In this document: positions 1-64,000 of the stretch, in pieces
Layout of the letters: each line of letters begins with the position of its first letter
Position numbering within the stretch: the first letter of the stretch is position 1
Assembly (NCBI GenBank): GCA_040754455.1
Contig: JBFMCP010000007.1
Span: 27,379 to 91,378, forward strand
Source: Nitrospirota bacterium
Lineage (GTDB): Bacteria > Nitrospirota > Thermodesulfovibrionia > Thermodesulfovibrionales > Dissulfurispiraceae
Length of the DNA stretch: 64,000 nucleotides
Reading direction: 5' to 3'
The notes under the pieces: model-generated
What the model was told of the DNA's origin: nothing
The model's database searches: none
Seen by the model: only the letters and a program-made list of their open reading frames with translations
Position numbers and translations under genes: made by a program

Positions 1-139
1 GATGCCGCCGCCCAAGCCTGCGAGTGCAGAGCCGTTGCCGCGTTCGGCAAAATGGCAGCGGGGATACGGCTACCAGCGCTACGGTAAGCGATCATCACGC
101 CACCGGTCATTCAGCCGATCCTTTGGATCAAAGGGATGA
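1..139 (+). CDS. 3' end of an upstream gene, probably the FtsW C-terminal tail (partial)
   Basis: Frame +2 is open from the window edge to a TGA at 137-139 that overlaps the murG ATG (ATGA coupling). Identity is inferred only from dcw gene order. Confidence 0.45.
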   Translation, partial: MPPPKPASAEPLPRSAKWQRGYGYQRYGKRSSRHRSFSRSFGSKG

Positions 140-1230
140 AAGTCATTATTGCAGGAGGAGGCACCGGCGGACACCTGTTCCCCGGTCTCTCTATCGCGGA
201 AGCATTTAAGGAACGGGACTTTGCAAAGGAAATTGTCTTTGTAGGGACCTCGCACGGCATCGAGGCGAGGGTCATCCCTCGTGAAGGATATCCGATCCGG
301 TTCATAAGGGCAGAGGGGATGGTGGGAAAGTCTCTCTACAAGAAGGGCAGGGCCTTCGTCTCTTTTCTCTTGTCCATTCTCGACTCCTATAAAATTCTCA
401 AGGCCGTCAGCCCCTCGGTCGTCATCGGCGTCGGCGGTTACGCATCAGTGGGTATGGTGCTTGCTGCGCACTTGAAGGGCATTCCCACGATGATTCACGA
501 GCAGAATTCGGTTCCTGGATTCGCCAACAGGTTTCTTGGGAAATTCGTTGATGCCGTTGCGGTCACCTATCAGGAGAGTATCGACTATTTCCCGAAAGAG
601 AAGACCTATCTGACAGGCAATCCCATACGGAAGCATATCCTCGCCAGAGACGGGAAAAAGGCTTATGCAGTATTCCCCCTCGACAAAGAGCTGTTTACGA
701 TACTGACCTTCGGCGGCAGCCTCGGTGCCAGGAGCATCAATTACGCCATGATCGAAGCGTTGAATTACCTGCTGGATTTAAGGCAAAATATCCAGTTCCT
801 CCATCAGACGGGCGATAAGGATCTTTCGGCCGTCACGGAGGCCTATAGGGGAAAGGGGTTTCACGGCATTGTCGTTCCGTTCATTTACCAGATGGCGGAG
901 GCGTATACCCTTGCCGATATGGTGATCTGCAGGGCAGGGGCAACGACGCTTGCCGAGATTACCGCGATAGGAAAGCCTGCCATTATCATCCCCTATCCGT
1001 ATGCGGCTTCCAACCATCAGGAGCACAACGCGCGAAAGCTGGAGGATATGGGTGCGGCAAAGGTGATCCTCGACAGGAAGCTGACGGGTGAAGTGCTCGC
1101 TGCTGCGATCAGGGAGCTCTATGAGAATGAGCAGGCGCGGAGAGAGATGCAGAAGGCGGCAATGGTCTTCGGCAAGGTTGACGCAGCTGAGCGCGTTGTC
1201 GATATCGCGCTGAGTCTGGTAAGGAAATAA
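136..1230 (+). CDS. murG: Lipid II N-acetylglucosaminyltransferase MurG
   Basis: GGGTGGHLFP, HEQN, GGSLGA, RAGATT and HQEHNA motifs; dcw context. Confidence 0.97.
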   Translation: MKVIIAGGGTGGHLFPGLSIAEAFKERDFAKEIVFVGTSHGIEARVIPREGYPIRFIRAEGMVGKSLYKKGRAFVSFLLSILDSYKILKAVSPSVVIGVGGYASVGMVLAAHLKGIPTMIHEQNSVPGFANRFLGKFVDAVAVTYQESIDYFPKEKTYLTGNPIRKHILARDGKKAYAVFPLDKELFTILTFGGSLGARSINYAMIEALNYLLDLRQNIQFLHQTGDKDLSAVTEAYRGKGFHGIVVPFIYQMAEAYTLADMVICRAGATTLAEITAIGKPAIIIPYPYAASNHQEHNARKLEDMGAAKVILDRKLTGEVLAAAIRELYENEQARREMQKAAMVFGKVDAAERVVDIALSLVRK

Positions 1231-1233
1231 TAA

Positions 1234-1315
1234 AGAAGAATCCAGGAGTCAGGAGCCAGAAGTCAGAATAAAATCTGAGTTGTGCTTTTTTTCTTCTGGA
1301 TCCTGAATTCTTTTT
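1234..1315. repeat. Intergenic heptamer-repeat imperfect inverted repeat
   Basis: ccaggag-tcaggag-ccagaag-tcagaat followed by the complementary arm ttctggatcctgaattct. Confidence 0.7.
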
Positions 1316-1328
1316 ATTGGAGTGAATT

Positions 1329-2696
1329 ATGTTTAATCGATACAGGAGAATACATTTCGTCGGCATCGGCGGTGTCGGCATGAGCGGCATTGCCGAGGTA
1401 CTGCACAATCTTGGATATGAAGTGACCGGCTCCGACATGAAGGAGTCGGAGATGACGGCACGGTTGAAGAACCTCGGCATCAAGGTATTCGTCGGCCATG
1501 ATGCCGAGAACATCGATCACGCTCATGTAGTTGTCATTTCCTCTGCCGTTGCTCCCGACAACCCTGAAGTGATCGAGGCGAAATACCGTTCGATCCCCGT
1601 CATCCCCCGCGCTGAAATGCTCGCCGAGCTGGGCAGGCTCAAATACGGGATCCTGATTGCCGGTGCCCACGGCAAGACGACGACGACCTCGCTCATCGCA
1701 ACGACCCTTGTTGAAGGCGGCTTTGATCCCACTGTGGTGATCGGCGGCAAACTCAATGCGATGGGCAGCAACGCGAAGCTCGGGCAGGGAGCGTTCCTTG
1801 TTGCCGAAGCTGATGAGAGTGACGGCTCGTTCCTGAAGCTCAACCCCACCATTGCGGTGATCACGAATATCGACAAAGAGCATATGGATTTTTTCAAGAG
1901 CATGGAGGCCTTGAAGCAGGCCTTTCTCGATTTCATCAACAAAATACCGTTCTACGGGATCGCCATCGTCTGCGTGGAGAATGCCTATGTGCGGGAAATC
2001 CTCCCCCAGATACAGAGAAAGGTCCTGACCTATGGATTTACCTATAAAGCCGATCTCTACGCCAGAAACATCAGACACCTCGGAACGAGGATGAGCTTTG
2101 AACCGGTGTTCAAAGGGAATCCCCTGGGGATGTTCACTATTCCCATTCCCGGGGAGCATAATGTGCTGAACAGCCTGGCTGCTATAGCTGCTGCAATAGA
2201 ACTGCAGATTCCCATCTCAGTTGTTGCAAAGGCGCTCGGCGGTTTCGGCGGTATCCATCGCCGGTTCGAGCTCAAAGGAGAGAAAAAGGGCATCAAGGTA
2301 TTTGATGATTACGGGCACCACCCCTCGGAGATACGGGCGACGCTCAGGGCGGCACGGGAGTGCTTCAAAGAGCAACGGATACTTGTCCTGTTCCAGCCGC
2401 ACCGGTACACGAGGACGAGGGACTCGATGGATGAGTTCGCCGCAAGCTTTGATGATGCCGACCGCCTGTTCCTCATGGATATCTATCCTGCAGGTGAAAA
2501 GCCTATCGAGGGCATTCATTCCGAAGTGCTTTTTAAAAATATAGAACAGCGGGGATTCAAGAATATCAGCTACATTCCTGACCGTGCAGCGATGATTAAA
2601 GCGATTCTCGCAGAGCTCCAGCCCGGCAATGTACTGATTACCCTTGGCGCCGGGGATGTCTATAAAATGGGTGAAGAGGTGGTAAGGGAATTATAA
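1329..2696 (+). CDS. murC: UDP-N-acetylmuramate--L-alanine ligase
   Basis: HFVGIGGVGMSGIA, GAHGKTTT, EADESDGSF, DDYGHHP and FQPHRYTR motifs. Confidence 0.98.
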   Translation: MFNRYRRIHFVGIGGVGMSGIAEVLHNLGYEVTGSDMKESEMTARLKNLGIKVFVGHDAENIDHAHVVVISSAVAPDNPEVIEAKYRSIPVIPRAEMLAELGRLKYGILIAGAHGKTTTTSLIATTLVEGGFDPTVVIGGKLNAMGSNAKLGQGAFLVAEADESDGSFLKLNPTIAVITNIDKEHMDFFKSMEALKQAFLDFINKIPFYGIAIVCVENAYVREILPQIQRKVLTYGFTYKADLYARNIRHLGTRMSFEPVFKGNPLGMFTIPIPGEHNVLNSLAAIAAAIELQIPISVVAKALGGFGGIHRRFELKGEKKGIKVFDDYGHHPSEIRATLRAARECFKEQRILVLFQPHRYTRTRDSMDEFAASFDDADRLFLMDIYPAGEKPIEGIHSEVLFKNIEQRGFKNISYIPDRAAMIKAILAELQPGNVLITLGAGDVYKMGEEVVREL

Positions 2697-2730
2697 CCGT
2701 TATGTCTTCTATGAAAGGATATAAGCGTCC

Positions 2731-3675
2731 ATGATAACGAAACAGCGTATCGGCGTACTCGCCGGCGGCACGTCCGCCGAGCGGGAAGTCTCTTTGAAAA
2801 GCGGCAGCGCCATTTACAAAGCGCTACGGGAGCGGAACTATGATGTGGTCCTCATCGATGCAGCCGAGGATCTCTGCGCAGCGCTCAAAAAGGAGCGCAT
2901 CGAGATTGCCGTTCTCGCATTGCACGGCGGCTTCGGCGAGAACGGCGCGGTGCAGGGGCTTCTTGAAGTAATGGGAATCCCCTACACCGGGTCGGGGATT
3001 CTGGCATCGGCCCTAGCGATGGACAAGGAGGCATCAAAAAAGATATTCCTCTATCATGAGATTCCGGTGCCCTCTTTCATCGTGATCAACAGGGCGCAGG
3101 CCGGGGCAGGAGACCGCATCAATGTGCAGGTGGTCACGACGCTTGTCGATTTTCCCCTTCCCTGGGTGGTAAAGCCCGTCACCGAGGGGTCGAGCATCGG
3201 CGTCAGTATCGTCAAGAACGATACGGAGCTTGAGGATGCGCTCAAAGACGCTTTCTCGTACGGATCGAGAATCATTATCGAAGAATATATAAAGGGCAGG
3301 GAGATCCAGATCGGCATTCTCAACGATCGCGCCCTCGGGGGCGTCGAGGTGCGCCCTTCTCGTGAGTTCTACAGCTACGAAGCCAAGTACACGCCCGGAC
3401 TCACTCAGTACATCCTGCCTCCGGAGATCGATGCTTCGGCATACGAGACGCTTAAGGCCATGGCGGCGCGCGCACACCAGGCGCTCGGCTGCAAGGGCGC
3501 TACCCGTGTGGATTTCATCCTCGATGCTTCGAATAATCCCTATATTCTTGAGGTCAATACGATTCCGGGGATGACCGAGACGAGCCTGTTGCCTAAGATT
3601 GCGCAGCTTGCAGGGCTGGAGTTCCCTGATCTGATAGAAGAAATACTGAGGCTGACCGTAGAGGATGGAAAATAA
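2731..3675 (+). CDS. ddl: D-alanine--D-alanine ligase
   Basis: [30 protein letters not shown] and EVNTIPGMT motifs. Confidence 0.97.
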
Positions 3676-3725
3676 CAGGGCAATGCCTTTAAAATAGGCA
3701 CCATGAAAAAGGGGTTGAGGACGGG

Positions 3726-3812
3726 AAAGATCAAAAATTAAAGAGCAAAATGAAAAAATAAGGGATCCTTGATTTTTATTTTTGCTTTTCGATCTTTGCT
3801 TTTTACTTTTTA
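3726..3812. repeat. Intergenic heptamer-repeat imperfect inverted repeat
   Basis: A-rich units (tcaaaaa-ttaaaga-gcaaaat) mirrored by T-rich units (ttttgct-tttcgat-ctttgct). Confidence 0.6.
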
Positions 3813-3815
3813 CCG

Positions 3816-4616
3816 ATGAGAAGAAGAAACGTGCGATCGCTGCAGAGGAGGAAAGAGCAAAAGCGGATACGGCTGTTCCTCATTCCCTTGCTGCTGATAC
3901 TTCTTGCAGGAGCGGCTGTTTTCGTTTCAATCCGCTTTCTCATCCCGGTAAAAGAGATCGTCTTCATCGGCAACCATCATCTGAAGAATGATGAGCTGAA
4001 ATCATTGGTGAAAGTGAAGAAGGGTGATAAGCTTTTCGGGCAGTCCGGCAGGACACTGCATGAGCGTCTCAAAAGATCTCCCTGGATAAAGAGCGCCGTC
4101 ATCCGCAGGGAACTGTCGGGACGGATGCTGGTCAAGGTCGACGAGAGAGTTCCCGTAGCGATCCTGAGCACGTCAGAAGGACCGCACCTCATTGATCGTG
4201 AAGGGTATCTGCTTGAGCAGATACGTGAGGGCACGGTGCTGCTCCTGCCGGTGATCAAGGATATTGATCCTGCCGGTGATAATGAGACCTATCGCGAGGC
4301 GGTCAGGTTTGTGAATGTCCTTCATGCCAAAGGAGTGCTGTCGTCCGACGGGAGCATCGAGGTGACCGGCAGCAGGCCTGAAGATATTACGCTGAAGATC
4401 AACGGTATTGTGATCAAGGTCGGCATGGGAGATTTTGAGAAAAAAATCGAACGCCTTGAGTTCGTCAAAGATGAGATCCAGAAGAGAAATATGACGGTGG
4501 AGTATATCGATCTGCGATTTGCGAACAAGATCGTCGTCAAACCGGTGCGCCAGGAGCCGGAGCAGCAGACAAAAACACTGGTAGCGAAGCATCATGGAAA
4601 AAAGAAAAAGAACTAG
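3816..4616 (+). CDS. ftsQ: Cell division protein FtsQ/DivIB
   Basis: Basic N-terminus, one TM helix, POTRA-like PWIKSAVIRR and C-terminal YIDLRF; lies between ddl and ftsA. Confidence 0.92.
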   Translation: MRRRNVRSLQRRKEQKRIRLFLIPLLLILLAGAAVFVSIRFLIPVKEIVFIGNHHLKNDELKSLVKVKKGDKLFGQSGRTLHERLKRSPWIKSAVIRRELSGRMLVKVDERVPVAILSTSEGPHLIDREGYLLEQIREGTVLLLPVIKDIDPAGDNETYREAVRFVNVLHAKGVLSSDGSIEVTGSRPEDITLKINGIVIKVGMGDFEKKIERLEFVKDEIQKRNMTVEYIDLRFANKIVVKPVRQEPEQQTKTLVAKHHGKKKKN

Positions 4617-5883
4617 CTCGTTTGTCGTCGGACTCGATGTCGGCACTACAAAGATCTGTGCCATCGTCGGCGAGGTGAGCGAGGAAGGATGTTCGATCCT
4701 CGCAGTGAGCTCTCATCCCTCGTCGGGACTCAAGAAGGGGGTTGTCGTCGATATCGAGGCGACGGCCCAATCGATCAAGAAAGTGATCGCCGACATACGC
4801 GAGCAGATAGGGTTCGACATCAGAGAGGTCTACGTCGGCATTGCCGGGAGCCATGTAAAGAGCTTCAACAGCTACGGTGCCGTAGGTATAAAAGGCAGGG
4901 AGGTGTCTCCCGAGGATGTGGAACGGGCGATCGATTCGGCAAGCGCCGTGTATGTGCCGCTCGACAGGGAGATGCTCCATGTCCTTCCCACCGACTTCAT
5001 CCTCGACGGACAGGACGGCATCAAAGACCCTGTGGGCATGGCCGGGGTGCGTCTCGAGGTAAAGGTATACATTGTCACCGGCGCCGTCACCTCGGTGCAG
5101 AATCTCCTGAAATGCTGCGAACGGGCAGGGCTCGAGGTGGTTGATATCGTGCTCCAGCCGCTGGCTTCTGCAGAGGCGACGCTGACGCCCTATGAACGTG
5201 ATATGGGCGTAATGCTCGTCGATATCGGCGGCGGGACGACGGACATCGCGATCTATAAAGACGGCTGGCTTCGGCATACCGCTGTGCTGGGCATCGGGGG
5301 TAATCATTTTACCAACGATCTGTCGGTGGGGCTGCGGCTGCCCTTCCATGAGGCTGAGAGAGTGAAAAAGAAGTACGGCTTTGTCGCCCCTGTCCCGTAT
5401 GCTGCCGAGATCAACAGCAACAATGCGGAAATAGAAGTAGTGGCGATCGACGGACAGGTGAGGGGAATACCCAGGAAATATATTGCCGAGATCCTGCAGC
5501 CGAGAGGAGAAGAGCTCCTTGATCTGATACGTCAGGAGGTGCAGATGGTTCATCATAACGGCATTGCGATTGCAGGGGTTATTCTCACCGGAGGCGCCTC
5601 GCTGCTCACAGGGTTTGACCGCATGGCCGAAGCTATGCTCTCTATGCCGGTCCGGATCGGCTATATGAACGGGGCACCGCACCACCCTGATGTCGCTCCC
5701 GAATCGCTGCCCATCAGCGGCCTGAAGGGGGAATTCAATAACCCGATCTACGCGACGGGTGTCGGGCTGGTGCTGCATGCGGCAGAGACGGTTATGCCTT
5801 CCGAACGTGTACCTTCGGATGTCTTGAGTAGCATTATGACTACCATGACGGGATGGTTCAGGAAAATAATAAGTAAGAAATGA
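4594..5883 (+). CDS. ftsA: Cell division protein FtsA
   Basis: GLDVGTTKIC, DIGGGTTD, GGNHFTNDL and LTGG motifs; amphipathic C-terminal helix. Confidence 0.97.
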   Translation: MEKRKRTSSFVVGLDVGTTKICAIVGEVSEEGCSILAVSSHPSSGLKKGVVVDIEATAQSIKKVIADIREQIGFDIREVYVGIAGSHVKSFNSYGAVGIKGREVSPEDVERAIDSASAVYVPLDREMLHVLPTDFILDGQDGIKDPVGMAGVRLEVKVYIVTGAVTSVQNLLKCCERAGLEVVDIVLQPLASAEATLTPYERDMGVMLVDIGGGTTDIAIYKDGWLRHTAVLGIGGNHFTNDLSVGLRLPFHEAERVKKKYGFVAPVPYAAEINSNNAEIEVVAIDGQVRGIPRKYIAEILQPRGEELLDLIRQEVQMVHHNGIAIAGVILTGGASLLTGFDRMAEAMLSMPVRIGYMNGAPHHPDVAPESLPISGLKGEFNNPIYATGVGLVLHAAETVMPSERVPSDVLSSIMTTMTGWFRKIISKK

Positions 5884-5958
5884 AAAGTGATGAATGATGA
5901 GTAAAAGACAAAATATAAAAGGTATTCTTTTCCATTTACTCATTACTGCTCACTTTTA
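5881..5958. repeat. Intergenic heptamer-repeat imperfect inverted repeat
   Basis: gtgatga-atgatga-gtaaaag ... tttactcattactgctcactttt. Confidence 0.65.
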
Positions 5959-5973
5959 CCAAAGGGGGTTGTT

Positions 5974-7263
5974 ATGTTTGAGCTCGAAGATGTAGGCAGA
6001 TTGGTAGCGAAGATAAAGGTCATCGGTGTGGGCGGCGGCGGGGGTAATGCGATCAACAGCATGGTCGCCGCGAACATTTTCGGCATAGAATTTATTGCGG
6101 TCAACACCGACAGCCAGCACCTCGATGTGTCGCTCGCGCCGGTGAGGGTGCAGATCGGTGCGGCATTGACCAGGGGACTGGGCGCAGGATCAAATCCGGT
6201 GATCGGCAGGCAGGCCGCTCATGAAGACCGGGATGCCCTGATGAGCTCCATTGAAGGCGCCGATATGGTCTTCATCACGGCGGGTATGGGCGGCGGCACC
6301 GGCACCGGCGCAGCGCCGGTGATTGCGGGGCTTGCACGTGAGCTGGGCATTCTCACAGTCGGCGTGGTGACAAAGCCCTTCTACTATGAAGGCAGAAAGC
6401 GGGCGATCAATGCGGAAGACGGCATCAGAGAGCTCAAGAAGAATGTTGATACGCTGATCGTTATCCCCAACGACCGGATCCATCTCGTGGTCGAGAAGGG
6501 GACCCCTCTGCTCAAATCCTTCTCCATCGCCAATGATGTCCTGCGGCAGGCGATACAGGGTATTTCCGACCTGATCCTTATCCCCGGTCTCATCAACCTC
6601 GACTTCGCCGACGTGAAATCCGTTATGGAGAACGCCGGCAAGGCGGTGATCGGTGTGGGATTCGGCGCTGGTGACAACGGCGCATTCGAGGCGGCGAAGA
6701 AGGCGATCTCCAACCCCCTCCTCGAAGAGTCGTCCATCGAGGGCGCAAAGGGAATCCTTATCAACATCACCGGCGGCATGAACATGTCCCTTGATGCAGT
6801 GCAGCAGGCGGCGTCGCTGATTCATGACTCCGCCCACGATGATGCCAACATCATTCTTGGTGCGGTGATCAATGACGAAATGGAAGACGAGGTAAGGGTC
6901 ACGGTGATCGCGACCGGACTTGAGGAACGGTTAGAGAAGGCTGAGCTCCCCCAGATCAAGAAATGGGCTCCCAAGAAGGACCCGATCAATCTCAGGGGGT
7001 CCGAGCGGATACTCTCCAAGAGCATCGGCCTTACCTCACGAGAGCCGGCCTATGAGCCGAAGGTTATTCAGGAGCGTCCTCTTGAAAAGGAGATCGCCGA
7101 GCCCTCCGAGCCCATCGCTGCGAAGACACAAGAGCAGGTCGGCACCAACGGCCAGGGCACGATATTCGAAAGCAAACAGATTCCCCTCAATGAATCTTTT
7201 CTGGGGACCGATGATGAGTATGATATTCCCACGTTTCTGAGGAAGCAGTCGGGAGCCTCATAA
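5974..7263 (+). CDS. ftsZ: Cell division protein FtsZ
   Basis: GGGTGTG tubulin motif, INLDFADV and C-terminal DIPTFLRK. Confidence 0.99.
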
Positions 7264-7361
7264 TGAGTAGTGCGTGATGTGTGATGCGTAATGAGTTAAA
7301 ATTAAGTATGCGTTTCCCCATACTGCGGGTCCTCATTACCGGGTACTCATCACGGATTACG
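7261..7361. repeat. Intergenic heptamer-repeat imperfect inverted repeat
   Basis: taatgag-tagtgcg-tgatgtg-tgatgcg-taatgag ... ctcattac...ctcatcacggattacg. Confidence 0.65.
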
Positions 7362-7369
7362 GTCGTTGC

Positions 7370-9049
7370 ATGAATCGTAAGCTCATCGAAAAGGCGGATG
7401 CGCTCCTTCGAAAGGAGCGCGGCACGGTGCATAAGGACCCCGGTGGCAGGATTACCATCTGTCTCGTCTATCCCAATACCTACCATGTGGGCATGTCGAA
7501 TCTTGGATTCCAGGGGATCTACGGCCTGCTCAACCGAAGAAACGATGTCGTGTGCGAACGTGCCTTTTTGCCTGACCAGGCCGATATCGAGGTCTATCGC
7601 AGGAGCAAGACCCCTCTCTTTTCACTCGAATCCAAGAGGCCCCTCGATCGCTTCGATATTATTGCCTTCTCGGTCTCTTTCGAAAACGATTATCCCAATC
7701 TTATTACTATGCTTGATCTGGCGAATATCCCCTTCCGGTCTTCCGAGCGGAACAGGTACCATCCTCTGCTGATGGCAGGCGGCACCTGTCTGTCCTTTAA
7801 CCCTGAGCCCCTTGCTCCCTTTTTCGATACAGTCTTTATAGGAGAGGCGGATGAGTCGCTGCAGGAGTTTCTCGATCTCTATAAGAACAGCGGGAGTCGC
7901 GCTGCTCTGAAAAAAGGCGCACTGCGGATCGAGGGTGTTTATGTTCCCGAATACTACTCGGTTACCTGTGGCAGTGAGGGATCGATAGCTGTGCGTGAGG
8001 CGTTGAACGGTGCCCCCGCACGCATCACAAGGAGATACCTGAAGGACCTTTCGTGCTCTCTTCTCAACACCGCGATCATTACTCCCGAATCGGAGTTCTC
8101 CAATATGTATCTCATCGAAGCGATGCGGGGGTGCCCCTGGAGCTGCAGGTTCTGTCTCGTCGGACACCTCTACAATCCGCCGCGCCGGAAGGCCCCTGAT
8201 ACGATCAGGGCCGAGATCGAAGAGGCAAAACAGCGTCTCGTCCCACCCGAGCCTCCCTTTAATAAAGGGGAAAAGGGAGAATTGAAAATAGGATTGATCG
8301 GCCCGTCATTGAGCGATTATCCCTCTCTCTATGATATCCTCTGTATCGAAGGGGTTGATTTCTCAATTACCTCGTTGCGTGCCAGTAGCCGGAGCGCCGA
8401 GCTCGTCCAGCTGCTGAAAAGACATAAGAGCGTATCCATAGCTCCTGAAGCAGGGACTGCACGACTGCGATCGGTGATCAACAAAAAGATTACCGAAAAA
8501 GATATCATGGACACCTCGCAGCTCCTCTTCGACGCCGGTATAGAGAACCTGAGGCTCTATTTCATGATCGGACTTCCTACCGAGGAGCACGCGGATATCG
8601 AGGGTATTATTGAGCTGTCGAGGAGGGTCAGAGATCTTACCAAAAAAGGGACCGTCACTCTGAGCATCAGTACCTTTGTGCCCAAGCCTTTTACCCCTTT
8701 CCAGTGGCATCCCATGGAGCCGCTCGTCTCGGTGAAGGAAAAGCTGAAGCGGATAAAAAAGGCGTTGCGGGAGATAAGAGGCATGCGGGTGCTTCACGAT
8801 GTGCCGAAGTACGCATATATGCAGGGGCTGTTTTCGCGTGGCGACCGGAGCATCGCAGATGTCCTGGTAGCGATGGCAACAACTGATGACTGGAAAAAGG
8901 CCTGCGCAGCGTCCGGCATCAATGAGGACTTTTATATCTTCAGAAAGAGATCGCGTGATGAGGTGCTTCCCTGGGACTTTATCGATACCGGTACATCTAA
9001 AGAAACGTTATGGGCTGAATATCTCGAAGCCCTCTCGGCGGCATCATGA
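7370..9049 (+). CDS. B12-binding-domain radical SAM protein (TIGR03960-like)
   Basis: YPNTYHVGMSNLG, RGCPWSCRFC (CxxxCxxC), APEAG, YFMIGLPTE, FVPKPFTPFQW and LPWDFI motifs. Confidence 0.9.
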   Translation: MNRKLIEKADALLRKERGTVHKDPGGRITICLVYPNTYHVGMSNLGFQGIYGLLNRRNDVVCERAFLPDQADIEVYRRSKTPLFSLESKRPLDRFDIIAFSVSFENDYPNLITMLDLANIPFRSSERNRYHPLLMAGGTCLSFNPEPLAPFFDTVFIGEADESLQEFLDLYKNSGSRAALKKGALRIEGVYVPEYYSVTCGSEGSIAVREALNGAPARITRRYLKDLSCSLLNTAIITPESEFSNMYLIEAMRGCPWSCRFCLVGHLYNPPRRKAPDTIRAEIEEAKQRLVPPEPPFNKGEKGELKIGLIGPSLSDYPSLYDILCIEGVDFSITSLRASSRSAELVQLLKRHKSVSIAPEAGTARLRSVINKKITEKDIMDTSQLLFDAGIENLRLYFMIGLPTEEHADIEGIIELSRRVRDLTKKGTVTLSISTFVPKPFTPFQWHPMEPLVSVKEKLKRIKKALREIRGMRVLHDVPKYAYMQGLFSRGDRSIADVLVAMATTDDWKKACAASGINEDFYIFRKRSRDEVLPWDFIDTGTSKETLWAEYLEALSAAS

Positions 9050-9211
9050 AAAGGTGGTGCGTACTCTTCTCTCTCCGGACACCCTGGCGCAAATCCCTTT
9101 TGTAAAGGCATTTCACACGACCTGCGTCCTGCAATAACACCTTCCGGAAATGCGGCCCTGCGGATCTCCGCATCAAGAGGAGCAGACCACCACCCTCGGC
9201 GTTCTGTTCTT
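9048..9211 (-). ncRNA. Candidate structured small RNA (family unassigned)
   Basis: Minus-strand TTGACA-16nt-TATGCT promoter; GGTGGTG/CACCACC closing stem followed by a U4 tract; internal stems; no credible ORF. Confidence 0.45.
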
Positions 9212-9217
9212 ACTTAA

Positions 9218-9245
9218 AGCATACACGTTTTACGAAAACTGTCAA
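9218..9245 (-). promoter_or_regulatory. sigma70-type promoter
   Basis: Reverse complement reads TTGACA gttttcgtaaaacgtg TATGCT. Confidence 0.6.
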
Positions 9246-9456
9246 GCCATGGTGATGAATGCTGAGGTGCGTAGATCGTTGTAGATCGTTAATGTTTGGT
9301 AAAAAACTAAGGCGGGTAAAAGAGTGTGTATAAAATTCAAAAAAAGGGAGATAATATAAGAAAGGAGCGGTGGGAACATTCACAGGTTGCGTCGACATGA
9401 GCATCGCAGGGGAAGATGCCTGTGCGCTCAATCAACATAGTGAAAAGGAGGTTGCT

Positions 9457-9687
9457 ATGAGTAATGAGGATAGAAGAGGCGATTCGTCCACCTTGATACT
9501 CTGGGCCGACTTCAGGCGCTACCATATAAAAGACAACTGGTGCTGCACGGCGATCAAGGAGAGCGGTATCGAATTCCTGCCTGTTGAGGAGATTTATCCT
9601 GACTTCAGCCTGCACCGGATCAGGATTAATTTCTGTCCCCATTGCGGGCAGAGATTGTATGAGGGCGAAGGCCGGTATACATACTAA
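9457..9687 (+). CDS. Small Cys-rich putative Zn-binding protein (76 aa)
   Basis: Strong AAAGGAGG RBS before the ATG at 9457; WCC ... INFCPHCG motif. Confidence 0.75.
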   Translation: MSNEDRRGDSSTLILWADFRRYHIKDNWCCTAIKESGIEFLPVEEIYPDFSLHRIRINFCPHCGQRLYEGEGRYTY

Positions 9688-9752
9688 GCGGGATGTAACA
9701 GGTGTCTGTTCCCTCCATTTCCGCCTTTCAATGAGCCCGTGAGCAGATCCGC

Positions 9753-10214
9753 CTACGCTGTAACCTCAAAGATGAAATCTATTTCGAGCGGAGCGTTCAA
9801 GGGAAGCGCAACAACGCCTACCGCGGCCCGTGCGTGTCTGCCTGTCTCGCCGAAGATATCGAACAGAAGATCCGATGCAGCATTGAGGACCTTCGGTTGC
9901 TCGGTGAAACCGACAGCGGAGGCGACGTAGCCGTTCAGTTTTACGCATCGCGTGATCCTGTCGAGGCTCCCCAGGTGGGATTTAAGCAGGGAGAGGACAT
10001 TGATGACCACCTGACGTGCGTCCTCCTGTGCTTCGGTGAGCGAGACCGCTTCGCCGACCCTGCCGGTCCTGGCGAGCTTTCCCTCTCTGAGCGGAAGAAT
10101 GCCGCTCAGGAAGAGGAGATTGCCGGATTGCACGCAGGGCACGTAGGAGCCCAGCGGCTTCGGCGCTTCAGCCAGCGTAATACCGAGTGATTTCAATTTC
10201 TCTTCAGGTGACAT
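9753..10214 (-). CDS. RidA/YjgF family protein
   Basis: GSYVP, LFLSG, NAASDLL, GRHARAAVG and LPLNAPLEI motifs. Confidence 0.93.
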   Translation of the reverse strand: MSPEEKLKSLGITLAEAPKPLGSYVPCVQSGNLLFLSGILPLREGKLARTGRVGEAVSLTEAQEDARQVVINVLSLLKSHLGSLDRITRCVKLNGYVASAVGFTEQPKVLNAASDLLFDIFGETGRHARAAVGVVALPLNAPLEIDFIFEVTA

Positions 10215-10273
10215 AATAGCTCTGTTTTAGATTAAGTGGCTAGGCTGCCTGTGCTGCTTACGACAGAAATATT

Positions 10274-11533
10274 TTACAACCCGAGTTCTTCAGGGACGCT
10301 GATCTTGCCGAGCACCGCGGTTGCAGCGGCAACGGCAGGGTTTGAGAGGTACACCTCGCTCTCGGGATGTCCCATTCTGCCGACGAAGTTCCTGTTCGTT
10401 GTCGCCAGCGCCCGCTCGCCCTTTGCGAGGATGCCCATATGCCCGCCGAGGCAGGGGCCGCAAGTCGGTGTCGAGACGACCGCCTCTGCATCGATGAAGA
10501 TGTCAAGCAATCCCTCCTGCATTGCCTGCTTGTAGATCAACTGGGTTGCAGGAATGACGATCAGCCGGACATTGGGGTTGACCTTTTTCCCTTTGATCAC
10601 CTGTGCCGCCTCCCTCAGGTCTTCGAGCCTGCCGTTTGTGCAGGAACCGATGACCACCTGATCGATCGTGATGTGCGAGAGCTCGGTTGCAGGCTTCGTA
10701 TTCGAGGGGAGGTGAGGGCAGGCAACCGTGGGCTGTATCTTCGAGCAATCGTATTCCCTTACCTCCACATATGTTGCATCGGCATCCGAGGTGTAGAGCT
10801 TGTATGGTCTCTTTGCCCTTCCTTTTACGTATTCTTCGGTGATGGCATCCGGAATGATGATGCCGTTCTTTCCGCCTGCCTCGATCGCCATGTTGCACAT
10901 GGTGAGCCTGCCGTACATAGGAAGACTTCCTATCGCCTCCCCCTCGAACTCCATCGCCCGGTAGAGCGCGCCGTCGACGCCGATATCGCCGATGGTATGG
11001 AGGATCAGATCTTTTCCGCCGACCCATTTCTTCAACGTGCCGTAATAGACGAATTTCATGGATTCCGGGACCTTGAACCAGCACTCTCCCGTTGCCATGG
11101 CGGCAGCGACATCGGTGGAGCCGACGCCCGTAGCAAAGGCTCCGAGCGCTCCATAGGTGCAGGTGTGGCTGTCGGCGCCGATCACCAGATCGCCGGGGCC
11201 GACCAATCCCTGCTCGGGCAGGAGCGCATGCTCAACGCCCATCCTCCCCACCTCGAAGTAGAGTCCCAGACGGTACTCCCTCGAAAAGTCTTTGAGCATC
11301 TTGCACTGCTCGGCAGCCTTGATGTCTTTCTGGGGAGCAAAGTGGTCGGGAATGAAGGCCACGCGGTCTTTGTCAAAGACCTCCTTTGCGCCGGTCTTCT
11401 TGAATTCCTGTATGGCGATGGGAGCGGTAATGTCGTTGGCAAGGATAAGGTCGACCTTGGCATTTATCAATTCACCAGCAGCAACCTCTTTTTTGCCGGC
11501 GTGGGCTGCAAGAATCTTTTCTGTAATCGTCAT
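10274..11533 (-). CDS. leuC: 3-isopropylmalate dehydratase large subunit (short archaeal-like type)
   Basis: MTITEKI start with [30 protein letters not shown] and [11 protein letters not shown] motifs. Confidence 0.92.
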
Positions 11534-11681
11534 GGCTCCTCCAAATAAGTAAGCTTTTGAAACACATATTATATCTCTATGCGGGGATGATTGACAAGAG
11601 AGGGTTGGTGCGAGGGCTCTATAATAAGGTACAATAAAGTGCAATTTATAACCATTGAGTATACTTAGAGAGGAGAATCGC

Positions 11682-11903
11682 ATGCCTTACGTGAATATCA
11701 AAATTACAAAGGACGGGGCCACGGCAGAGCAGAAAGCCACGCTGATCAGCGGCGTTACCCAGCTGCTGGTCGATGTATTAGGAAAAAATCCCCAGACAAC
11801 GATGGTTATTATCGATGAGGTTGAGACCGACAACTGGGGAATCGGCGGAGAATCGGTCACTGTACGGCGGAAACGCGGCTCAACAGAGACAACGGTTCGA
11901 TGA
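11682..11903 (+). CDS. 4-oxalocrotonate tautomerase family protein
   Basis: N-terminal Pro (MPYVNIK) and NWGIGG; GAGGAG RBS. Confidence 0.92.
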
Positions 11904-13363
11904 ACATTGCTTTGAGGAAGATTTCGCAAACTCTTCGCGTGGTGTGCATCACTGCTGTTATGCTGTCATGCATTTCCTGCGCCTCTCTTTCTCAAAAATC
12001 CAGGTTCGATGAGTTGTTCGATACCCCTTCATTCACTGCTGCGCGCTGGGGCGCATCGGTGAAATCCGTAGAGAGCGGAGCATTCATCTACCGGCTCGAC
12101 GATACCAAGGCCTTTACCCCTGCTTCGAATATGAAGCTCTTCACCACTGCCGTTGCTTTGGTGCGGCTCGGCCCTGAGTTCAGGTTCGCGACAGAGCTCT
12201 ACACCAACGGCGAAGTCAGGGACGGCATACTCCACGGCGACCTCGTAGTGCGGGGAAGTGGCGATCCGACGCTCTCAACCGGAGTATTCGAGAAATGGGC
12301 CGAACAGCTGCGTGCCGCCGGCATAAGGGAGATCAGGGGCGCGCTCATCGGTGATGATAATGTGTTCGACGATCAATACCTCGGTACGGGATGGTCCTGG
12401 GATGATGCAGCCTTCGGCTATGCGGCCCAGATAAGCGGGCTCTCCTTCAATGACAACAGCGTGGGCATCGAGATACTCCCCGGAAGAACTATCGGCGGTC
12501 CAGCGATACTGAAGACCGCTCCTGATACAGGGTACGTGACCGTCAGCAACCAGGTTATCACTGTCCCGCCCGGCAATGGCCCGAACGCACTCCGTTTCTC
12601 CAGGGAGCCGGGTTCGAACAGGATCATCGTTATGGGTGAAATAAGCGCCCAATCACCGGCACTCTACGAAAGGATCAGCGTGCATAATCCGACACACTTT
12701 GCCGTTGCAGCGTTCAAGGAAATTATGGAAGCCAAGGGCATCCGCATTGCAGGAGAGTCTGTCGACATCGACGACATCAAAATGATACCTGATTACCCAT
12801 CCATGAAAAAGATCGCTTTGCATTTTTCGCAGCCGCTGTATGAAATCATCAGGGCCACGAACAAACTGAGCAGGAATATCTATGCCGAGCAAATATTCAG
12901 AACGTTAGGAAAGGTGATCGGCGGCGAAGGATCGACCGCGAGATCGGCAGCGGTCGTCAAAGAGACGCTTAGCTCCATGGGAATTCCGACTGATACGTTA
13001 GCTGTCTACGACGGGTCGGGCCTCTCCCGGCTGAATCTCGCAACGCCGCTCCAGATCGTACTGCTGCTCGATGCCATGGCAAAACATGAATACTTCAAGT
13101 ACTTTTATGATTCGCTTCCTGTTGCGGGCGTGGACGGGACCCTCGAACGGCGGATGAAAAATACCGGCGCCGAGAAGAATCTCCATGCAAAAACTGGCTA
13201 CTTCCAGCAGGTGAGAGCGCTCTCGGGCTATACCACCACAAAAGAGGGCGAGATGATCGCTTTCTCGATCATGGCGAACAACTATCTCGGCTCTCCTACA
13301 GATACCCGCGTTCTCCAGGACCGCTTCTGCGAGGTGCTCTCAGGACTTCCACGAAGCCGATAA
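11900..13363 (+). CDS. dacB: D-Ala-D-Ala carboxypeptidase/endopeptidase (PBP4, peptidase S13), probable lipoprotein
   Basis: PASNMK (SxxK), SRN, DGSGLSR and KTG motifs; N-terminal signal with Cys. Confidence 0.93.
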   Translation: MNIALRKISQTLRVVCITAVMLSCISCASLSQKSRFDELFDTPSFTAARWGASVKSVESGAFIYRLDDTKAFTPASNMKLFTTAVALVRLGPEFRFATELYTNGEVRDGILHGDLVVRGSGDPTLSTGVFEKWAEQLRAAGIREIRGALIGDDNVFDDQYLGTGWSWDDAAFGYAAQISGLSFNDNSVGIEILPGRTIGGPAILKTAPDTGYVTVSNQVITVPPGNGPNALRFSREPGSNRIIVMGEISAQSPALYERISVHNPTHFAVAAFKEIMEAKGIRIAGESVDIDDIKMIPDYPSMKKIALHFSQPLYEIIRATNKLSRNIYAEQIFRTLGKVIGGEGSTARSAAVVKETLSSMGIPTDTLAVYDGSGLSRLNLATPLQIVLLLDAMAKHEYFKYFYDSLPVAGVDGTLERRMKNTGAEKNLHAKTGYFQQVRALSGYTTTKEGEMIAFSIMANNYLGSPTDTRVLQDRFCEVLSGLPRSR

Positions 13364-13527
13364 CAGGAAATATTCGGCGAAGACAGTCTCCAGTATAAGT
13401 TTAGACTATAGTCGAATTTGTTTTATTAATTTGATCTGTTCATCTTTCCATGCTACAACTGTTAAAGTAGCATACCCTTTACAACATGAGCTCCTTAACA
13501 ACCGTGTACTACTATGAGGTAGGGATT

Positions 13528-13857
13528 ATGGGGAAGAAGCTGAATTGCTGGGAATTCATGCAGTGCGGCAGGGGGCCGGGAGGGGCAAAGGTGGAGGGGC
13601 TGGGGGCATGTTCCGCAGCTACCTTCACCTCTTCCGAGGAACTGAATGGAGGGACCAACGGGGGAAGAATGTGCTGGGCCATTGCAGATATATATGCCTT
13701 CGGAGAGCTGGCAAGGTCTTCTTCGAGGAGTTTGTATGATTGCCACGATTGCGATTTCCGCTGGAAGGTCCTCCTGGAAGAAGGAATAATCAAATCCGGA
13801 ATGGTGAAGAGGACTGCGGTTCCGGAGAATTCAAACCAAGGGGGTAACGCGCTATGA
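13528..13857 (+). CDS. Two-CW-domain Cys-rich protein
   Basis: LNCWEFMQCGR, NGGRMCWAI and CHDCDF motifs; ATGA-coupled to the next gene. Confidence 0.75.
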   Translation: MGKKLNCWEFMQCGRGPGGAKVEGLGACSAATFTSSEELNGGTNGGRMCWAIADIYAFGELARSSSRSLYDCHDCDFRWKVLLEEGIIKSGMVKRTAVPENSNQGGNAL

Positions 13858-14228
13858 AGGTAAAAGGCCTTTTGGAGAGCAAGGGGAAAGAGATTGTGTC
13901 TATCGACGCCGACAGCTCAGTGGAAGACGCAATACGGTTAATGCACAGCAAGAAGGTCAGCGCGGTATTGGTTAATGAAAGAGAGAAGACTGTCGGTATC
14001 TTTACCGAAAGGGATGTCGTCAGGAGCTACGTTTCAAAAAACGGAAAAAAGTTCAGAGAGATACAGCTCAAAGATGCCATGACCTCCGACCTGATTACCG
14101 CAGGTCAGGATGACAATGTCGGCGACATCATGACGATTATGGTCAGGAATAATATACGCCATCTGCCGGTTATGGAAAACGGCAGTGTCATCGGCATGTT
14201 GTCCATACGCGACGTAATCGGGCTATAG
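13854..14228 (+). CDS. CBS-pair domain protein
   Basis: VGIFTERD, IRHLPV and GMLSIRD motifs. Confidence 0.92.
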   Translation: MKVKGLLESKGKEIVSIDADSSVEDAIRLMHSKKVSAVLVNEREKTVGIFTERDVVRSYVSKNGKKFREIQLKDAMTSDLITAGQDDNVGDIMTIMVRNNIRHLPVMENGSVIGMLSIRDVIGL

Positions 14229-14252
14229 TCCGCTTCGGATTGTTGAAAAAAG

Positions 14253-14276
14253 AAACGGCGGGGATTCCCGCCGTTT
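14253..14276. terminator. Bidirectional intrinsic terminator
   Basis: AAACGGCGGG-gatt-CCCGCCGTTT between convergent genes. Confidence 0.85.
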
Positions 14277-14302
14277 ATCAGAATAAAGGGAGCAGTTGAG
14301 TG

Positions 14303-14626
14303 TTATCCGCCCATGTAGCCTCCGGCTACGCTCTCCCTTTCGGATTTTTCAGGTTCTTTCACCGAGCCGGGCCTCTCTGCACCTTCAGGGTACCTCGTCC
14401 AGTCGGTAGGGCAGACCTTTGTGAGGATCTGGAGCTTCCAGTCTATAGTCTCGATAATGTCCCTCAGATGTGGTGCATGGGTGTGTACCATCTCTTCCTG
14501 CTTCTCGAACCCTTCCACGTGATCGAGCGTCTCAATCAGGTTGAGCAGTCTCGATTTCATGTTCGTAAGCTCATCGTAGATCTTGTCGCAATAACTTCTA
14601 ACATTTATGTTTTTCGTGGTTGTCAT
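14303..14626 (-). CDS. Hypothetical helical protein (107 aa)
   Basis: AAAGGAGG RBS, its own promoter and a downstream terminator; YC ... CPxDW pattern. Confidence 0.8.
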   Translation of the reverse strand: MTTTKNINVRSYCDKIYDELTNMKSRLLNLIETLDHVEGFEKQEEMVHTHAPHLRDIIETIDWKLQILTKVCPTDWTRYPEGAERPGSVKEPEKSERESVAGGYMGG

Positions 14627-14735
14627 GACAACCTCCTTTCATCGAAAGGATCCATACTCCCACGCTGCCGGGGAACCAGCAGTGCGGTTAACGTTCCGAT
14701 AATGTTTTTTCGGAACGTTCCCCTTCTCTGAATAA

Positions 14736-14764
14736 AGGATAAATCTAGTCTGGTTTAATGTCAA
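14736..14764 (-). promoter_or_regulatory. sigma70-type promoter
   Basis: Reverse complement reads TTGACA-17nt-TATCCT. Confidence 0.6.
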
Positions 14765-14939
14765 GAGGTAATTTATGCAAGATAATCAAAGTTTTTTAAA
14801 ATTATGAGAGAAGTTGACCGTAAGTTTTACCTGACCTCGGCGCAACTGCATGAATTATTTTGATGAATGGGCGCTGTCCATTAGTCGCCCAGGTTTGCCG
14901 TTTCTGAAGTATCTACCTTTTTGTTGTTGTTGATAAATG

Positions 14940-15335
14940 TTAACCCACAGGCCCAGCTAGGGTTCTCAACGCCTCCGGCAGTCTCTTCGGCCTGCCGTCT
15001 TTATCAATGCACGCAAAAGTAACATACGCTTCGACCAAGAGGACACCGTCCCTCAGGACCTGATTTTTCAATGTCATCGAGGCATTTTTTATTTCAGTGA
15101 TTTCCGTTGTGATCTCAATGATGTCGCCGAGGCGGGCGGGCTTTTTGTAAGAGATGTCCACGCGGGTGACGACGAGAAATAATCCCTGATGGTGATAATC
15201 AGCTACGCTGATGCCCTTCTCTAAGAGAAATTCTGTCCGTGCCCGTTCGAGAAAGCCGAGGTACTTGCCGTAATAGACAACGCCGCCGGCGTCGGTGTCT
15301 TCGTAGTAGACTTTTGCCTTATACGTGTGCGCCAT
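14940..15335 (-). CDS. YbgC/FadM family acyl-CoA thioesterase
   Basis: YEDTDAGGVVYY, ERARTE and PARLGD motifs. Confidence 0.92.
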   Translation of the reverse strand: MAHTYKAKVYYEDTDAGGVVYYGKYLGFLERARTEFLLEKGISVADYHHQGLFLVVTRVDISYKKPARLGDIIEITTEITEIKNASMTLKNQVLRDGVLLVEAYVTFACIDKDGRPKRLPEALRTLAGPVG

Positions 15336-15424
15336 GACCGATTATATAAACATTTTTGAGCAAGGAAAGAAAAGGGTCCGGGTAAATGCCCACGAGGATG
15401 TAATGGAACAGAGAGGAATAGTTG

Positions 15425-16930
15425 TTACTGTTTCTTTCTTGCAGCGAGCTTGTTCAGCGCGTTGATGTATGCTTTTGCAGCGGCGACGATGATGTCCGTA
15501 TCGGCGCCGTGGCCGCGGACGGTCCTATCCTCTTCCTCGAGGGTCGCAAAGACCTCTCCCATTGCATCGGTGCCGCCGGTAATACTTTTTATCTCGAACT
15601 TAAGGAGGTTGCTTTTTGTCTGAGTAATTGCCGAGATCGCTTTGTAGACGGCGTCGACAGGGCCGTCACCATGCTCCAGCCGGTCGACGATGTTACCGTT
15701 GATCTTCATTTTTAATGCCGCGGTGGGTCTGACTGTTGTCCCGCTCGATATCGAGAGGTCCACAAGGCTGTAGATCTCGGGGGTCTTCGATATCTCCTCC
15801 GAGATGAGGGCCTCGAGGTCCTCATCGAAGATGTCCTTCTTCTGGTCGGCGAGATGCTTGAACTTTTTGAAGGCGGTCTCGATCTCCTCTTCGCTCAGGT
15901 CGAACCCGAGCTCCCTCAGCCGCGTCTTGAAGGCGTGTCTGCCCGAATGCTTGCCGAGCACCAGCTCTGTCTTCTGAAGCCCGATGTCTTCGGGGCGGAT
16001 GATCTCATAGGTCATTTTTTCCTTCAGAAGACCGTCCTGGTGAATGCCCGACTCATGAGCAAAGGCGTTTGCGCCGACGATCGCCTTATTGGGCTGTACG
16101 GGTATTCCCGTTATCCTGGTGACCAGCCTGCTTGTGCGGATGATCTCTTTGGTATTGATATTCGTTGTGGCGTTATAAAAATCTTTGCGGGTGTAGAGGT
16201 TCATCACGACCTCTTCCAACGAACAGTTGCCTGCCCGCTCGCCGATGCCGTTGATGGTACATTCCACCTGTCCTGCGCCGTTGAGCACTGCAGCAAGGGA
16301 ATTTGCAACAGCAAGACCAAGGTCGTTATGACAGTGCACTGCGATCACCGCGCTCTCGCCGATCTTGTCCTTGATGGCCTTGATCATCGCCCCGAATTCG
16401 ACGGGCGTGGTGTAGCCGACGGTATCGGGAATATTCACGGTCAGGGCGCCGGCCTCGATGACCGCCTGGACGACCTCGATCAGATAGGGGAGATCGGTCC
16501 TCGTTGCGTCCATGGGAGAGAACTCCACGTCGTCGACAAAGCTCTTTGCGAGCTGCACCATCTCGACGGAACGCTTCAACGCTTCCTCGCGGCTTACTCT
16601 GAACTGGTACTTCAGATGGATGTCCGAGGTGGAGTGGAAGGTGTGAATACGCCTCTGGGGTGCGTCCTTGATCGCTTCCCAGGCGCTCTTTATGTCCGCC
16701 TCTTTTGCCCGTGCAAGACCAGCGATGGTCGCGCCGGGCACTTCGTTGGCAATGCGCTTTACCGCCTCGAAATCGCCGGGAGAGGCGATAGGGAACCCCG
16801 CTTCGATGATATCGACACCGAGCCGCACCAGCTGCTTCGCAACCTGAAGCTTCTCTTCAGTGTTCATTGATGCGCCGGGTGACTGCTCTCCATCGCGGAG
16901 TGTAGTATCGAATATCTTGATGATTCTCAT
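15425..16930 (-). CDS. leuA: 2-isopropylmalate synthase
   Basis: [31 protein letters not shown] and LGKHSG motifs; regulatory domain present. Confidence 0.97.
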
Positions 16931-17736
16931 TCCAGATTCTCCTTGTCTTCCGCTCTCCTCATGGGATGGGACGGCGGTTCTTCCTGCGGTTCCGTCTGCT
17001 TTATTTTTTTCCTGTTCATAAAAAGGTAAATATTCTCAATTATACCCCAAGTAAGGTAGATCATTGCAAAGACGAATATTGCTGTCGAGGGGTGGATCAG
17101 CAACACAAAAAGGACGAGCACAAAGATCACGAGGACCCAGAAGGGCTTCTTCTCCCTGAAGTCGATCTCCTTTAGCCCGTGGTATTTCAACGTGCTCACC
17201 ATCAGAAGGGCGAGCAGTATCGTAATCGCAGGGAAGAAAATATTCCGTTCAGGCAGCCCTGTCCAGAACTCATAGTAGAAGATGACAATCGAAGAGACGA
17301 CCGTGGCTGCGCCGGGTATCGGCATCCCCTTGAAGGCCTTTGATCCAGGGGCGCCGGTCTGGATGTTGAAGCGCGCAAGCCGCAATGCCCCGCAGGCCAC
17401 AAAGAGAAATGCCGCCGCCCAGCCGAGCCTGCCGAAGGGATAGAGCGCCCATTTGTACATCATGATCGCCGGAGCGACCCCAAAGGCGATGACGTCGGAG
17501 AGGGAATCGAGTTCTATGCCGAAGCGTGTTGACGTATTGGTGAGCCGCGCGATCCAGCCGTCGAGGCCGTCGAAGATGTTCGCGAGGACGATCGCCCACG
17601 CGGCGTTGAGATAGTTGCCGTTGATGGCGGACATGATGGCGAAAAAGCCGGCGAACATACCGCAGAGCGTCAGGGTGTTGGGCAAGAGATAGACACCCTT
17701 CTTGGGCTTTTTTTCGTTGACGGCGTGAGCGGCCAT
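16927..17736 (-). CDS. pssA: CDP-diacylglycerol--serine O-phosphatidyltransferase
   Basis: DGLDGWIAR...[17 protein letters not shown] and FKGMPIP motifs. Confidence 0.95.
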
Positions 17737-17742
17737 ACGTAG

Positions 17743-18372
17743 TTACCCCCGTGTTCCGATGATGGTTTCCCCTGCGGTTACTTTATCGCCTAATTTTACC
17801 TTAAGTACCGTATCTTCCGGAAGATAGATATCGAGTCGCGAGCTGAATTTGATGACCCCGTAGCGCTCACCTTTTTTGAGGCAATCTCCCGGCCTGACCC
17901 TGCAGACCGCCCGACGTGCAATCGCCCCCGCCACCTGGCGGACCAGAACACGGCCGCTCTTCCCCTTGAGCAGCATGGCGATGTTTTCATTCTGGAGCGA
18001 GGCTTCGGGTTTGAAGGCAGAGAGGAACTTCCCCGGCGTATGGACAACGCACTCGACAACGCCGTCGCAGGGCGCCCTGTTGACATGAACATTGAAGGGG
18101 GACATAAAGATGCTCACCTCGATGGCCCGCTCTTTCAGATAGGTCTCTTCCGCCACATTCTGAATGAGGATGATCCTCCCGTCGGCGGGTGCGACAAACA
18201 CCGCATCTCCGGGAGGCGGGGTCCTCTCAGGATCTCTGAAAAAGAAGAGCATGAACCCGGTAAGGAGCAGCAGCAAAAGGGCCAGCCATGTCCCGCCTAT
18301 GATATAAACAATAATGGTGGCGACAGCAAAAAATGCGATGAAGGGATATCCTTCTGGAGCGAATTTGAACAT
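17743..18372 (-). CDS. psd: Phosphatidylserine decarboxylase
   Basis: FFRDPER, APADG, FMSPFNVHVNRAP and KFSSRLD motifs. Confidence 0.95.
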   Translation of the reverse strand: MFKFAPEGYPFIAFFAVATIIVYIIGGTWLALLLLLLTGFMLFFFRDPERTPPPGDAVFVAPADGRIILIQNVAEETYLKERAIEVSIFMSPFNVHVNRAPCDGVVECVVHTPGKFLSAFKPEASLQNENIAMLLKGKSGRVLVRQVAGAIARRAVCRVRPGDCLKKGERYGVIKFSSRLDIYLPEDTVLKVKLGDKVTAGETIIGTRG

Positions 18373-18378
18373 TATCTC

Positions 18379-18468
18379 TCAGTAGTCAGGATCCAGAATC
18401 CAGAAGTCAGAATAACAACCAAAAGAAAAAATTATGTATTCTTCTGGCTTCTGACTTCTGTCTTCTGT
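18379..18468. repeat. Intergenic heptamer-repeat imperfect inverted repeat
   Basis: tcagtag-tcaggat-ccagaat-ccagaag-tcagaat ... ttctggc-ttctgac-ttctgtc-ttctg; same unit type as 1234-1315. Confidence 0.75.
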
Positions 18469-18477
18469 TTGTTGTCG

Positions 18478-19521
<1,044 letters not shown>

Positions 19522-19606
19522 TTAAGCCCAAAGGGTGAATCTTATATATTACATATTTTACAAAATAATTTCAGGCATTTCTAAGGTAAAGATGATCACA
19601 GGGGCA

Positions 19607-19640
19607 GAAAACAAAAGGGCTGGCCGTATGGCCAGCCCCT
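19607..19640 (-). terminator. Intrinsic terminator of the cytochrome gene
   Basis: Reverse complement reads GGGCTGGCC-atac-GGCCAGCCC-TTTTGTTTT. Confidence 0.85.
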
Positions 19641-19659
19641 CCCGGTCGTCCTAAAAAGT

Positions 19660-21396
19660 CTAGTAAGCAGGCGACGGGCAAACGTGCGGGAACGGCGTGG
19701 TGTCGACATATTCAGCAACGCAAGCCGGGTCGCAGGGATCGCACTTGCCCCTCTCGGGCCGTGCAACGTTGTGACAGAAGTAACAGCCGATCCCCTTGGT
19801 CCCTTTATTAAGGTGGCCATGCATGCTTTCATGGCTGCGCGGGGTTTTCGGAGAATGACACTGGCCGCAGACCTGGCTCTGAGGGCCTTTCAGCTTGTAC
19901 CCCATCTTGTCGAGCATGGAATCGCTGGTTGTATCGAGATTCGCCCTCATATCACCGTGACATTGCGAGCAGGGCGCTACGCTGGCGGCAGGGTTCACGC
20001 CGTGGTTGATCATTTGATATGTATCGGTGGTGATCCATGTATAACTTTCGCCGGAGCATCCCATGTTGGTAAGACCCGATGCTACGGCGTCAAGGACATT
20101 GCCGGTGCCTTTTAGGTAGACAAAGGTATCAAGGGCGATCAGTTTGTCATTACACTTTGCTCCTGTGCCTAACGGCTGGGCAGCCGTCTTGTACTTGAAG
20201 GGTGTGAGCTTGCCGCTCGTAATGTCGCCCAGAGGGGTGGAGGTCGGATAGGTGCCTTTTGAGGAATCATAGGTGCGGGAGGCAGGATCACCCAGCAGAT
20301 AGCTGTCGCTCAGCCTGTTCCAGAACCGGTACACCGGAATCAGATTCGCTACCATATCGGTGTGCGGATGTCCGGGGCAGGGATTTGTGGAAGTGCAGGT
20401 TGTGGCGTCCCTGCCGTCATGCTTGATACGCCAGTCACGATGGGTCTCTGTAGCAACCTTAGCATAGGTCGGGATATGACAGGACTGGCATGCTACTCTG
20501 AACACATGACGGTCGCCTGTTGTGTCACGTACGCCGGCGGCTGCGTGGCCGGTACCCGAATCAAAATTTGTATGGCAGGTCGAGCACTCAACTTCTGACC
20601 CGCGGGTAAGGTCATCGGTCACCCTGAGGTCGGACCCCTTTCCGATTACTTTGTGATTCTGGAATTTGTGACATGCCTGGCAGGCGAGGTTCGGGCCTGT
20701 CGTATTCATATGAACATCGAAATTGGGATCAGCATTGGTAATAGTTGCGGCGGAGAGATCGCCCCTCTTTTTGGCATCTCCTCCGCCGGCATAGGCATGG
20801 CACTTCAGACAAACCGTTCTCGTGGGCTTTGTGATATCTCGTACCATTGAATCGGAAGGTGTCGGGACGCCCATCGAACCATCAGAGAGCCGTACCCTCT
20901 GTGTTGCGTATGACTCATTATGGCAGACAAGGCAATCGATATTGGCGAGCGTAGCAGTCGGATCATCAGGTCTCTTCCCACGTCCGACATGGCATGCGCC
21001 GCAGGCCGGCCAGTCGCCGAGGATATTGATGCAGTAGCTGTTAAGGGAGTTGGTAAGCTTGCCCTGTGGTGTACCCGACTGGTTTATGTTCTCCGGGGCG
21101 CTTCCTGTCCACTTGTAATGGTTTGTTGCCGCCATCTCATTGAATTGAGTGGCGTGACAGCTCTGGCAGTTCGCCGGATAATCGGAATAGAGGAGTGTCG
21201 CATGCGGATTAAGCGCACATGCAGCATCGCCGGTGCAGTCAGAATCTGCGCAGTCGATTTTTCCGTCTTTGTCGTTGTCGATTCCATCGGAGCATTTGCC
21301 GGCTTCCGAAGTAACGGGTTTTGCGGCGTAGGCATTTGATAAGCATAAGGCAAATACAATACAAATAATGCTGAACAAGACGACGACTTTTTTCAT
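19660..21396 (-). CDS. Secreted multiheme cytochrome c, octaheme tetrathionate reductase (OTR)-like with 10 CxxCH motifs
   Basis: Sec signal (AYA-A); 10 CxxCH counted; OTR-like HYKW..GK..NSYC, IDCLVCH, GGGD.KKRGDL, DVHM and VACQSCHIP motifs. Confidence 0.88.
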   Translation of the reverse strand: MKKVVVLFSIICIVFALCLSNAYAAKPVTSEAGKCSDGIDNDKDGKIDCADSDCTGDAACALNPHATLLYSDYPANCQSCHATQFNEMAATNHYKWTGSAPENINQSGTPQGKLTNSLNSYCINILGDWPACGACHVGRGKRPDDPTATLANIDCLVCHNESYATQRVRLSDGSMGVPTPSDSMVRDITKPTRTVCLKCHAYAGGGDAKKRGDLSAATITNADPNFDVHMNTTGPNLACQACHKFQNHKVIGKGSDLRVTDDLTRGSEVECSTCHTNFDSGTGHAAAGVRDTTGDRHVFRVACQSCHIPTYAKVATETHRDWRIKHDGRDATTCTSTNPCPGHPHTDMVANLIPVYRFWNRLSDSYLLGDPASRTYDSSKGTYPTSTPLGDITSGKLTPFKYKTAAQPLGTGAKCNDKLIALDTFVYLKGTGNVLDAVASGLTNMGCSGESYTWITTDTYQMINHGVNPAASVAPCSQCHGDMRANLDTTSDSMLDKMGYKLKGPQSQVCGQCHSPKTPRSHESMHGHLNKGTKGIGCYFCHNVARPERGKCDPCDPACVAEYVDTTPFPHVCPSPAY

Positions 21397-21500
21397 TCAT
21401 TCCCTCCATGTCGCGGGTTAATACAAGCACAGCCCCCTTTACGTAAGCTTAGGTTTCTTCACGCCACCTCCTCAAACTGCGTATTTTAGAGAAGAATATA

Positions 21501-21517
21501 TTCAATTAACATGCCAA
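21501..21517 (-). promoter_or_regulatory. Putative sigma54 promoter
   Basis: Reverse complement reads TGGCAT-GTTAA-TTGAA (-12 GC changed to GA); IHF-like sites and inverted repeats upstream. Confidence 0.55.
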
Positions 21518-21834
21518 GTAGATTCCATAAATACAATTAACATGTTGTTTTTAATTATCAGATTGTTAAATATTTAAGTATTTGTTTTAGAAAGCAATCA
21601 TGTTGTTGCCAAATTTAGAATAATCGAAATAATAAAAATTAAAAACAATCGGTTTCGGTGAAATTCCGACCGCGTTTCATGATATCTGGTGATATGCCCC
21701 CAAAATTGGGGCCTTTGAGTGCCTTTGTTCAGGTCGGTAAAATTGACGGGACTGACGGCCTCTTTGACGATAGTATACTTCTTGGTGCAGTGGCCTGTTT
21801 GCCGAATTCGGCTACAGCGTTCTAAAATGAGAAA

Positions 21835-22713
21835 ATGGAGAATGTATGGGTACTTTTCGCGCTCGTTGCCGCTTTCTCGCTTGCTACGAGTGATGCCTTT
21901 ACGAAAAAGGCGCTGGCCGCGTATAACGAATACCTCATCGCGTGGCTCAGGCTTCTCATGACACTGCCGGGGCTCTGCATCGCCCTGCTGCTTGTTCCAC
22001 TACCGGCACTCGATAAGGAGTTCTTCGTCGCCTCGCTTGTTGCATTGCCCTTCGAGATAACGGCAATGATCCTTTACATCAAGGCGCTGAAGCTGTCGCC
22101 GCTCAGCCTCACGCTGCCGTTCCTTTCGCTGACACCGATCTTTTTGATCATCGTCCCGCATGTCCTTTTGGGAGAGACGGTGTCAATGCAAGGGACGATG
22201 GGGGTACTGCTGATCGCAGCGGGCGGATATATGCTCAACCTCAAGGAATTCAAAAGGGGGATCTTCGAACCATTCCTGGCGATAAGGAGAGAGAAAGGCT
22301 CTGTTTACATGATCGTGGTAGCGCTTATTTTCAGTATCACTTCTACCCTGGGCAAGAAGGCCATTATCCATTCGTCGCCGCTTTTTTTTGCGGCATCCTA
22401 TTATGTTGCGCTTGCCGTTTTTTTTGCTCCTGTCGCCCTCTATAAGGGCAGGGGCGATCTGAAAGAACTATGGAAGAATGGCACGGTCAAGGCCGCGCTT
22501 CTGCCAGGATTCTTCCACCTCCTGATGATTATTTCACATATGATCGCGATCAGTCTCACCACGGTCGCGTATATGATCTCGGTAAAACGGCTGAGCCTGC
22601 TCATCGGCGTCCTCTACGGGCATCTGTTCTTCAAAGAACAGGGTATAAGGGACCGCTTCGCCGGTTCTGCGCTGATGCTGGCGGGGTTTGCTCTGATCGT
22701 GCTGTCACGATGA
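21835..22713 (+). CDS. EamA/DMT family transporter
   Basis: About 10 hydrophobic segments in two repeats; YIKALKLSPLSL and YMISVKR motifs. Confidence 0.9.
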   Translation: MENVWVLFALVAAFSLATSDAFTKKALAAYNEYLIAWLRLLMTLPGLCIALLLVPLPALDKEFFVASLVALPFEITAMILYIKALKLSPLSLTLPFLSLTPIFLIIVPHVLLGETVSMQGTMGVLLIAAGGYMLNLKEFKRGIFEPFLAIRREKGSVYMIVVALIFSITSTLGKKAIIHSSPLFFAASYYVALAVFFAPVALYKGRGDLKELWKNGTVKAALLPGFFHLLMIISHMIAISLTTVAYMISVKRLSLLIGVLYGHLFFKEQGIRDRFAGSALMLAGFALIVLSR

Positions 22714-22723
22714 AAAGCGGCTT

Positions 22724-23650
22724 TTACTTCAGTAATTCCTCAATAGTGATGCTGACTCCTTCGGAAAGTGCAGACAAATTGTAGCCTCCCTCGAGGGTGA
22801 AGACGAACGGCACGGGGCCTGATTCCAGAGGGCAGCAGACGATATTGTGGACGATATTGCGTAATCCCTCTCCGGTCACCTGCAGACTCGCGAGGGGATC
22901 GTTCACATGGATATCATAGCCGGCTGATACGAGTACTATATCAGGTCTGAAGGGCTCCATCAGCGGCGGGAGTATCTCGCTGTAGACGGCATAGAATTCC
23001 TTGTCACCCGACCCCGGCGGCATAGGGACATTGTAGGTGTACCCCTCACCTTTGCCCCTTCCCCGTTCCTCGGGATATCCGGTGCCCGGATAGAGGGGGA
23101 TCTGGTGCGTGCTGAAGTAGAAGACGGTGTCATCCTCTTCGAATATGTGCTGGGTGCCGTTGCCATGGTGGACATCGAAGTCGATGATAAAAATTTTTTT
23201 ATAGCCGATCTTCTGTGCATAACGGGCGCCAACGGCAACATTGTTGAAAATGCAGAAGCCCATTGCCCTGCCCGCTTCAGCATGATGCCCCGGCGGCCTG
23301 ACTGCACAGAAGGCCCGCTCTATTTCGCCGCTTTTGCATCGGTCGACTGCCTCCATTACCGCCCCGGCAGCATGAAGTGCCGCTTCGAGGCTGTTTTCGG
23401 ACATAAAGGTATCACCGTCCAGGTAGCCGCTTCCGAATCTTTTTATCTTTTCGATATAGGGCGCGGTATGGACCCGGGAGATATCCTCAAAGGAGGCCTT
23501 GCGCGGCGGTATATGGAGAAGATCATTTCTGAACGGGGCATGCTCAAGGCCCGCAAGAATAGCGGTGAGCCGTTCCTTTCGTTCGGGGTGGCCCGGCGGC
23601 ATCTCATGTTTTAAAAAAATATCGTCATAAAGAAAGCCGGTTTTATGCAT
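22724..23650 (-). CDS. Histone deacetylase family (Zn-dependent amidohydrolase) protein
   Basis: HPE, RPPGHHA, GFCIFNNVA, DFDVHHGNGT, SAGYD and LEGGY motifs; start trimmed to MHKTGF. Confidence 0.95.
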   Translation of the reverse strand: MHKTGFLYDDIFLKHEMPPGHPERKERLTAILAGLEHAPFRNDLLHIPPRKASFEDISRVHTAPYIEKIKRFGSGYLDGDTFMSENSLEAALHAAGAVMEAVDRCKSGEIERAFCAVRPPGHHAEAGRAMGFCIFNNVAVGARYAQKIGYKKIFIIDFDVHHGNGTQHIFEEDDTVFYFSTHQIPLYPGTGYPEERGRGKGEGYTYNVPMPPGSGDKEFYAVYSEILPPLMEPFRPDIVLVSAGYDIHVNDPLASLQVTGEGLRNIVHNIVCCPLESGPVPFVFTLEGGYNLSALSEGVSITIEELLK

Positions 23651-23762
23651 AGGGTAATTATACTTGATAACGCATCTGCTGAAAAGAGATGGATGATGTT
23701 GATATAATTTGAATAACGAGTAAGCATTTGCATGTGCAATGCTCATGGCAAAGGAGACCGGC

Positions 23763-25403
23763 ATGGAAAAGCAGCCCCACACGCACACACTGCTGCCTGA
23801 GGAGACCAAGAAAGTCCTCCGCGAGACCTTTAAACAATTGCGCGATAAGGTACTCGTCGAGGTCTTCATGAATGAAGAGAGTACGCCGTTTAACGAGGCT
23901 ACCGCGGAACTCGTCAAGGGCATTGCCGAGCTTGCCGGGAAGATCGAGGTGAAAAGGTATCCATTGAGCAGTGATGCAGCAACGCAGAAAGGGATCACAC
24001 GCTCTCCGACCATTCTTATCGCCCCCGACAAATATAAAATAAGATATATCGGCGCTCCTCTTGGCGAGGAGGGACGTACTTTGATCATGGCGCTGCTGCT
24101 CGCATCGAACAACGGGACGATCCTCTCCGAGGGAGCGCTGAAGCGGCTCTTTGAGCTGAAGGAGCAGCGTACGGTCCAGGTTTTTGTCTCTCCTACCTGC
24201 CCCTATTGCCCTCAGCAGGCGCTCAACGCCATTTCCGCAGCAATCGCCCGTCCTGATCTCATCACTGCCGAAGTGATTGAGATGTACGAGAACAGGGACT
24301 ATATCGAGAAATACCATATCATTACCGTACCTTTCACGGTCATCAATGAAGTTGCCATCGGCACGGGCGTCAGACCTCCGGAGCTGTTCGTCGAGGAACT
24401 CATCAGCCTCGCTTCTGCCGAGATCATGTCTGCAGCGATTTCCGGCGAGGTGGTCGATATGGATGTCGTGATTGTCGGCGGAGGTCCCGGCGGACTGACC
24501 GCCGGAATCTATACAGGGAGGAGCGGGCTCAAGACCGCGGTGCTGGAAAAGGCGACCGTGGGGGGGCAGGTGCTTATTACTCCCATCGTCGAAAACTATC
24601 CCGGCTATACCCAGATCGCAGGCAAGGCGCTGGTGGACATCATGTACCAGCAGGCATTGCTGTATACCTATATCTTCGAGGGAGAGAGTGTGCTTGCCGC
24701 AAAAAAAGTCGATGGTATCTTCGAGGTCAGAACGAACAGAAGGATCTACCGGACCAGGGCGATCATCATTGTCACCGGAGCAGAGCATAAGAAGCTGGAG
24801 GTACCCGGCGAAGATACTCTCTACGGAAGAGGGGTGAGCTACTGTGCTACCTGTGACGGCTATTTCTTCAAGGACGGCAAAAAGGTCATTGTTGTCGGCG
24901 GCGGCAATACCGCCGTGACAGACGCCCTCTATTTGCACAGCATCGGAGCCGACGTCACTCTGGTGCACCGGCGCGACAAGCTGAGGGCCGAGGCCTTTCT
25001 CCAGAAGAGTATTGCTGATAGAGCTATCACTGTGCTGTGGAATACGTTGGTAACGGAAATCATGGGCACGGGGGGGGTCGAGCGCGTAAAGCTCAAGAAC
25101 GTAAAGGACGGCAGCGTAACGGAGATGCCTGTTGATGGTGTTTTCATCGCGATCGGCTATGCGCCGAACAATGAGATCGCCAAAATGCTCGGACTCGCTC
25201 TCGATGAAGAGGGATATATAAAGGTCGACGGCAAACAGCGGACCTCGGAAAGAATGGTCTACGCTGCCGGCGACGTGACCGGCGGCGTCAAGCAGATTGC
25301 CACTGCCGTAGGGCAGGCGACGGTTGCCGCGATGACGGCTTTTGAGGAGCTGTCGAGCTCTCCTGAAAAGGAGAAAAAGGATGCATGGTGGGCGGGTCCT
25401 TAA
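23763..25403 (+). CDS. Thioredoxin-fold (PDO-like) and thioredoxin reductase fusion (AhpF-like architecture)
   Basis: CPYC in the N-terminal Trx-like region; GGGPGG, GVSYCATCDG, GGGNTA and AAGD motifs; AAGGAG RBS. Confidence 0.92.
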   Translation: MEKQPHTHTLLPEETKKVLRETFKQLRDKVLVEVFMNEESTPFNEATAELVKGIAELAGKIEVKRYPLSSDAATQKGITRSPTILIAPDKYKIRYIGAPLGEEGRTLIMALLLASNNGTILSEGALKRLFELKEQRTVQVFVSPTCPYCPQQALNAISAAIARPDLITAEVIEMYENRDYIEKYHIITVPFTVINEVAIGTGVRPPELFVEELISLASAEIMSAAISGEVVDMDVVIVGGGPGGLTAGIYTGRSGLKTAVLEKATVGGQVLITPIVENYPGYTQIAGKALVDIMYQQALLYTYIFEGESVLAAKKVDGIFEVRTNRRIYRTRAIIIVTGAEHKKLEVPGEDTLYGRGVSYCATCDGYFFKDGKKVIVVGGGNTAVTDALYLHSIGADVTLVHRRDKLRAEAFLQKSIADRAITVLWNTLVTEIMGTGGVERVKLKNVKDGSVTEMPVDGVFIAIGYAPNNEIAKMLGLALDEEGYIKVDGKQRTSERMVYAAGDVTGGVKQIATAVGQATVAAMTAFEELSSSPEKEKKDAWWAGP

Positions 25404-25550
25404 TTGAGGAACGTCTTTCACCTCCATTAAAAGCACCTGATATCAGAATGCGCTTTTCTTTTCCCGCTCATTCCTGCTCATCCTGCTCCCAGCATAAATT
25501 TCAAAATAATGTCTAAATTTATAAATCCCGAAATAATTTTTGCGAATCCC

Positions 25551-25596
25551 TTGACAAAGGTTTTTTTATCCGATATCATGTAAGTGAATATTCACT
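25551..25596 (+). promoter_or_regulatory. sigma70 promoter with overlapping TetR-type operator
   Basis: TTGACA-17nt-TATCAT followed by the perfect palindrome AGTGAATATTCACT. Confidence 0.75.
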
Positions 25597-25610
25597 ATCA
25601 AGGGGTTTTA

Positions 25611-26225
25611 TTGAAAAAGGTATCAAAACCAATAGGCAAAATGCCAAGAGAGGTAAGGCGTACACAGATCGCCGAGGCTGCGCTCAGGATCATCGCCCGC
25701 CAGGGAGTAAGGGCCCTCACTACTTCAGCGATAGCGCAGGAAGTCGGCATATCCGAGGCAAACCTCTATCGTCACTTCAGGAATAAAGATGAGATCCTCT
25801 CCGAGATGGTGGACATGATCGGTGAGGGGCTCAGAAAGAATTTTGAGAGTGTGTTTAAAACTGATGCTACCCCGATTTCGAAGCTCAAAAAAGTCTTCAG
25901 GCTTCACTTGGACTATATAGAGAAAAACGAAGGAATTCCGCGGCTCGGCTTTTCAGAGGATATGCATTGGGGGAACAGGGAATTGGGAGAGCGGCTCCTC
26001 ACGAATATCGAAAGGTACGCCGACGAGCTCGAAAAGCTTATACAGGAGGGCCAGAAAACAGGTGCACTGAAAAGAGAGCTGGAGCCGCGTACCGCAGCCT
26101 TGATGCTTATTGGAATGGTACAGGTCGTGACCTTTCGATGGTCGTTGAGCGGCTTCTCCTTTCCACTGGTTGCCGAGGGAATGAAAATGTGGGAGAATTT
26201 TGAGAGCTGCGTGCGGTTTAAATAA
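25611..26225 (+). CDS. TetR/AcrR family transcriptional regulator (start uncertain)
   Basis: HTH: IAQEVGISEANLYRHFRNKDEI. Confidence 0.93.
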   Translation: MKKVSKPIGKMPREVRRTQIAEAALRIIARQGVRALTTSAIAQEVGISEANLYRHFRNKDEILSEMVDMIGEGLRKNFESVFKTDATPISKLKKVFRLHLDYIEKNEGIPRLGFSEDMHWGNRELGERLLTNIERYADELEKLIQEGQKTGALKRELEPRTAALMLIGMVQVVTFRWSLSGFSFPLVAEGMKMWENFESCVRFK

Positions 26226-26243
26226 TTTTTTGCCGAAGATGTA

Positions 26244-26257
26244 AGTAAGCGTTCACT
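26244..26257. promoter_or_regulatory. Second, degenerate TetR operator
   Basis: ATGTAAGTAAGCGTTCACT resembles ATGTAAGTGAATATTCACT upstream of tetR. Confidence 0.6.
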
Positions 26258-26270
26258 TTTGGAGGTATAT

Positions 26271-27596
26271 ATGAAAAGAGCTGTACTGATCATCGGGATT
26301 ATTCTGATTGCACGAGGCGCTTTTGCAGAAAGTGACAAGATGGACTTTACCCTTTCCGAGGTGATTGATTTCGCCCTCAAGAATAATCCCGGCATCAGGT
26401 CATCGCGCAGCGACATCGAGATCGAGAACTACGGCATCAAGGCCGCGAAAGCGGCCAAATGGCCGAAAGTCGACCTGAGCAGCGGTGTGACACGCTACCG
26501 CTATCCGTCACCGATAACACCGATTGCCGGTTCCCCGCTCGCTGGCGCGGCATTCCCCGAGTTCGACAAAACTATCTACGATGCGAGCGTGGTCTTTTCG
26601 TTGCCCTTCTACCGGGGCGGAAGGCTCGACCGGGAGGTGCAGATAGCGGAGTTGCGTCGTGCCATAGCAGAAGACACCTTTCATATGAACCGGCAGGAGC
26701 TTATTTATAACCTTACGAGCGTGTACTACAAAATTTATGAGCTCGAAAAACTCCTTGCGGCGAATGAATCGTCGGTACAGCAGCTGGTAACCCATAAGAA
26801 AAATATAGAGCTCTTTCTCGAAGCTGGCACGGTACCGAGAGTCGATCTCCTGAAGACCGAGGCCGCGCTTGCCCATGCGCAGCAGACAGCCCTTCTTACC
26901 AGGAACAGCCTCGCAAGCACGTATGAGCTGCTTAAAGCATTGATGGGCATCGAGGATGCGACGAAGAGAATTACTCTTGTCTACGAGCAGCTGGAGTGCG
27001 ACCGGTATCAGCTACTCGAGGATTCCATTGCACAGGCTTTTTTGCAGCGGCCCGACTATAAGGCGGCGCTGAAGCAGCAAAGGATAGCCGAGGAACGGAT
27101 CAAGCTCGCCCGGGGGAAGAGGATCCCTGCAGTGTCACTGAACGGCGAATATAACGAGCGGTCAGGCGAAGACCTCAGCTTCAACGAAAACTGGAATCTC
27201 AGCGTGAGAATCACAATGCCGCTCTTCGACGGCGGCGCGATTACCGCGGAGGTGCACCGGCAGGAAAAAGAACTGGCAAAGAGTGAGGAGGAGATGCGCT
27301 TTCTGCGTTTGGCGATCATCCGCGAGGTCAAGGATGCCTATTTAAACATACAGAGTGCGCAGGAGCGGATCGAGGCGACCCGGAAGGCAATCGATTCGGC
27401 ACAGGAGACCCTCCGCATCGAGCGTCTGAAATACGATTCAGGCAAAGGTACGAGCACGGACGTCATCGACGCACAGACCGCTCTGCTCCGGGCGGAAACG
27501 GATTACTACCAGGCGCTCTATGATAAAGATATTGCTGTGGCCGCATTGCAAAAGGCGATGGGAGAGGAGAGGTACGGAAAGGAGGAAGTACGATGA
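26271..27596 (+). CDS. TolC family outer membrane efflux protein
   Basis: Signal peptide; ALKNNP, RPD, PLFDGG and YDSGKGTSTDVIDAQ motifs. Confidence 0.93.
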   Translation: MKRAVLIIGIILIARGAFAESDKMDFTLSEVIDFALKNNPGIRSSRSDIEIENYGIKAAKAAKWPKVDLSSGVTRYRYPSPITPIAGSPLAGAAFPEFDKTIYDASVVFSLPFYRGGRLDREVQIAELRRAIAEDTFHMNRQELIYNLTSVYYKIYELEKLLAANESSVQQLVTHKKNIELFLEAGTVPRVDLLKTEAALAHAQQTALLTRNSLASTYELLKALMGIEDATKRITLVYEQLECDRYQLLEDSIAQAFLQRPDYKAALKQQRIAEERIKLARGKRIPAVSLNGEYNERSGEDLSFNENWNLSVRITMPLFDGGAITAEVHRQEKELAKSEEEMRFLRLAIIREVKDAYLNIQSAQERIEATRKAIDSAQETLRIERLKYDSGKGTSTDVIDAQTALLRAETDYYQALYDKDIAVAALQKAMGEERYGKEEVR

Positions 27597-28576
27597 AGAA
27601 ACGGGTGCTTTTCGCAGGCGTTCTTATCATCATAGGCATTGCCGCCTTCCTGATATATCGCTTTGTCAACAAACCCGAAGAGGGAGTTATTGCCGTTTCC
27701 GGGAATGTGGAGGTTACCGAGGTGAATATGGGCTTCAAGTCATCGGGAAGGGTTGTAGAGCTCCTGGCGGAAGAGGGGGAGAAAGTGAAAAGAGGGGACA
27801 GGCTTGCCGTCCTCGACAGTGCTGAACTCGAAAGCCAGGTGGCGCAGAGCAGGGCCGCACTGAATGAAGCTGCAACAAAGCTGCAGGAACTTAGGGCAGG
27901 CTCGCGCCCCCAGGAAATTGCCCAGGCCCAGGCATCGGTCGCTTCTGCGGAGGCTGAACTGATCAAGGCGAAGAAGGACTACGAACGGGATGAGTTCCTT
28001 TACAAGAACGGAGCTGTTTCCGCGCAGCAGTGGGACGCATCGAAAAAAGTATATGAGACGGCAGTCTCGCAGCACCGGAAGTCGCTCGAATCGCTCAGCC
28101 TCGTAAAAGAGGGGCCACGCAGGGAAGAGATAAGGGCAGCAGAGGACAGGATGCGCCAGGCAGAGGCAGCACTGAGAGCATCTGAAGAAAGATTAAAAGA
28201 TACCATCATCTCTGCGCCGGTGTCAGGGGTGGTGTTAAGAAAGAATATCGAACTTGGCGAGACCGTTGCACCCGGGACGCCTGTCTATACCATAGGCGAC
28301 CTTGAGAATCCATGGATAAAAGTATATGTGAAAGAGCCCGACCTGGGGCGCGTAAAGCTCGGGCAAAAGGCAGAGATTACGACCGACTCATATCCTGGGA
28401 AAATCTATGAGGGCGTCATCTCCTTCATATCTTCAGAAGCGGAATTCACCCCGAAAAATGTCCAGACGCCGGAGGAGCGGGTGAAGCTCGTTTTTGGCGT
28501 GAAGGCGAGCGTGAAGAACGTTAATAATGAACTGAAACCGGGCATGCCTGCTGATGTGAGGATATTGTTGAGATAG
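27593..28576 (+). CDS. HlyD/YbhG-like membrane fusion protein
   Basis: SGNVE, coiled coil, AEFTPKNVQT and LKPGMPAD motifs. Confidence 0.93.
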   Translation: MKKRVLFAGVLIIIGIAAFLIYRFVNKPEEGVIAVSGNVEVTEVNMGFKSSGRVVELLAEEGEKVKRGDRLAVLDSAELESQVAQSRAALNEAATKLQELRAGSRPQEIAQAQASVASAEAELIKAKKDYERDEFLYKNGAVSAQQWDASKKVYETAVSQHRKSLESLSLVKEGPRREEIRAAEDRMRQAEAALRASEERLKDTIISAPVSGVVLRKNIELGETVAPGTPVYTIGDLENPWIKVYVKEPDLGRVKLGQKAEITTDSYPGKIYEGVISFISSEAEFTPKNVQTPEERVKLVFGVKASVKNVNNELKPGMPADVRILLR

Positions 28577-28606
28577 ATGGGTGCGCCGTAGCAAAGGAGT
28601 TTTTGA

Positions 28607-29530
28607 ATGGATTGGTCCATAGCGATAAAGACGTCAGATCTCACCAGAACCTTTGGTGATATCCTTGCGGTTGATAAGCTCAGTCTCGAAATAAAGAAGG
28701 GAGAGCTGTTCGGGCTGGTAGGACCTGATGGCGCAGGAAAAACGACGGCAATGAGACTGCTTACTGCAATAATGGAGCCGACATCGGGTGAAGCGTGGGT
28801 TGCCGGGCACTCTGTCCTCACGGAAGGAGAAAGGATCAAGGAAAAGATCGGCTACATGTCGCAGCGGTTCGGGCTCTACGAGGACCTTACCGTCTTCGAA
28901 AATATCATCTTCTATGCAGATCTCTACGAGGTCCCAGAAAAAGAGCGCCCTGCGCGAATTGAGCGGCTCCTCGGCTTCAGCAACCTGACGCCGTTTAAGG
29001 GAAGGCTCGCAGGAAAGCTTTCTGGTGGCATGAAGCAGAAGCTCGGTCTTGCTTGTGCGCTTATCCATACGCCGGAAGTGCTGTTTCTCGACGAGCCGAC
29101 TAATGGCGTCGACCCGGTATCGCGAAGGGATTTCTGGAGAATACTCTACGACCTCCTGAAAGAAGGAGTGACGATTCTGGTTTCCACTGCATACCTGGAC
29201 GAGGCTGAGCGATGCACAAGGATTGCTCTTATGCACAAGGGAAAGGTGTTGATTGAAAATACGCCGACAGAGGTGAAAAAATCACTCGGGTTGCCCATGA
29301 TCGAAGTATGGTCTGATGATGCCCGTTCGGCGCAGGCGATCGTCAAGGAGATGCGCGGGGTCAAGGGCGTCAGTATGTATGGTGACCGGCTTCATATAAC
29401 TATCGAGCGAAGAGAAATGGTCGATGATATCATCGGGAAATTAGCTGATGAGCGAATAGGAGTAAAGGATCACCGAGAAATAGTACCATCCCTTGAGGAC
29501 GTATTTATTTCGATGGTAGACAGAGTGTAG
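28607..29530 (+). CDS. ABC transporter ATP-binding protein (like the YbhF N-terminal half)
   Basis: GPDGAGKTT, LSGGMKQKL and LDEPT motifs. Confidence 0.95.
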   Translation: MDWSIAIKTSDLTRTFGDILAVDKLSLEIKKGELFGLVGPDGAGKTTAMRLLTAIMEPTSGEAWVAGHSVLTEGERIKEKIGYMSQRFGLYEDLTVFENIIFYADLYEVPEKERPARIERLLGFSNLTPFKGRLAGKLSGGMKQKLGLACALIHTPEVLFLDEPTNGVDPVSRRDFWRILYDLLKEGVTILVSTAYLDEAERCTRIALMHKGKVLIENTPTEVKKSLGLPMIEVWSDDARSAQAIVKEMRGVKGVSMYGDRLHITIERREMVDDIIGKLADERIGVKDHREIVPSLEDVFISMVDRV

Positions 29531-29557
29531 GAAACAGGAAATGAAAGGGTTGCAGCA

Positions 29558-30484
29558 ATGAGAGAGCGCGGTATGGCGGTGGAGATCGCGAACCTGCGTC
29601 GCACCTTCGGCGACTTTGTCGCAGTGGATAACATCAGTCTCAGCGTAAATAAAGGCGAAATTTTCGGGTTTCTCGGTCCCAATGGCGCAGGCAAGTCAAC
29701 GACGATAAAGATGCTCTGCGGGCTTTTGGCGCCAACCGGCGGAAGCGGTTTTGTGGGCGGGTACGACATCATGACAGAATCAGAAGAAATAAAGAAGAAC
29801 ATCGGGTATATGTCTCAGAAGTTCTCTCTTTACGATGATCTTACCGTTGAGGAGAATATAGCTTTTTTCAGCGGAATTTATGGTGTTTCACAGGAGAACA
29901 AGAAGGGGCGTACGGCATGGGTGCTGGAGATGGCAGGGCTTCAGGATAAGAAGAATGCCCTCACCAGGACTCTCCCCGGCGGATTCAAGCAGCGACTTGC
30001 CCTCGGCTGCGCTATTCTGCACGAGCCGCTCATACTATTCCTCGACGAACCGACATCAGGAGTCGACCCGGTTTCAAGACGGAATTTCTGGAACCTCATC
30101 TATGAAATGGCAAAGGCGGGAACTACTGTTTTTGTTACCACGCATTATATGGATGAGGCCGACTACTGCGACCGGCTTGCGCTCATCTACAGGGGCAGGA
30201 TTATCGCAGAAGGCACACCGGAGGAACTGAGAGAGAACTATATGACACGGGATGTCCTGGAAATAGAGGTCGACAGGCTTGTTGAAGCGATGGATGTGCT
30301 TGATGGGCATAAGATTGAGGCGGCAATCTTTGGAAGCCTGCTCCATGCCACGGTCGAGAATGCCGACTCGACTGAGCAGCGAATACAAACAGTGCTGGAA
30401 GAGAAAGGGATAAAGGTCAAGAGGATCGAAAAGATCGTGCCGTCGCTGGAGGATGTGTTTGTGACGTTGATAGAAACAGCGTGA
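29558..30484 (+). CDS. ABC transporter ATP-binding protein (like the YbhF C-terminal half)
   Basis: GPNGAGKST, LPGGFKQRL, LDEPTSGVDP and TTHYMDEA motifs. Confidence 0.95.
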   Translation: MRERGMAVEIANLRRTFGDFVAVDNISLSVNKGEIFGFLGPNGAGKSTTIKMLCGLLAPTGGSGFVGGYDIMTESEEIKKNIGYMSQKFSLYDDLTVEENIAFFSGIYGVSQENKKGRTAWVLEMAGLQDKKNALTRTLPGGFKQRLALGCAILHEPLILFLDEPTSGVDPVSRRNFWNLIYEMAKAGTTVFVTTHYMDEADYCDRLALIYRGRIIAEGTPEELRENYMTRDVLEIEVDRLVEAMDVLDGHKIEAAIFGSLLHATVENADSTEQRIQTVLEEKGIKVKRIEKIVPSLEDVFVTLIETA

Positions 30485-30490
30485 AAGACC

Positions 30491-30579
30491 GTCATGAGTG
30501 AAGAGTGATAGGTACTGAGTAAAAGGTCAAAGACCTTATTTTGTCCTTTACTGATCACTCATTACTCGTCACTGATTAC
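30491..30579. repeat. Intergenic heptamer-repeat imperfect inverted repeat
   Basis: gtcatga-gtgaaga-gtgatag-gtactga-gtaaaagg ... cctttactgatcactcattactcgtcactgattac. Confidence 0.7.
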
Positions 30580-30588
30580 GAGAAAGAT

Positions 30589-31698
30589 ATGAAATTGCTC
30601 AGAGTTAAAGCAGTCGTTAAGAAGGAGTTCATACAGATAGGGCGGGACCCGCTGAGCCTTGCCATGGCGTTTCTGATGCCCGCGCTCCTTCTCTTCCTCT
30701 TCGGGTATGCGATAACCCTTGATGTGAATAACCTTGCTACGGTTGTTTATGACATGGATAAGAGCAGCGCGAGCCGGGAGCTTGTGGCAGAGTTCGTGGA
30801 GTCGGGCTATTTTACTGTTGTCGGCAGTGTTGCGGGGTATAGGGATATCGACGACTATCTCGATTCAGGCAGTGCCCAGGTGGGGATAGTATTGTTCGGC
30901 GATTTTTCCGAGGATCTCCATACCGGCAGAGATGCTCACGTGCAGGTAGTGGTTGATGGAAGCGATTCGAATACCGCAACGATTGCACTGGGCTATATAG
31001 CGGCGATAACGGAGCGTTATTCCCAAAGAATAAAAGGTATAAGTATAACGCCGCTCATCGACTCCCGCGCGCGGGTCTGGTACAATGCCGAGCTTGCATC
31101 GAAGAATTACATTATCCCCGGTCTTATTGCCGTCATTATGGCGGTAATTGCAGCGCTCCTTACTTCTCTGACCATTGCCCGTGAGTGGGAACGGGGCACT
31201 ATGGAGCAACTGATCTCCACGCCGGTAAAAACACCGGAGCTTATAACAGGGAAGCTCATCCCCTACTTTTTCATCGGCTTTATCGATGTCGTACTGTCGG
31301 TTCTGATGGCTGTTTTCATATTCGATGTCCCTCTGCGGGGTAACCTTTTTTTGCTTGCGGTATTTTCTTCCCTGTTCCTGTTCGGAGGGCTCAGCCTCGG
31401 CATACTCATTTCTATTGCCGCAAAGTCCCAGTTGGTGGCGAGTCAGATTGCCATGGTGGCGACCTTTTTGCCCGCATTTCTGCTTTCTGGATTCATGTAT
31501 ACCATTTCCAACATGCCGAAACCCATACAGGTAGTGACACATATAATCCCTGCCCGGTATTTTGTAACCGTGCTGAAGGGACTCTTTTTGAAGGGGGTCA
31601 CGCTTAGATTCCTGACTGTCGAAGCGCTGCTGTTGGCGGTATTCGGTGTAGCGGTTTTTGCACTGGCAAATAAAAAGTTCAAAAAAAGAGTTGTGTAG
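30589..31698 (+). CDS. ABC-2 permease (YbhS-like)
   Basis: KEFIQIGRD, DGSDSNTA, WYN and AREWERGTMEQL motifs. Confidence 0.93.
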   Translation: MKLLRVKAVVKKEFIQIGRDPLSLAMAFLMPALLLFLFGYAITLDVNNLATVVYDMDKSSASRELVAEFVESGYFTVVGSVAGYRDIDDYLDSGSAQVGIVLFGDFSEDLHTGRDAHVQVVVDGSDSNTATIALGYIAAITERYSQRIKGISITPLIDSRARVWYNAELASKNYIIPGLIAVIMAVIAALLTSLTIAREWERGTMEQLISTPVKTPELITGKLIPYFFIGFIDVVLSVLMAVFIFDVPLRGNLFLLAVFSSLFLFGGLSLGILISIAAKSQLVASQIAMVATFLPAFLLSGFMYTISNMPKPIQVVTHIIPARYFVTVLKGLFLKGVTLRFLTVEALLLAVFGVAVFALANKKFKKRVV

Positions 31699-31700
31699 CC

Positions 31701-32822
31701 GTGCTCGAGCGCATCAAGCAGATGGTCATCAAGGAGTTTATCCAGGTTCTCAGGGATAAAAGGATGAAGGCTATCGTTTTCGTGACGCCGATCATGCAAC
31801 TGCTCCTCTTCGGCTATGCAGTCACGACCGACGTTAATAATATTTCGACGGCGTTGTACGATCTCGATAAATCCTATGAGAGCAGAGAGCTTGCACGAAG
31901 GCTCGAGGCATCCGGGTACTTTACCATCACCTCTGCTCCCGGGTCTCCTGAAGCGGTCCGAGAACTGCTTGACAGGGGCAAGGTAATTGCTGCGCTGCAG
32001 ATCAATAGAGGGTTTTCGAGCGATATTAAAAAGGGCAGTACTGCAGAGGTGCAGATCATTGTTGACGGTACTGATTCAAACACCGCAACGGTCGCCATGG
32101 ATTATGCCGGCAGGATCATTGCGCAGTACGCAAGGGAAATCGGAACACAGATCGGAAGGCAAAAAAGCACGCCACTGGCAAGGATTGATGTGCGGACACG
32201 GGCATGGTATAACCCTGACCTGAGGAGCAGGAATTATAACGTTCCGGGAGTTATCGCCATCATTATCATGCTTACCTGCCTGCTCCTTACGTCAATGGCG
32301 GTGGTGCGTGAGCGGGAGATCGGGACCATGGAGCAGCTGATGGTAACCCCGCTCAAACCTCTTGAGCTCATGCTGGGCAAGACCATCCCCTTTGCCGCCA
32401 TAGGTTTCTTTGATATGTTCCTCGTGACCGCAGTGGGGGTGTTCTGGTTTGACATCCCGATAAAGGGATTCCTTCCACTTCTTGTAGGAAGCACTGCAAT
32501 CTATCTCCTTTCGGTACTGGGTATAGGACTTTTTATATCGACCATAGCAAAAACACAGCAGCAGGCGTTAATGGCGACCTTTCTCTTTTACCTTCCTGCT
32601 GTGCTGCTTTCCGGGTTCATGTTCCCCATTGCAAACATGCCGGTACTGATACAGTATATGACGTATGTTAATCCGCTCAGGTATTTTCTCGTCATCATAC
32701 GGGGTGTTTTCCTCAAAGGCATTGGTCTCGATATTCTCTGGCCGCAGATGGTAACGTTGTTCATATTAGGCGCTGCGGTTATAATACTCAGTTCGTTGAG
32801 ATTCAGAAAGAGACTTGGATAG
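31701..32822 (+). CDS. ABC-2 permease (YbhR-like)
   Basis: KEFIQVLRD, WYNPDL and VREREIGTMEQL motifs. Confidence 0.93.
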   Translation: MLERIKQMVIKEFIQVLRDKRMKAIVFVTPIMQLLLFGYAVTTDVNNISTALYDLDKSYESRELARRLEASGYFTITSAPGSPEAVRELLDRGKVIAALQINRGFSSDIKKGSTAEVQIIVDGTDSNTATVAMDYAGRIIAQYAREIGTQIGRQKSTPLARIDVRTRAWYNPDLRSRNYNVPGVIAIIIMLTCLLLTSMAVVREREIGTMEQLMVTPLKPLELMLGKTIPFAAIGFFDMFLVTAVGVFWFDIPIKGFLPLLVGSTAIYLLSVLGIGLFISTIAKTQQQALMATFLFYLPAVLLSGFMFPIANMPVLIQYMTYVNPLRYFLVIIRGVFLKGIGLDILWPQMVTLFILGAAVIILSSLRFRKRLG

Positions 32823-32927
32823 CGTATGTCTCTGTAGAATCAGGAACCGTCACAATGGTCGATCTCAAGGGGGTGCGGGTATGTATTCTACATTCGGAAA
32901 ACAAAGAGAATTTAACGGGTAGCTCTT

Positions 32928-33272
32928 ATGGTAAAGATTAAAAGGGTATACGATCCTGTTTCGAGGAATGACGGCAAAAGGATTCTCGTCGACAGGCTGT
33001 GGCCCAGGGGAATTAAAAAGGAAAACGCAGGAATCGATGAATGGCTTAAGGATATCGCACCCAGCGATGAATTGAGGAAATGGTTTTCTCACGACCTTTC
33101 AAAATGGGCTGAATTCAGACAGAAATACAAAAAAGAGCTGCAAAGTAAATCCGCATTAATAGAGAGGTTGCAGAGTGAGGCGAAGGGGAAGACAATTACC
33201 CTTCTATTTGCAGCAAAGGATGTTGAGCACAACAATGCTGTTGTACTTAAGGAGTTAATCGGGAGCAAATGA
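32928..33272 (+). CDS. DUF488/YeaO family protein
   Basis: [27 protein letters not shown] and HNNAVVL motifs. Confidence 0.93.
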
Positions 33273-33325
33273 AACAGACTTAAAACTAACCCGAGCAAAG
33301 TAAAAGAACCTTAAGGAGGACTAAG

Positions 33326-33955
33326 ATGAAAACAAGGGTGGGGTTCGCAAGGTTAGTAACGGCGATTATTGTTTGTATAAGTATCTGGTTCGTTCCGGGT
33401 GTTGCCGATGCCCACTGCGATACGCTCGATGGTCCGGTGATCATGACGGCCAAGGCGGCTCTTGAAAAAGGCGATGTCACTCCCGTGCTTAAATGGGTGA
33501 GGAAGGAGGACGAGCCAGCAATCCGTGAGATGTTCAAAAAGACCCTCTCCGTAAGGAGCAAAGGCCCTGAAGCCAGAGAGCTTGCCGACAGGTATTTTTT
33601 CGAGACGCTGGTAAGAATTCACCGGGCAGGAGAAGGCGCTCCGTATACAGGACTCCAGCCCGCGGGCTCACTAGAACCCTCGATTGCGGCGGCGGATAAG
33701 GCGCTCAAGGCCGGTTCAGCCGACCACCTTGTAACAATGATCACCGATGCAGCAGCGAAGGGTATACGCGAGCGGTTTGCCCATGTTGTAGAAGCTAAAA
33801 AGCATGCCGAGGAGAGTGTCGAGGCAGGGCGGAAGTTCGTCGAGGCCTATGTCGATTACACCCACTACGTCGAACGGCTCCACAATGACGCGACGGCTCA
33901 TCACGCGCACCACGGCGGTCCGAAAAAGACCGGTTCTGCAGAACATCATCATTAA
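33326..33955 (+). CDS. Secreted HCDxxDGP protein (DUF6448-like) with His-rich C-terminus
   Basis: Signal peptide ending ADA-HCDTLDGPV; FFETLVRIHRAGEGAPYTGL motif. Confidence 0.85.
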   Translation: MKTRVGFARLVTAIIVCISIWFVPGVADAHCDTLDGPVIMTAKAALEKGDVTPVLKWVRKEDEPAIREMFKKTLSVRSKGPEARELADRYFFETLVRIHRAGEGAPYTGLQPAGSLEPSIAAADKALKAGSADHLVTMITDAAAKGIRERFAHVVEAKKHAEESVEAGRKFVEAYVDYTHYVERLHNDATAHHAHHGGPKKTGSAEHHH

Positions 33956-33959
33956 AAGA

Positions 33960-34304
33960 CTATGACCGTATCATGACCAGCATCATCTTGAATTTTGTGA
34001 GTGCCTTCAGCGCATGAGGCTGATTGGCGGGCATGATAATCATGTCGCCGCTCTTGAGCTGATACGGCTTTTTCGCGATCGAAATTTCCACTTCCCCGTC
34101 AAGGACATGGACGAGCGCATCAAAGGGGGCGGTGTGCTCGCTGAGTCCCTGCCCCGCGTCAAAGGCGAAAAGGGTTACATTACCGGTATCTTTTTTGATG
34201 AGTTGTTTGCTTACGACCGACTGGTCCTGATACTGTACCGCGTCGTTCAGATGCACGACGCGGGGCTCTGCGGTCTCGACCTTTAAGTGACTATTGAATG
34301 CCAT
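33960..34304 (-). CDS. Cupin domain protein
   Basis: LFAFDAGQGLSEHTAPFDA and MPANQPHAL motifs. Confidence 0.92.
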   Translation of the reverse strand: MAFNSHLKVETAEPRVVHLNDAVQYQDQSVVSKQLIKKDTGNVTLFAFDAGQGLSEHTAPFDALVHVLDGEVEISIAKKPYQLKSGDMIIMPANQPHALKALTKFKMMLVMIRS

Positions 34305-34465
34305 GGTGTGCCTCCCGGAGTGCTTTTGCTTTACCTAAATACTATCCGACGGATGCAAGGAAATCAACGGGAACCTTGATAAAATGCTTTCTATTGGCTA
34401 TCATTAAAAATAAATGCAATTCTCTGAAATTTAAAAAATTTTCAGAGGACCGAAGAGGAGGCCCC

Positions 34466-34690
34466 ATGATTACGAAGGAAAAGGTTGAGGATGTCTTGAA
34501 TAAAGTCAGGACCGGTCTCGAATCCGAGGGCGGCGATATTGAACTGGTCGATGTCAAAAATGATATAGTATATGTCAAGTTGAAGGGGGCATGCGGCACC
34601 TGTCCCATGTCGACGCTGACATTAAAGAACTGGGTTGAAACCACGATGAAAAAGGAGATACCCGAAGTCAAAGCTGTTCAGGCCGTATAA
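34466..34690 (+). CDS. NifU/NfuA-like Fe-S carrier domain protein
   Basis: GGDIELV and LKGACGTCPMS motifs; GAGGAGG RBS. Confidence 0.93.
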   Translation: MITKEKVEDVLNKVRTGLESEGGDIELVDVKNDIVYVKLKGACGTCPMSTLTLKNWVETTMKKEIPEVKAVQAV

Positions 34691-36046
34691 TTGACGATGG
34701 ATCAAATATGCGAGGAATATAAGAACAGGGAGGGAATGGGGAGCGGGAATGCCCTTGTCTATCTCTGTTCCTTGTTGTTCGGCCTCTGTCTTCTCCTCCC
34801 TTATATAAGCGGCGCCGAGGAGCCTGTTGAAGTAAAGGGCCTGCGCCACTGGACAACAGATGATTCCACTAGGGTGGTGATTGACCTGTCGGGTCCGGTC
34901 GAGTTTACCAAGGATACGCTCTCCAATCCCGATCGGCTCTTTTTTGATCTCAAAAATGCAACGGTAGCGAAAGATTTGCAGAAGAGCTTCGAGATCAACG
35001 GCCAGATATTGAAATCAGTGAGGGTGGGACAATTCAATGCCACCACAGTACGGGCGGTTTTCGATCTCGAAACAAACACGTATGATTTCAAGGTGCTCAA
35101 CCTCGAAGATCCTCCGCGGCTGGTCATTGATATATTGACCAAGAGGGCTCCCGGGAAAAAAAACGAGACAAAGCAGGACCCCAAATTCGTCCCGAAGCCG
35201 TCGCCGAAGATCGAGATGAAGCCCGGCATGAACACTGAGGCCCGCCTCATGCAGCGGAGGATTGTGATCGACCCGGGCCACGGGGGGCATGATCCCGGTG
35301 CGGTCGGGCCGAGCGGTCTCTATGAAAAAGATGTGGTGCTCGATATTGCGATCAGAGCGCGGAGTATTCTCAAGAGAGAGTATCCTCACTACGAGGTGGT
35401 CCTTACTCGTGAAACCGATGTCTTTATCCCTCTTCCCAAGAGGGCGGCGCTGGCAAACAGAATGAATGCGGACTTCTTCCTCTCCATCCATGCCAACGCG
35501 AGCCCGAACAGACAGGCGAGGGGTATAGAGACCTATCTCCTCAACTGGACCAATGACGAACAGGCGCTGAGGGTTGCGGCACGGGAGAATGATATTTCTC
35601 TCAAGAAGATGAAAGAGGTACAGAGCGAATTGGGGGTTATCCTTGCCTCCCTGGAGCGTGAGAGCAAGAGGGACGATTCGGTCAAACTCGCCGGATTCAT
35701 CCAGAAAGCCCTCGTATCCGAAATGCGGCCGCACTATCCGCGGGTGCATGACCTCGGCGTCAAACAGGCGCTTTTTTATGTGCTCGTCGACGCCAAGATG
35801 CCCTCGGCCCTTGCCGAGGTCGCGTTCATAAGCAATCCTGAAGAAGAGCAGCTGCTCGCCGATGAAGCCTATCGCCAGCAGATCGCGCGCTCGCTGGTTT
35901 CAGGTATCAACGCCTATTTCAGTGCTGCCCCGCAGCCGCGTATGGCCTCCCGCGAACTCAGGGAAAAGGCGGCTTCACGCAAGGCCGCTCCCCTCTCGGA
36001 AGCGTACAAAGTAAAAAAGGTAACGTATACGCGTAAAGTCAGGTAG
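34691..36046 (+). CDS. N-acetylmuramoyl-L-alanine amidase with AMIN domain (AmiC-like; start uncertain)
   Basis: TRVVIDL, PPRLVIDI, IDPGHGGHDPGA, EKDVVL, SIHANA and LAEVAFISN motifs. Confidence 0.93.
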   Translation: MTMDQICEEYKNREGMGSGNALVYLCSLLFGLCLLLPYISGAEEPVEVKGLRHWTTDDSTRVVIDLSGPVEFTKDTLSNPDRLFFDLKNATVAKDLQKSFEINGQILKSVRVGQFNATTVRAVFDLETNTYDFKVLNLEDPPRLVIDILTKRAPGKKNETKQDPKFVPKPSPKIEMKPGMNTEARLMQRRIVIDPGHGGHDPGAVGPSGLYEKDVVLDIAIRARSILKREYPHYEVVLTRETDVFIPLPKRAALANRMNADFFLSIHANASPNRQARGIETYLLNWTNDEQALRVAARENDISLKKMKEVQSELGVILASLERESKRDDSVKLAGFIQKALVSEMRPHYPRVHDLGVKQALFYVLVDAKMPSALAEVAFISNPEEEQLLADEAYRQQIARSLVSGINAYFSAAPQPRMASRELREKAASRKAAPLSEAYKVKKVTYTRKVR

Positions 36047-36050
36047 ATCA

Positions 36051-36659
36051 TTGCCCGCCGGTGTAAATCTTCTCTTATATTCTCTCTTTGCCGTAAGCCT
36101 GTTCCTCATAAAGGACCTGAAGGTACATCTTGTACTGTCCGCCGTGGTCGTATGCCTGCTCTTTCTTGTTCCTTTCAGGAAAATCAAAGGCGGTCTTGTA
36201 CCGATCATGCTCTTCATGGTCATTACCTTCACCAGCAATACGCTCTACGGGTCGGGAAAGGTGGTGTATACCCTGAGCTCACTGATCATAACGGATGAGG
36301 GGCTGCGGCTTGCCTCGGTCAGGACATTGCGCCTCTTCGATATGATTTTTGGTGCAAAGGTGCTCACGGCCGTAACCCCTCTGGAAGCCATGCTCGACGC
36401 ACTGAAGAGAGCAGCCCGTCCCCTTGAGCGGATCGGGGTGCCGGTCCATGAGTTTTTCACTATCATGGTGCTTACCCTGCGGTGCTTCCCGGTGCTCAAA
36501 CAGCGGCTCAACGATACGTACAAGGAGAATGTTGAAGGAAAGGCGGCAGTAACGATTATGGAGAAGACAAAATTGGTTGCTTCTTTTCTCGTGCCGCTCT
36601 TTGTCGAGAGTATGAGAAACCCTGAGAGGTTTTTTGGAGATGAGAGTAAAAAGGTGTAA
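36051..36659 (+). CDS. ECF transporter T component (CbiQ/EcfT-like)
   Basis: Hydrophobic N-terminal half; LERIGVPV..F..IMVLTLRCFP and LVPLF pattern. Confidence 0.7.
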   Translation: MPAGVNLLLYSLFAVSLFLIKDLKVHLVLSAVVVCLLFLVPFRKIKGGLVPIMLFMVITFTSNTLYGSGKVVYTLSSLIITDEGLRLASVRTLRLFDMIFGAKVLTAVTPLEAMLDALKRAARPLERIGVPVHEFFTIMVLTLRCFPVLKQRLNDTYKENVEGKAAVTIMEKTKLVASFLVPLFVESMRNPERFFGDESKKV

Positions 36660-36737
36660 TTGTGTAGGAGAGGTGCTCCTCAGTACGTTACTTGAAAAAT
36701 ACCTACCCCCTGCAAAAAGCATACATAAGAGCGTATA

Positions 36738-38309
36738 GTGAGAGATATCATGCTTGACTATATCATAAAAGACGGTCTCGTCATCGACGGCAGCGGCGCT
36801 GAACCTGTTACGGCAAATGTGGGTATTCAGAGTGACAGGATCGCGTATATAGGCACCGACAGGCCAGATGCAAGGGAGACGATCGAAGCGAAGGGGCTTA
36901 TCGTATCACCCGGTTTCATCGACACCCATGCTCATTCTGAGTTCACCCTTCTCGCCGACGGCCGTGCCGAGGGCAAGATCCATCAGGGGGTCACGACCGA
37001 GATCAACGGCAACTGCGGGCTTTCGGCAGCGCCGCTCCGGGGTGAGGCCGCCGAGCGTAGGACGGCAGACCTGGAAGAATTGGGAATACGGGAGCGCTGG
37101 TCGTCGTTCAATGAATACCTCTCGCTGCTGAGACAAAAGGGAACCGCTCTCAATTTTGCGACCCTCTGCGGCCATGGGAACATTCGGGCGTCGGTCATCG
37201 GTTACAAAGACAGAGTGCCCGGTGTAAAGGAGCTGTCGGAGATGAGACAACTCCTTGCCGAGGCCATGCGTGAGGGGGCAAAGGGGCTTTCGACAGGGCT
37301 GATCTACCCGCCGGGGGTCTATGCAACGACCGAAGAGCTGATAGTACTGAGCAAAAGCATTTCTTCAGTGGGGCTGTATGCTTCGCATATGAGGAGCGAG
37401 GGAGACGCACTCATCGAATCGATCACAGAGAGTATTAGAATAGGGGAGGAAGCGGATATCCCCATCCATATATCGCATGTGAAGACATCCGGACAAAAGA
37501 ACTGGGGAAAGATCGATGCGGCGATCGAGACTATCGAGGCGGCACAGGCCCGTGGCATCAGGCTCACCGGCGACCGCTATCCCTATATTGCGGCGAGCAC
37601 CGATCTCGATGCGGTCCTCCCCTCATGGGTCTACGAGGGAGGGATCGAAGAAGAATTGAGGCGTCTGCGTACCAGCGATACAGCGGAACGGATCAGGACT
37701 GAACTGCGCTCGAAGGATGAGCACTACTGGAAAGGCATATTTATATCTTCTACAGTTAAGGCCGAGAACAAATGGATGGAAGGCGAAAGCCTTTTCGATA
37801 TTGCACGAAAAAGAGGAAAGGACATCATCGACGCTCTTTTTGAGATTCTCGTCGACGAGCGGGCGAGGACCGGGGCGATCTTTTTCTCGATGAACGAGGA
37901 CAATCTCAGACGTTTCCTCTCGCTTCCCTATGTGATGATCGGCTCCGACAGCTCGGTGAGGAGCTTTTCAGGACCGACCTGCACCGGGAAGCCGCACCCG
38001 AGGGGGTTTGGCACTTTTCCGAGATTCATCGGCAGATATGTGCGTGATGAACGGCTCATGCACCTGCCGGAGGCGATCAGGAAGATGACCTCACTTCCCG
38101 CAATGATCTTCGGGCTCCACCGGAGGGGACATATCAGAGAGGGGTATTACGCCGATCTTGTGGTATTCGATTACGAAAGGATCATTGATAAGGCGACCTT
38201 CGAATATCCCTACCAGAGACCCGAGGGCGTACACTATGTTATGGTGAACGGAATACTGGCGTTGAAGGAAGGAGAGGTTACAGGAAGCCGTTCCGGAATG
38301 ATCGTGTAA
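36738..38309 (+). CDS. N-acyl-D-amino-acid deacylase family amidohydrolase
   Basis: PGFIDTHAHSE, GVTTEINGNCG, HMRSE, IGSD, HPRGFGTFPR and ADLVVFD motifs. Confidence 0.93.
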   Translation: MRDIMLDYIIKDGLVIDGSGAEPVTANVGIQSDRIAYIGTDRPDARETIEAKGLIVSPGFIDTHAHSEFTLLADGRAEGKIHQGVTTEINGNCGLSAAPLRGEAAERRTADLEELGIRERWSSFNEYLSLLRQKGTALNFATLCGHGNIRASVIGYKDRVPGVKELSEMRQLLAEAMREGAKGLSTGLIYPPGVYATTEELIVLSKSISSVGLYASHMRSEGDALIESITESIRIGEEADIPIHISHVKTSGQKNWGKIDAAIETIEAAQARGIRLTGDRYPYIAASTDLDAVLPSWVYEGGIEEELRRLRTSDTAERIRTELRSKDEHYWKGIFISSTVKAENKWMEGESLFDIARKRGKDIIDALFEILVDERARTGAIFFSMNEDNLRRFLSLPYVMIGSDSSVRSFSGPTCTGKPHPRGFGTFPRFIGRYVRDERLMHLPEAIRKMTSLPAMIFGLHRRGHIREGYYADLVVFDYERIIDKATFEYPYQRPEGVHYVMVNGILALKEGEVTGSRSGMIV

Positions 38310-39106
38310 TGAGACCTCTTATCGGTATTACCGCTGACAGCGATGAAGAGTTTTTCAAGATAAAACAGAACTATCTGCATGCCGTCGCGCGTGCCGGCGG
38401 CGTGCCGTTGATAATCCCCCCTTTAGGGGTACCCCAAAAAGTCAAAGGCTTTTTGGGGACTCCCATGGGGGGCAGGGGGGATTTGATGGAGCATCTCGTT
38501 CTGATTGCCGATCTCATTGACGGTCTTCTGATCCCCGGAGGTAATGACCTCCTCCCGGAATACTATCATGAGGAGATTTCGGTCCCGCCTGAACACCTGA
38601 CTTTTGTTCGGAAGGAACGGAGCGCTTTCGAATTTGCCCTTTTCGAGGAGATGCTGAAGCGGCGCAAGCCGTTGCTCGGCATCTGCTACGGTATGCAGCT
38701 CATGAATGTCGCCCTCGGGGGGACACTCTACCAGGATATCCGGCATCAGGTCAAAGGCGCCTACAACCACAAAAAGACGCTCCATACAATAACGATTACG
38801 AGTGCCTTCGGTCCCTTTGGGCTCCACGAACGGCTGGTCGCCAACTCCTACCACCACCAGGCAGTGCACCGTCTCGGCCAGGGACTCGAGATCTTCGCAC
38901 AATCCGATGACGGGATAGTGGAAGGGTTCTATAAGAAGGACTATCCTTTTCTTTTGGGCGTCCAGTGGCACCCCGAGCGGAACACTGTGGGTCTCCCGCC
39001 TGCTGCGCCTCAGGAGGAAGCTCTTTTGTTAAAGGCAGGAAGTTGTGATAAGCTTTTAGTAACGATATTCGATCTTTTCATAGAGAGTGCTGGAAATGGC
39101 GACTGA
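38309..39106 (+). CDS. Gamma-glutamyl-GABA hydrolase-like peptidase C26
   Basis: RPLIGIT, PGGND, LGICYGMQ, NSYHHQAV and GVQWHPE motifs. Confidence 0.92.
   Translation: MRPLIGITADSDEEFFKIKQNYLHAVARAGGVPLIIPPLGVPQKVKGFLGTPMGGRGDLMEHLVLIADLIDGLLIPGGNDLLPEYYHEEISVPPEHLTFVRKERSAFEFALFEEMLKRRKPLLGICYGMQLMNVALGGTLYQDIRHQVKGAYNHKKTLHTITITSAFGPFGLHERLVANSYHHQAVHRLGQGLEIFAQSDDGIVEGFYKKDYPFLLGVQWHPERNTVGLPPAAPQEEALLLKAGSCDKLLVTIFDLFIESAGNGD
38413..38484. repeat. In-frame nested palindromic element inside the C26 gene
   Basis: aatccccccttta-[ggggtaccccaaaaag-tcaaagg-ctttttggggactcc]-catggggggcaggggggattt. Confidence 0.7.
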
Positions 39107-40154
39107 CCGGTTCTCGTTCCTGACATTGCTGGCCCTTGTTCTCGGCCTGGGATATCTGACCTATGAGATGCTGAAGCCCTTTTTTGCAACGATTGCCTGG
39201 GCAGTCGTGCTCTCGATCGTCTTCTATCCGGTCTATCTCTACGTGCTGAGGTATATCAAATGGAAATCCCTGGCCTCGCTTGCGGTCCTTTTCATTATCC
39301 TGTTCATTATCCTCGGTCCGTTCTCATATATCTCCTATCTTCTCGTGGGCGAGGTGCAGGATCTCTCGAGCAGGATCAGCACTGGGACAATGGGATCGAC
39401 CGATACCATTGTGAAACACCCCGCAGTGCGATATATTATGGATAGGATAAGTACTATGTTCAACGTGTCTCTTACTGAGGAGGATGTGCGGGCGACGATT
39501 AACGCCAACCTTGCTGCTGTGGGAAAGCGGTTTCTCGACATCATCCCCGGTGGCCTGGGGAGCATTGCAAACCTGCTGTTGAATTTCATCTTTATGTCTT
39601 TTGCGATTTTTTTCATCATCAGGGACGGCGCTGGTTATCTGCAGAAGGGCCGTGATTATATGCCGTTTTCGGAGGAACAGAAACGTAAGCTTGCCACACA
39701 GATCAAGGATATTGTCGTCTCGACTATTTACGGCGGTGTCATTGTTGCCATAACCCAGGGCATCATCGCCGGTATTGCCTACGCTGCGCTCGGGATCCGC
39801 TCTCCGGTCCTGTGGGGATTTACGACTGCCATCGCCTCGTTTATCCCTCTGGTCGGTACCACCGCGGTGTGGGGCGTCATGGTCGTGTATTTCCTCATAC
39901 AGGGGGCTATCTGGAAGGCAATCGCTATGCTTATTATCGGCGCTTTTGTAATCGGCATGATCGATAATGTTTTGAGGCCGATCCTGGTAGGGGCGAGGAC
40001 AAGAATGCCGGTACTCGCTATTTTCTTCGCAGCGTTGGGAGGAATACAGCTGTTCGGACTTATCGGATTGATTATGGGGCCGCTGGTGCTGGCGTTATTC
40101 GTATCAGTCATCGGGATATTCAGAAATCTGGAAGGAGGTTTCCATGCTGAATAG
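39096..40154 (+). CDS. AI-2E family transporter
   Basis: FFIIRDG, SFIPLVG, DNVLRP and GGIQLFGLIGLIMGP motifs. Confidence 0.92.
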   Translation: MATDRFSFLTLLALVLGLGYLTYEMLKPFFATIAWAVVLSIVFYPVYLYVLRYIKWKSLASLAVLFIILFIILGPFSYISYLLVGEVQDLSSRISTGTMGSTDTIVKHPAVRYIMDRISTMFNVSLTEEDVRATINANLAAVGKRFLDIIPGGLGSIANLLLNFIFMSFAIFFIIRDGAGYLQKGRDYMPFSEEQKRKLATQIKDIVVSTIYGGVIVAITQGIIAGIAYAALGIRSPVLWGFTTAIASFIPLVGTTAVWGVMVVYFLIQGAIWKAIAMLIIGAFVIGMIDNVLRPILVGARTRMPVLAIFFAALGGIQLFGLIGLIMGPLVLALFVSVIGIFRNLEGGFHAE

Positions 40155-41331
40155 AGATGAGCTCAGAGAGATTGCATCGATGAACGGAAAAGAGAGCCGC
40201 TATGTGAGCCTCTATCTCAATGTCGATCCGCTGCTCAATCGAGGGGGTGATTACGATGTCCATTTTAAGAATATGATCACGAATGCCGTGGAATCCCTGG
40301 ATAGGGCGGTATACAAAAAGGTAAGCGGCGATATCGAGAAGATCAAGGACTATGTCGCTTCCCATCGCCGGTCTTTCAGAAAGGGCCTGGTGATTTTGAG
40401 CTCAGAGGAAAATGATTTCTGGAAGGTATACCATCTCAATGTCCCGGTAAAAAATGAGGTCGTCATCGACACCTCACCCTATACGAAACCGTTGCTCGAT
40501 GTCCTGGACACTTATGAAAAATATGCCGTGCTGCTCGTCGAAAAGGAGGACGCACGGATATTTGTCGTTCACCTTGGTGAGATTGTTGAGTACGAGGAAG
40601 TACATACCGGCGGGGTCCCGGGAAAGCACAGGAGAGAGGGCGGTTTCGCACTCTCCCAGATGGGCATCGACCGGCATATGGCGCAGACCGGCAAAGGCAG
40701 AGCGGGCATCACCGGCTACCGGGAACACCACATCGAGCGGCATATCGCCGAGCACGTGAAATTGCACCTTAAGGACGTCCTCGAGGTGCTGAATCCCTTT
40801 CTTGAACGGGAGCATATCAACCGGCTGATCGTCGGAGGCTCCGACGAGGCGACTGCCGCAACGATTTCCATGCTCCACGAAACTACCCGTGCAAAGGTGA
40901 TTGGCACGACAAAGGCGGAGATGTTTCTCACCTCTGATGAGGTGCTCCGCAGGGTCGAGTCGGTTGTCGCCGCTTATGAGCGGAAGCAGGAAGAAGCGGC
41001 GGTGGAGTCGCTCATCACACAGGCCTTGAGCGGCGCAAATGCAGTCCTTGGTTTGGCTGACGTGCTCACCATGTTGCAGGAACGACGGGTGATGAAACTG
41101 GTGATGCTGAAGGACCTTAAGGCATCCGGTTATCAATGCGGCTCATGCGGCTTACTCACTGCACAGCAAATTGAGCCCTGTCCTGTCTGCAGCGGCAAGA
41201 TGGACCAGATCAGCGATATCACTGACTTGATCGGTGAGCTTGCAGTGCAGCAGGGGGCAATAGTTGAAATGATCGCCGATAATAAAAGGCTTGCCGAAAA
41301 AGGAGGTATCGGAGCGTTCCTGAGGTTTTGA
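40144..41331 (+). CDS. Bacterial archaeo-eukaryotic release factor (baeRF/eRF1-like) protein with Zn ribbon
   Basis: VSLYL, PYTKPLL, ARIF, VPGKH, CGSCG...CPVC and C-terminal GGIGAFLRF motifs. Confidence 0.85.
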   Translation: MLNRDELREIASMNGKESRYVSLYLNVDPLLNRGGDYDVHFKNMITNAVESLDRAVYKKVSGDIEKIKDYVASHRRSFRKGLVILSSEENDFWKVYHLNVPVKNEVVIDTSPYTKPLLDVLDTYEKYAVLLVEKEDARIFVVHLGEIVEYEEVHTGGVPGKHRREGGFALSQMGIDRHMAQTGKGRAGITGYREHHIERHIAEHVKLHLKDVLEVLNPFLEREHINRLIVGGSDEATAATISMLHETTRAKVIGTTKAEMFLTSDEVLRRVESVVAAYERKQEEAAVESLITQALSGANAVLGLADVLTMLQERRVMKLVMLKDLKASGYQCGSCGLLTAQQIEPCPVCSGKMDQISDITDLIGELAVQQGAIVEMIADNKRLAEKGGIGAFLRF

Positions 41332-41362
41332 GAAAAAGAAGCTCTTGAGTGATATGTATATT

Positions 41363-41393
41363 AAAAAGGCCGGGTGATCAGCCTGGCTTTTTA
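41363..41393 (+). terminator. Intrinsic terminator
   Basis: AAAAAGGCCGGGT-gatc-AGCCTGGCTTTTT. Confidence 0.75.
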
Positions 41394-41480
41394 TTGGAGC
41401 CCATTCAAAAAAAACTTGCCTATTTACCTTTCACTTTTTTACTCTAAGGTAACCAAAACTCTCTTTACAAGGTGACAGCC

Positions 41481-42047
41481 ATGAAGGAACTCTTTATTGC
41501 TATCGAGCGCTGTACGGCGTGCAAGTCATGTGAAATTGCCTGTGCCATGGAGCATTCTCCCTTTAAAAATCTCTCCGAAGCCATTGCGCTCTCCTCACCG
41601 AAAAGAATGGTCCATGTTGAAAAGGCGCGCTCCTATGCCTATCCGGTCATGTGCATGCATTGCACGCATGCAAAGTGTATAGCATCCTGCCCGACGGGTG
41701 CGATGCGGAGGGATTCCGAGACCTACGCAGTCTTTGTCGACGAAGGCAGCTGTAACGGCTGCAAGGTCTGTACCATGGTCTGCCCTTTTGGCGCGGTGAC
41801 ATTTGATATGCGGAAGAGGGCCGTTGTAAAGTGCGACCGGTGCAGATCGCGCAGTAAAGAGGGCAAGGCCCCCGCGTGCGCCGAGGCTTGTCCCACCGGT
41901 GCCATCACGTTCGGGGAGCCGGATGAGTTCAGCAAGACAAAGCGGCAGATCACTGCCGAGCACATTGCCGATGCCGTGGGTGGTGCATCAGTTGAAACGT
42001 TGAATAGCAATCCATTAGATATACTGAGGAAGACAGGAGGACGATAG
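41481..42047 (+). CDS. cooF: CooF-like 4x[4Fe-4S] electron-transfer protein
   Basis: CTACKSCEIAC, CMHC..CIASCP, CNGCKVCTMVCP and KCDRC..PACAEACP motifs; directly upstream of cooS. Confidence 0.85.
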   Translation: MKELFIAIERCTACKSCEIACAMEHSPFKNLSEAIALSSPKRMVHVEKARSYAYPVMCMHCTHAKCIASCPTGAMRRDSETYAVFVDEGSCNGCKVCTMVCPFGAVTFDMRKRAVVKCDRCRSRSKEGKAPACAEACPTGAITFGEPDEFSKTKRQITAEHIADAVGGASVETLNSNPLDILRKTGGR

Positions 42048-43949
42048 ATGGGAGAAAGAAATCTCGACAATGCATCACGATTACTCATAAAAAGGGCGGC
42101 ATTATCAGGGATAGAGACCGGATATGACCGGCTCGGGAAACAGGTGCCCCAATGCGCCTTCGGACAGCTCGGGAGCTGCTGTCGCATCTGCTACATGGGA
42201 CCGTGCCGTATCGACCCCTTTGGCGAGGGGGCGACGAAAGGTGTATGCGGCGCTACCGCCGATACTATTGTATGCAGAAACCTGCTTCGCGAAGAAGTAG
42301 GAGGCGCCTCCTCACACGTGGGACATGCACGCCATGTTGCCCTTACTCTTAAAAAGGTGCTGGAAGGCAAGGCGTCGGGATACGGCATTGCGAGCAGGGA
42401 AAAACTCCTTGAGGTTGCGCAGGGCCTGGACATTACTGTTGAAGGGAAGTCTGATAGGGAAATTGCCCTGCAGGTTGTTGATAAAGCGCTCGAGGACCTG
42501 TCGAGACAGGATGATGCTCCTCTGAATTGGCTTAAATTGAGAGCTCCCCAGAAAGAGCAGGAGATGTGGAAGTCGCTCGGCATCCTCGTCTCCAATGCAC
42601 ATAATGAAATCGAAGAGGCGATGCACCGCTCCTCCATGGGCAACGATGCCGATCCGGTTAATCTGCTGCTCGCCTGCTTGAGGATGGGGCTTGTCGACGG
42701 GTACGCGGGGCTCCACATGGCCACTGACCTGCAGGATATCATGTTCGGTGTTCCGAAGGTGAAGAAGATCAAAGCGAACATAGGGGTTCTTGAGAAGAAT
42801 GCGGTGAATATAGCGGTGCATGGTCACAATCCGCTGCTTTCGGAAAAGATCCTCGAGTGGGCAGGCAAGCTCGAAAAGGAGGCTTCGAATGCAGGGGCAA
42901 AAGGCATCAACGTCGTGGGAGTCTGCTGCACCGGCAATGAGCTCACCATGCGGCACGATGTCCCTATGGCAGCACATAATCTGCAGTCGGAGATGGTGCT
43001 CCTCACGGGCGCAGTAGATGCGATGGTCGTAGATGTCCAGTGTATCTGGCCGTCACTCGCTAAAGTTGCAGAGTGCTATGCCACCACGTTCATCACGACG
43101 GAACCGTTTGTTAAAATTCCCGGCGCTGTCCATGTCGCCTTCGAGCCTGAAAGCGCTGATGAAGAGGCAAAGAAAATCGTTTCGATGGCGATTGATGCTT
43201 TTACCGCGCGAAAGGGAAAAGAAGTTGCTATCCCTGAAGAGAAATCATCGGCCTTCGTCGGCTTTTCGGTTGAGACAATTATCGAGGTGCTCAAGAAAGT
43301 CAATGAGGCTGATCCTCTGAAGCCGGTGATCGATAACATCGTAAACGGAAACATCTACGGTGCAGTCGGTATTGCTGGGTGTTCGAATATCAAGTTGAGA
43401 GATACCTTCATGACCGAGAGAATGATGGAGGAATTGCTCAGGAACAATGTCTTGATTGTGACGACGGGATGTACCGCGCACATCGCAGCGCAGGCAGGTC
43501 TCCTTGACTCCGCTGCGACCAATGACTATTGCGGCGAAGGGTTGAAGGCCGTGCTCACCGCCCTTGGCGATGCTGCCGGCCTCGGTATGCCGCTCCCGCC
43601 GGTGTGGCACATGGGCGCCTGTGTCGATAATTCGCGTATTGCCACGTTGCTGGGTGCGCTGGCAGGGAGGCTCGGCGTGAAAGTCAGTCAGCTGCCTGTC
43701 GCCGGCTCTGCGCCGGAGCTGGTGCAGGAGAAGGCCGTGGTCATCGGCACATGGCTGCTCGCGCTCGGCCTTCTGGTGCATATCGCGCCGTCACCGAGGA
43801 TCCTCGGCAGCCCTGTTGCGACAAAGGTCCTGACCAAAGACATCGAAAAACTGACCGGTGGCAAAGCCTATGTAGAGGTCGATCCGATAAAGGCAGCACA
43901 GGGCCTCATGGCGCATATTGCGGAAAAGAGAAAAGCACTCGGAATATAA
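42048..43949 (+). CDS. cooS: Anaerobic Ni-carbon monoxide dehydrogenase catalytic subunit
   Basis: QCAFG..GSCCRICYMGPC, HGHNP, CCTGNE, DVQC, GC, TTGC, GACVDNSR and EKA motifs. Confidence 0.96.
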   Translation: MGERNLDNASRLLIKRAALSGIETGYDRLGKQVPQCAFGQLGSCCRICYMGPCRIDPFGEGATKGVCGATADTIVCRNLLREEVGGASSHVGHARHVALTLKKVLEGKASGYGIASREKLLEVAQGLDITVEGKSDREIALQVVDKALEDLSRQDDAPLNWLKLRAPQKEQEMWKSLGILVSNAHNEIEEAMHRSSMGNDADPVNLLLACLRMGLVDGYAGLHMATDLQDIMFGVPKVKKIKANIGVLEKNAVNIAVHGHNPLLSEKILEWAGKLEKEASNAGAKGINVVGVCCTGNELTMRHDVPMAAHNLQSEMVLLTGAVDAMVVDVQCIWPSLAKVAECYATTFITTEPFVKIPGAVHVAFEPESADEEAKKIVSMAIDAFTARKGKEVAIPEEKSSAFVGFSVETIIEVLKKVNEADPLKPVIDNIVNGNIYGAVGIAGCSNIKLRDTFMTERMMEELLRNNVLIVTTGCTAHIAAQAGLLDSAATNDYCGEGLKAVLTALGDAAGLGMPLPPVWHMGACVDNSRIATLLGALAGRLGVKVSQLPVAGSAPELVQEKAVVIGTWLLALGLLVHIAPSPRILGSPVATKVLTKDIEKLTGGKAYVEVDPIKAAQGLMAHIAEKRKALGI

Positions 43950-44025
43950 TCAAATACCAAGCCCCCAATCCCAAATATCAAATGTGTTTTTGTAATGTGG
44001 TATTTGGGATTTGGTGCTTATGATA
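43948..44025. repeat. Intergenic heptamer-repeat imperfect inverted repeat
   Basis: atcaaat-accaagc-ccccaat-cccaaat-atcaaat ... atttggg-atttggt-gcttatg. Confidence 0.7.
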
Positions 44026-44034
44026 TAATTCACC

Positions 44035-45621
44035 ATGATTTATTTTAAAAAGGCTTTTTTTGTTCTGATCCTCAGCCTTAACCTGTGCCTCTTTCTCACC
44101 ACCTGCACCTCCTCGAACCGACTTGATGACCATGTCTACTATCGCATCAATGCTAACCCGTCCTCCCTCGATCCGGCATTGATTACTGATGTTATGAGCG
44201 CAACCATTGCTGCCAAGATCTTCAACGGGCTCGTCAGGCTGGATGATAATCTTGGTATTGCCCCTGATATTGCGGAACAGTGGGAAATATCGAAGGACGG
44301 GCGTACCTATCTCTTTTACCTCAAAAGGGGGGTTCGATTCTCCAATGGGCGCGAGGTGAGGGCAGAGGATTTTAAATATTCGTATGAGAGAGTGCTCGAT
44401 CCCAAAACAAAGTCGCCCAATCTCTGGGTGCTCGACAAAGCCGAAGGGGCCAGGGAATTTCGTGAGGGAAAGGCAAAAGAGGTGACTGGCTTCAGAATTG
44501 TTGATGATTATACTTTTGAGATAAGGCTGGGCAAGCCTTTCTCTCCCTTCCTCGGCATGCTCACCATGACCGCCGCCTATGTCGTCCCCAGGGAGGAGGT
44601 TGAACGGCGGGGAGTCGATTTTTCGAGCCAGCCCTCGGGCACCGGGCCTTTTGTGCTGAAGCAGTGGCTGCCCAACAGGGAGGTGGTGCTCGAAAAGAAT
44701 AGAAGCTATTTTGAAGGCGAGCCCTGCGTGAGGGGTATTATCTATAAGGTGATCCCCGAGGACCTGACAGCGGTCACCGAATTCGAGCTCGGCAATCTCG
44801 ATGTGCTTTCGCTCCCTGCGTCGGCCTATGCAAAATTCAGAAATGACAAGAAGTGGAGTGAGCATCTCCTGTCGCTCCAGGGGCTCAATACGTATTATCT
44901 CGGATTCAATGCATCGAAGCCCCCCTTCAATAATGCTGCACTCAGGAGGGCCGTTGCTCATGCCATCGATAGGGAGAAAATTCTCAAAACCTTCTATGAG
45001 AAGAGAGGGAGATCGGCAATCGGCCCTGTACCCGATCTGCTCAGAAAATGGACCGTAAGCGAAGATGCAAAAGGAGTCTTCATATATGACCCGAAGAGGG
45101 CACGGGAGATTATCACGAAAGAGGGCTTCCGGGGAGTCTCGGTGAGCCTGTATGTTACTGCCGATCAAGAGGTGGTCGATCTGGCCGAGATCATACAATC
45201 ATATCTGAAGGAAGTGGGGGTCAATGTCTCGATCAAACAGCTTGAGTGGAGCGCCTATAAGGATGCCATCAATAGAGGTGAACCCCATCTCTTCTGGCTC
45301 AGCTGGTGGGCCGACTATCCCGATGCGGAGAATTTCCTCTTTCCGTTATTCCACTCCTCCAATTTCGGTCCTGCGGGCAACAGGACACGGTACATCAACA
45401 AGGAAGTGGATGCATTGATCGAGAAGGGGCAGTATGCACTGGGCGAGGGAGAGCGGAATGATTATTACCGGAGCGCGGAGGAGATTATTATATCCGATGC
45501 GCCGTGGGTTCCCTTCTGGCACCGGACCGATTTTCTCGTCAAGCAGCCGTGGATAAAAGGATATAAGGTCTATCCAATCTACAGTATGGACAAGGGGACA
45601 GAGATAAAGATCAAAAAGTAG
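44035..45621 (+). CDS. Peptide/nickel ABC transporter substrate-binding protein (family 5)
   Basis: PSSLDPA, GVRFSNG, GTGPF, LRRAVAHAIDR and WWADYPD motifs. Confidence 0.93.
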   Translation: MIYFKKAFFVLILSLNLCLFLTTCTSSNRLDDHVYYRINANPSSLDPALITDVMSATIAAKIFNGLVRLDDNLGIAPDIAEQWEISKDGRTYLFYLKRGVRFSNGREVRAEDFKYSYERVLDPKTKSPNLWVLDKAEGAREFREGKAKEVTGFRIVDDYTFEIRLGKPFSPFLGMLTMTAAYVVPREEVERRGVDFSSQPSGTGPFVLKQWLPNREVVLEKNRSYFEGEPCVRGIIYKVIPEDLTAVTEFELGNLDVLSLPASAYAKFRNDKKWSEHLLSLQGLNTYYLGFNASKPPFNNAALRRAVAHAIDREKILKTFYEKRGRSAIGPVPDLLRKWTVSEDAKGVFIYDPKRAREIITKEGFRGVSVSLYVTADQEVVDLAEIIQSYLKEVGVNVSIKQLEWSAYKDAINRGEPHLFWLSWWADYPDAENFLFPLFHSSNFGPAGNRTRYINKEVDALIEKGQYALGEGERNDYYRSAEEIIISDAPWVPFWHRTDFLVKQPWIKGYKVYPIYSMDKGTEIKIKK

Positions 45622-45692
45622 AAAATCACTTTCATTAATATAGATAAGAACCTCTGCTGGATAAAGTGTAGTTTTGGAGTTAAAGTAATAGT

Positions 45693-47408
45693 ATGTTGGA
45701 TTCTTTTTCGAAAAGAGAGATAGAGACGATCCTCGACTCCACCAATGACGGTATGATCGCTGTTGACCGTGAAGGTGTCATCACTATTTTCAACAAGGCT
45801 GCGGAACGCATTACCGGCCTGTGTGCCGGAGAGGTCATCGGACGTCCTGCCGCCGAGGTCATCCCCAATACCCGTCTTCCTCTGGTACTTGCAACAGGAG
45901 AGCCCGAGCTGGACCAGCAGCAGGCGATAGGGAGCACGGTCATCCTTACCAGCAGGGTTCCGCTCAGGGACGAGAGCGGGGCGGTGACCGGCGCGGTCGC
46001 GGTCTTCAGGGATAACACTGAGGTTAAACTGCTTTCAGAGCAGGTCTCCGATCTCTGGAAATCACGCAGCCTCCTCGAGGCGATTATCGAATCGACGAAG
46101 GATGCCATTTCCGTAGCCGATGAGAACGGCAACAATCTTATCGTGAACCACGCCTATACGAGAATAACCGGACTCTCCAAGGAGGCGGTCATCAATAAAC
46201 CGGTTACGATTGACATCGCTGAAGGCGAGAGTATGCATATGAAAGTGCTGAGGACCGGAAAACCGGTGCACAACGTGCGGATGAAAGTCGGTCCTCTGAA
46301 AAGAGATGTGGTGGTCAACGTCGCGCCAGTAGTGATCGACGGAAAGATCAGGGGGAGCGTCGGCGTCATTCATGATATCTCCGAGATACTGGCGCTGACA
46401 AAGGAGCTTGACCGCGCTCAGCGGTTGATACGCCATCTCGAGGCGCGCTATACCTGGGACGATATCATCGGCACGAGCCCTGCCATGGTGAGCGCCAAGG
46501 AACAGGCGAAGCGCGCTGCCGAAACACCGGCAACAGTCCTCTTGAGAGGAGAGAGCGGCACCGGAAAAGAGCTCTTCGCCCATGCCATTCACAACGCAAG
46601 CCCCCGCGGAAGAGGGCAGTTCGTGAGAGTGAATTGCGCCGCCATTTCGGAGAGCCTTCTCGAGAGCGAGCTTTTCGGGTACGAGGCGGGCGCCTTTACC
46701 GGCGCGCTGCGCGGAGGACGCAAGGGGCTGTTCGAGGAGGCGAATGGCGGCACCATATTCCTCGATGAGATAGGGGAGGTCACTCCTTCGCTCCAGAGCA
46801 AGCTGCTCAGGGTGCTGCAGGAGCGTGAAATCGTGCGTGTCGGCGGCAGCCGTGCAGTTCCTGTCGATGTGCGGGTTATCGCTGCGACGAATGTGCATCT
46901 CGAAAAAAAGGTGCGTGCCGGCGCGTTCAGGGAGGACCTCTACTACCGCCTCAATGTCATCCCTCTCTCTATTCCTCCCTTGCGTGAGCACAAAGAGGAC
47001 ATTAAACCGATTGCCGAACATATCATCTATCAGCTCAATCAGGAATTCGGTCGCCAGGTGCAGCGGCTTTCCGACGATGCCATTACCTACCTCCTTACGT
47101 ATGACTGGCCGGGTAATGTAAGAGAGCTCGAAAACATCCTCGGCAGGGCAATGATCAACATGCGGCCACAGGATGCGGAGATGCGGCTGGAGCATATTCC
47201 TTCTCTTGAGTGCGACAGGATACCTCAGGTCCCTGCACGTACACTATCATCAATTTTGCCTCTCGAAAAAACGCTCGAGGATGCGGAGCGTTCTGCCATT
47301 TCAAAGGCACTCAAAGAGTCGGGTGGCAACCGCACTAAAGCGGCTGAACTACTCGGCATCGCTATAAGAAGCCTCTATTATAAGCTCGAAAAGTATGGCA
47401 TTAGTTGA
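45693..47408 (+). CDS. sigma54-dependent activator with two PAS domains (PrpR/BkdR/RocR-like)
   Basis: [30 protein letters not shown] and WPGNVREL motifs; Fis HTH. Confidence 0.95.
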
Positions 47409-47415
47409 CCTGGTT

Positions 47416-47462
47416 TGCAAAAAATTGCATGCAAATTATTGCATTTAATGCAATGGATTGCA
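47416..47462. promoter_or_regulatory. Three enhancer-like palindromes TGCAA-N4-TTGCA
   Basis: Copies at 47416-47429, 47430-47443 and 47449-47462. Confidence 0.75.
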
Positions 47463-47549
47463 GTGTTTTACCCGTCCTGCACAGCCTTCGATTATTAAAT
47501 GATCAATAAAAACAATATCTTCAAATTGCTGCTACGTTTTGTAATCTGT

Positions 47550-47565
47550 TGGTATATGAATTGAT
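47550..47565 (+). promoter_or_regulatory. Putative sigma54 promoter
   Basis: TGGTAT-ATGAA-TTGAT with -24/-12 spacing, downstream of the enhancer sites. Confidence 0.55.
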
Positions 47566-47614
47566 ATATCCCCTCCTGTAGTAGTACGCCGCTAAAAATC
47601 GAGGAGGAGGACAC

Positions 47615-48598
47615 ATGAGAGCAGTAACGCCGCACATCTATGAAATCGACACCGAGGCATTCGGCCAGGAAAAGATCGTTGCATCATATTTAATAAAAGG
47701 AAAGGACAAGACGGCACTTGTCGATCCGGGCTTTCCGTCATCTGCTCCCATCATTAAAGAAAAGCTGAAGAACAACGGGTTCGATCCCGCAAATATCGAT
47801 TATGTCCTCCTTACCCATTTTCACCTCGACCACAGCGGCGGTACTGGAGCGATTCTCAAGGATTCTCCAAAGGCAAAGGTAGTCATCCACAAGAGGGCTG
47901 CTTTCTATATACGCAACTTTGCGAAGGTCGTCGGCGGCGCACGCATGGTCTTCAGGCCTGAAATCATTAAGAAGTTCGGAATGGCCTACGATGTGCCGCA
48001 CGACAGCGTAGTGCCGGTGACGGATGGAGAGACTATCGACCTGGGCGGCGGCGTTCGAGTACGGGTTATTCATACGCCAGGCCACTGCCCGGACGAGGTG
48101 TCGTTTTTTGAGGAATCCTCCGGAGCGATGATCACCGGAGATATGGCGTGCCTTCAATATCCGGCTTTCAATTATGTTCCGATCCCCGCAGGGAGCCCTC
48201 CGATCTTTGATCTCGCTGAAGAGGTTGCTTCTCTTGAGGCGCTCAGATCGATACAGGCAGGGAGGATATTGCTGCCCCACTACGGGGAATTACAAGGCAG
48301 TTGGAAAGACTTCATTGACAACTCCATAGAGGCAATAGAGAACACGCGCAATAAGATCAACGGCATGTTCAAGGAGAACATTGAGTTCCAGCAGATGGTC
48401 GAGCGGCTCAGGGCTGACCTCATTCGAGCGTCAGGCAAGAGGATAGAAGATGTCCCCGCGTTTCTCTCCGAGGTGTATATCCGGGAAATGCTCAAGACCG
48501 GACTGATGGGATTCTTCGCCTATCTGCTCGAGTATGCGCCGTACCCTCGATCTTTCTCGTATGAAGCATGCACCGTGGGAATTTCACAGGAGGAATAG
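47615..48598 (+). CDS. Metallo-beta-lactamase-fold hydrolase
   Basis: THFHLDHSGG, HTPGH, TGD and PHYG motifs; GAGGAGG RBS. Confidence 0.93.
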   Translation: MRAVTPHIYEIDTEAFGQEKIVASYLIKGKDKTALVDPGFPSSAPIIKEKLKNNGFDPANIDYVLLTHFHLDHSGGTGAILKDSPKAKVVIHKRAAFYIRNFAKVVGGARMVFRPEIIKKFGMAYDVPHDSVVPVTDGETIDLGGGVRVRVIHTPGHCPDEVSFFEESSGAMITGDMACLQYPAFNYVPIPAGSPPIFDLAEEVASLEALRSIQAGRILLPHYGELQGSWKDFIDNSIEAIENTRNKINGMFKENIEFQQMVERLRADLIRASGKRIEDVPAFLSEVYIREMLKTGLMGFFAYLLEYAPYPRSFSYEACTVGISQEE

Positions 48599-51316
48599 AT
48601 GATACAGCAGGTCAAGACATACTGCAACCAGTGTTACAACGGGCCCGATCCTTTTGTCATGAATGTCGAAGACGGTGTGGTGAAGAGTATCGAGCCTGAT
48701 TTCGATTGCGAAAAGTTCAGCCCCGGGCAGGGAAGGGTATGTGTAAAAGCGTACGGGCTCGTCCAGAAAATGTACAACTCCAACAGGATCAAAAATCCGA
48801 TGATACGCACCAACCCGAAAAAGGGAAAGGATGAAGATCCCGGATTCAAGGAGATCAGCTGGGATGAGGCGCTGGACATCGTTGCCGATAAATTGAAAGC
48901 GATCCGGCAAAAGGGGCTCACCGACGAAAGCGGATATCCGCGCCTCGCTGTCTCTATGGGAGAGGCGGGTGCGCCTGCAGCATACGGCGGGACCTTCCCT
49001 GCGTTTCTTTCGGCATGGGGTGCTGTCGATTTCACCCTCGGCGGCGGCGAGGGCTCGAAGTGCTATCATTCCGAACATCTCTATGGGGAGCTCTGGCACC
49101 GCGGCTTCATCGTTGTTTCCGATACTCCCCGGAACAAATGGACGCTCTCCTTCGGCCACAACACCAATGCCTCTGCGGGAGTGTCGGGCGTGATGCGCCA
49201 CGCCGAGGCCCGCGAACGGGGATATAAAAGAATACAGGCCGAGCCGCACCTCTCGGTGAGCGCTGTGACCTCGGATGAATGGATACCGCTCAAGACAAAA
49301 TCCGATGCGCCGTTCATGTATGCGATGATCTATTCGATCCTCTATGAGCTGGGCTGGAAAAAGGTCTGCGATCTCGATTTCATCAAGAAGCGGACGAACA
49401 GCCCCTACCTCATCGGCCCGAAGGGCTATTACCTGAAAGACGGGGAGAGCGAAAAAGTGCTGGTGTGGGATGCGGTCGACAACTGTGCTAAGGCCTATGA
49501 TGATCCAACCATAAAAGACGCTGCCCTCACCGGAAGCTATAGAGTATCCAACACAATCGAAAAGGGGCCTGATGGTGAGCAGTGGGAATACAAAGAGGCG
49601 TCATGCAGACCTTCCTTTGATCTTTTCCTCGGGCATATGAAGCCCTACACTCCAGAATGGGCTGCGAAGATATGCGATCTCCCGGCCTCTACGATCCGGA
49701 GAATGGCAAGGGAGTATGTCGAGCATGCACACATAGGCGAAGAGATCGAGGTATGTGGAGAGAAGCTCCCCTACCGGCCTGTCGGCATAAGCCTCGGCAA
49801 GACGATCAACAACGGCCCTGGCGGTTACCAGGCATGCTGGGCAAGGACAATACTGGCGATGCTGGTTGGTGCGCTCGAGGTGCCCGGCGGCACGGTTGGT
49901 GCCTCGCAGCGGCTCAACCGCCCGCACCACGACCGCTGGTCGAGCGTGTGGCCGGGAGAAGACGGGTTCTTCCAGAACTTCCTGAACCCGACGGATACGG
50001 AGCGTAGGGGAAAGCTCCAGAAGACGCGCTCGCACTATACCGAGCTCGTGCCTCTCGTCGGCAACACCGGATGGTCGCCGTTTCTCTCCCCTGTCCCTCA
50101 CGCATGGCTCTGGTACAACGAGACACCCGAGAACTGGAGCAAGCCGACCTTCCCCGATGTATGGATCATCTATAGAGTAAATCCGAACATGTCGATGTAC
50201 TACACGGACATGATGCTCGAGACGACGAAGAAGTTCCCCTACATCGTCGCCTTCGGCTATACCATTGACGAGACGAACTGGTATGCGGACATCATCCTCC
50301 CCGAAAGCAGCGATCTTGAGAGTCTCCAGCTCTTCAGGCTGGGGCCGTCGACGCACTCAGAGGCGTATTGGGAAGAATACGGATTCGGTCTGCGGCAGCC
50401 CGGAGGAAATCTTCCTTACAATACCATGGACATGACCGATATCTGTACAGAACTCTCTGCACGGACCGGCATTCTGAAGGAATACAACGACGCCATTAAC
50501 GCAGGCGTTATCCTCGGTATACGGCTTCAGGGAAAAGGCTACAACTATATGCTCGATCCCGGCAGGAAATATTCGAGGGAGGAGATATGGGACGGACTCT
50601 GCAGGTCATCGGTCAGACTGCTCACCGGCGGAAAAGAGGAGCACGACCTCGAGTGGTTCAAGAAGCACGGATATTTTACTGTTCCGTATCCTTTGATACG
50701 CCACTTCCTGCATCCCGTTATGGTGAAATGGGGACTGAGGTATGAGGTCCCCTACCAGGGAAGGTTGAAGGTCGTCGGCGAGGAGCTGAAGAAACGGCTT
50801 GAGGAAAAGGGCATCAGGTGGTGGGAGGAGCAGTTGAGCGAATACGAAGCGCTCCCGAAATGCGAGGACTACACGAAGAAATGGGACCATGTCCTGAAGA
50901 AGAAGGGACTGAACCCTGATGATTACCCGTTGTTCCTCATCAATACGAGGAGCATGCATTTCGCCTGGGGAAGCAATACCTGCCTGCCGGTGCTGGCTGA
51001 AATGGCTAAATATGTTACCGGCTTCGGCGGTCTGGTCATCAATACAAAGATTGCAGCGGAAAAAGGCATACAGGATGGTGACACTATTGTGATCGAGTCA
51101 CCTCTCAAAAGAAAGAAATGCACGGCAATCGTCAGGGAAGGAATCAGGCCGGACACTGTGGTGCTCACCGGGCAATTCGGCAACTGGGCCATGCCCTTTG
51201 CAAAAGACCTGAACATCCCCAGCATCAATGAACTGATAGAGCCCGACCAGGAACTGTTCGATGCCGGCGGCAGCAGCTGTGACATCGTCAGAGTGAAAAT
51301 ATACAAGGAGCACTGA
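48599..51316 (+). CDS. DMSO-reductase-family molybdoenzyme catalytic subunit, phenylacetyl-CoA:acceptor oxidoreductase (PadB)-like
   Basis: TYCNQCYNGPD..VCVKAYGL, RTNPKKGKDEDPGF, GTFPAFLSAWG and KCYHSEHLYGELWHR recalled as PadB-like; no Tat signal. Confidence 0.85.
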   Translation: MIQQVKTYCNQCYNGPDPFVMNVEDGVVKSIEPDFDCEKFSPGQGRVCVKAYGLVQKMYNSNRIKNPMIRTNPKKGKDEDPGFKEISWDEALDIVADKLKAIRQKGLTDESGYPRLAVSMGEAGAPAAYGGTFPAFLSAWGAVDFTLGGGEGSKCYHSEHLYGELWHRGFIVVSDTPRNKWTLSFGHNTNASAGVSGVMRHAEARERGYKRIQAEPHLSVSAVTSDEWIPLKTKSDAPFMYAMIYSILYELGWKKVCDLDFIKKRTNSPYLIGPKGYYLKDGESEKVLVWDAVDNCAKAYDDPTIKDAALTGSYRVSNTIEKGPDGEQWEYKEASCRPSFDLFLGHMKPYTPEWAAKICDLPASTIRRMAREYVEHAHIGEEIEVCGEKLPYRPVGISLGKTINNGPGGYQACWARTILAMLVGALEVPGGTVGASQRLNRPHHDRWSSVWPGEDGFFQNFLNPTDTERRGKLQKTRSHYTELVPLVGNTGWSPFLSPVPHAWLWYNETPENWSKPTFPDVWIIYRVNPNMSMYYTDMMLETTKKFPYIVAFGYTIDETNWYADIILPESSDLESLQLFRLGPSTHSEAYWEEYGFGLRQPGGNLPYNTMDMTDICTELSARTGILKEYNDAINAGVILGIRLQGKGYNYMLDPGRKYSREEIWDGLCRSSVRLLTGGKEEHDLEWFKKHGYFTVPYPLIRHFLHPVMVKWGLRYEVPYQGRLKVVGEELKKRLEEKGIRWWEEQLSEYEALPKCEDYTKKWDHVLKKKGLNPDDYPLFLINTRSMHFAWGSNTCLPVLAEMAKYVTGFGGLVINTKIAAEKGIQDGDTIVIESPLKRKKCTAIVREGIRPDTVVLTGQFGNWAMPFAKDLNIPSINELIEPDQELFDAGGSSCDIVRVKIYKEH

Positions 51317-51317
51317 T

Positions 51318-51965
51318 ATGAAACGATGGGGAATGGTGATAGATATGAAGAAATGCACGGGATGTCAGACCTGCACGCTCTCCTGCAAGGTGTACCACGG
51401 CCTCGGTCCCGATGTGGTACGGTGCCGCGTTATTGAGCAGGAGACCGGAAGCTTTCCTGCAGTGGAGAGAATGCTCTTCTCGCTCAGGTGCATGCACTGC
51501 AATGAACCCGAGTGCATGAAGGCCTGTCCGACGGGAGCGACCCGCAGGCGCGCCGACGGTATCGTCACTGTTGATCAGGATAAATGCATGGGCTGCAGAT
51601 ATTGCGCTCTCGTGTGCCCCTACCAGGCGAGGACGTTTCTCGGTGTGGAGAAGCGGTATTTCCCTGAGAACGGCAACCTCTGGGAAAACATGCGATATAA
51701 AGAGCACCAGGTGGGGACGGTCGAAAAGTGCGATTTCTGCCAGAAACGGATCGATGAGGGCCTTGCAAAAGGGCTGGAGCCCGGTAAAGACCCTGCGGCA
51801 ACCCCCATGTGCGTTATCTCATGCATCGGCAAAGCGCTCTACTTCGGAGACCTGAATGACCCGGCCAGTATGGTATCGAATCTCATCAGGGAGCGGAAAG
51901 GGTTTGCATTGAAGCAGGAGCTCGGAACAGAACCATCAGTGTACTATCTGCCAAGGAAGAGGTGA
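51318..51965 (+). CDS. 4Fe-4S dicluster subunit (PadC/DmsB/NrfC-like)
   Basis: RWGMVID..KCTGCQTC, CMHC..PECMKACP, CMGCRYC..VCPY, KCDFC and PSVYYL motifs. Confidence 0.92.
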   Translation: MKRWGMVIDMKKCTGCQTCTLSCKVYHGLGPDVVRCRVIEQETGSFPAVERMLFSLRCMHCNEPECMKACPTGATRRRADGIVTVDQDKCMGCRYCALVCPYQARTFLGVEKRYFPENGNLWENMRYKEHQVGTVEKCDFCQKRIDEGLAKGLEPGKDPAATPMCVISCIGKALYFGDLNDPASMVSNLIRERKGFALKQELGTEPSVYYLPRKR

Positions 51966-51968
51966 GCC

Positions 51969-52868
51969 ATGATAACAGCGCAGCGACACAACATGTTCCA
52001 GCAGGAGTGGACAGGAAAAGGTGAGCGGGGAATACGGGACTTCCTCCTCATCCCGGCGATCTTCTTCGGGGCCGTATGCCCGGGGCTCTTTATCTCATCA
52101 GTGCTCACCGATTATGTTCCGGGTTATTGGGTAGCCCTGGCGCTCAATCTGATAGGCTACGGCGTAGCGCATCTCCTCTTCCTCGGAAGGATGGAGCGGT
52201 TCTGGAGAGCGGTCATCAACCTGAGGACCTCATGGATCAGCAGAGGGTTCCTCTTCAATGCGATGTTCAGCCTTTTCGGGCTGCTCTACGCACTTTCTGA
52301 AGCTGCGGACCTGCCAATTCTGAGCGGCCCGGCAGTGAACGCCCTACTCAAATTGATGAGCATCCTCTCCGCCGTCTTGTTTGCGGCCTATCCGGGCTTT
52401 ATGATCTCGATCGTCAAGGCCATTCCCTTCTGGCGTTCTACGCTCGAGCCGGTGCTTTTCTTCCTCCAGGGCGTCATGGGCGGCATGGCGATTCAGGTGC
52501 TCCTTATGAGTATCATTGCTCTGCCGGGAGCCGCTGATAACGCATTGATAAAAATAAACACCATACTCGTTCTGATCGTACTACTCCTTTTCATGACGGC
52601 GCTGGTGATCAAGGCACTGCACGGAGGCGCAGAAAAGATATCGGTAACTTTTCTTACAACAGGAGCATTTTCTCCTGTATTCATTGGCGGGACTATTATC
52701 GTCGGTCTGGTGGTACCGCTTTTTCTCCTCATTGCAGGGCTTTTTCTGAATCTTGATTTCGGCGCCTACCGCTCTTTATATTACATAGCACTGCTTATGG
52801 AGCTGGTAGGTATCTATCTCGGCAAGTACAGCATTCTGAGAGCAGGCGCGTATGCACCGCTGAAGTAG
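51969..52868 (+). CDS. NrfD/DmsC-family membrane anchor (PadD-like)
   Basis: QQEW, HL.FLGRMERFWRA...RTSWISRG and IPFW motifs; multiple TM helices. Confidence 0.85.
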   Translation: MITAQRHNMFQQEWTGKGERGIRDFLLIPAIFFGAVCPGLFISSVLTDYVPGYWVALALNLIGYGVAHLLFLGRMERFWRAVINLRTSWISRGFLFNAMFSLFGLLYALSEAADLPILSGPAVNALLKLMSILSAVLFAAYPGFMISIVKAIPFWRSTLEPVLFFLQGVMGGMAIQVLLMSIIALPGAADNALIKINTILVLIVLLLFMTALVIKALHGGAEKISVTFLTTGAFSPVFIGGTIIVGLVVPLFLLIAGLFLNLDFGAYRSLYYIALLMELVGIYLGKYSILRAGAYAPLK

Positions 52869-52986
52869 CATGCTCGCAGGATTCAGCCGAGGCAACCGTT
52901 CAGGCAGGTGACACTGTTTGGACGGTTTTGCGTATTGAAGAGCTGACAGCTATCATACAAAATAACATGCTGTAATGGAGGAAACG

Positions 52987-54885
52987 ATGGGCAGGTACGA
53001 GGAGATCTTCAGGAAGAGCATACAGGATCCTCACGGCTTTTGGGGAGAAGCGGCTGAGGCGTTATCCTGGTACAGGAAGTGGGACAAGGTGCTTGATAAT
53101 ACGAATCCGCCGTTTTACCGCTGGTTTGCAGGTGGTGAGATGAACACCTGCTATAACACGCTCGACCGTCATGTCGAAGGTGGCAGGGCGGACCAGGTTG
53201 CACTGATTTACGACAGCCCGGTAACCAACCAGGTTCAGAAATTTACCTACCGTGAGCTGCGGGACAGGGTGGCGCGTTTCGCAGGCGTCCTCAAGGGCCT
53301 CGGTGTCGAAAAGGGCGACCGGATCGTTATCTATATGCCGATGATCCCCGAGGCGGTCGTCGCCATGCTCGCCTGCGCGCGCCTCGGCGCCATCCATTCG
53401 GTGGTCTTTGGCGGCTTCGCATCCAATGAGCTCGCCATAAGGATCGATGACGCAAAACCGAAAGTGATCATCTCCGCATCTGGTGCCATTGAAGTGAAGC
53501 GGCTCATCGAGTACAAGCCCTTGCTCGACAGGGCCATTGAGCTTGCCTCCCATAAGCCTCAAACGTGCGTGATCTTCCAGAGGCCATTGATCAAGGCTGA
53601 AATGATATCGGGCAGGGACCTCGATTGGGAGGAATTGGCGGCAAGGGCAGAGCCGGCGGATTGTGTCCCTGTCAAGGCAACCGATCCCCTTTATATCCTC
53701 TACACCTCCGGCACGACCGGCATGCCGAAAGGCGTGGTGAGAGACAACGGCGGCCACGCTGTGGCTCTGCGATGGAGCATGGAACATGTATACGGCATGA
53801 AGCCCGGAGAGGTGTACTGGGCCGCATCCGACGTGGGCTGGGTTGTGGGGCATTCCTATATTGTTTATGGGCCGCTCCTGACCGGATGCACAACGATCCT
53901 CTATGAGGGCAAGTCCGTCGGCACGCCTGACCCCGGTGCCTTCTGGAGAGTCATCTCGCAACATGGCGTGAAAGCGCTCTTTACTGCACCGACCGCGTTT
54001 CGCGCCATAAAGAAAGAGGACCCGAATGGTGAGTATGTAAGGAAATACGATCTTTCGGGATTCAAATATCTCTTCCTCGCCGGAGAGCGGCTCGATCCGG
54101 ACACCTACCACTGGGCGCATAATTTATTGCAGTGTCCTGTGATTGACCATTGGTGGCAGACGGAGACAGGATGGCCGATTACGGCCAATTGCATGGGCAT
54201 AGAACAGTTCCCGATCAAGCCAGGCTCCTCGACCAAACCGGTGCCCGGATACGATGTCAGGGTCCTCGACGGCAACGGCAAGGAGCTCGGACCGAACCAG
54301 GAAGGCCTCGTCGCCATTAAGCTCCCCTTGCCGCCGGGAACGCTTCCCACGCTCTGGCAGGCCGATGAGCGGTTCATGACATCGTACATGAGCATGTTCC
54401 CGGGATACTATTTCACGAGCGACGGCGGGTACAGGGATGAAGAGGGATATACCTTCATCATGGGACGTGTCGATGACGTGATCAATGTCGCCGGACATCG
54501 GCTCTCGACGGGTGCCATGGAAGAGATCATTGCAAAGCACCCTGCAGTTGCCGAATGCGCGGTGATCGGTGCTGCTGATTCCCTCAAGGGACAGCTCCCG
54601 GTGGGATTCATTGTACTGAAGGCCGGTGCTAACGGCAACAGCGAAAAGATCAAAGAGGAGCTTGTCCAGATGGTACGCGGCCAGATCGGTCCGATCGCCT
54701 GCTATAGAGAAACCGCGGTTGTCGCGCGGCTTCCAAAGACGCGTTCGGGCAAAATCCTGCGGGGCATCATGCGGAAGATTGCGGACGGACAGGAATACCG
54801 CATGCCGTCCACCATCGATGATCCTGCGATCCTCGGCGAGATCGAGGAGGCGCTGAAGGGGATTGGATACGCTAAGAAGAAGTAG
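52987..54885 (+). CDS. prpE: Propionyl-CoA synthetase (propionate--CoA ligase)
   Basis: YTSGTTGMPKGVVRDNGG, WAASDVGWVVGHSY, DHWWQTETGW and LPKTRSGKILR motifs, typical of PrpE rather than Acs. Confidence 0.85.
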   Translation: MGRYEEIFRKSIQDPHGFWGEAAEALSWYRKWDKVLDNTNPPFYRWFAGGEMNTCYNTLDRHVEGGRADQVALIYDSPVTNQVQKFTYRELRDRVARFAGVLKGLGVEKGDRIVIYMPMIPEAVVAMLACARLGAIHSVVFGGFASNELAIRIDDAKPKVIISASGAIEVKRLIEYKPLLDRAIELASHKPQTCVIFQRPLIKAEMISGRDLDWEELAARAEPADCVPVKATDPLYILYTSGTTGMPKGVVRDNGGHAVALRWSMEHVYGMKPGEVYWAASDVGWVVGHSYIVYGPLLTGCTTILYEGKSVGTPDPGAFWRVISQHGVKALFTAPTAFRAIKKEDPNGEYVRKYDLSGFKYLFLAGERLDPDTYHWAHNLLQCPVIDHWWQTETGWPITANCMGIEQFPIKPGSSTKPVPGYDVRVLDGNGKELGPNQEGLVAIKLPLPPGTLPTLWQADERFMTSYMSMFPGYYFTSDGGYRDEEGYTFIMGRVDDVINVAGHRLSTGAMEEIIAKHPAVAECAVIGAADSLKGQLPVGFIVLKAGANGNSEKIKEELVQMVRGQIGPIACYRETAVVARLPKTRSGKILRGIMRKIADGQEYRMPSTIDDPAILGEIEEALKGIGYAKKK

Positions 54886-54939
54886 GCTATGGGCAAAGGG
54901 TGGCAAGAAAATTAAAATCTTAACACGAGTTGCGCTCGT

Positions 54940-55125
54940 TCGTCATTCCGGGCTTGACCCGGAATCCGGACGTCGTCCCCGTGAAAACGGGGCACCGGAA
55001 CCTATTTACGAATGGGTTCATAAGTAAGAGAACCGTTGTTTGTCATTCCGGCTTGTCCGGAACCTTTCTTTCCTGAAGGATTCCCGACGCGCTCTGCTTG
55101 CGGGAATGACACCTTACTTATGTAC
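54940..55125. repeat. Cluster of REP/MITE-like palindromes
   Basis: GTCATTCCGGGCTTGACCCGGAATCC; TGTCATTCC...GGGAATGACA bracketed by CATAAGTAAG/CTTACTTATG inverted repeats. Confidence 0.75.
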
Positions 55126-55241
55126 TCCTTAGTTATTTATCGCTCCAAGCCCCTCACCGATTTCTCTTTTATCATGCTCCCTTCTTTTTTGACAGTAAAA
55201 TTGACAGCAAGGGAATGGCGTCAATGTTGTGACCTGCTCCA

Positions 55242-55270
55242 TTGACAAAAAAAGAGAGAACCTATAAAAT
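55242..55270 (+). promoter_or_regulatory. sigma70 promoter upstream of the riboswitch
   Basis: TTGACA-17nt-TAAAAT. Confidence 0.7.
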
Positions 55271-55297
55271 TCCTACGCTCTCATGCTCTATGACCTT

Positions 55298-55388
55298 GTT
55301 CGAAAGGGCAAACCATCCGAAAGGACGGGACGCAAAGCCTACGACCTAAGGGCTGTTTAACAGTCAATGGTAGCCAGGCTGCCGAAGA
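55298..55388 (+). ncRNA. c-di-GMP-I (GEMM-I) riboswitch aptamer
   Basis: GGGCAAACC..GAAA..GGGACGCAAAGC..CTAAGG..ATGGTAGCC.GGCTGCCGAA consensus. Confidence 0.9.
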
Positions 55389-55558
55389 GGGGATAGTTTC
55401 GTCACCGTAGTTTTCCCGTTCTTCGAACAACATTACATCGCTCTGCAGCGCAGGTCATTGATAGTGAAAGGTGGTGATAGGGGGACCTCTGCTGATTGAC
55501 GTTTTGTTGTTGTGCAACAAAGGAGTTGTGATCTTACTAATGCAATAAGGAGGAAGAC

Positions 55559-55831
55559 GTGACGAAGGCGGATTTGATTGAGAAGATCGCAGCATCGGCG
55601 CATCTCACGAAGGCGGATGCAGAAAGGGCGCTCAATGCTGCATTGGACACGGTAAAGGGCGCGCTGAGCAAGGGGAAGAAGGTTACCCTTGTCGGTTTCG
55701 GTACTTTCTCGGTTTCGAAGAGAAAGGCGCGAAAGGGACGCAATCCGAGGACTGGTGCGGTTATCAAGATTGCTGCTGCAAAGGTCCCGAAATTTACCGC
55801 CGGTAAGGCTTTTAAAGATGCGGTAAGATAG
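55559..55831 (+). CDS. hup: HU family DNA-binding protein
   Basis: [21 protein letters not shown] and [14 protein letters not shown] motifs; AAGGAGG RBS. Confidence 0.96.
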
Positions 55832-55868
55832 CGGGCTGTTGCCCGGCTGGGGTATTTTCCTTGGCAAG

Positions 55869-55902
55869 AAGGGATAGTTCTGCAAAGGGCTATCCCTTTT
55901 TT
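55869..55902 (+). terminator. Intrinsic terminator
   Basis: AAGGGATAGTTC-tgcaaa-GGGCTATCCCTTTTTT. Confidence 0.85.
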
Positions 55903-55939
55903 ATTGATGCGCTCCCGCCCCTTCTGTTGTGCAGTAATT

Positions 55940-56356
55940 TTAAACGTAAATTGAGAGATTGAGGGATTTTGGTGAGAGGTCGGGATGATAGTTATGCTCG
56001 ATGATCTCTTTTCTCACTCCGAGAGCTGCCGCCCGTTCTGCTTCTTTCAGCTCCTCCGGGGTGAGGATTTCTGTGATATCGACAAAGGCATCCTCGTCGC
56101 CTCGTATGATCACCCTCGAAGGATGATAAACGCCCGTCTCCTCAGTGGCCTCGGCTTGAGCGGAGCGGACCACCGTATCCGTTGCAACAGCTTCCGTGGT
56201 AAATGGGGCCTGAGTGCTCTTCCCCCTGCTCCTCGTTACGGGCAAGAGAGGTGGCGTATGCCCTATATTGTTTGTTTCCACAGGAGCCACAAAGGGCTCA
56301 TTCTGTGCACTTATTGAAACGACCTGTCGGGGGTAGATAGTGCTTTCTATTCTCAT
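55940..56356 (-). CDS. Hypothetical protein
   Basis: 138-aa ORF with GGGAG RBS that converges on the HU terminator. Confidence 0.65.
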   Translation of the reverse strand: MRIESTIYPRQVVSISAQNEPFVAPVETNNIGHTPPLLPVTRSRGKSTQAPFTTEAVATDTVVRSAQAEATEETGVYHPSRVIIRGDEDAFVDITEILTPEELKEAERAAALGVRKEIIEHNYHPDLSPKSLNLSIYV

Positions 56357-56492
56357 GGCGGTACTCCCGGGTGGTATAGTACAAGCATATCACATTGCTC
56401 GTGTGCAGGCAATGTGTGGTACTGCCCAGAAATCTGGATAGCACCACCTCTCTCGTGATACTATAAGGACCAGAACGAAATCTGGCACGACG

Positions 56493-57434
56493 TTGAGGTG
56501 GCGCATCACAACATATATTTTCAAACGATTGCTTCTTCTCATTCCGCTGCTGCTGGGCATTACCCTCTTTGCCTTTCTGCTCCTCAAGACCCTTCCCGGC
56601 GATATTGTACTGAGTCTCGTTGGTGAGCGGGCGAGCCCCGAGGTGATCGAGAGCATCAGAAGGGAGCTTGGTGCGGACGAGGGTGTTCTTGCTCAGTATG
56701 TCGGATATCTGAAATTGCTGATGCAAGGAGATTTCGGGAGATCGTATCATACCAATAGAGAGGTGCTCGCGGATATCCTCATGAAGTTTCCCAACACCCT
56801 GCGACTTGCCCTTGCGGCGATGCTCATCTCTATTCCCGGCGGTATCCTCCTGGGCTTTATTGCGGCGTATCGCAGGGGAGGGCTTGTAGAACAGTGTATC
56901 AACGCGCTCTCTATCGGGGGACTGAGCATTCCTGTGTTCTGGAGCGCGATCATGATTATGATTCTCTTCAGCCTCACGTTGAAGCTTTTCCCTCCGTCGG
57001 GAACGGGAGGCTTCAAATTTCTTGTGCTCCCTGCCTTTGTGCTGTCCATCCCCGCCACTTCAACTCTGATACGGGTGACCAAAACAACGGTAGCGGATAT
57101 CCTGGCGATGCCTTACATTACCACGGCCCGCGCGAAAGGAGTCTCGCTGCTGCGCATACGGGCGGTGCATGTATTTAAAAACGCGGTCATTCCGATCGTT
57201 ACCATTATAGGACTTGATTTCGGCAGTTATCTGAACGGGGCGGTGGTGACCGAGACCATCTTCGGCTGGGACGGCATCGGGAGGTTTACCATGGAAGGCA
57301 TTCTGAAGAGAGACTATCCTGTCATCATGGGATGCATCATCATAGGGACTATTGTGTTCGTTATGATCAACCTGATCACGGATATCGTGTATCATTATCT
57401 CGACCCGAGGATCCGGCTGCATGGGAAAGAGTGA
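56493..57434 (+). CDS. Peptide/nickel ABC permease (OppB/DppB-like)
   Basis: LPGD, QYVGYL..GDFGRS, TARAKG and GAVVTETIF motifs. Confidence 0.93.
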   Translation: MRWRITTYIFKRLLLLIPLLLGITLFAFLLLKTLPGDIVLSLVGERASPEVIESIRRELGADEGVLAQYVGYLKLLMQGDFGRSYHTNREVLADILMKFPNTLRLALAAMLISIPGGILLGFIAAYRRGGLVEQCINALSIGGLSIPVFWSAIMIMILFSLTLKLFPPSGTGGFKFLVLPAFVLSIPATSTLIRVTKTTVADILAMPYITTARAKGVSLLRIRAVHVFKNAVIPIVTIIGLDFGSYLNGAVVTETIFGWDGIGRFTMEGILKRDYPVIMGCIIIGTIVFVMINLITDIVYHYLDPRIRLHGKE

Positions 57435-58278
57435 TCCGATGCCCTTGCAACGAGTTCTGAGCACGCCGAAACTGTCGGTCCCTCTCTTGATCATACTCCT
57501 CTTCTTTGCGCTTTCGCTCCTCGCTCCCCTGCTCCCACTCCACGATCCGGGCAGGATCGATCTCGAATTACTGAGAATGCCGCCGAGCTTTGAGCATCCC
57601 TTCGGAACGGACAACAAGGGAAGGGACCTCTTTTCGAGGGTCATTTACGGGGCGAAGATATCCATAGGGGTGGCGATGATTGCTGCATCGGTATCCGCAG
57701 CCATCGGATTTATCGTAGGATTGACATCGGGCTACTTTGGCGGAAAGTTCGATGCAGTGGTCATGTCGGTGGTCGATTTCATTCTCTCGTTCCCTTCCCT
57801 GCTCCTGGCTATCGCCATTTCAGTAGTCCTGCCGCCGGGACTTTATACGGTGATGATCGCATTGACGGTGGTGGGCTGGGCCTCCTTTGCACGATTGGTG
57901 AGAGGGCATGTGCTTACCCTAAAGAGTATGGCCTTTGTTGATGCAGCGAGAGCGGTGGGGTGCAGCACCGCACGCATACTCTTCATCCATATTGCGCCCC
58001 TCTGTATTCCTCTTGCGCTGGTGATGATGGGAATAAAGCTTGGCGGCTTTATGCTTACCGAGGCGACCCTGAGTTTCCTGGGGCTTGGAGCGCAACCGCC
58101 CGCGCCCACCTGGGGGGCAATGATCAGTGCGCACAGAACGTATATTCTTACTGCTCCGTGGATGGTGGTGTTTCCGGGACTTGCACTATCGGTGGTCGCC
58201 TTTTGCTTTAACTTGGCGGGTGAGGCATTGAAGCAGAAATACGAACTGAAGGAGCGTGGCCGGGGGGATGCCGCTTAG
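57421..58278 (+). CDS. Peptide/nickel ABC permease (OppC/DppC-like)
   Basis: HPFGTDNKGRD, FVDAARAVG, EATLSFLGLG and WGAMI motifs. Confidence 0.93.
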   Translation: MGKSDPMPLQRVLSTPKLSVPLLIILLFFALSLLAPLLPLHDPGRIDLELLRMPPSFEHPFGTDNKGRDLFSRVIYGAKISIGVAMIAASVSAAIGFIVGLTSGYFGGKFDAVVMSVVDFILSFPSLLLAIAISVVLPPGLYTVMIALTVVGWASFARLVRGHVLTLKSMAFVDAARAVGCSTARILFIHIAPLCIPLALVMMGIKLGGFMLTEATLSFLGLGAQPPAPTWGAMISAHRTYILTAPWMVVFPGLALSVVAFCFNLAGEALKQKYELKERGRGDAA

Positions 58279-58676
58279 CGCTCCCTGAGCTTTTCCTCTT
58301 CCTCCTGCTCGGTCTTGCAATCGATGCACATGGTGGTGACCGGTCTGGCCTCGAGCCGCTTGATGCTGATCTCTTCGCCGCATATCTCGCAGATACCATA
58401 CGTGCCGGCATCGATCTTTTCGATCGCCTCTTCGATTTTCTTGAGCAGTTTTCTCTCTCTCCCTCTCAACCGCAGCATGAAGTTCCGGTCGATTTCCGCC
58501 GAGGCCTGGTCGCCCATTTCGGGAAAGATGCTCTCGTCGGGAAGGGTGTTGAGCGCGGTTCCTGCTTCTGAAAGCAGGGCCTCTTTCTGCTCGACCAGTT
58601 TCTTCTTGATCTCCTGGAGCTTCCTCTCCCTTTCTGAGCTCTCTTTGTCCGCTTTTCCTTTATTGTTGTTCTTCAT
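58275..58676 (-). CDS. dksA: RNA polymerase-binding protein DksA/TraR family
   Basis: GTYGICEICGEEISIKRLEARP...CIDCK; coiled-coil tip reads EMGDQA. Confidence 0.9.
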   Translation of the reverse strand: MKNNNKGKADKESSERERKLQEIKKKLVEQKEALLSEAGTALNTLPDESIFPEMGDQASAEIDRNFMLRLRGRERKLLKKIEEAIEKIDAGTYGICEICGEEISIKRLEARPVTTMCIDCKTEQEEEEKLRER

Positions 58677-58947
58677 GTCCGCCTCTTGAATATGGGTTGA
58701 GATACAACGTATCTTCAAAGATACCAGAAAGCGTGTTGGATAGTCAAACAACGCCGCCACCGTATAAGATCATGGAAAACAAAGAAATGCTTGACAAGCG
58801 AACAAAACTGTATGAATCTTTATATAAGACAAATATGGTTGAAATACTTGACAATCGGGGAAGCGAGTAAGATACAATTAAAGGCCGATACAAAAACGGT
58901 CGGTCAGATGTGTTCACTGCAATGCATTTGAAGAACGTGAGGTGCTT

Positions 58948-59229
58948 ATGACAAAAGCGGATATTGTGAATTTTGTGTTTGAGAAGGTGGGACTTCCGAG
59001 AAACGAGGCCCAGAACATTGTCGAGACGGTGTTCGACTCCATCAAGCAGACCCTGATAGAGGGGGAGTCCATTAAGGTTTCCGGCTTCGGCACCTTCAAT
59101 GTCAGGAAAAAGAATGCGCGCGTCGGAAGGAATCCCAAGACAAAGGAAGAGGTGGAGATCACACCGCGCCGGGTGGTTACCTTCAAGGCGAGCGACCAGC
59201 TGAAAGAGGCTGTTGAAAAAGGGCTCTAA
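58948..59229 (+). CDS. ihfA: Integration host factor alpha subunit
   Basis: MTKADIV, SGFGTF, GRNPKT and ITPRRVVTF motifs; ihfA-merR-tRNA-Pro order. Confidence 0.9.
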   Translation: MTKADIVNFVFEKVGLPRNEAQNIVETVFDSIKQTLIEGESIKVSGFGTFNVRKKNARVGRNPKTKEEVEITPRRVVTFKASDQLKEAVEKGL

Positions 59230-59274
59230 GATTCCCGCCATTTATTTTAAGGGAGTCTTTGGAATATACTGTTC

Positions 59275-59700
59275 ATGATGCCTGGAGCATACAAGTCACC
59301 TCAGCCGTTGAGGTTGTTCCCCGAAAAGCTTTTCTATAAGATCGGGGAGGTCAGCAAGCTCGTCGGCGTTGAGTCCTATGTACTGCGATACTGGGAAACA
59401 GAATTCCCTTTTCTCAAGCCGAGAAAAAGCAAGTCAGGACAGCGCATCTATACCAAGGCGGATATTGATCTGATCCTGCAGATCAAAAAGCTCCTTTACG
59501 AAGAAAAGTATACGATTGACGGCGTACGGCGTAGATTCGGCGATCCAGCAGGAGAACCGGAAACGGTAACTCCCCCGGTGGAGGTGACCGAAAGAGAGCA
59601 GCAAACGGAAAGGCCAGTTGTCAGTGCCGATGCCGAGAAGATTCTTACCCTGGTGAAGTCAAGGCTCAGAGAGATACTTCACCTCCATTTCGGGGCGTAG
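59275..59700 (+). CDS. MerR family transcriptional regulator
   Basis: KLFYKIGEVS, VLRYWETEFP and LLYEEKYTIDG motifs. Confidence 0.92.
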   Translation: MMPGAYKSPQPLRLFPEKLFYKIGEVSKLVGVESYVLRYWETEFPFLKPRKSKSGQRIYTKADIDLILQIKKLLYEEKYTIDGVRRRFGDPAGEPETVTPPVEVTEREQQTERPVVSADAEKILTLVKSRLREILHLHFGA

Positions 59701-59765
59701 CGCAGTCTGGTTAGCGCACTCGCTTGGGGTGCGAGAGGTCGGCCGTTCGAATCGGCTCGCCCCGA
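59691..59765 (+). tRNA. tRNA-Pro (GGG), CCA not encoded
   Basis: Acceptor stem CGGGGCG/CGCCCCG, anticodon arm CTCGC-TTGGGGT-GCGAG and T arm GTTCGAATC. Confidence 0.96.
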
Positions 59766-59860
59766 TTATTTTCCCTCCCTGCATGCATCACGTAAATCCT
59801 GCAGTGGTTATGCTGTTCCGCTTATTGACGGAAACGAAGAACTGCTGATGCCGGAAGGTA

Positions 59861-60238
59861 TCAGTGAGCGAGAGGGGCTGCCTCGAGAGCGCGGCCTGCC
59901 ATTGCCTTTACTTCAGAGAGTTCAAAGGGTTTTGAGATAAAGCAAAAGGCGTTTTCTTTGATCACCCTCCTCACGGAATGGTCAAGGTAGCTCCCTGACA
60001 TAATCGCGACTTTGGTATGGGGGGAGATATCCTTTATCCGCTGCATGATATTCACGCCGTTCAGGTCGGGAAGATATACATCGAGAAGACAGAGGTCGTA
60101 ATGGTGCGCAGCGATTTCGCGCAGAGCATCTTTTCCGTTCGTGACTGTAGTGATCTCAGTGCCTTCGGCTGCTAAGAGTTTCGAGAGCACGAGAAGGATG
60201 AGCGACTCATCATCGACAATAAGAATTCTTTTTCTCAT
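59861..60238 (-). CDS. Single-domain response regulator
   Basis: ILIVDDE, LLDVYLPDLNG, MSG and SKPF motifs. Confidence 0.93.
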   Translation of the reverse strand: MRKRILIVDDESLILLVLSKLLAAEGTEITTVTNGKDALREIAAHHYDLCLLDVYLPDLNGVNIMQRIKDISPHTKVAIMSGSYLDHSVRRVIKENAFCFISKPFELSEVKAMAGRALEAAPLAH

Positions 60239-60260
60239 AATGATTGCCTTTATTGAATAT

Positions 60261-60276
60261 TGCAAATGACGTGCCA
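60261..60276 (-). promoter_or_regulatory. sigma54 promoter
   Basis: Reverse complement reads TGGCAC-GTCAT-TTGCA, a full consensus match. Confidence 0.8.
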
Positions 60277-60507
60277 TAAAGCAATGCTTCCTCTCCTATA
60301 ACGCAAACTGATCAATTCAGGAGGGTGTGAACGGTGAAAAGAAGCAGAAGAGGTCGAAGTCGTCCGGCGAAAATGTGTATTATTGAGCCATATTTCTGAC
60401 GAAGCAATGACAATTTTCTGACGAAGATCCCCCGGACAAAGGAGCTTCCTTGCCCCATATACGAGGAACATTAAGGTGCATTTTTTATGCTGGAATGCCT
60501 TTGTTGC

Positions 60508-60813
60508 TTATTTTTGTGATTGCCGTAATCGCTCATCCTCTTCAGCCCTTTGAATGAGCCACTCGCCGACTGACCGGGCGACCTCGGGGCGCATCATGAG
60601 GCCTATCATGATTTCTCTGGTGATATACTGGCGGTTGGGGTGTTGTGAAATTTCTTTCCCCGCTTCATCGACGACAATCCTCTCAGGAAGCTCAAGTCTC
60701 TCAATGAAGAATTCACAGTTGACAAGGCCATGAGGGGTCAAACCGCCCCAAACCCCGGAAACAGGAATAATCTTATAGTCCTTATCCTTTCTCGAAAATA
60801 TGTCGACAGGCAT
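60508..60813 (-). CDS. Conserved hypothetical protein (GVWGGLTP.G / MRPEVARSV motif)
   Basis: AAAGGAG RBS; 101-aa ORF. Confidence 0.75.
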   Translation of the reverse strand: MPVDIFSRKDKDYKIIPVSGVWGGLTPHGLVNCEFFIERLELPERIVVDEAGKEISQHPNRQYITREIMIGLMMRPEVARSVGEWLIQRAEEDERLRQSQK

Positions 60814-60953
60814 GATATTCTCCTTTTCAAATGGTATGTGTTCATTATACATCAACAAACCTTATTCCACTTCAATATTCATGCTTCGGAGGTGTTCGTC
60901 TTTCCCTCAGAAATAGCATTATGGTGATAGCAGTATGAAAGCTCTTGACGGCT

Positions 60954-60972
60954 TGTAACCTGATAGGTTACA
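60954..60972. promoter_or_regulatory. higBA operator palindrome
   Basis: TGTAACCT-gat-AGGTTACA just downstream of TTGACG. Confidence 0.75.
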
Positions 60973-60979
60973 TGTAGGC

Positions 60980-61258
60980 ATGATTAAGTCGTTTGCGCAC
61001 AAGGGACTTGAGAGGTTTTACCGTACCGGAAGCACCTCTGGTATTCAGGCCATCCATGCAAAGCAGCTCAGGCTTATTCTCACGCTCCTTGACGCGGCGA
61101 GCTCGATCGAAGGCATGAACGTTCTCTCCCTGAGGTTACACAAACTGAAAGGCGAGAGAAAAGATATCTGGGCGGTAACGGTACAGTCCAACTGGCGCGT
61201 TACCTTCCGGTTTGAAAACGGCAATGTAGAAGTCGTGAACTACGAGGACTGCCATTAA
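60980..61258 (+). CDS. higB: HigB (RelE superfamily) toxin with Y91C
   Basis: MIKSFAHKGL, LHKLKG, NWRVTFRF and NYEDCH motifs. Confidence 0.92.
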   Translation: MIKSFAHKGLERFYRTGSTSGIQAIHAKQLRLILTLLDAASSIEGMNVLSLRLHKLKGERKDIWAVTVQSNWRVTFRFENGNVEVVNYEDCH

Positions 61259-61273
61259 GGAGGGTTGTACAAA

Positions 61274-61343
61274 ATGGCTATGCATAATCCGGCTCACCCG
61301 GGAGAGGTTTTAAAAGGACTCAGGCTTGAGCCTATGGGGATGT
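61274..61343 (+). pseudogene. higA: HigA antitoxin 5' fragment interrupted by IS21
   Basis: AAGGAGG RBS; MAMHNPAHPGEVL; cut after about 23 codons by the IS end. Confidence 0.88.
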
Positions 61344-61397
61344 TGTTAATCGGCATCGAATATTGACCCACCATCGGCGTCCAATTTTGACCCACCC

Positions 61398-62144
61398 CTA
61401 GCGGTCGTTTTTCTTTGCGTTTCTCGTCTTGATTCTCCAGCTATCGTTTCCGGTCTCAATGATATCACAGTGATGCGTCACCCTGTCCAGAAGGGCAGTG
61501 GTCATCTTGCTGTCGGCAAAGACCTGCGGCCATTCTCCAAACGTCAGGTTAGTGGTGATCAGCAGCGAGGTCCGCTCATAGAGCTTCGATATCAGGTGAA
61601 ACAGAAGCTGTCCGCCGTTTTTTGAAAACGGCAGATATCCCAACTCATCCAGCACCACAAGGTCGAGCCGAGCAAGACTATCCGCCAGCTTGCCTCCTCG
61701 ACCGGCCATCTTCTCCTGTTCAAGCTGGTTAACCAGATCCACTACATTGAAGTACCGTCCTCGGCTGCCCTCCTTGATCGCCTGACGTGCTATGGCTATA
61801 GCCAAATGGGTCTTACCAGTACCGGTGCCCCCGATGAAGATGATGTTACTGTGTGTGGAGAGGAAGCCTCCCTGATACAGAGAGCGGACCTGTGCCTCAT
61901 TAACCCCGGAACTGCTGAAGTCGAATCGGTCAAGATCCTTGTCCACGGGGAAGCGTGCCAGTCCCAGGCGGTACCGGATGCCTCGGGCAGTACGCTCCCC
62001 CACTTCGGCCTCCAGAAGATCCATCAGCATTCGTTCCGGCGTGCGGCGCTGCTTTATGCCTCCTGCCAGCACTTCATCAAGAGCACTCCTCATACCATGC
62101 AGCTTCAGCTGTTCCATTGTCTCCATAAGCTTATCCCTGAGCAC
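61398..62144 (-). CDS. istB: IS21 helper ATPase IstB
   Basis: [24 protein letters not shown] and ALLDRVTHH motifs. Confidence 0.96.
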
Positions 62145-63648
62145 AGGTGCCTCCACAGAGCAGCTCGTCATAGCGGTTGCAGTTTGCCAGGGGCGGCTCC
62201 TTCAGGACTGGCAGATGCGAGGGAAGCTCACACTCTGCCATCTCCACAGAAGCATGAGGGCGTGACAGGATAGTGAACACCACGTCACGGCTATAGAGTC
62301 CTGAGGCAAGAGCCTCTGCGCATGCCTCCGTTACCGCTTTCAGTCCATACATGGCTATCGCTCCCAGAATGCCTACGAACTGCCGGTCCCCATCAGGTCT
62401 CCTGGAGAGAGCCTGCCTCACTTCAGCAAGTGGCGCAGGTAGCTCCCAATGCTTGAAAGGTGCTCCGTTACGCAGGGCTCCGGGTTTATGTTTGAGCACA
62501 TCAACGTAGTGCCAGGGATCATAGACAACCTTATCGCGGCCAAACTGGCGGCTATGCTCACCCACTACCGTACCGTCATGAACAATGACAATACGGCCTG
62601 CATAAGCCCGCAGCATTACCGTCCTGCCGACGGCAGAGGCATTGACGCTGTAGCGGTTACGGTCATAGGCAACCAGTGCCGTGGTCGATACTCGGGCAGG
62701 TATCTCTTTATAGCCGTCGAAGGGTGAGCTTACTGCCATCAGATGCTCCTTCTCCAGGGCAAAGTACTCAGCCACAGTGCGGTCTTTGAACTCGGGATGC
62801 TTATGCCCGGCGGCAATGGTCCGGCATCGGTCCTGGAGCCACTGGTTAAGCTCCTCGATATCGGCAAACTTCAACCGGGGAACGAATAGGCGCTGACGAA
62901 TGAATTTGACCTGATTCTCCACCTGTCCCTTCTCCCAGCCTGCTGCCGGAGTGCAGGCTACCGGCTCAAACAGATAGTGGGATGCCATGGTCTGAAACCG
63001 GCGGTTGAACTGCCGGTCCTTGCCCATCATGATCTTGGTCACGACGGTCTTGAGGTTATCGTAGATGCCCTTGCGGCAAACGCCGCCAAAGAACTCGAAG
63101 GCTCTCATATGGGCATCAAGCACCATCTCAAGGCTCTCGCGGTGATACGCCACACAGAACTGCATCCGGCTATAGCAGAGCCGGAAGTGGGCCACCTTCA
63201 CTTTGAGGACAACCCCTCCGAGCTCAACCAGTTCATGGCTCCAGTCGAACTGAAACGCTTCTGCCGGATCAAAGGTCTGCGGGATGTATGCTATAGCCTT
63301 CTTGCCCTCTTCAGACTTCCGCCACTTCTGAACGTAGCGCCGCACGCTATCGTAGCCGCCTTCAAAGCCTTGGCGTTGCAGCTCTTCAAAGAGCACCACG
63401 GCAGTACGTTGCTGCCGGGAAGGCTTTGCGGCATCCGCTTCAAGATACCCCGACAGCATGGTCTGAAAGAGGGCAAGCTTCGGCATCGGTTGTGCCTTGC
63501 GATCATAGACGAACTCGGTGGCATTGCCTCGGAGGACCTTCTTTACGGTGTTACGGGACAGGTTGAACTCACGGGCTATCTGCCGGATCGACCTCTTGTC
63601 CCTCTGGTACGCGACACGAATCTTACGGATGGTTTCCACTATCAGCAT
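62131..63648 (-). CDS. istA: IS21 transposase IstA
   Basis: N-terminal HTH; FQFDW, YDNLKT, WEKGQVE and NRYSV motifs. Confidence 0.96.
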
Positions 63649-63766
63649 CTCCTTTCATGTACTCCTCTCTGTTTCATTACAGAGAGCATGCAGTATCCGC
63701 TGAGGTGGGTCAATTTTGGACGCCGATTACGGCCTAAAGTGGGTCAATTTTGCACGCCGGTTAACA

Positions 63767-64000
63767 CCTGCAGGAGAACTTCTGCCGACCGTCCTCTCAG
63801 AGACCACATCGAGCGCAGGGGGGGAAACAGCAGCAGATCGGTCTCATCCTCAAACAACAGCACACTGCGAGGGGGCAATCCTCTGATCTTACAGATGATT
63901 TTTCTTTTTTTTCTCCCGATCGGGATCGGGTGCAAGTACGTACCGAGGGCGTTTCCATATATAGCCTAAGCGCTGGAGTTCGCGCCGAACGGTCTCATCA
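63767..64000 (-). pseudogene. IS630 family transposase fragment truncated by IS21
   Basis: ETVRRELQRLGYIWKRPRY (winged HTH), a frame change at A8, then LFEDETDLLLFPPLRSMW..RG (start of the DDE domain). Confidence 0.8.

What the first reader, a model, noticed from the sequence alone, without database searches (positions are those of the whole stretch)
45693..54885. PadBCD-like molybdoenzyme with MBL hydrolase and PrpE under a PAS-sigma54 activator: candidate new anaerobic acyl-CoA alpha-oxidation pathway
Seen: all genes are co-oriented in the order activator, three enhancer palindromes, sigma54-like promoter, MBL hydrolase, Mo catalytic subunit (no Tat signal, so cytoplasm-facing), 4Fe-4S subunit, NrfD-like anchor (gaps of 0-3 nt), then a PrpE-type synthetase. 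Known: phenylacetyl-CoA:acceptor oxidoreductase (PadBCD of Thauera/Aromatoleum) oxidises the alpha carbon of a CoA thioester with a quinone acceptor. It normally sits with phenylglyoxylate oxidoreductase PadEFGHI and phenylacetate-CoA ligase PadJ, and none of those is here. Glyoxalase II, an MBL-fold enzyme, hydrolyses 2-hydroxyacyl thioesters. Inference: propionate (or another short acid) is activated to acyl-CoA, oxidised by the Mo enzyme to 2-hydroxy/2-oxo-acyl-CoA, and released by the MBL as lactate or pyruvate. This would be a route independent of methylmalonyl-CoA and methylcitrate. Caveats: an aliphatic alpha C-H is less activated than a benzylic one, and prpE may be transcribed separately.
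Basis: partly seen in the sequence, partly recalled or inferred. Interest (0 to 1): 0.9.

Follow-up and report, generated by a model that had tools for sequence, protein, structure and literature searches.

The report
PadBCD-like molybdoenzyme operon with thioesterase and PrpE
An uncultured Nitrospirota bacterium carries a tightly regulated gene set that looks built to turn a short fatty acid such as propionate into its 2-oxo acid without oxygen, which would be an undescribed route, but no experiment yet shows its substrate.

Summary
At 45693-54885 (+) lie a PAS-PAS sigma54 activator, three exact TGCAA-N4-TTGCA palindromes, a -24/-12-like motif, an MBL hydrolase, a Tat-less Mo-bisPGD subunit, a four-cluster Fe-S subunit, an NrfD-type anchor (gaps 0/1/3 nt) and, 106 nt on, a PrpE-type ligase.

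New evidence:
- The MBL gene sits directly upstream of the Mo gene in 6 of 6 related Nitrospirota loci. The promoter motif and palindromes recur upstream of it.
- prpE and the activator are linked in 2 of 6 loci, once in a rearranged order with a palindrome in front of prpE. The other four loci show no prpE, but their upstream flanks are short.
- The MBL model matches PqsE, an MBL-fold acyl-CoA thioesterase, better than any other solved structure.
- The Mo subunit is 48% identical to the Thauera protein named phenylacetyl-CoA:acceptor oxidoreductase. It falls in a separate clade (support 1.0), the only one where the MBL link is seen.

The substrate is inferred only from the PrpE link. Activating an acid and then hydrolysing the thioester is costly for a sulfate-reducer-like anaerobe. 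Most relatives also carry a second, lactonase-like MBL that the model does not explain.

Verdict: a new variant of the PadBCD kind. The propionate-to-pyruvate reading is plausible but unproven.

The parts
45693..47408 (+). PAS-PAS sigma54-dependent activator (bEBP), 571 aa
   Evidence: Pfam finds PAS x2, Sigma54_activat (238 bits), AAA_lid_14 and HTH_8. No NCBIfam equivalog is reached; the best is PrdR at 472 bits against a cut-off of 795. Orthologues lie next to the cluster in L001 (80% identity) and L005 (65%).
47416..47462 (+). Three tandem TGCAA-N4-TTGCA palindromes, the presumed activator binding sites (UAS)
   Evidence: These are the only 3 matches in 64 kb, all exact. Copies with at most 1 mismatch lie upstream of the MBL gene in L001 (3), L002 (1), L004 (2) and L005 (1). 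One exact copy lies upstream of prpE in L005.
47550..47565 (+). Sigma54-type -24/-12-like promoter, TGGTAT-N5-TTGAT
   Evidence: Single match in the window. The motif is conserved in position, starting 59-73 nt before the MBL start codon, in L001, L002, L004 and L005.
47615..48598 (+). MBL-fold metallo-hydrolase (MBL1), predicted PqsE-like acyl-CoA thioesterase, 327 aa
   Evidence: Lactamase_B at 111 bits. H68, H70, D72, H73, H157 and H222 are invariant in 39 homologues. The AF2 model has pLDDT 90.7. Every listed Foldseek PDB rank from 1 to 16 is PqsE, with E 3.5e-18 to 5e-16 and TM 0.67-0.78. A GGAGG sequence precedes the ATG.
48599..51316 (+). Mo/W-bisPGD catalytic subunit, PadB-like, Tat-less, 905 aa, 102.6 kDa
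   Evidence: Pfam Molybdopterin plus Molydop_binding. Identity to Thauera sp. SWB20 protein P0500 is 48% over 903 residues. Cys155 in KCYHSEH aligns with the Cys of ArrA, PsrA and FdhA, and C155, H157, E159 and H160 are invariant. The ATG follows the MBL1 stop codon directly and has its own GGAGG.
51318..51965 (+). Four-cluster [4Fe-4S] electron-transfer subunit, PadC-like, 215 aa, 24.3 kDa
   Evidence: Fer4_11 and related domains. The best NCBIfam match is DsrO at 171 bits, below the cut-off of 200. It has 17 Cys in four motifs and no signal peptide.
51969..52868 (+). NrfD/PsrC-type membrane anchor, the presumed quinone site, PadD-like, 299 aa, 32.7 kDa
   Evidence: Pfam NrfD at 61 bits and DmsC at 31 bits. 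Multiple hydrophobic segments.
52975..54885 (+). PrpE-type short-chain acyl-CoA synthetase (AMP-forming), 636 aa
   Evidence: NCBIfam propionate--CoA ligase models give 786 and 749 bits, both below cut-off, while the Acs subfamily model is passed. PDB 5gxd_A matches at 910 bits over residues 10-633. Homologues of 79-87% identity are named propionyl-CoA synthetase.

Best explanation
This is a sigma54-controlled catabolic module that works like the PadBCD step of anaerobic phenylacetate degradation, but is paired with a short-chain acid ligase.

1. A small-molecule signal, sensed by the PAS domains, makes the activator bind the three palindromes and open the -24/-12 promoter. This step is inferred from conserved motifs.
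2. The PrpE orthologue activates a short carboxylic acid, most likely propionate, to its CoA thioester. This is inferred from family membership.
3. The cytoplasm-facing Mo/W-bisPGD enzyme inserts oxygen from water at the alpha carbon. It oxidises the acyl-CoA by four electrons to the 2-oxoacyl-CoA and passes the electrons through four Fe-S clusters to menaquinone at the NrfD-type anchor. This is inferred by analogy with PadBCD.
4. The PqsE-like MBL hydrolyses the 2-oxoacyl-CoA to the free 2-oxo acid, which would be pyruvate if the substrate is propionate. This is inferred from fold similarity and conserved gene order.

Shown: the gene content, the orientation towards the cytoplasm, the conserved regulation motifs, the conserved MBL-Mo linkage, and the separation from the Thauera clade.

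Not shown: any substrate, product or transcript.
For: Architecture and topology:
- The genes are a Tat-less Mo subunit, a four-cluster Fe-S subunit and an NrfD anchor, with gaps of 0, 1 and 3 nt.

Family:
- JGI names homologues of 50-82% identity phenylacetyl-CoA:acceptor oxidoreductase.
- The best 50%-level representative, P0339, belongs to a 202-member cluster. Of its 12 named members (40 read), 7 are named as Thauera and 2 as an Alphaproteobacteria MAG, and 4 carry the JGI name.
- Identity to Thauera sp. SWB20 is 48% over 903 residues.
- The KCYHSEH motif is conserved: C155, H157, E159 and H160 are present in 128 of 129 core sequences.

Distinct clade:
- In a 138-sequence tree the window lies in a 15-tip clade (support 1.0) inside a 31-tip clade (1.0) and a 45-tip clade (1.0).
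- The Thauera proteins lie in the other, 78-tip half (support 0.65), on a long branch.

MBL partner:
- It is directly upstream of the Mo gene in 6 of 6 Nitrospirota loci.
- The MBL family is small, with 32 clusters at 40% identity or more, against more than 4,000 Mo-subunit hits.
- Its model matches PqsE first, and PqsE is second by sequence at E 4e-11.

PrpE link:
- The arrangement is the same in L001 and rearranged (prpE-activator-MBL-Mo) in L005.
- Two more contigs, of 54,555 and 23,236 bp, hold all three proteins by the contig-length criterion.
- An exact palindrome lies 216 nt before prpE in L005.

Regulation:
- The promoter motif and the palindromes are conserved in all 5 sources that include the region upstream of the MBL gene.
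Against: - No substrate evidence exists.
- prpE lies within the fetched flanks in only 2 of 6 related loci. L003, L004 and L006 have 5.5-6.8 kb downstream of nrfD without prpE. L002 has 1.3 kb upstream of MBL1 with neither activator nor prpE. Their further upstream sides are off-contig.
- The linked PrpE is no more diverged than unlinked homologues in Deferrisoma, Dadabacteria and others, all at 79-81% identity. It may therefore be an ordinary housekeeping propionate ligase that is merely a neighbour.
- No sigma54-like site precedes prpE in the window or in L001.
- The route costs two ATP equivalents for activation and then discards the thioester by hydrolysis. That is a poor bargain for a low-energy anaerobe (my own reasoning).
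- From standard free energies I estimate the lactate/propionate couple at about 0 mV. The first hydroxylation would then be uphill with menaquinone, and only the overall four-electron step would be roughly neutral (my own calculation, not a tool result).
- A second MBL, YtnP-lactonase-like at 324-330 bits, is conserved next to the cluster in 4 relatives. The model does not explain it.
- Whether classical pad clusters also carry an MBL gene is unknown. A 'hyp' gene precedes padB in Sedimenticola CUZ.
Confidence: 0.4

Rival explanations
1. It is an ordinary arylacetyl-CoA (phenylacetyl-CoA) alpha-oxidising PadBCD, used in aromatic amino-acid or phenylacetate breakdown. The MBL would be the phenylglyoxylyl-CoA thioesterase that the classical pathway needs. 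PrpE would be an unrelated neighbour.
For: - Source names and 48% full-length identity to the Thauera protein.
- The family is tightly conserved, with 61% mean column identity across bacteria and archaea, which fits one shared chemistry.
- The classical pathway is described as including hydrolysis of phenylglyoxylyl-CoA (passage seen in PMC9765128). A thioesterase is listed among its enzymes (passage seen in PMC13416013).
- The closest solved fold to the MBL, PqsE, acts on an aromatic acyl-CoA.
- A 'hyp' gene precedes padB in Sedimenticola CUZ.
Against: - No PaaK/PadJ-type ligase and no PadEFGHI-like 2-oxoacid oxidoreductase lies in the 64 kb window or in the six Nitrospirota loci next to the cluster. 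The only 2-oxoacid oxidoreductase found, in L003, scores best as PorA/PorB.
- The window clade is separated from Thauera with support 1.0.
- The residue after the Mo-ligand Cys is Tyr here, as in 110 of 129 core sequences, but Val in all three Thauera proteins.
- prpE stays linked through a rearrangement and has an activator-type palindrome upstream in L005.
Confidence: 0.2
2. The Mo enzyme acts on another organic substrate or runs in the reductive direction. One option is quinol-driven dehydroxylation of a 2-hydroxyacyl-CoA. Another is oxidation of a hydroxy-acid CoA ester released from a lactone by the second MBL. In either case the two MBLs and PrpE would feed or clear the pathway.
For: - A YtnP-lactonase-like MBL2 is conserved beside the cluster in L001, L003, L004 and L006. 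It scores 324-330 bits against NF047919 and E 2e-69 against PDB 3esh.
- A monocarboxylate-type MFS transporter lies upstream of prpE in L005.
- A PrpB-like lyase lies beside MBL2 in L004 and L006, at 241 bits and below cut-off.
- By my own estimate, a couple near 0 mV would favour reduction by menaquinol.
Against: - MBL2 is absent from the window, where a riboswitch-HU cassette takes its place. It is therefore dispensable for the core module.
- No dehydroxylase precedent exists within this family.
- AMP-forming ligases of the PrpE type are not known for hydroxy-acid lactone products (my own knowledge).
Confidence: 0.15
3. It is a cytoplasm-facing enzyme for an inorganic substrate, of the Psr, Phs, Ttr, Arr or Soe kind. 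One example would be a sulfite:quinone or polysulfide/thiosulfate oxidoreductase in a sulfur-cycling Nitrospirota. The MBL and PrpE would be unrelated.
For: - The best NCBIfam matches are PhsA (153 bits), DsrO (171 bits) and NrfD.
- The best solved structures are ArrA and PsrA.
- A Cys Mo ligand is shared with that group.
- The host is a Nitrospirota MAG.
Against: - All these matches are far below family cut-offs and cover mainly the N-terminal third.
- There is no Tat signal.
- No sulfur-metabolism genes lie beside the cluster in the window or in 6 loci.
- The partner is a thioesterase-like MBL, and the neighbour is an acyl-CoA ligase.
- The nearest named relatives are PadB-like, not Soe or Psr.
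Confidence: 0.08

Closest known systems
Phenylacetyl-CoA:acceptor oxidoreductase PadBCD of Thauera/Aromatoleum. I saw Rhee and Fuchs 1999 only as cited in PMC4453571, PMC5109826 and PMC9765128. The subunit sizes of about 93, 27 and 26 kDa are recalled, not seen.
   Same: - Three subunits of matching types and similar sizes: 102.6, 24.3 and 32.7 kDa.
- No Tat signal.
- 48% identity to the Thauera sp. SWB20 homologue over 903 residues.
- A shared K-C-x-H-S-E-H active-site motif.
   Different: - It lies in a separate clade (support 1.0), apart from the Thauera proteins.
- Tyr rather than Val follows the Cys ligand.
- It is not accompanied by padEFGHI or padJ in the visible DNA.
- It is accompanied by a PqsE-like MBL, a PrpE-type ligase and a PAS-sigma54 activator.
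- The host is an anaerobic Nitrospirota MAG, which presumably uses menaquinone rather than ubiquinone (my inference).
PqsE of Pseudomonas aeruginosa, an MBL-fold 2-aminobenzoylacetyl-CoA thioesterase (name as given in the PDB)
   Same: - It is the best structural match: TM 0.67-0.78 over 305-322 columns, including the C-terminal helical extension.
- The HxHxDH, H and H metal-ligand set is conserved.
   Different: - Identity is only 20-22%.
- The genomic context differs, being a Mo enzyme rather than quinolone synthesis.
- The substrate is unknown.
PrpE, propionate--CoA ligase. The closest solved structure is PDB 5gxd, titled only 'AMP-dependent synthetase and ligase'. That it is the Dinoroseobacter shibae propionate/acrylate ligase is recalled and was not confirmed here; neither of the 2 papers listed concerns this protein by title or abstract start, and neither was opened.
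   Same: - Full-length match at 910 bits.
- Relatives of 79-87% identity are named propionyl-CoA synthetase by NCBI and JGI.
   Different: - It scores below both NCBIfam PrpE equivalog cut-offs.
- It sits with a Mo enzyme rather than with prpBCD.
Polysulfide/thiosulfate/arsenate reductases (PsrABC, PhsABC, ArrAB)
   Same: - The same subunit triad, a Cys Mo ligand, and the closest solved folds.
   Different: - Those enzymes are exported by Tat and face the periplasm (my own knowledge); this one has no signal.
- Identity is 18% or less.

Membership tests
PadBCD (phenylacetyl-CoA:acceptor oxidoreductase) | Membrane-bound heterotrimer of a Mo-bisPGD subunit, an Fe-S subunit and a membrane anchor | tested here: met
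   Pfam and NCBIfam domains and gaps of 0-3 nt.
PadBCD (phenylacetyl-CoA:acceptor oxidoreductase) | Active site faces the cytoplasm (no Tat signal on the catalytic or Fe-S subunit) | tested here: met
   The N-termini begin with Fe-S cysteine motifs at residues 9 and 13.
PadBCD (phenylacetyl-CoA:acceptor oxidoreductase) | Catalytic subunit groups with PadB of Thauera/Aromatoleum | tested here: not met
   It belongs to the same broad family (48% identity) but lies in a different clade with support 1.0. Two caveats apply. The Thauera proteins are taken as PadB from their source names and genus, not from the purified enzyme's sequence. The tree is also sampled around the query.
PadBCD (phenylacetyl-CoA:acceptor oxidoreductase) | Clustered with padEFGHI (phenylglyoxylate oxidoreductase) and padJ (phenylacetate-CoA ligase) | tested here: not met
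   None is present in the 64 kb window or next to the cluster in 6 loci. The rest of the genome was not visible.
PadBCD (phenylacetyl-CoA:acceptor oxidoreductase) | Oxidises phenylacetyl-CoA to phenylglyoxylate with a quinone | not testable with these tools
   This needs an enzyme assay.
PqsE-like MBL thioesterases | MBL fold with a complete binuclear metal site and a C-terminal helical lid | tested here: met
   H68, H70, D72, H73, H157 and H222 are invariant. The model has pLDDT 90.7, and PqsE entries fill every listed rank from 1 to 16.
PqsE-like MBL thioesterases | Hydrolyses an acyl-CoA thioester | not testable with these tools
   Fold similarity at 20-22% identity does not fix the substrate.
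PrpE (propionate--CoA ligase) equivalog | Score above the NCBIfam equivalog cut-off | tested here: not met
   786 bits against 955 (NF007815) and 749 bits against 827.4 (TIGR02316). It does pass the Acs subfamily model NF001208, at 693.5 bits against 657.
PrpE (propionate--CoA ligase) equivalog | Full-length similarity to PrpE-type rather than Acs-type enzymes | tested here: met
   5gxd scores 910 bits, against 491 bits or less for acetyl-CoA synthetases. Near relatives are named propionyl-CoA synthetase.
Sigma54-dependent bacterial enhancer-binding proteins | AAA+ sigma54-interaction domain and C-terminal HTH, with upstream repeats and a -24/-12 promoter at the target | tested here: met
   Domains. 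Palindromes and promoter motif are conserved in position in 5 of 5 sources that include the upstream region.
Psr/Phs/Ttr/Arr respiratory reductases | Tat-exported catalytic subunit and scores reaching the family model cut-offs | tested here: not met
   There is no Tat signal. PhsA scores 153 bits against 694, and ArrA 118 bits against 1600.

The most novel reading that the evidence does not exclude
A clade of PadB-like molybdo- or tungsto-enzymes, in Nitrospirota and with a sister clade in Planctomycetota, hydroxylates the unactivated alpha carbon of a short aliphatic acyl-CoA without oxygen. A dedicated MBL thioesterase then releases the 2-oxo acid, so that propionate goes to pyruvate. This would be a fourth kind of anaerobic propionate oxidation, independent of methylmalonyl-CoA, methylcitrate and acrylyl-CoA. 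It would also extend water-dependent Mo hydroxylation from benzylic to aliphatic thioester carbons.
Probability: 0.28. Interest if true: 0.85.

Novelty: new variant of a known kind. Interest (0 to 1): 0.62.

Why it matters
PadB-like genes are very common: more than 4,000 hits in bacteria and archaea. They are routinely annotated as phenylacetyl-CoA oxidoreductase, and papers use that label to infer aromatic degradation (passages seen in PMC3654217 and PMC4959651).

This work shows that one well-supported clade has a different, conserved set of partners. Those partners are a PqsE-like thioesterase, a PrpE-type ligase and a dedicated sigma54 activator. No pad genes lie nearby. The blanket annotation is therefore unsafe for this clade.

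If the substrate is a short aliphatic acyl-CoA, this would be a new oxygen-independent C-H hydroxylation and a new route from propionate to pyruvate in anoxic sediments. That would affect carbon-flow models and isotope-labelling interpretations.

The two soluble partners, MBL1 and PrpE, are easy to express, so the idea can be tested directly.

Tried and rejected
- **Genome-collection scan.** It returned only 7 loci.
- **Plasmid search.** tblastn gave no PadB-like hit above 31% identity, so it yielded no annotated pad cluster.
- **Literature searches.** I searched PadBCD, phenylacetyl-CoA with acceptor oxidoreductase and molybd, phenylglyoxylyl-CoA, padB with padC, padD and phenylacet (0 papers), molybdopterin oxidoreductase with propionyl-CoA synthetase and Nitrospir (0 papers), and Thermodesulfovibrion with phenylacetyl-CoA (0 papers). 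None turned up a description of this gene set or of a gene for the phenylglyoxylyl-CoA thioesterase.
- **5GXD.** The search listed 2 papers. By title and abstract start neither concerns this protein, and neither was opened. The identity of that PDB entry therefore rests on recall.
- **ESM Atlas look-ups.** They returned only generic 'molybdopterin oxidoreductase' and 'MBL fold' clusters.
- **Foldseek of the Mo-subunit model.** It showed only the general DMSO-reductase fold. The best match was ArrA at TM 0.66-0.74 and 18% identity. No solved relative exists to inform the substrate.
- **L007 (Desulfobacterales, 43% identity).** I rejected it as a member of the system. It has an N-terminal extension, no Fe-S or NrfD genes, and transposase genes beside it.
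- **The P0027/P0138 contig-length match (8,667 bp).** I set it aside because the two proteins come from different sources.
- **The MBL as an FprA/ODP-type di-iron redox protein.** I rejected this because it carries the hydrolase-type HxHxDH motif.
- **A sigma54 promoter in front of prpE.** I looked in the window and in L001. The GG-to-GC spacing does not fit.
- **Complex prediction.** It was not used. MBL1 plus the Mo subunit exceeds the size limit, and I make no claim that they bind.

Full report
**What is in the sequence**

Six co-oriented ORFs occupy 45693-54885 on the + strand.

| Coordinates | Size | Domains and best matches |
|---|---|---|
| 45693-47408 | 571 aa | Two PAS domains, sigma54-interaction AAA+ domain, HTH_8. 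No NCBIfam equivalog is reached; the best is PrdR at 472 bits against a cut-off of 795. |
| 47615-48598 | 327 aa | Lactamase_B |
| 48599-51316 | 905 aa | Molybdopterin and Molydop_binding |
| 51318-51965 | 215 aa | 4Fe-4S dicluster domains. Best match DsrO at 171 bits, below its cut-off. |
| 51969-52868 | 299 aa | NrfD/DmsC |
| 52975-54885 | 636 aa | ACAS_N, AMP-binding, AMP-binding_C. Best matches are the two propionate--CoA ligase models, both below cut-off. |

The Mo subunit starts MIQQVKTYCNQC, so its Fe-S cysteines begin at residue 9 and there is no room for a Tat signal. The Fe-S subunit has 17 cysteines in four cluster motifs and no signal peptide. The gaps between genes are 206, 0, 1, 3 and 106 nt. 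The Mo gene's ATG follows the MBL stop codon directly and has its own GGAGG.

**Regulatory DNA**

Three exact TGCAA-N4-TTGCA palindromes lie at 47416-47462. They are the only matches in 64 kb, even when one mismatch is allowed. TGGTATATGAATTGAT at 47550-47565 is the only match to a relaxed -24/-12 pattern in the window.

One such match is not rare by chance, since 28 of 100 shuffles gave at least one. Its position, however, is conserved. TGG[CT]A[CT]-N5-TTG occurs once in each of L001, L002, L004 and L005, and each time it starts 59-73 nt before the MBL start codon. Palindromes with at most one mismatch lie 100-200 nt further upstream: 3 in L001, 1 in L002, 2 in L004 and 1 in L005.

L003 lacks the upstream region. 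L006 has its single match between the MBL and Mo genes, which I cannot explain. The -12 element reads TTGA or TTGT rather than TTGC.

I conclude that the MBL-Mo operon is a real target of a sigma54 enhancer-binding protein.

**Relatives and synteny**

Six are Nitrospirota MAGs whose Mo subunit is 74-88% identical to the window's. One is a Desulfobacterales MAG at 43%. Source names for the window's own PrpE and MBL show a 222,507-bp contig of a 'MAG: Nitrospirota bacterium'.

- **MBL gene.** It lies directly upstream of the Mo gene in all 6 Nitrospirota loci.
- **Fe-S and NrfD genes.** They follow in the 5 loci whose contig extends that far.
- **L001.** It has the same order as the window, including the flanking nikA-like and nikBC-like genes.
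- **L005.** It has prpE-activator-(small ORF)-MBL-(small ORF)-Mo-FeS-NrfD, so prpE stays linked through a rearrangement. An exact palindrome lies 216 nt before prpE there.
- **The other four loci.** They do not show prpE. L003, L004 and L006 have 5.5-6.8 kb downstream without it and almost no upstream flank. L002 has 1.3 kb upstream of the MBL gene, holding two ORFs without Pfam matches.

Equal 'longest contig' lengths with shared sources link Mo, MBL and PrpE hits on two further contigs, of 54,555 and 23,236 bp. The same criterion links Mo and MBL on seven more. This is an inference, not a direct observation.

L007 is not the same system. It has an N-terminal extension, no Fe-S or NrfD genes, and transposases beside it.

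**A second MBL**

In L001, L003, L004 and L006 a different MBL gene (MBL2) follows nrfD, or follows prpE in L001. It scores 324-330 bits against the YtnP lactonase model (cut-off 425) and E 2e-69 against PDB 3esh.

The window has no copy. Its place is taken by a c-di-GMP-I riboswitch and an HU gene.

L004 and L006 also carry, divergently, a PrpB-like lyase (241 bits, below cut-off), hcp and sdhAB. L003 carries a four-subunit PorABDG-like oxidoreductase. L005 carries a monocarboxylate-type MFS transporter upstream of prpE. These neighbours are suggestive of small-acid metabolism but are not conserved.

**The Mo subunit**

More than 4,000 homologues were found. JGI names many of those at 50-82% identity phenylacetyl-CoA:acceptor oxidoreductase. 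They come from many bacterial and archaeal phyla.

Against 1.84 billion representatives there were 331 hits at E up to 1e-30. Identity drops from 49% to below 40% after about five full-length clusters, so the family is tight.

The top representative, P0339, heads a 202-member cluster. Of its 12 named members among 40 read, 7 are named as Thauera, including T. aminoaromatica and Thauera sp. SWB20. Two are fragments from an Alphaproteobacteria MAG, and 4 carry the JGI name. Thauera is the genus in which PadBCD was purified, according to passages in PMC5109826 and PMC4453571. I did not see the 1999 paper itself.

The window protein is 48% identical to the SWB20 protein over 903 residues.

In a FastTree LG+gamma tree of 138 sequences (the 120 best hits, 17 representatives or cluster members, and L007), the results were as follows:
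- The window lies in a 15-tip clade (support 1.0), all Nitrospirota where named.
- That clade sits inside a 31-tip clade (1.0) together with a Planctomycetota-named sister.
- The 31-tip clade sits inside a 45-tip clade (1.0) with archaeal sequences.
- The three Thauera proteins lie in the other, 78-tip half (support 0.65), on a long branch with Betaproteobacteria (0.997).

All 9 MBL-linked contigs fall in the 31-tip clade: 8 in the 15-tip clade and 1 in its sister.

Two caveats apply. The tree is sampled around the query. The Thauera proteins are taken as PadB from names only.

Cys155 aligns with the Cys of ArrA, PsrA and FdhA at what I take to be the Mo-ligand position; that these are the Mo ligands is my recall. 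C155, H157, E159 and H160 are present in 128 of 129 core sequences. The residue after the Cys is Tyr in 110 of 129, including the window, and Val in 9, including all three Thauera proteins. That difference may bear on the substrate pocket, but this is speculation.

The AF2 model (pLDDT 86.2) finds only the general DMSO-reductase fold. The best match is ArrA at 18% identity.

**The MBL (MBL1)**

Its family is small: 97 hits in all, with 32 clusters at 40% identity or more. The metal ligands H68, H70, D72, H73, H157 and H222 are invariant in 39 sequences.

By sequence, the best PDB matches are ST1585 (1.6e-12) and PqsE, '2-aminobenzoylacetyl-CoA thioesterase' (4e-11), ahead of glyoxalase II-type entries at about 1e-9.

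The AF2 model (pLDDT 90.7, pTM 0.88) matches PqsE at every listed rank from 1 to 16. E ranges from 3.5e-18 to 5e-16, TM from 0.67 to 0.78, over 305-322 columns. TTHA1429 and ST1585 follow, and then B3 lactamases at TM about 0.5.

An MBL-fold acyl-CoA thioesterase is therefore the nearest characterised relative, although identity is only 20-22%.

**The ligase**

It matches PDB 5gxd over residues 10-633 at 910 bits, against 491 bits or less for acetyl-CoA synthetases. Homologues at 79-87% identity are named propionyl-CoA synthetase. They occur in many taxa, including Nitrospirota, Deferrisoma and Dadabacteria.

The linked copies are not set apart from the rest. This argues for an ordinary propionate-type specificity. 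It also means the gene could simply be a common neighbour.

**Mechanism proposed**

- The acid is activated by the PrpE-type ligase.
- The acyl-CoA is oxidised at the alpha carbon by the cytoplasm-facing Mo enzyme, with electrons passing to the quinone pool.
- The 2-oxoacyl-CoA is hydrolysed by MBL1.
- The whole module is switched on by the PAS-sigma54 activator.

This copies the known sequence phenylacetyl-CoA, phenylglyoxylyl-CoA, phenylglyoxylate (passage in PMC9765128). With propionate the product would be pyruvate.

Shown: anatomy, topology, conserved regulation, conserved MBL-Mo pairing, and clade separation. Inferred: every chemical step.

**Reasons for caution**

- From standard free energies I estimate E0' of lactate/propionate at about 0 mV and of pyruvate/lactate at about -190 mV. 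Only the overall four-electron oxidation would then be roughly neutral with menaquinone. This is my own calculation.
- Two ATP equivalents are spent and the thioester energy is thrown away.
- prpE linkage is seen directly in only 2 of 6 loci.
- MBL2 is unexplained.
- Classical pad clusters may have their own gene upstream of padB. A 'hyp' gene is drawn there in supplement file 1 of PMC4453571.

**Novelty**

My searches of PMC and bioRxiv found no description of this gene set. They also found no assigned gene for the pathway's thioesterase. Papers outside that library were not searched.

I rate the finding a new variant of a known kind. It is a PadBCD-family enzyme with a distinct clade, distinct partners and distinct regulation.

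**What stayed unchecked**

- Wider synteny was not surveyed.
- The rest of the 222-kb contig was not visible.
- The true T. aromatica or Aromatoleum PadB sequence and its neighbours were not obtained.
- Any physical contact between MBL1 and the enzyme was not tested.

Noticed in passing
window 55242-55831 (+): A c-di-GMP-I riboswitch (RF01051, 72 bits, E 3.5e-12) lies at 55297-55386. A strong sigma70-like promoter precedes it at 55242-55270 (11 of 12 matches). A 90-aa HU/IHF-family gene follows at 55559-55831 (HU-beta model 108 bits, below its cut-off of 157). A nucleoid protein under c-di-GMP riboswitch control is unusual.
   Followed up: partly
window 44035-45621 and 56493-58278; L001 5402-6985 and 17438-19169: A NikA/OppA-type binding-protein gene and NikB/NikC-type permease genes are separated by the whole 9-11 kb cluster, both here and in L001. 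No ATPase genes follow. The cluster looks inserted into a nickel/peptide ABC operon. L005 has the cluster without these genes.
   Followed up: partly
window 41472-43949 (+): cooF-like (191 aa) and cooS (anaerobic CO dehydrogenase catalytic subunit, 687 bits, above cut-off) lie directly upstream of the NikA-like gene. They are absent at the same place in L001. This may be a nickel-supply link.
   Followed up: no
L001 16458-17300; L003 5563-6408; L004 7220-8200; L006 5818-6678: A second, YtnP-lactonase-like MBL gene is conserved beside the cluster in four relatives, at 56-95% identity to one another. It is missing from the window.
   Followed up: partly
L006 640-653: The only sigma54-like motif in L006 lies between the MBL and Mo genes rather than upstream of the MBL gene. 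Its meaning is unknown.
   Followed up: no
window 54935-55110; L001 14340-14420; L005 3400-3545: Hairpin-forming repeats of the REP or MITE type (for example 'gtcattccgg...ccggaat') fill intergenic DNA next to prpE in the window and in two relatives.
   Followed up: no
window 61398-63648 (-) and 59690-59766 (+): An IS21-family element with istA (505 aa) and istB (257 aa), both above NCBIfam cut-offs, lies 1.6 kb from a tRNA-Pro(GGG) gene.
   Followed up: no
window 40144-41331 (+): A bacterial eRF1-like (baeRF family 10) / ribosome-hibernation-factor-like protein sits next to an AI-2E family transporter. The pair is conserved in L001.
   Followed up: no
window 25584-32822 (+): A TetR-type regulator is followed by TolC-like, HlyD-like, two ABC ATPase and two RbbA/DrrB-type permease genes. 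Together they form a complete predicted efflux system.
   Followed up: no
alignment of 129 core Mo subunits, position 156 of the window protein: The residue after the Mo-ligand cysteine is Tyr in 110 sequences, Val in 9 (including all 3 Thauera proteins), Thr in 5 and Ala in 3. It is a candidate specificity position.
   Followed up: partly
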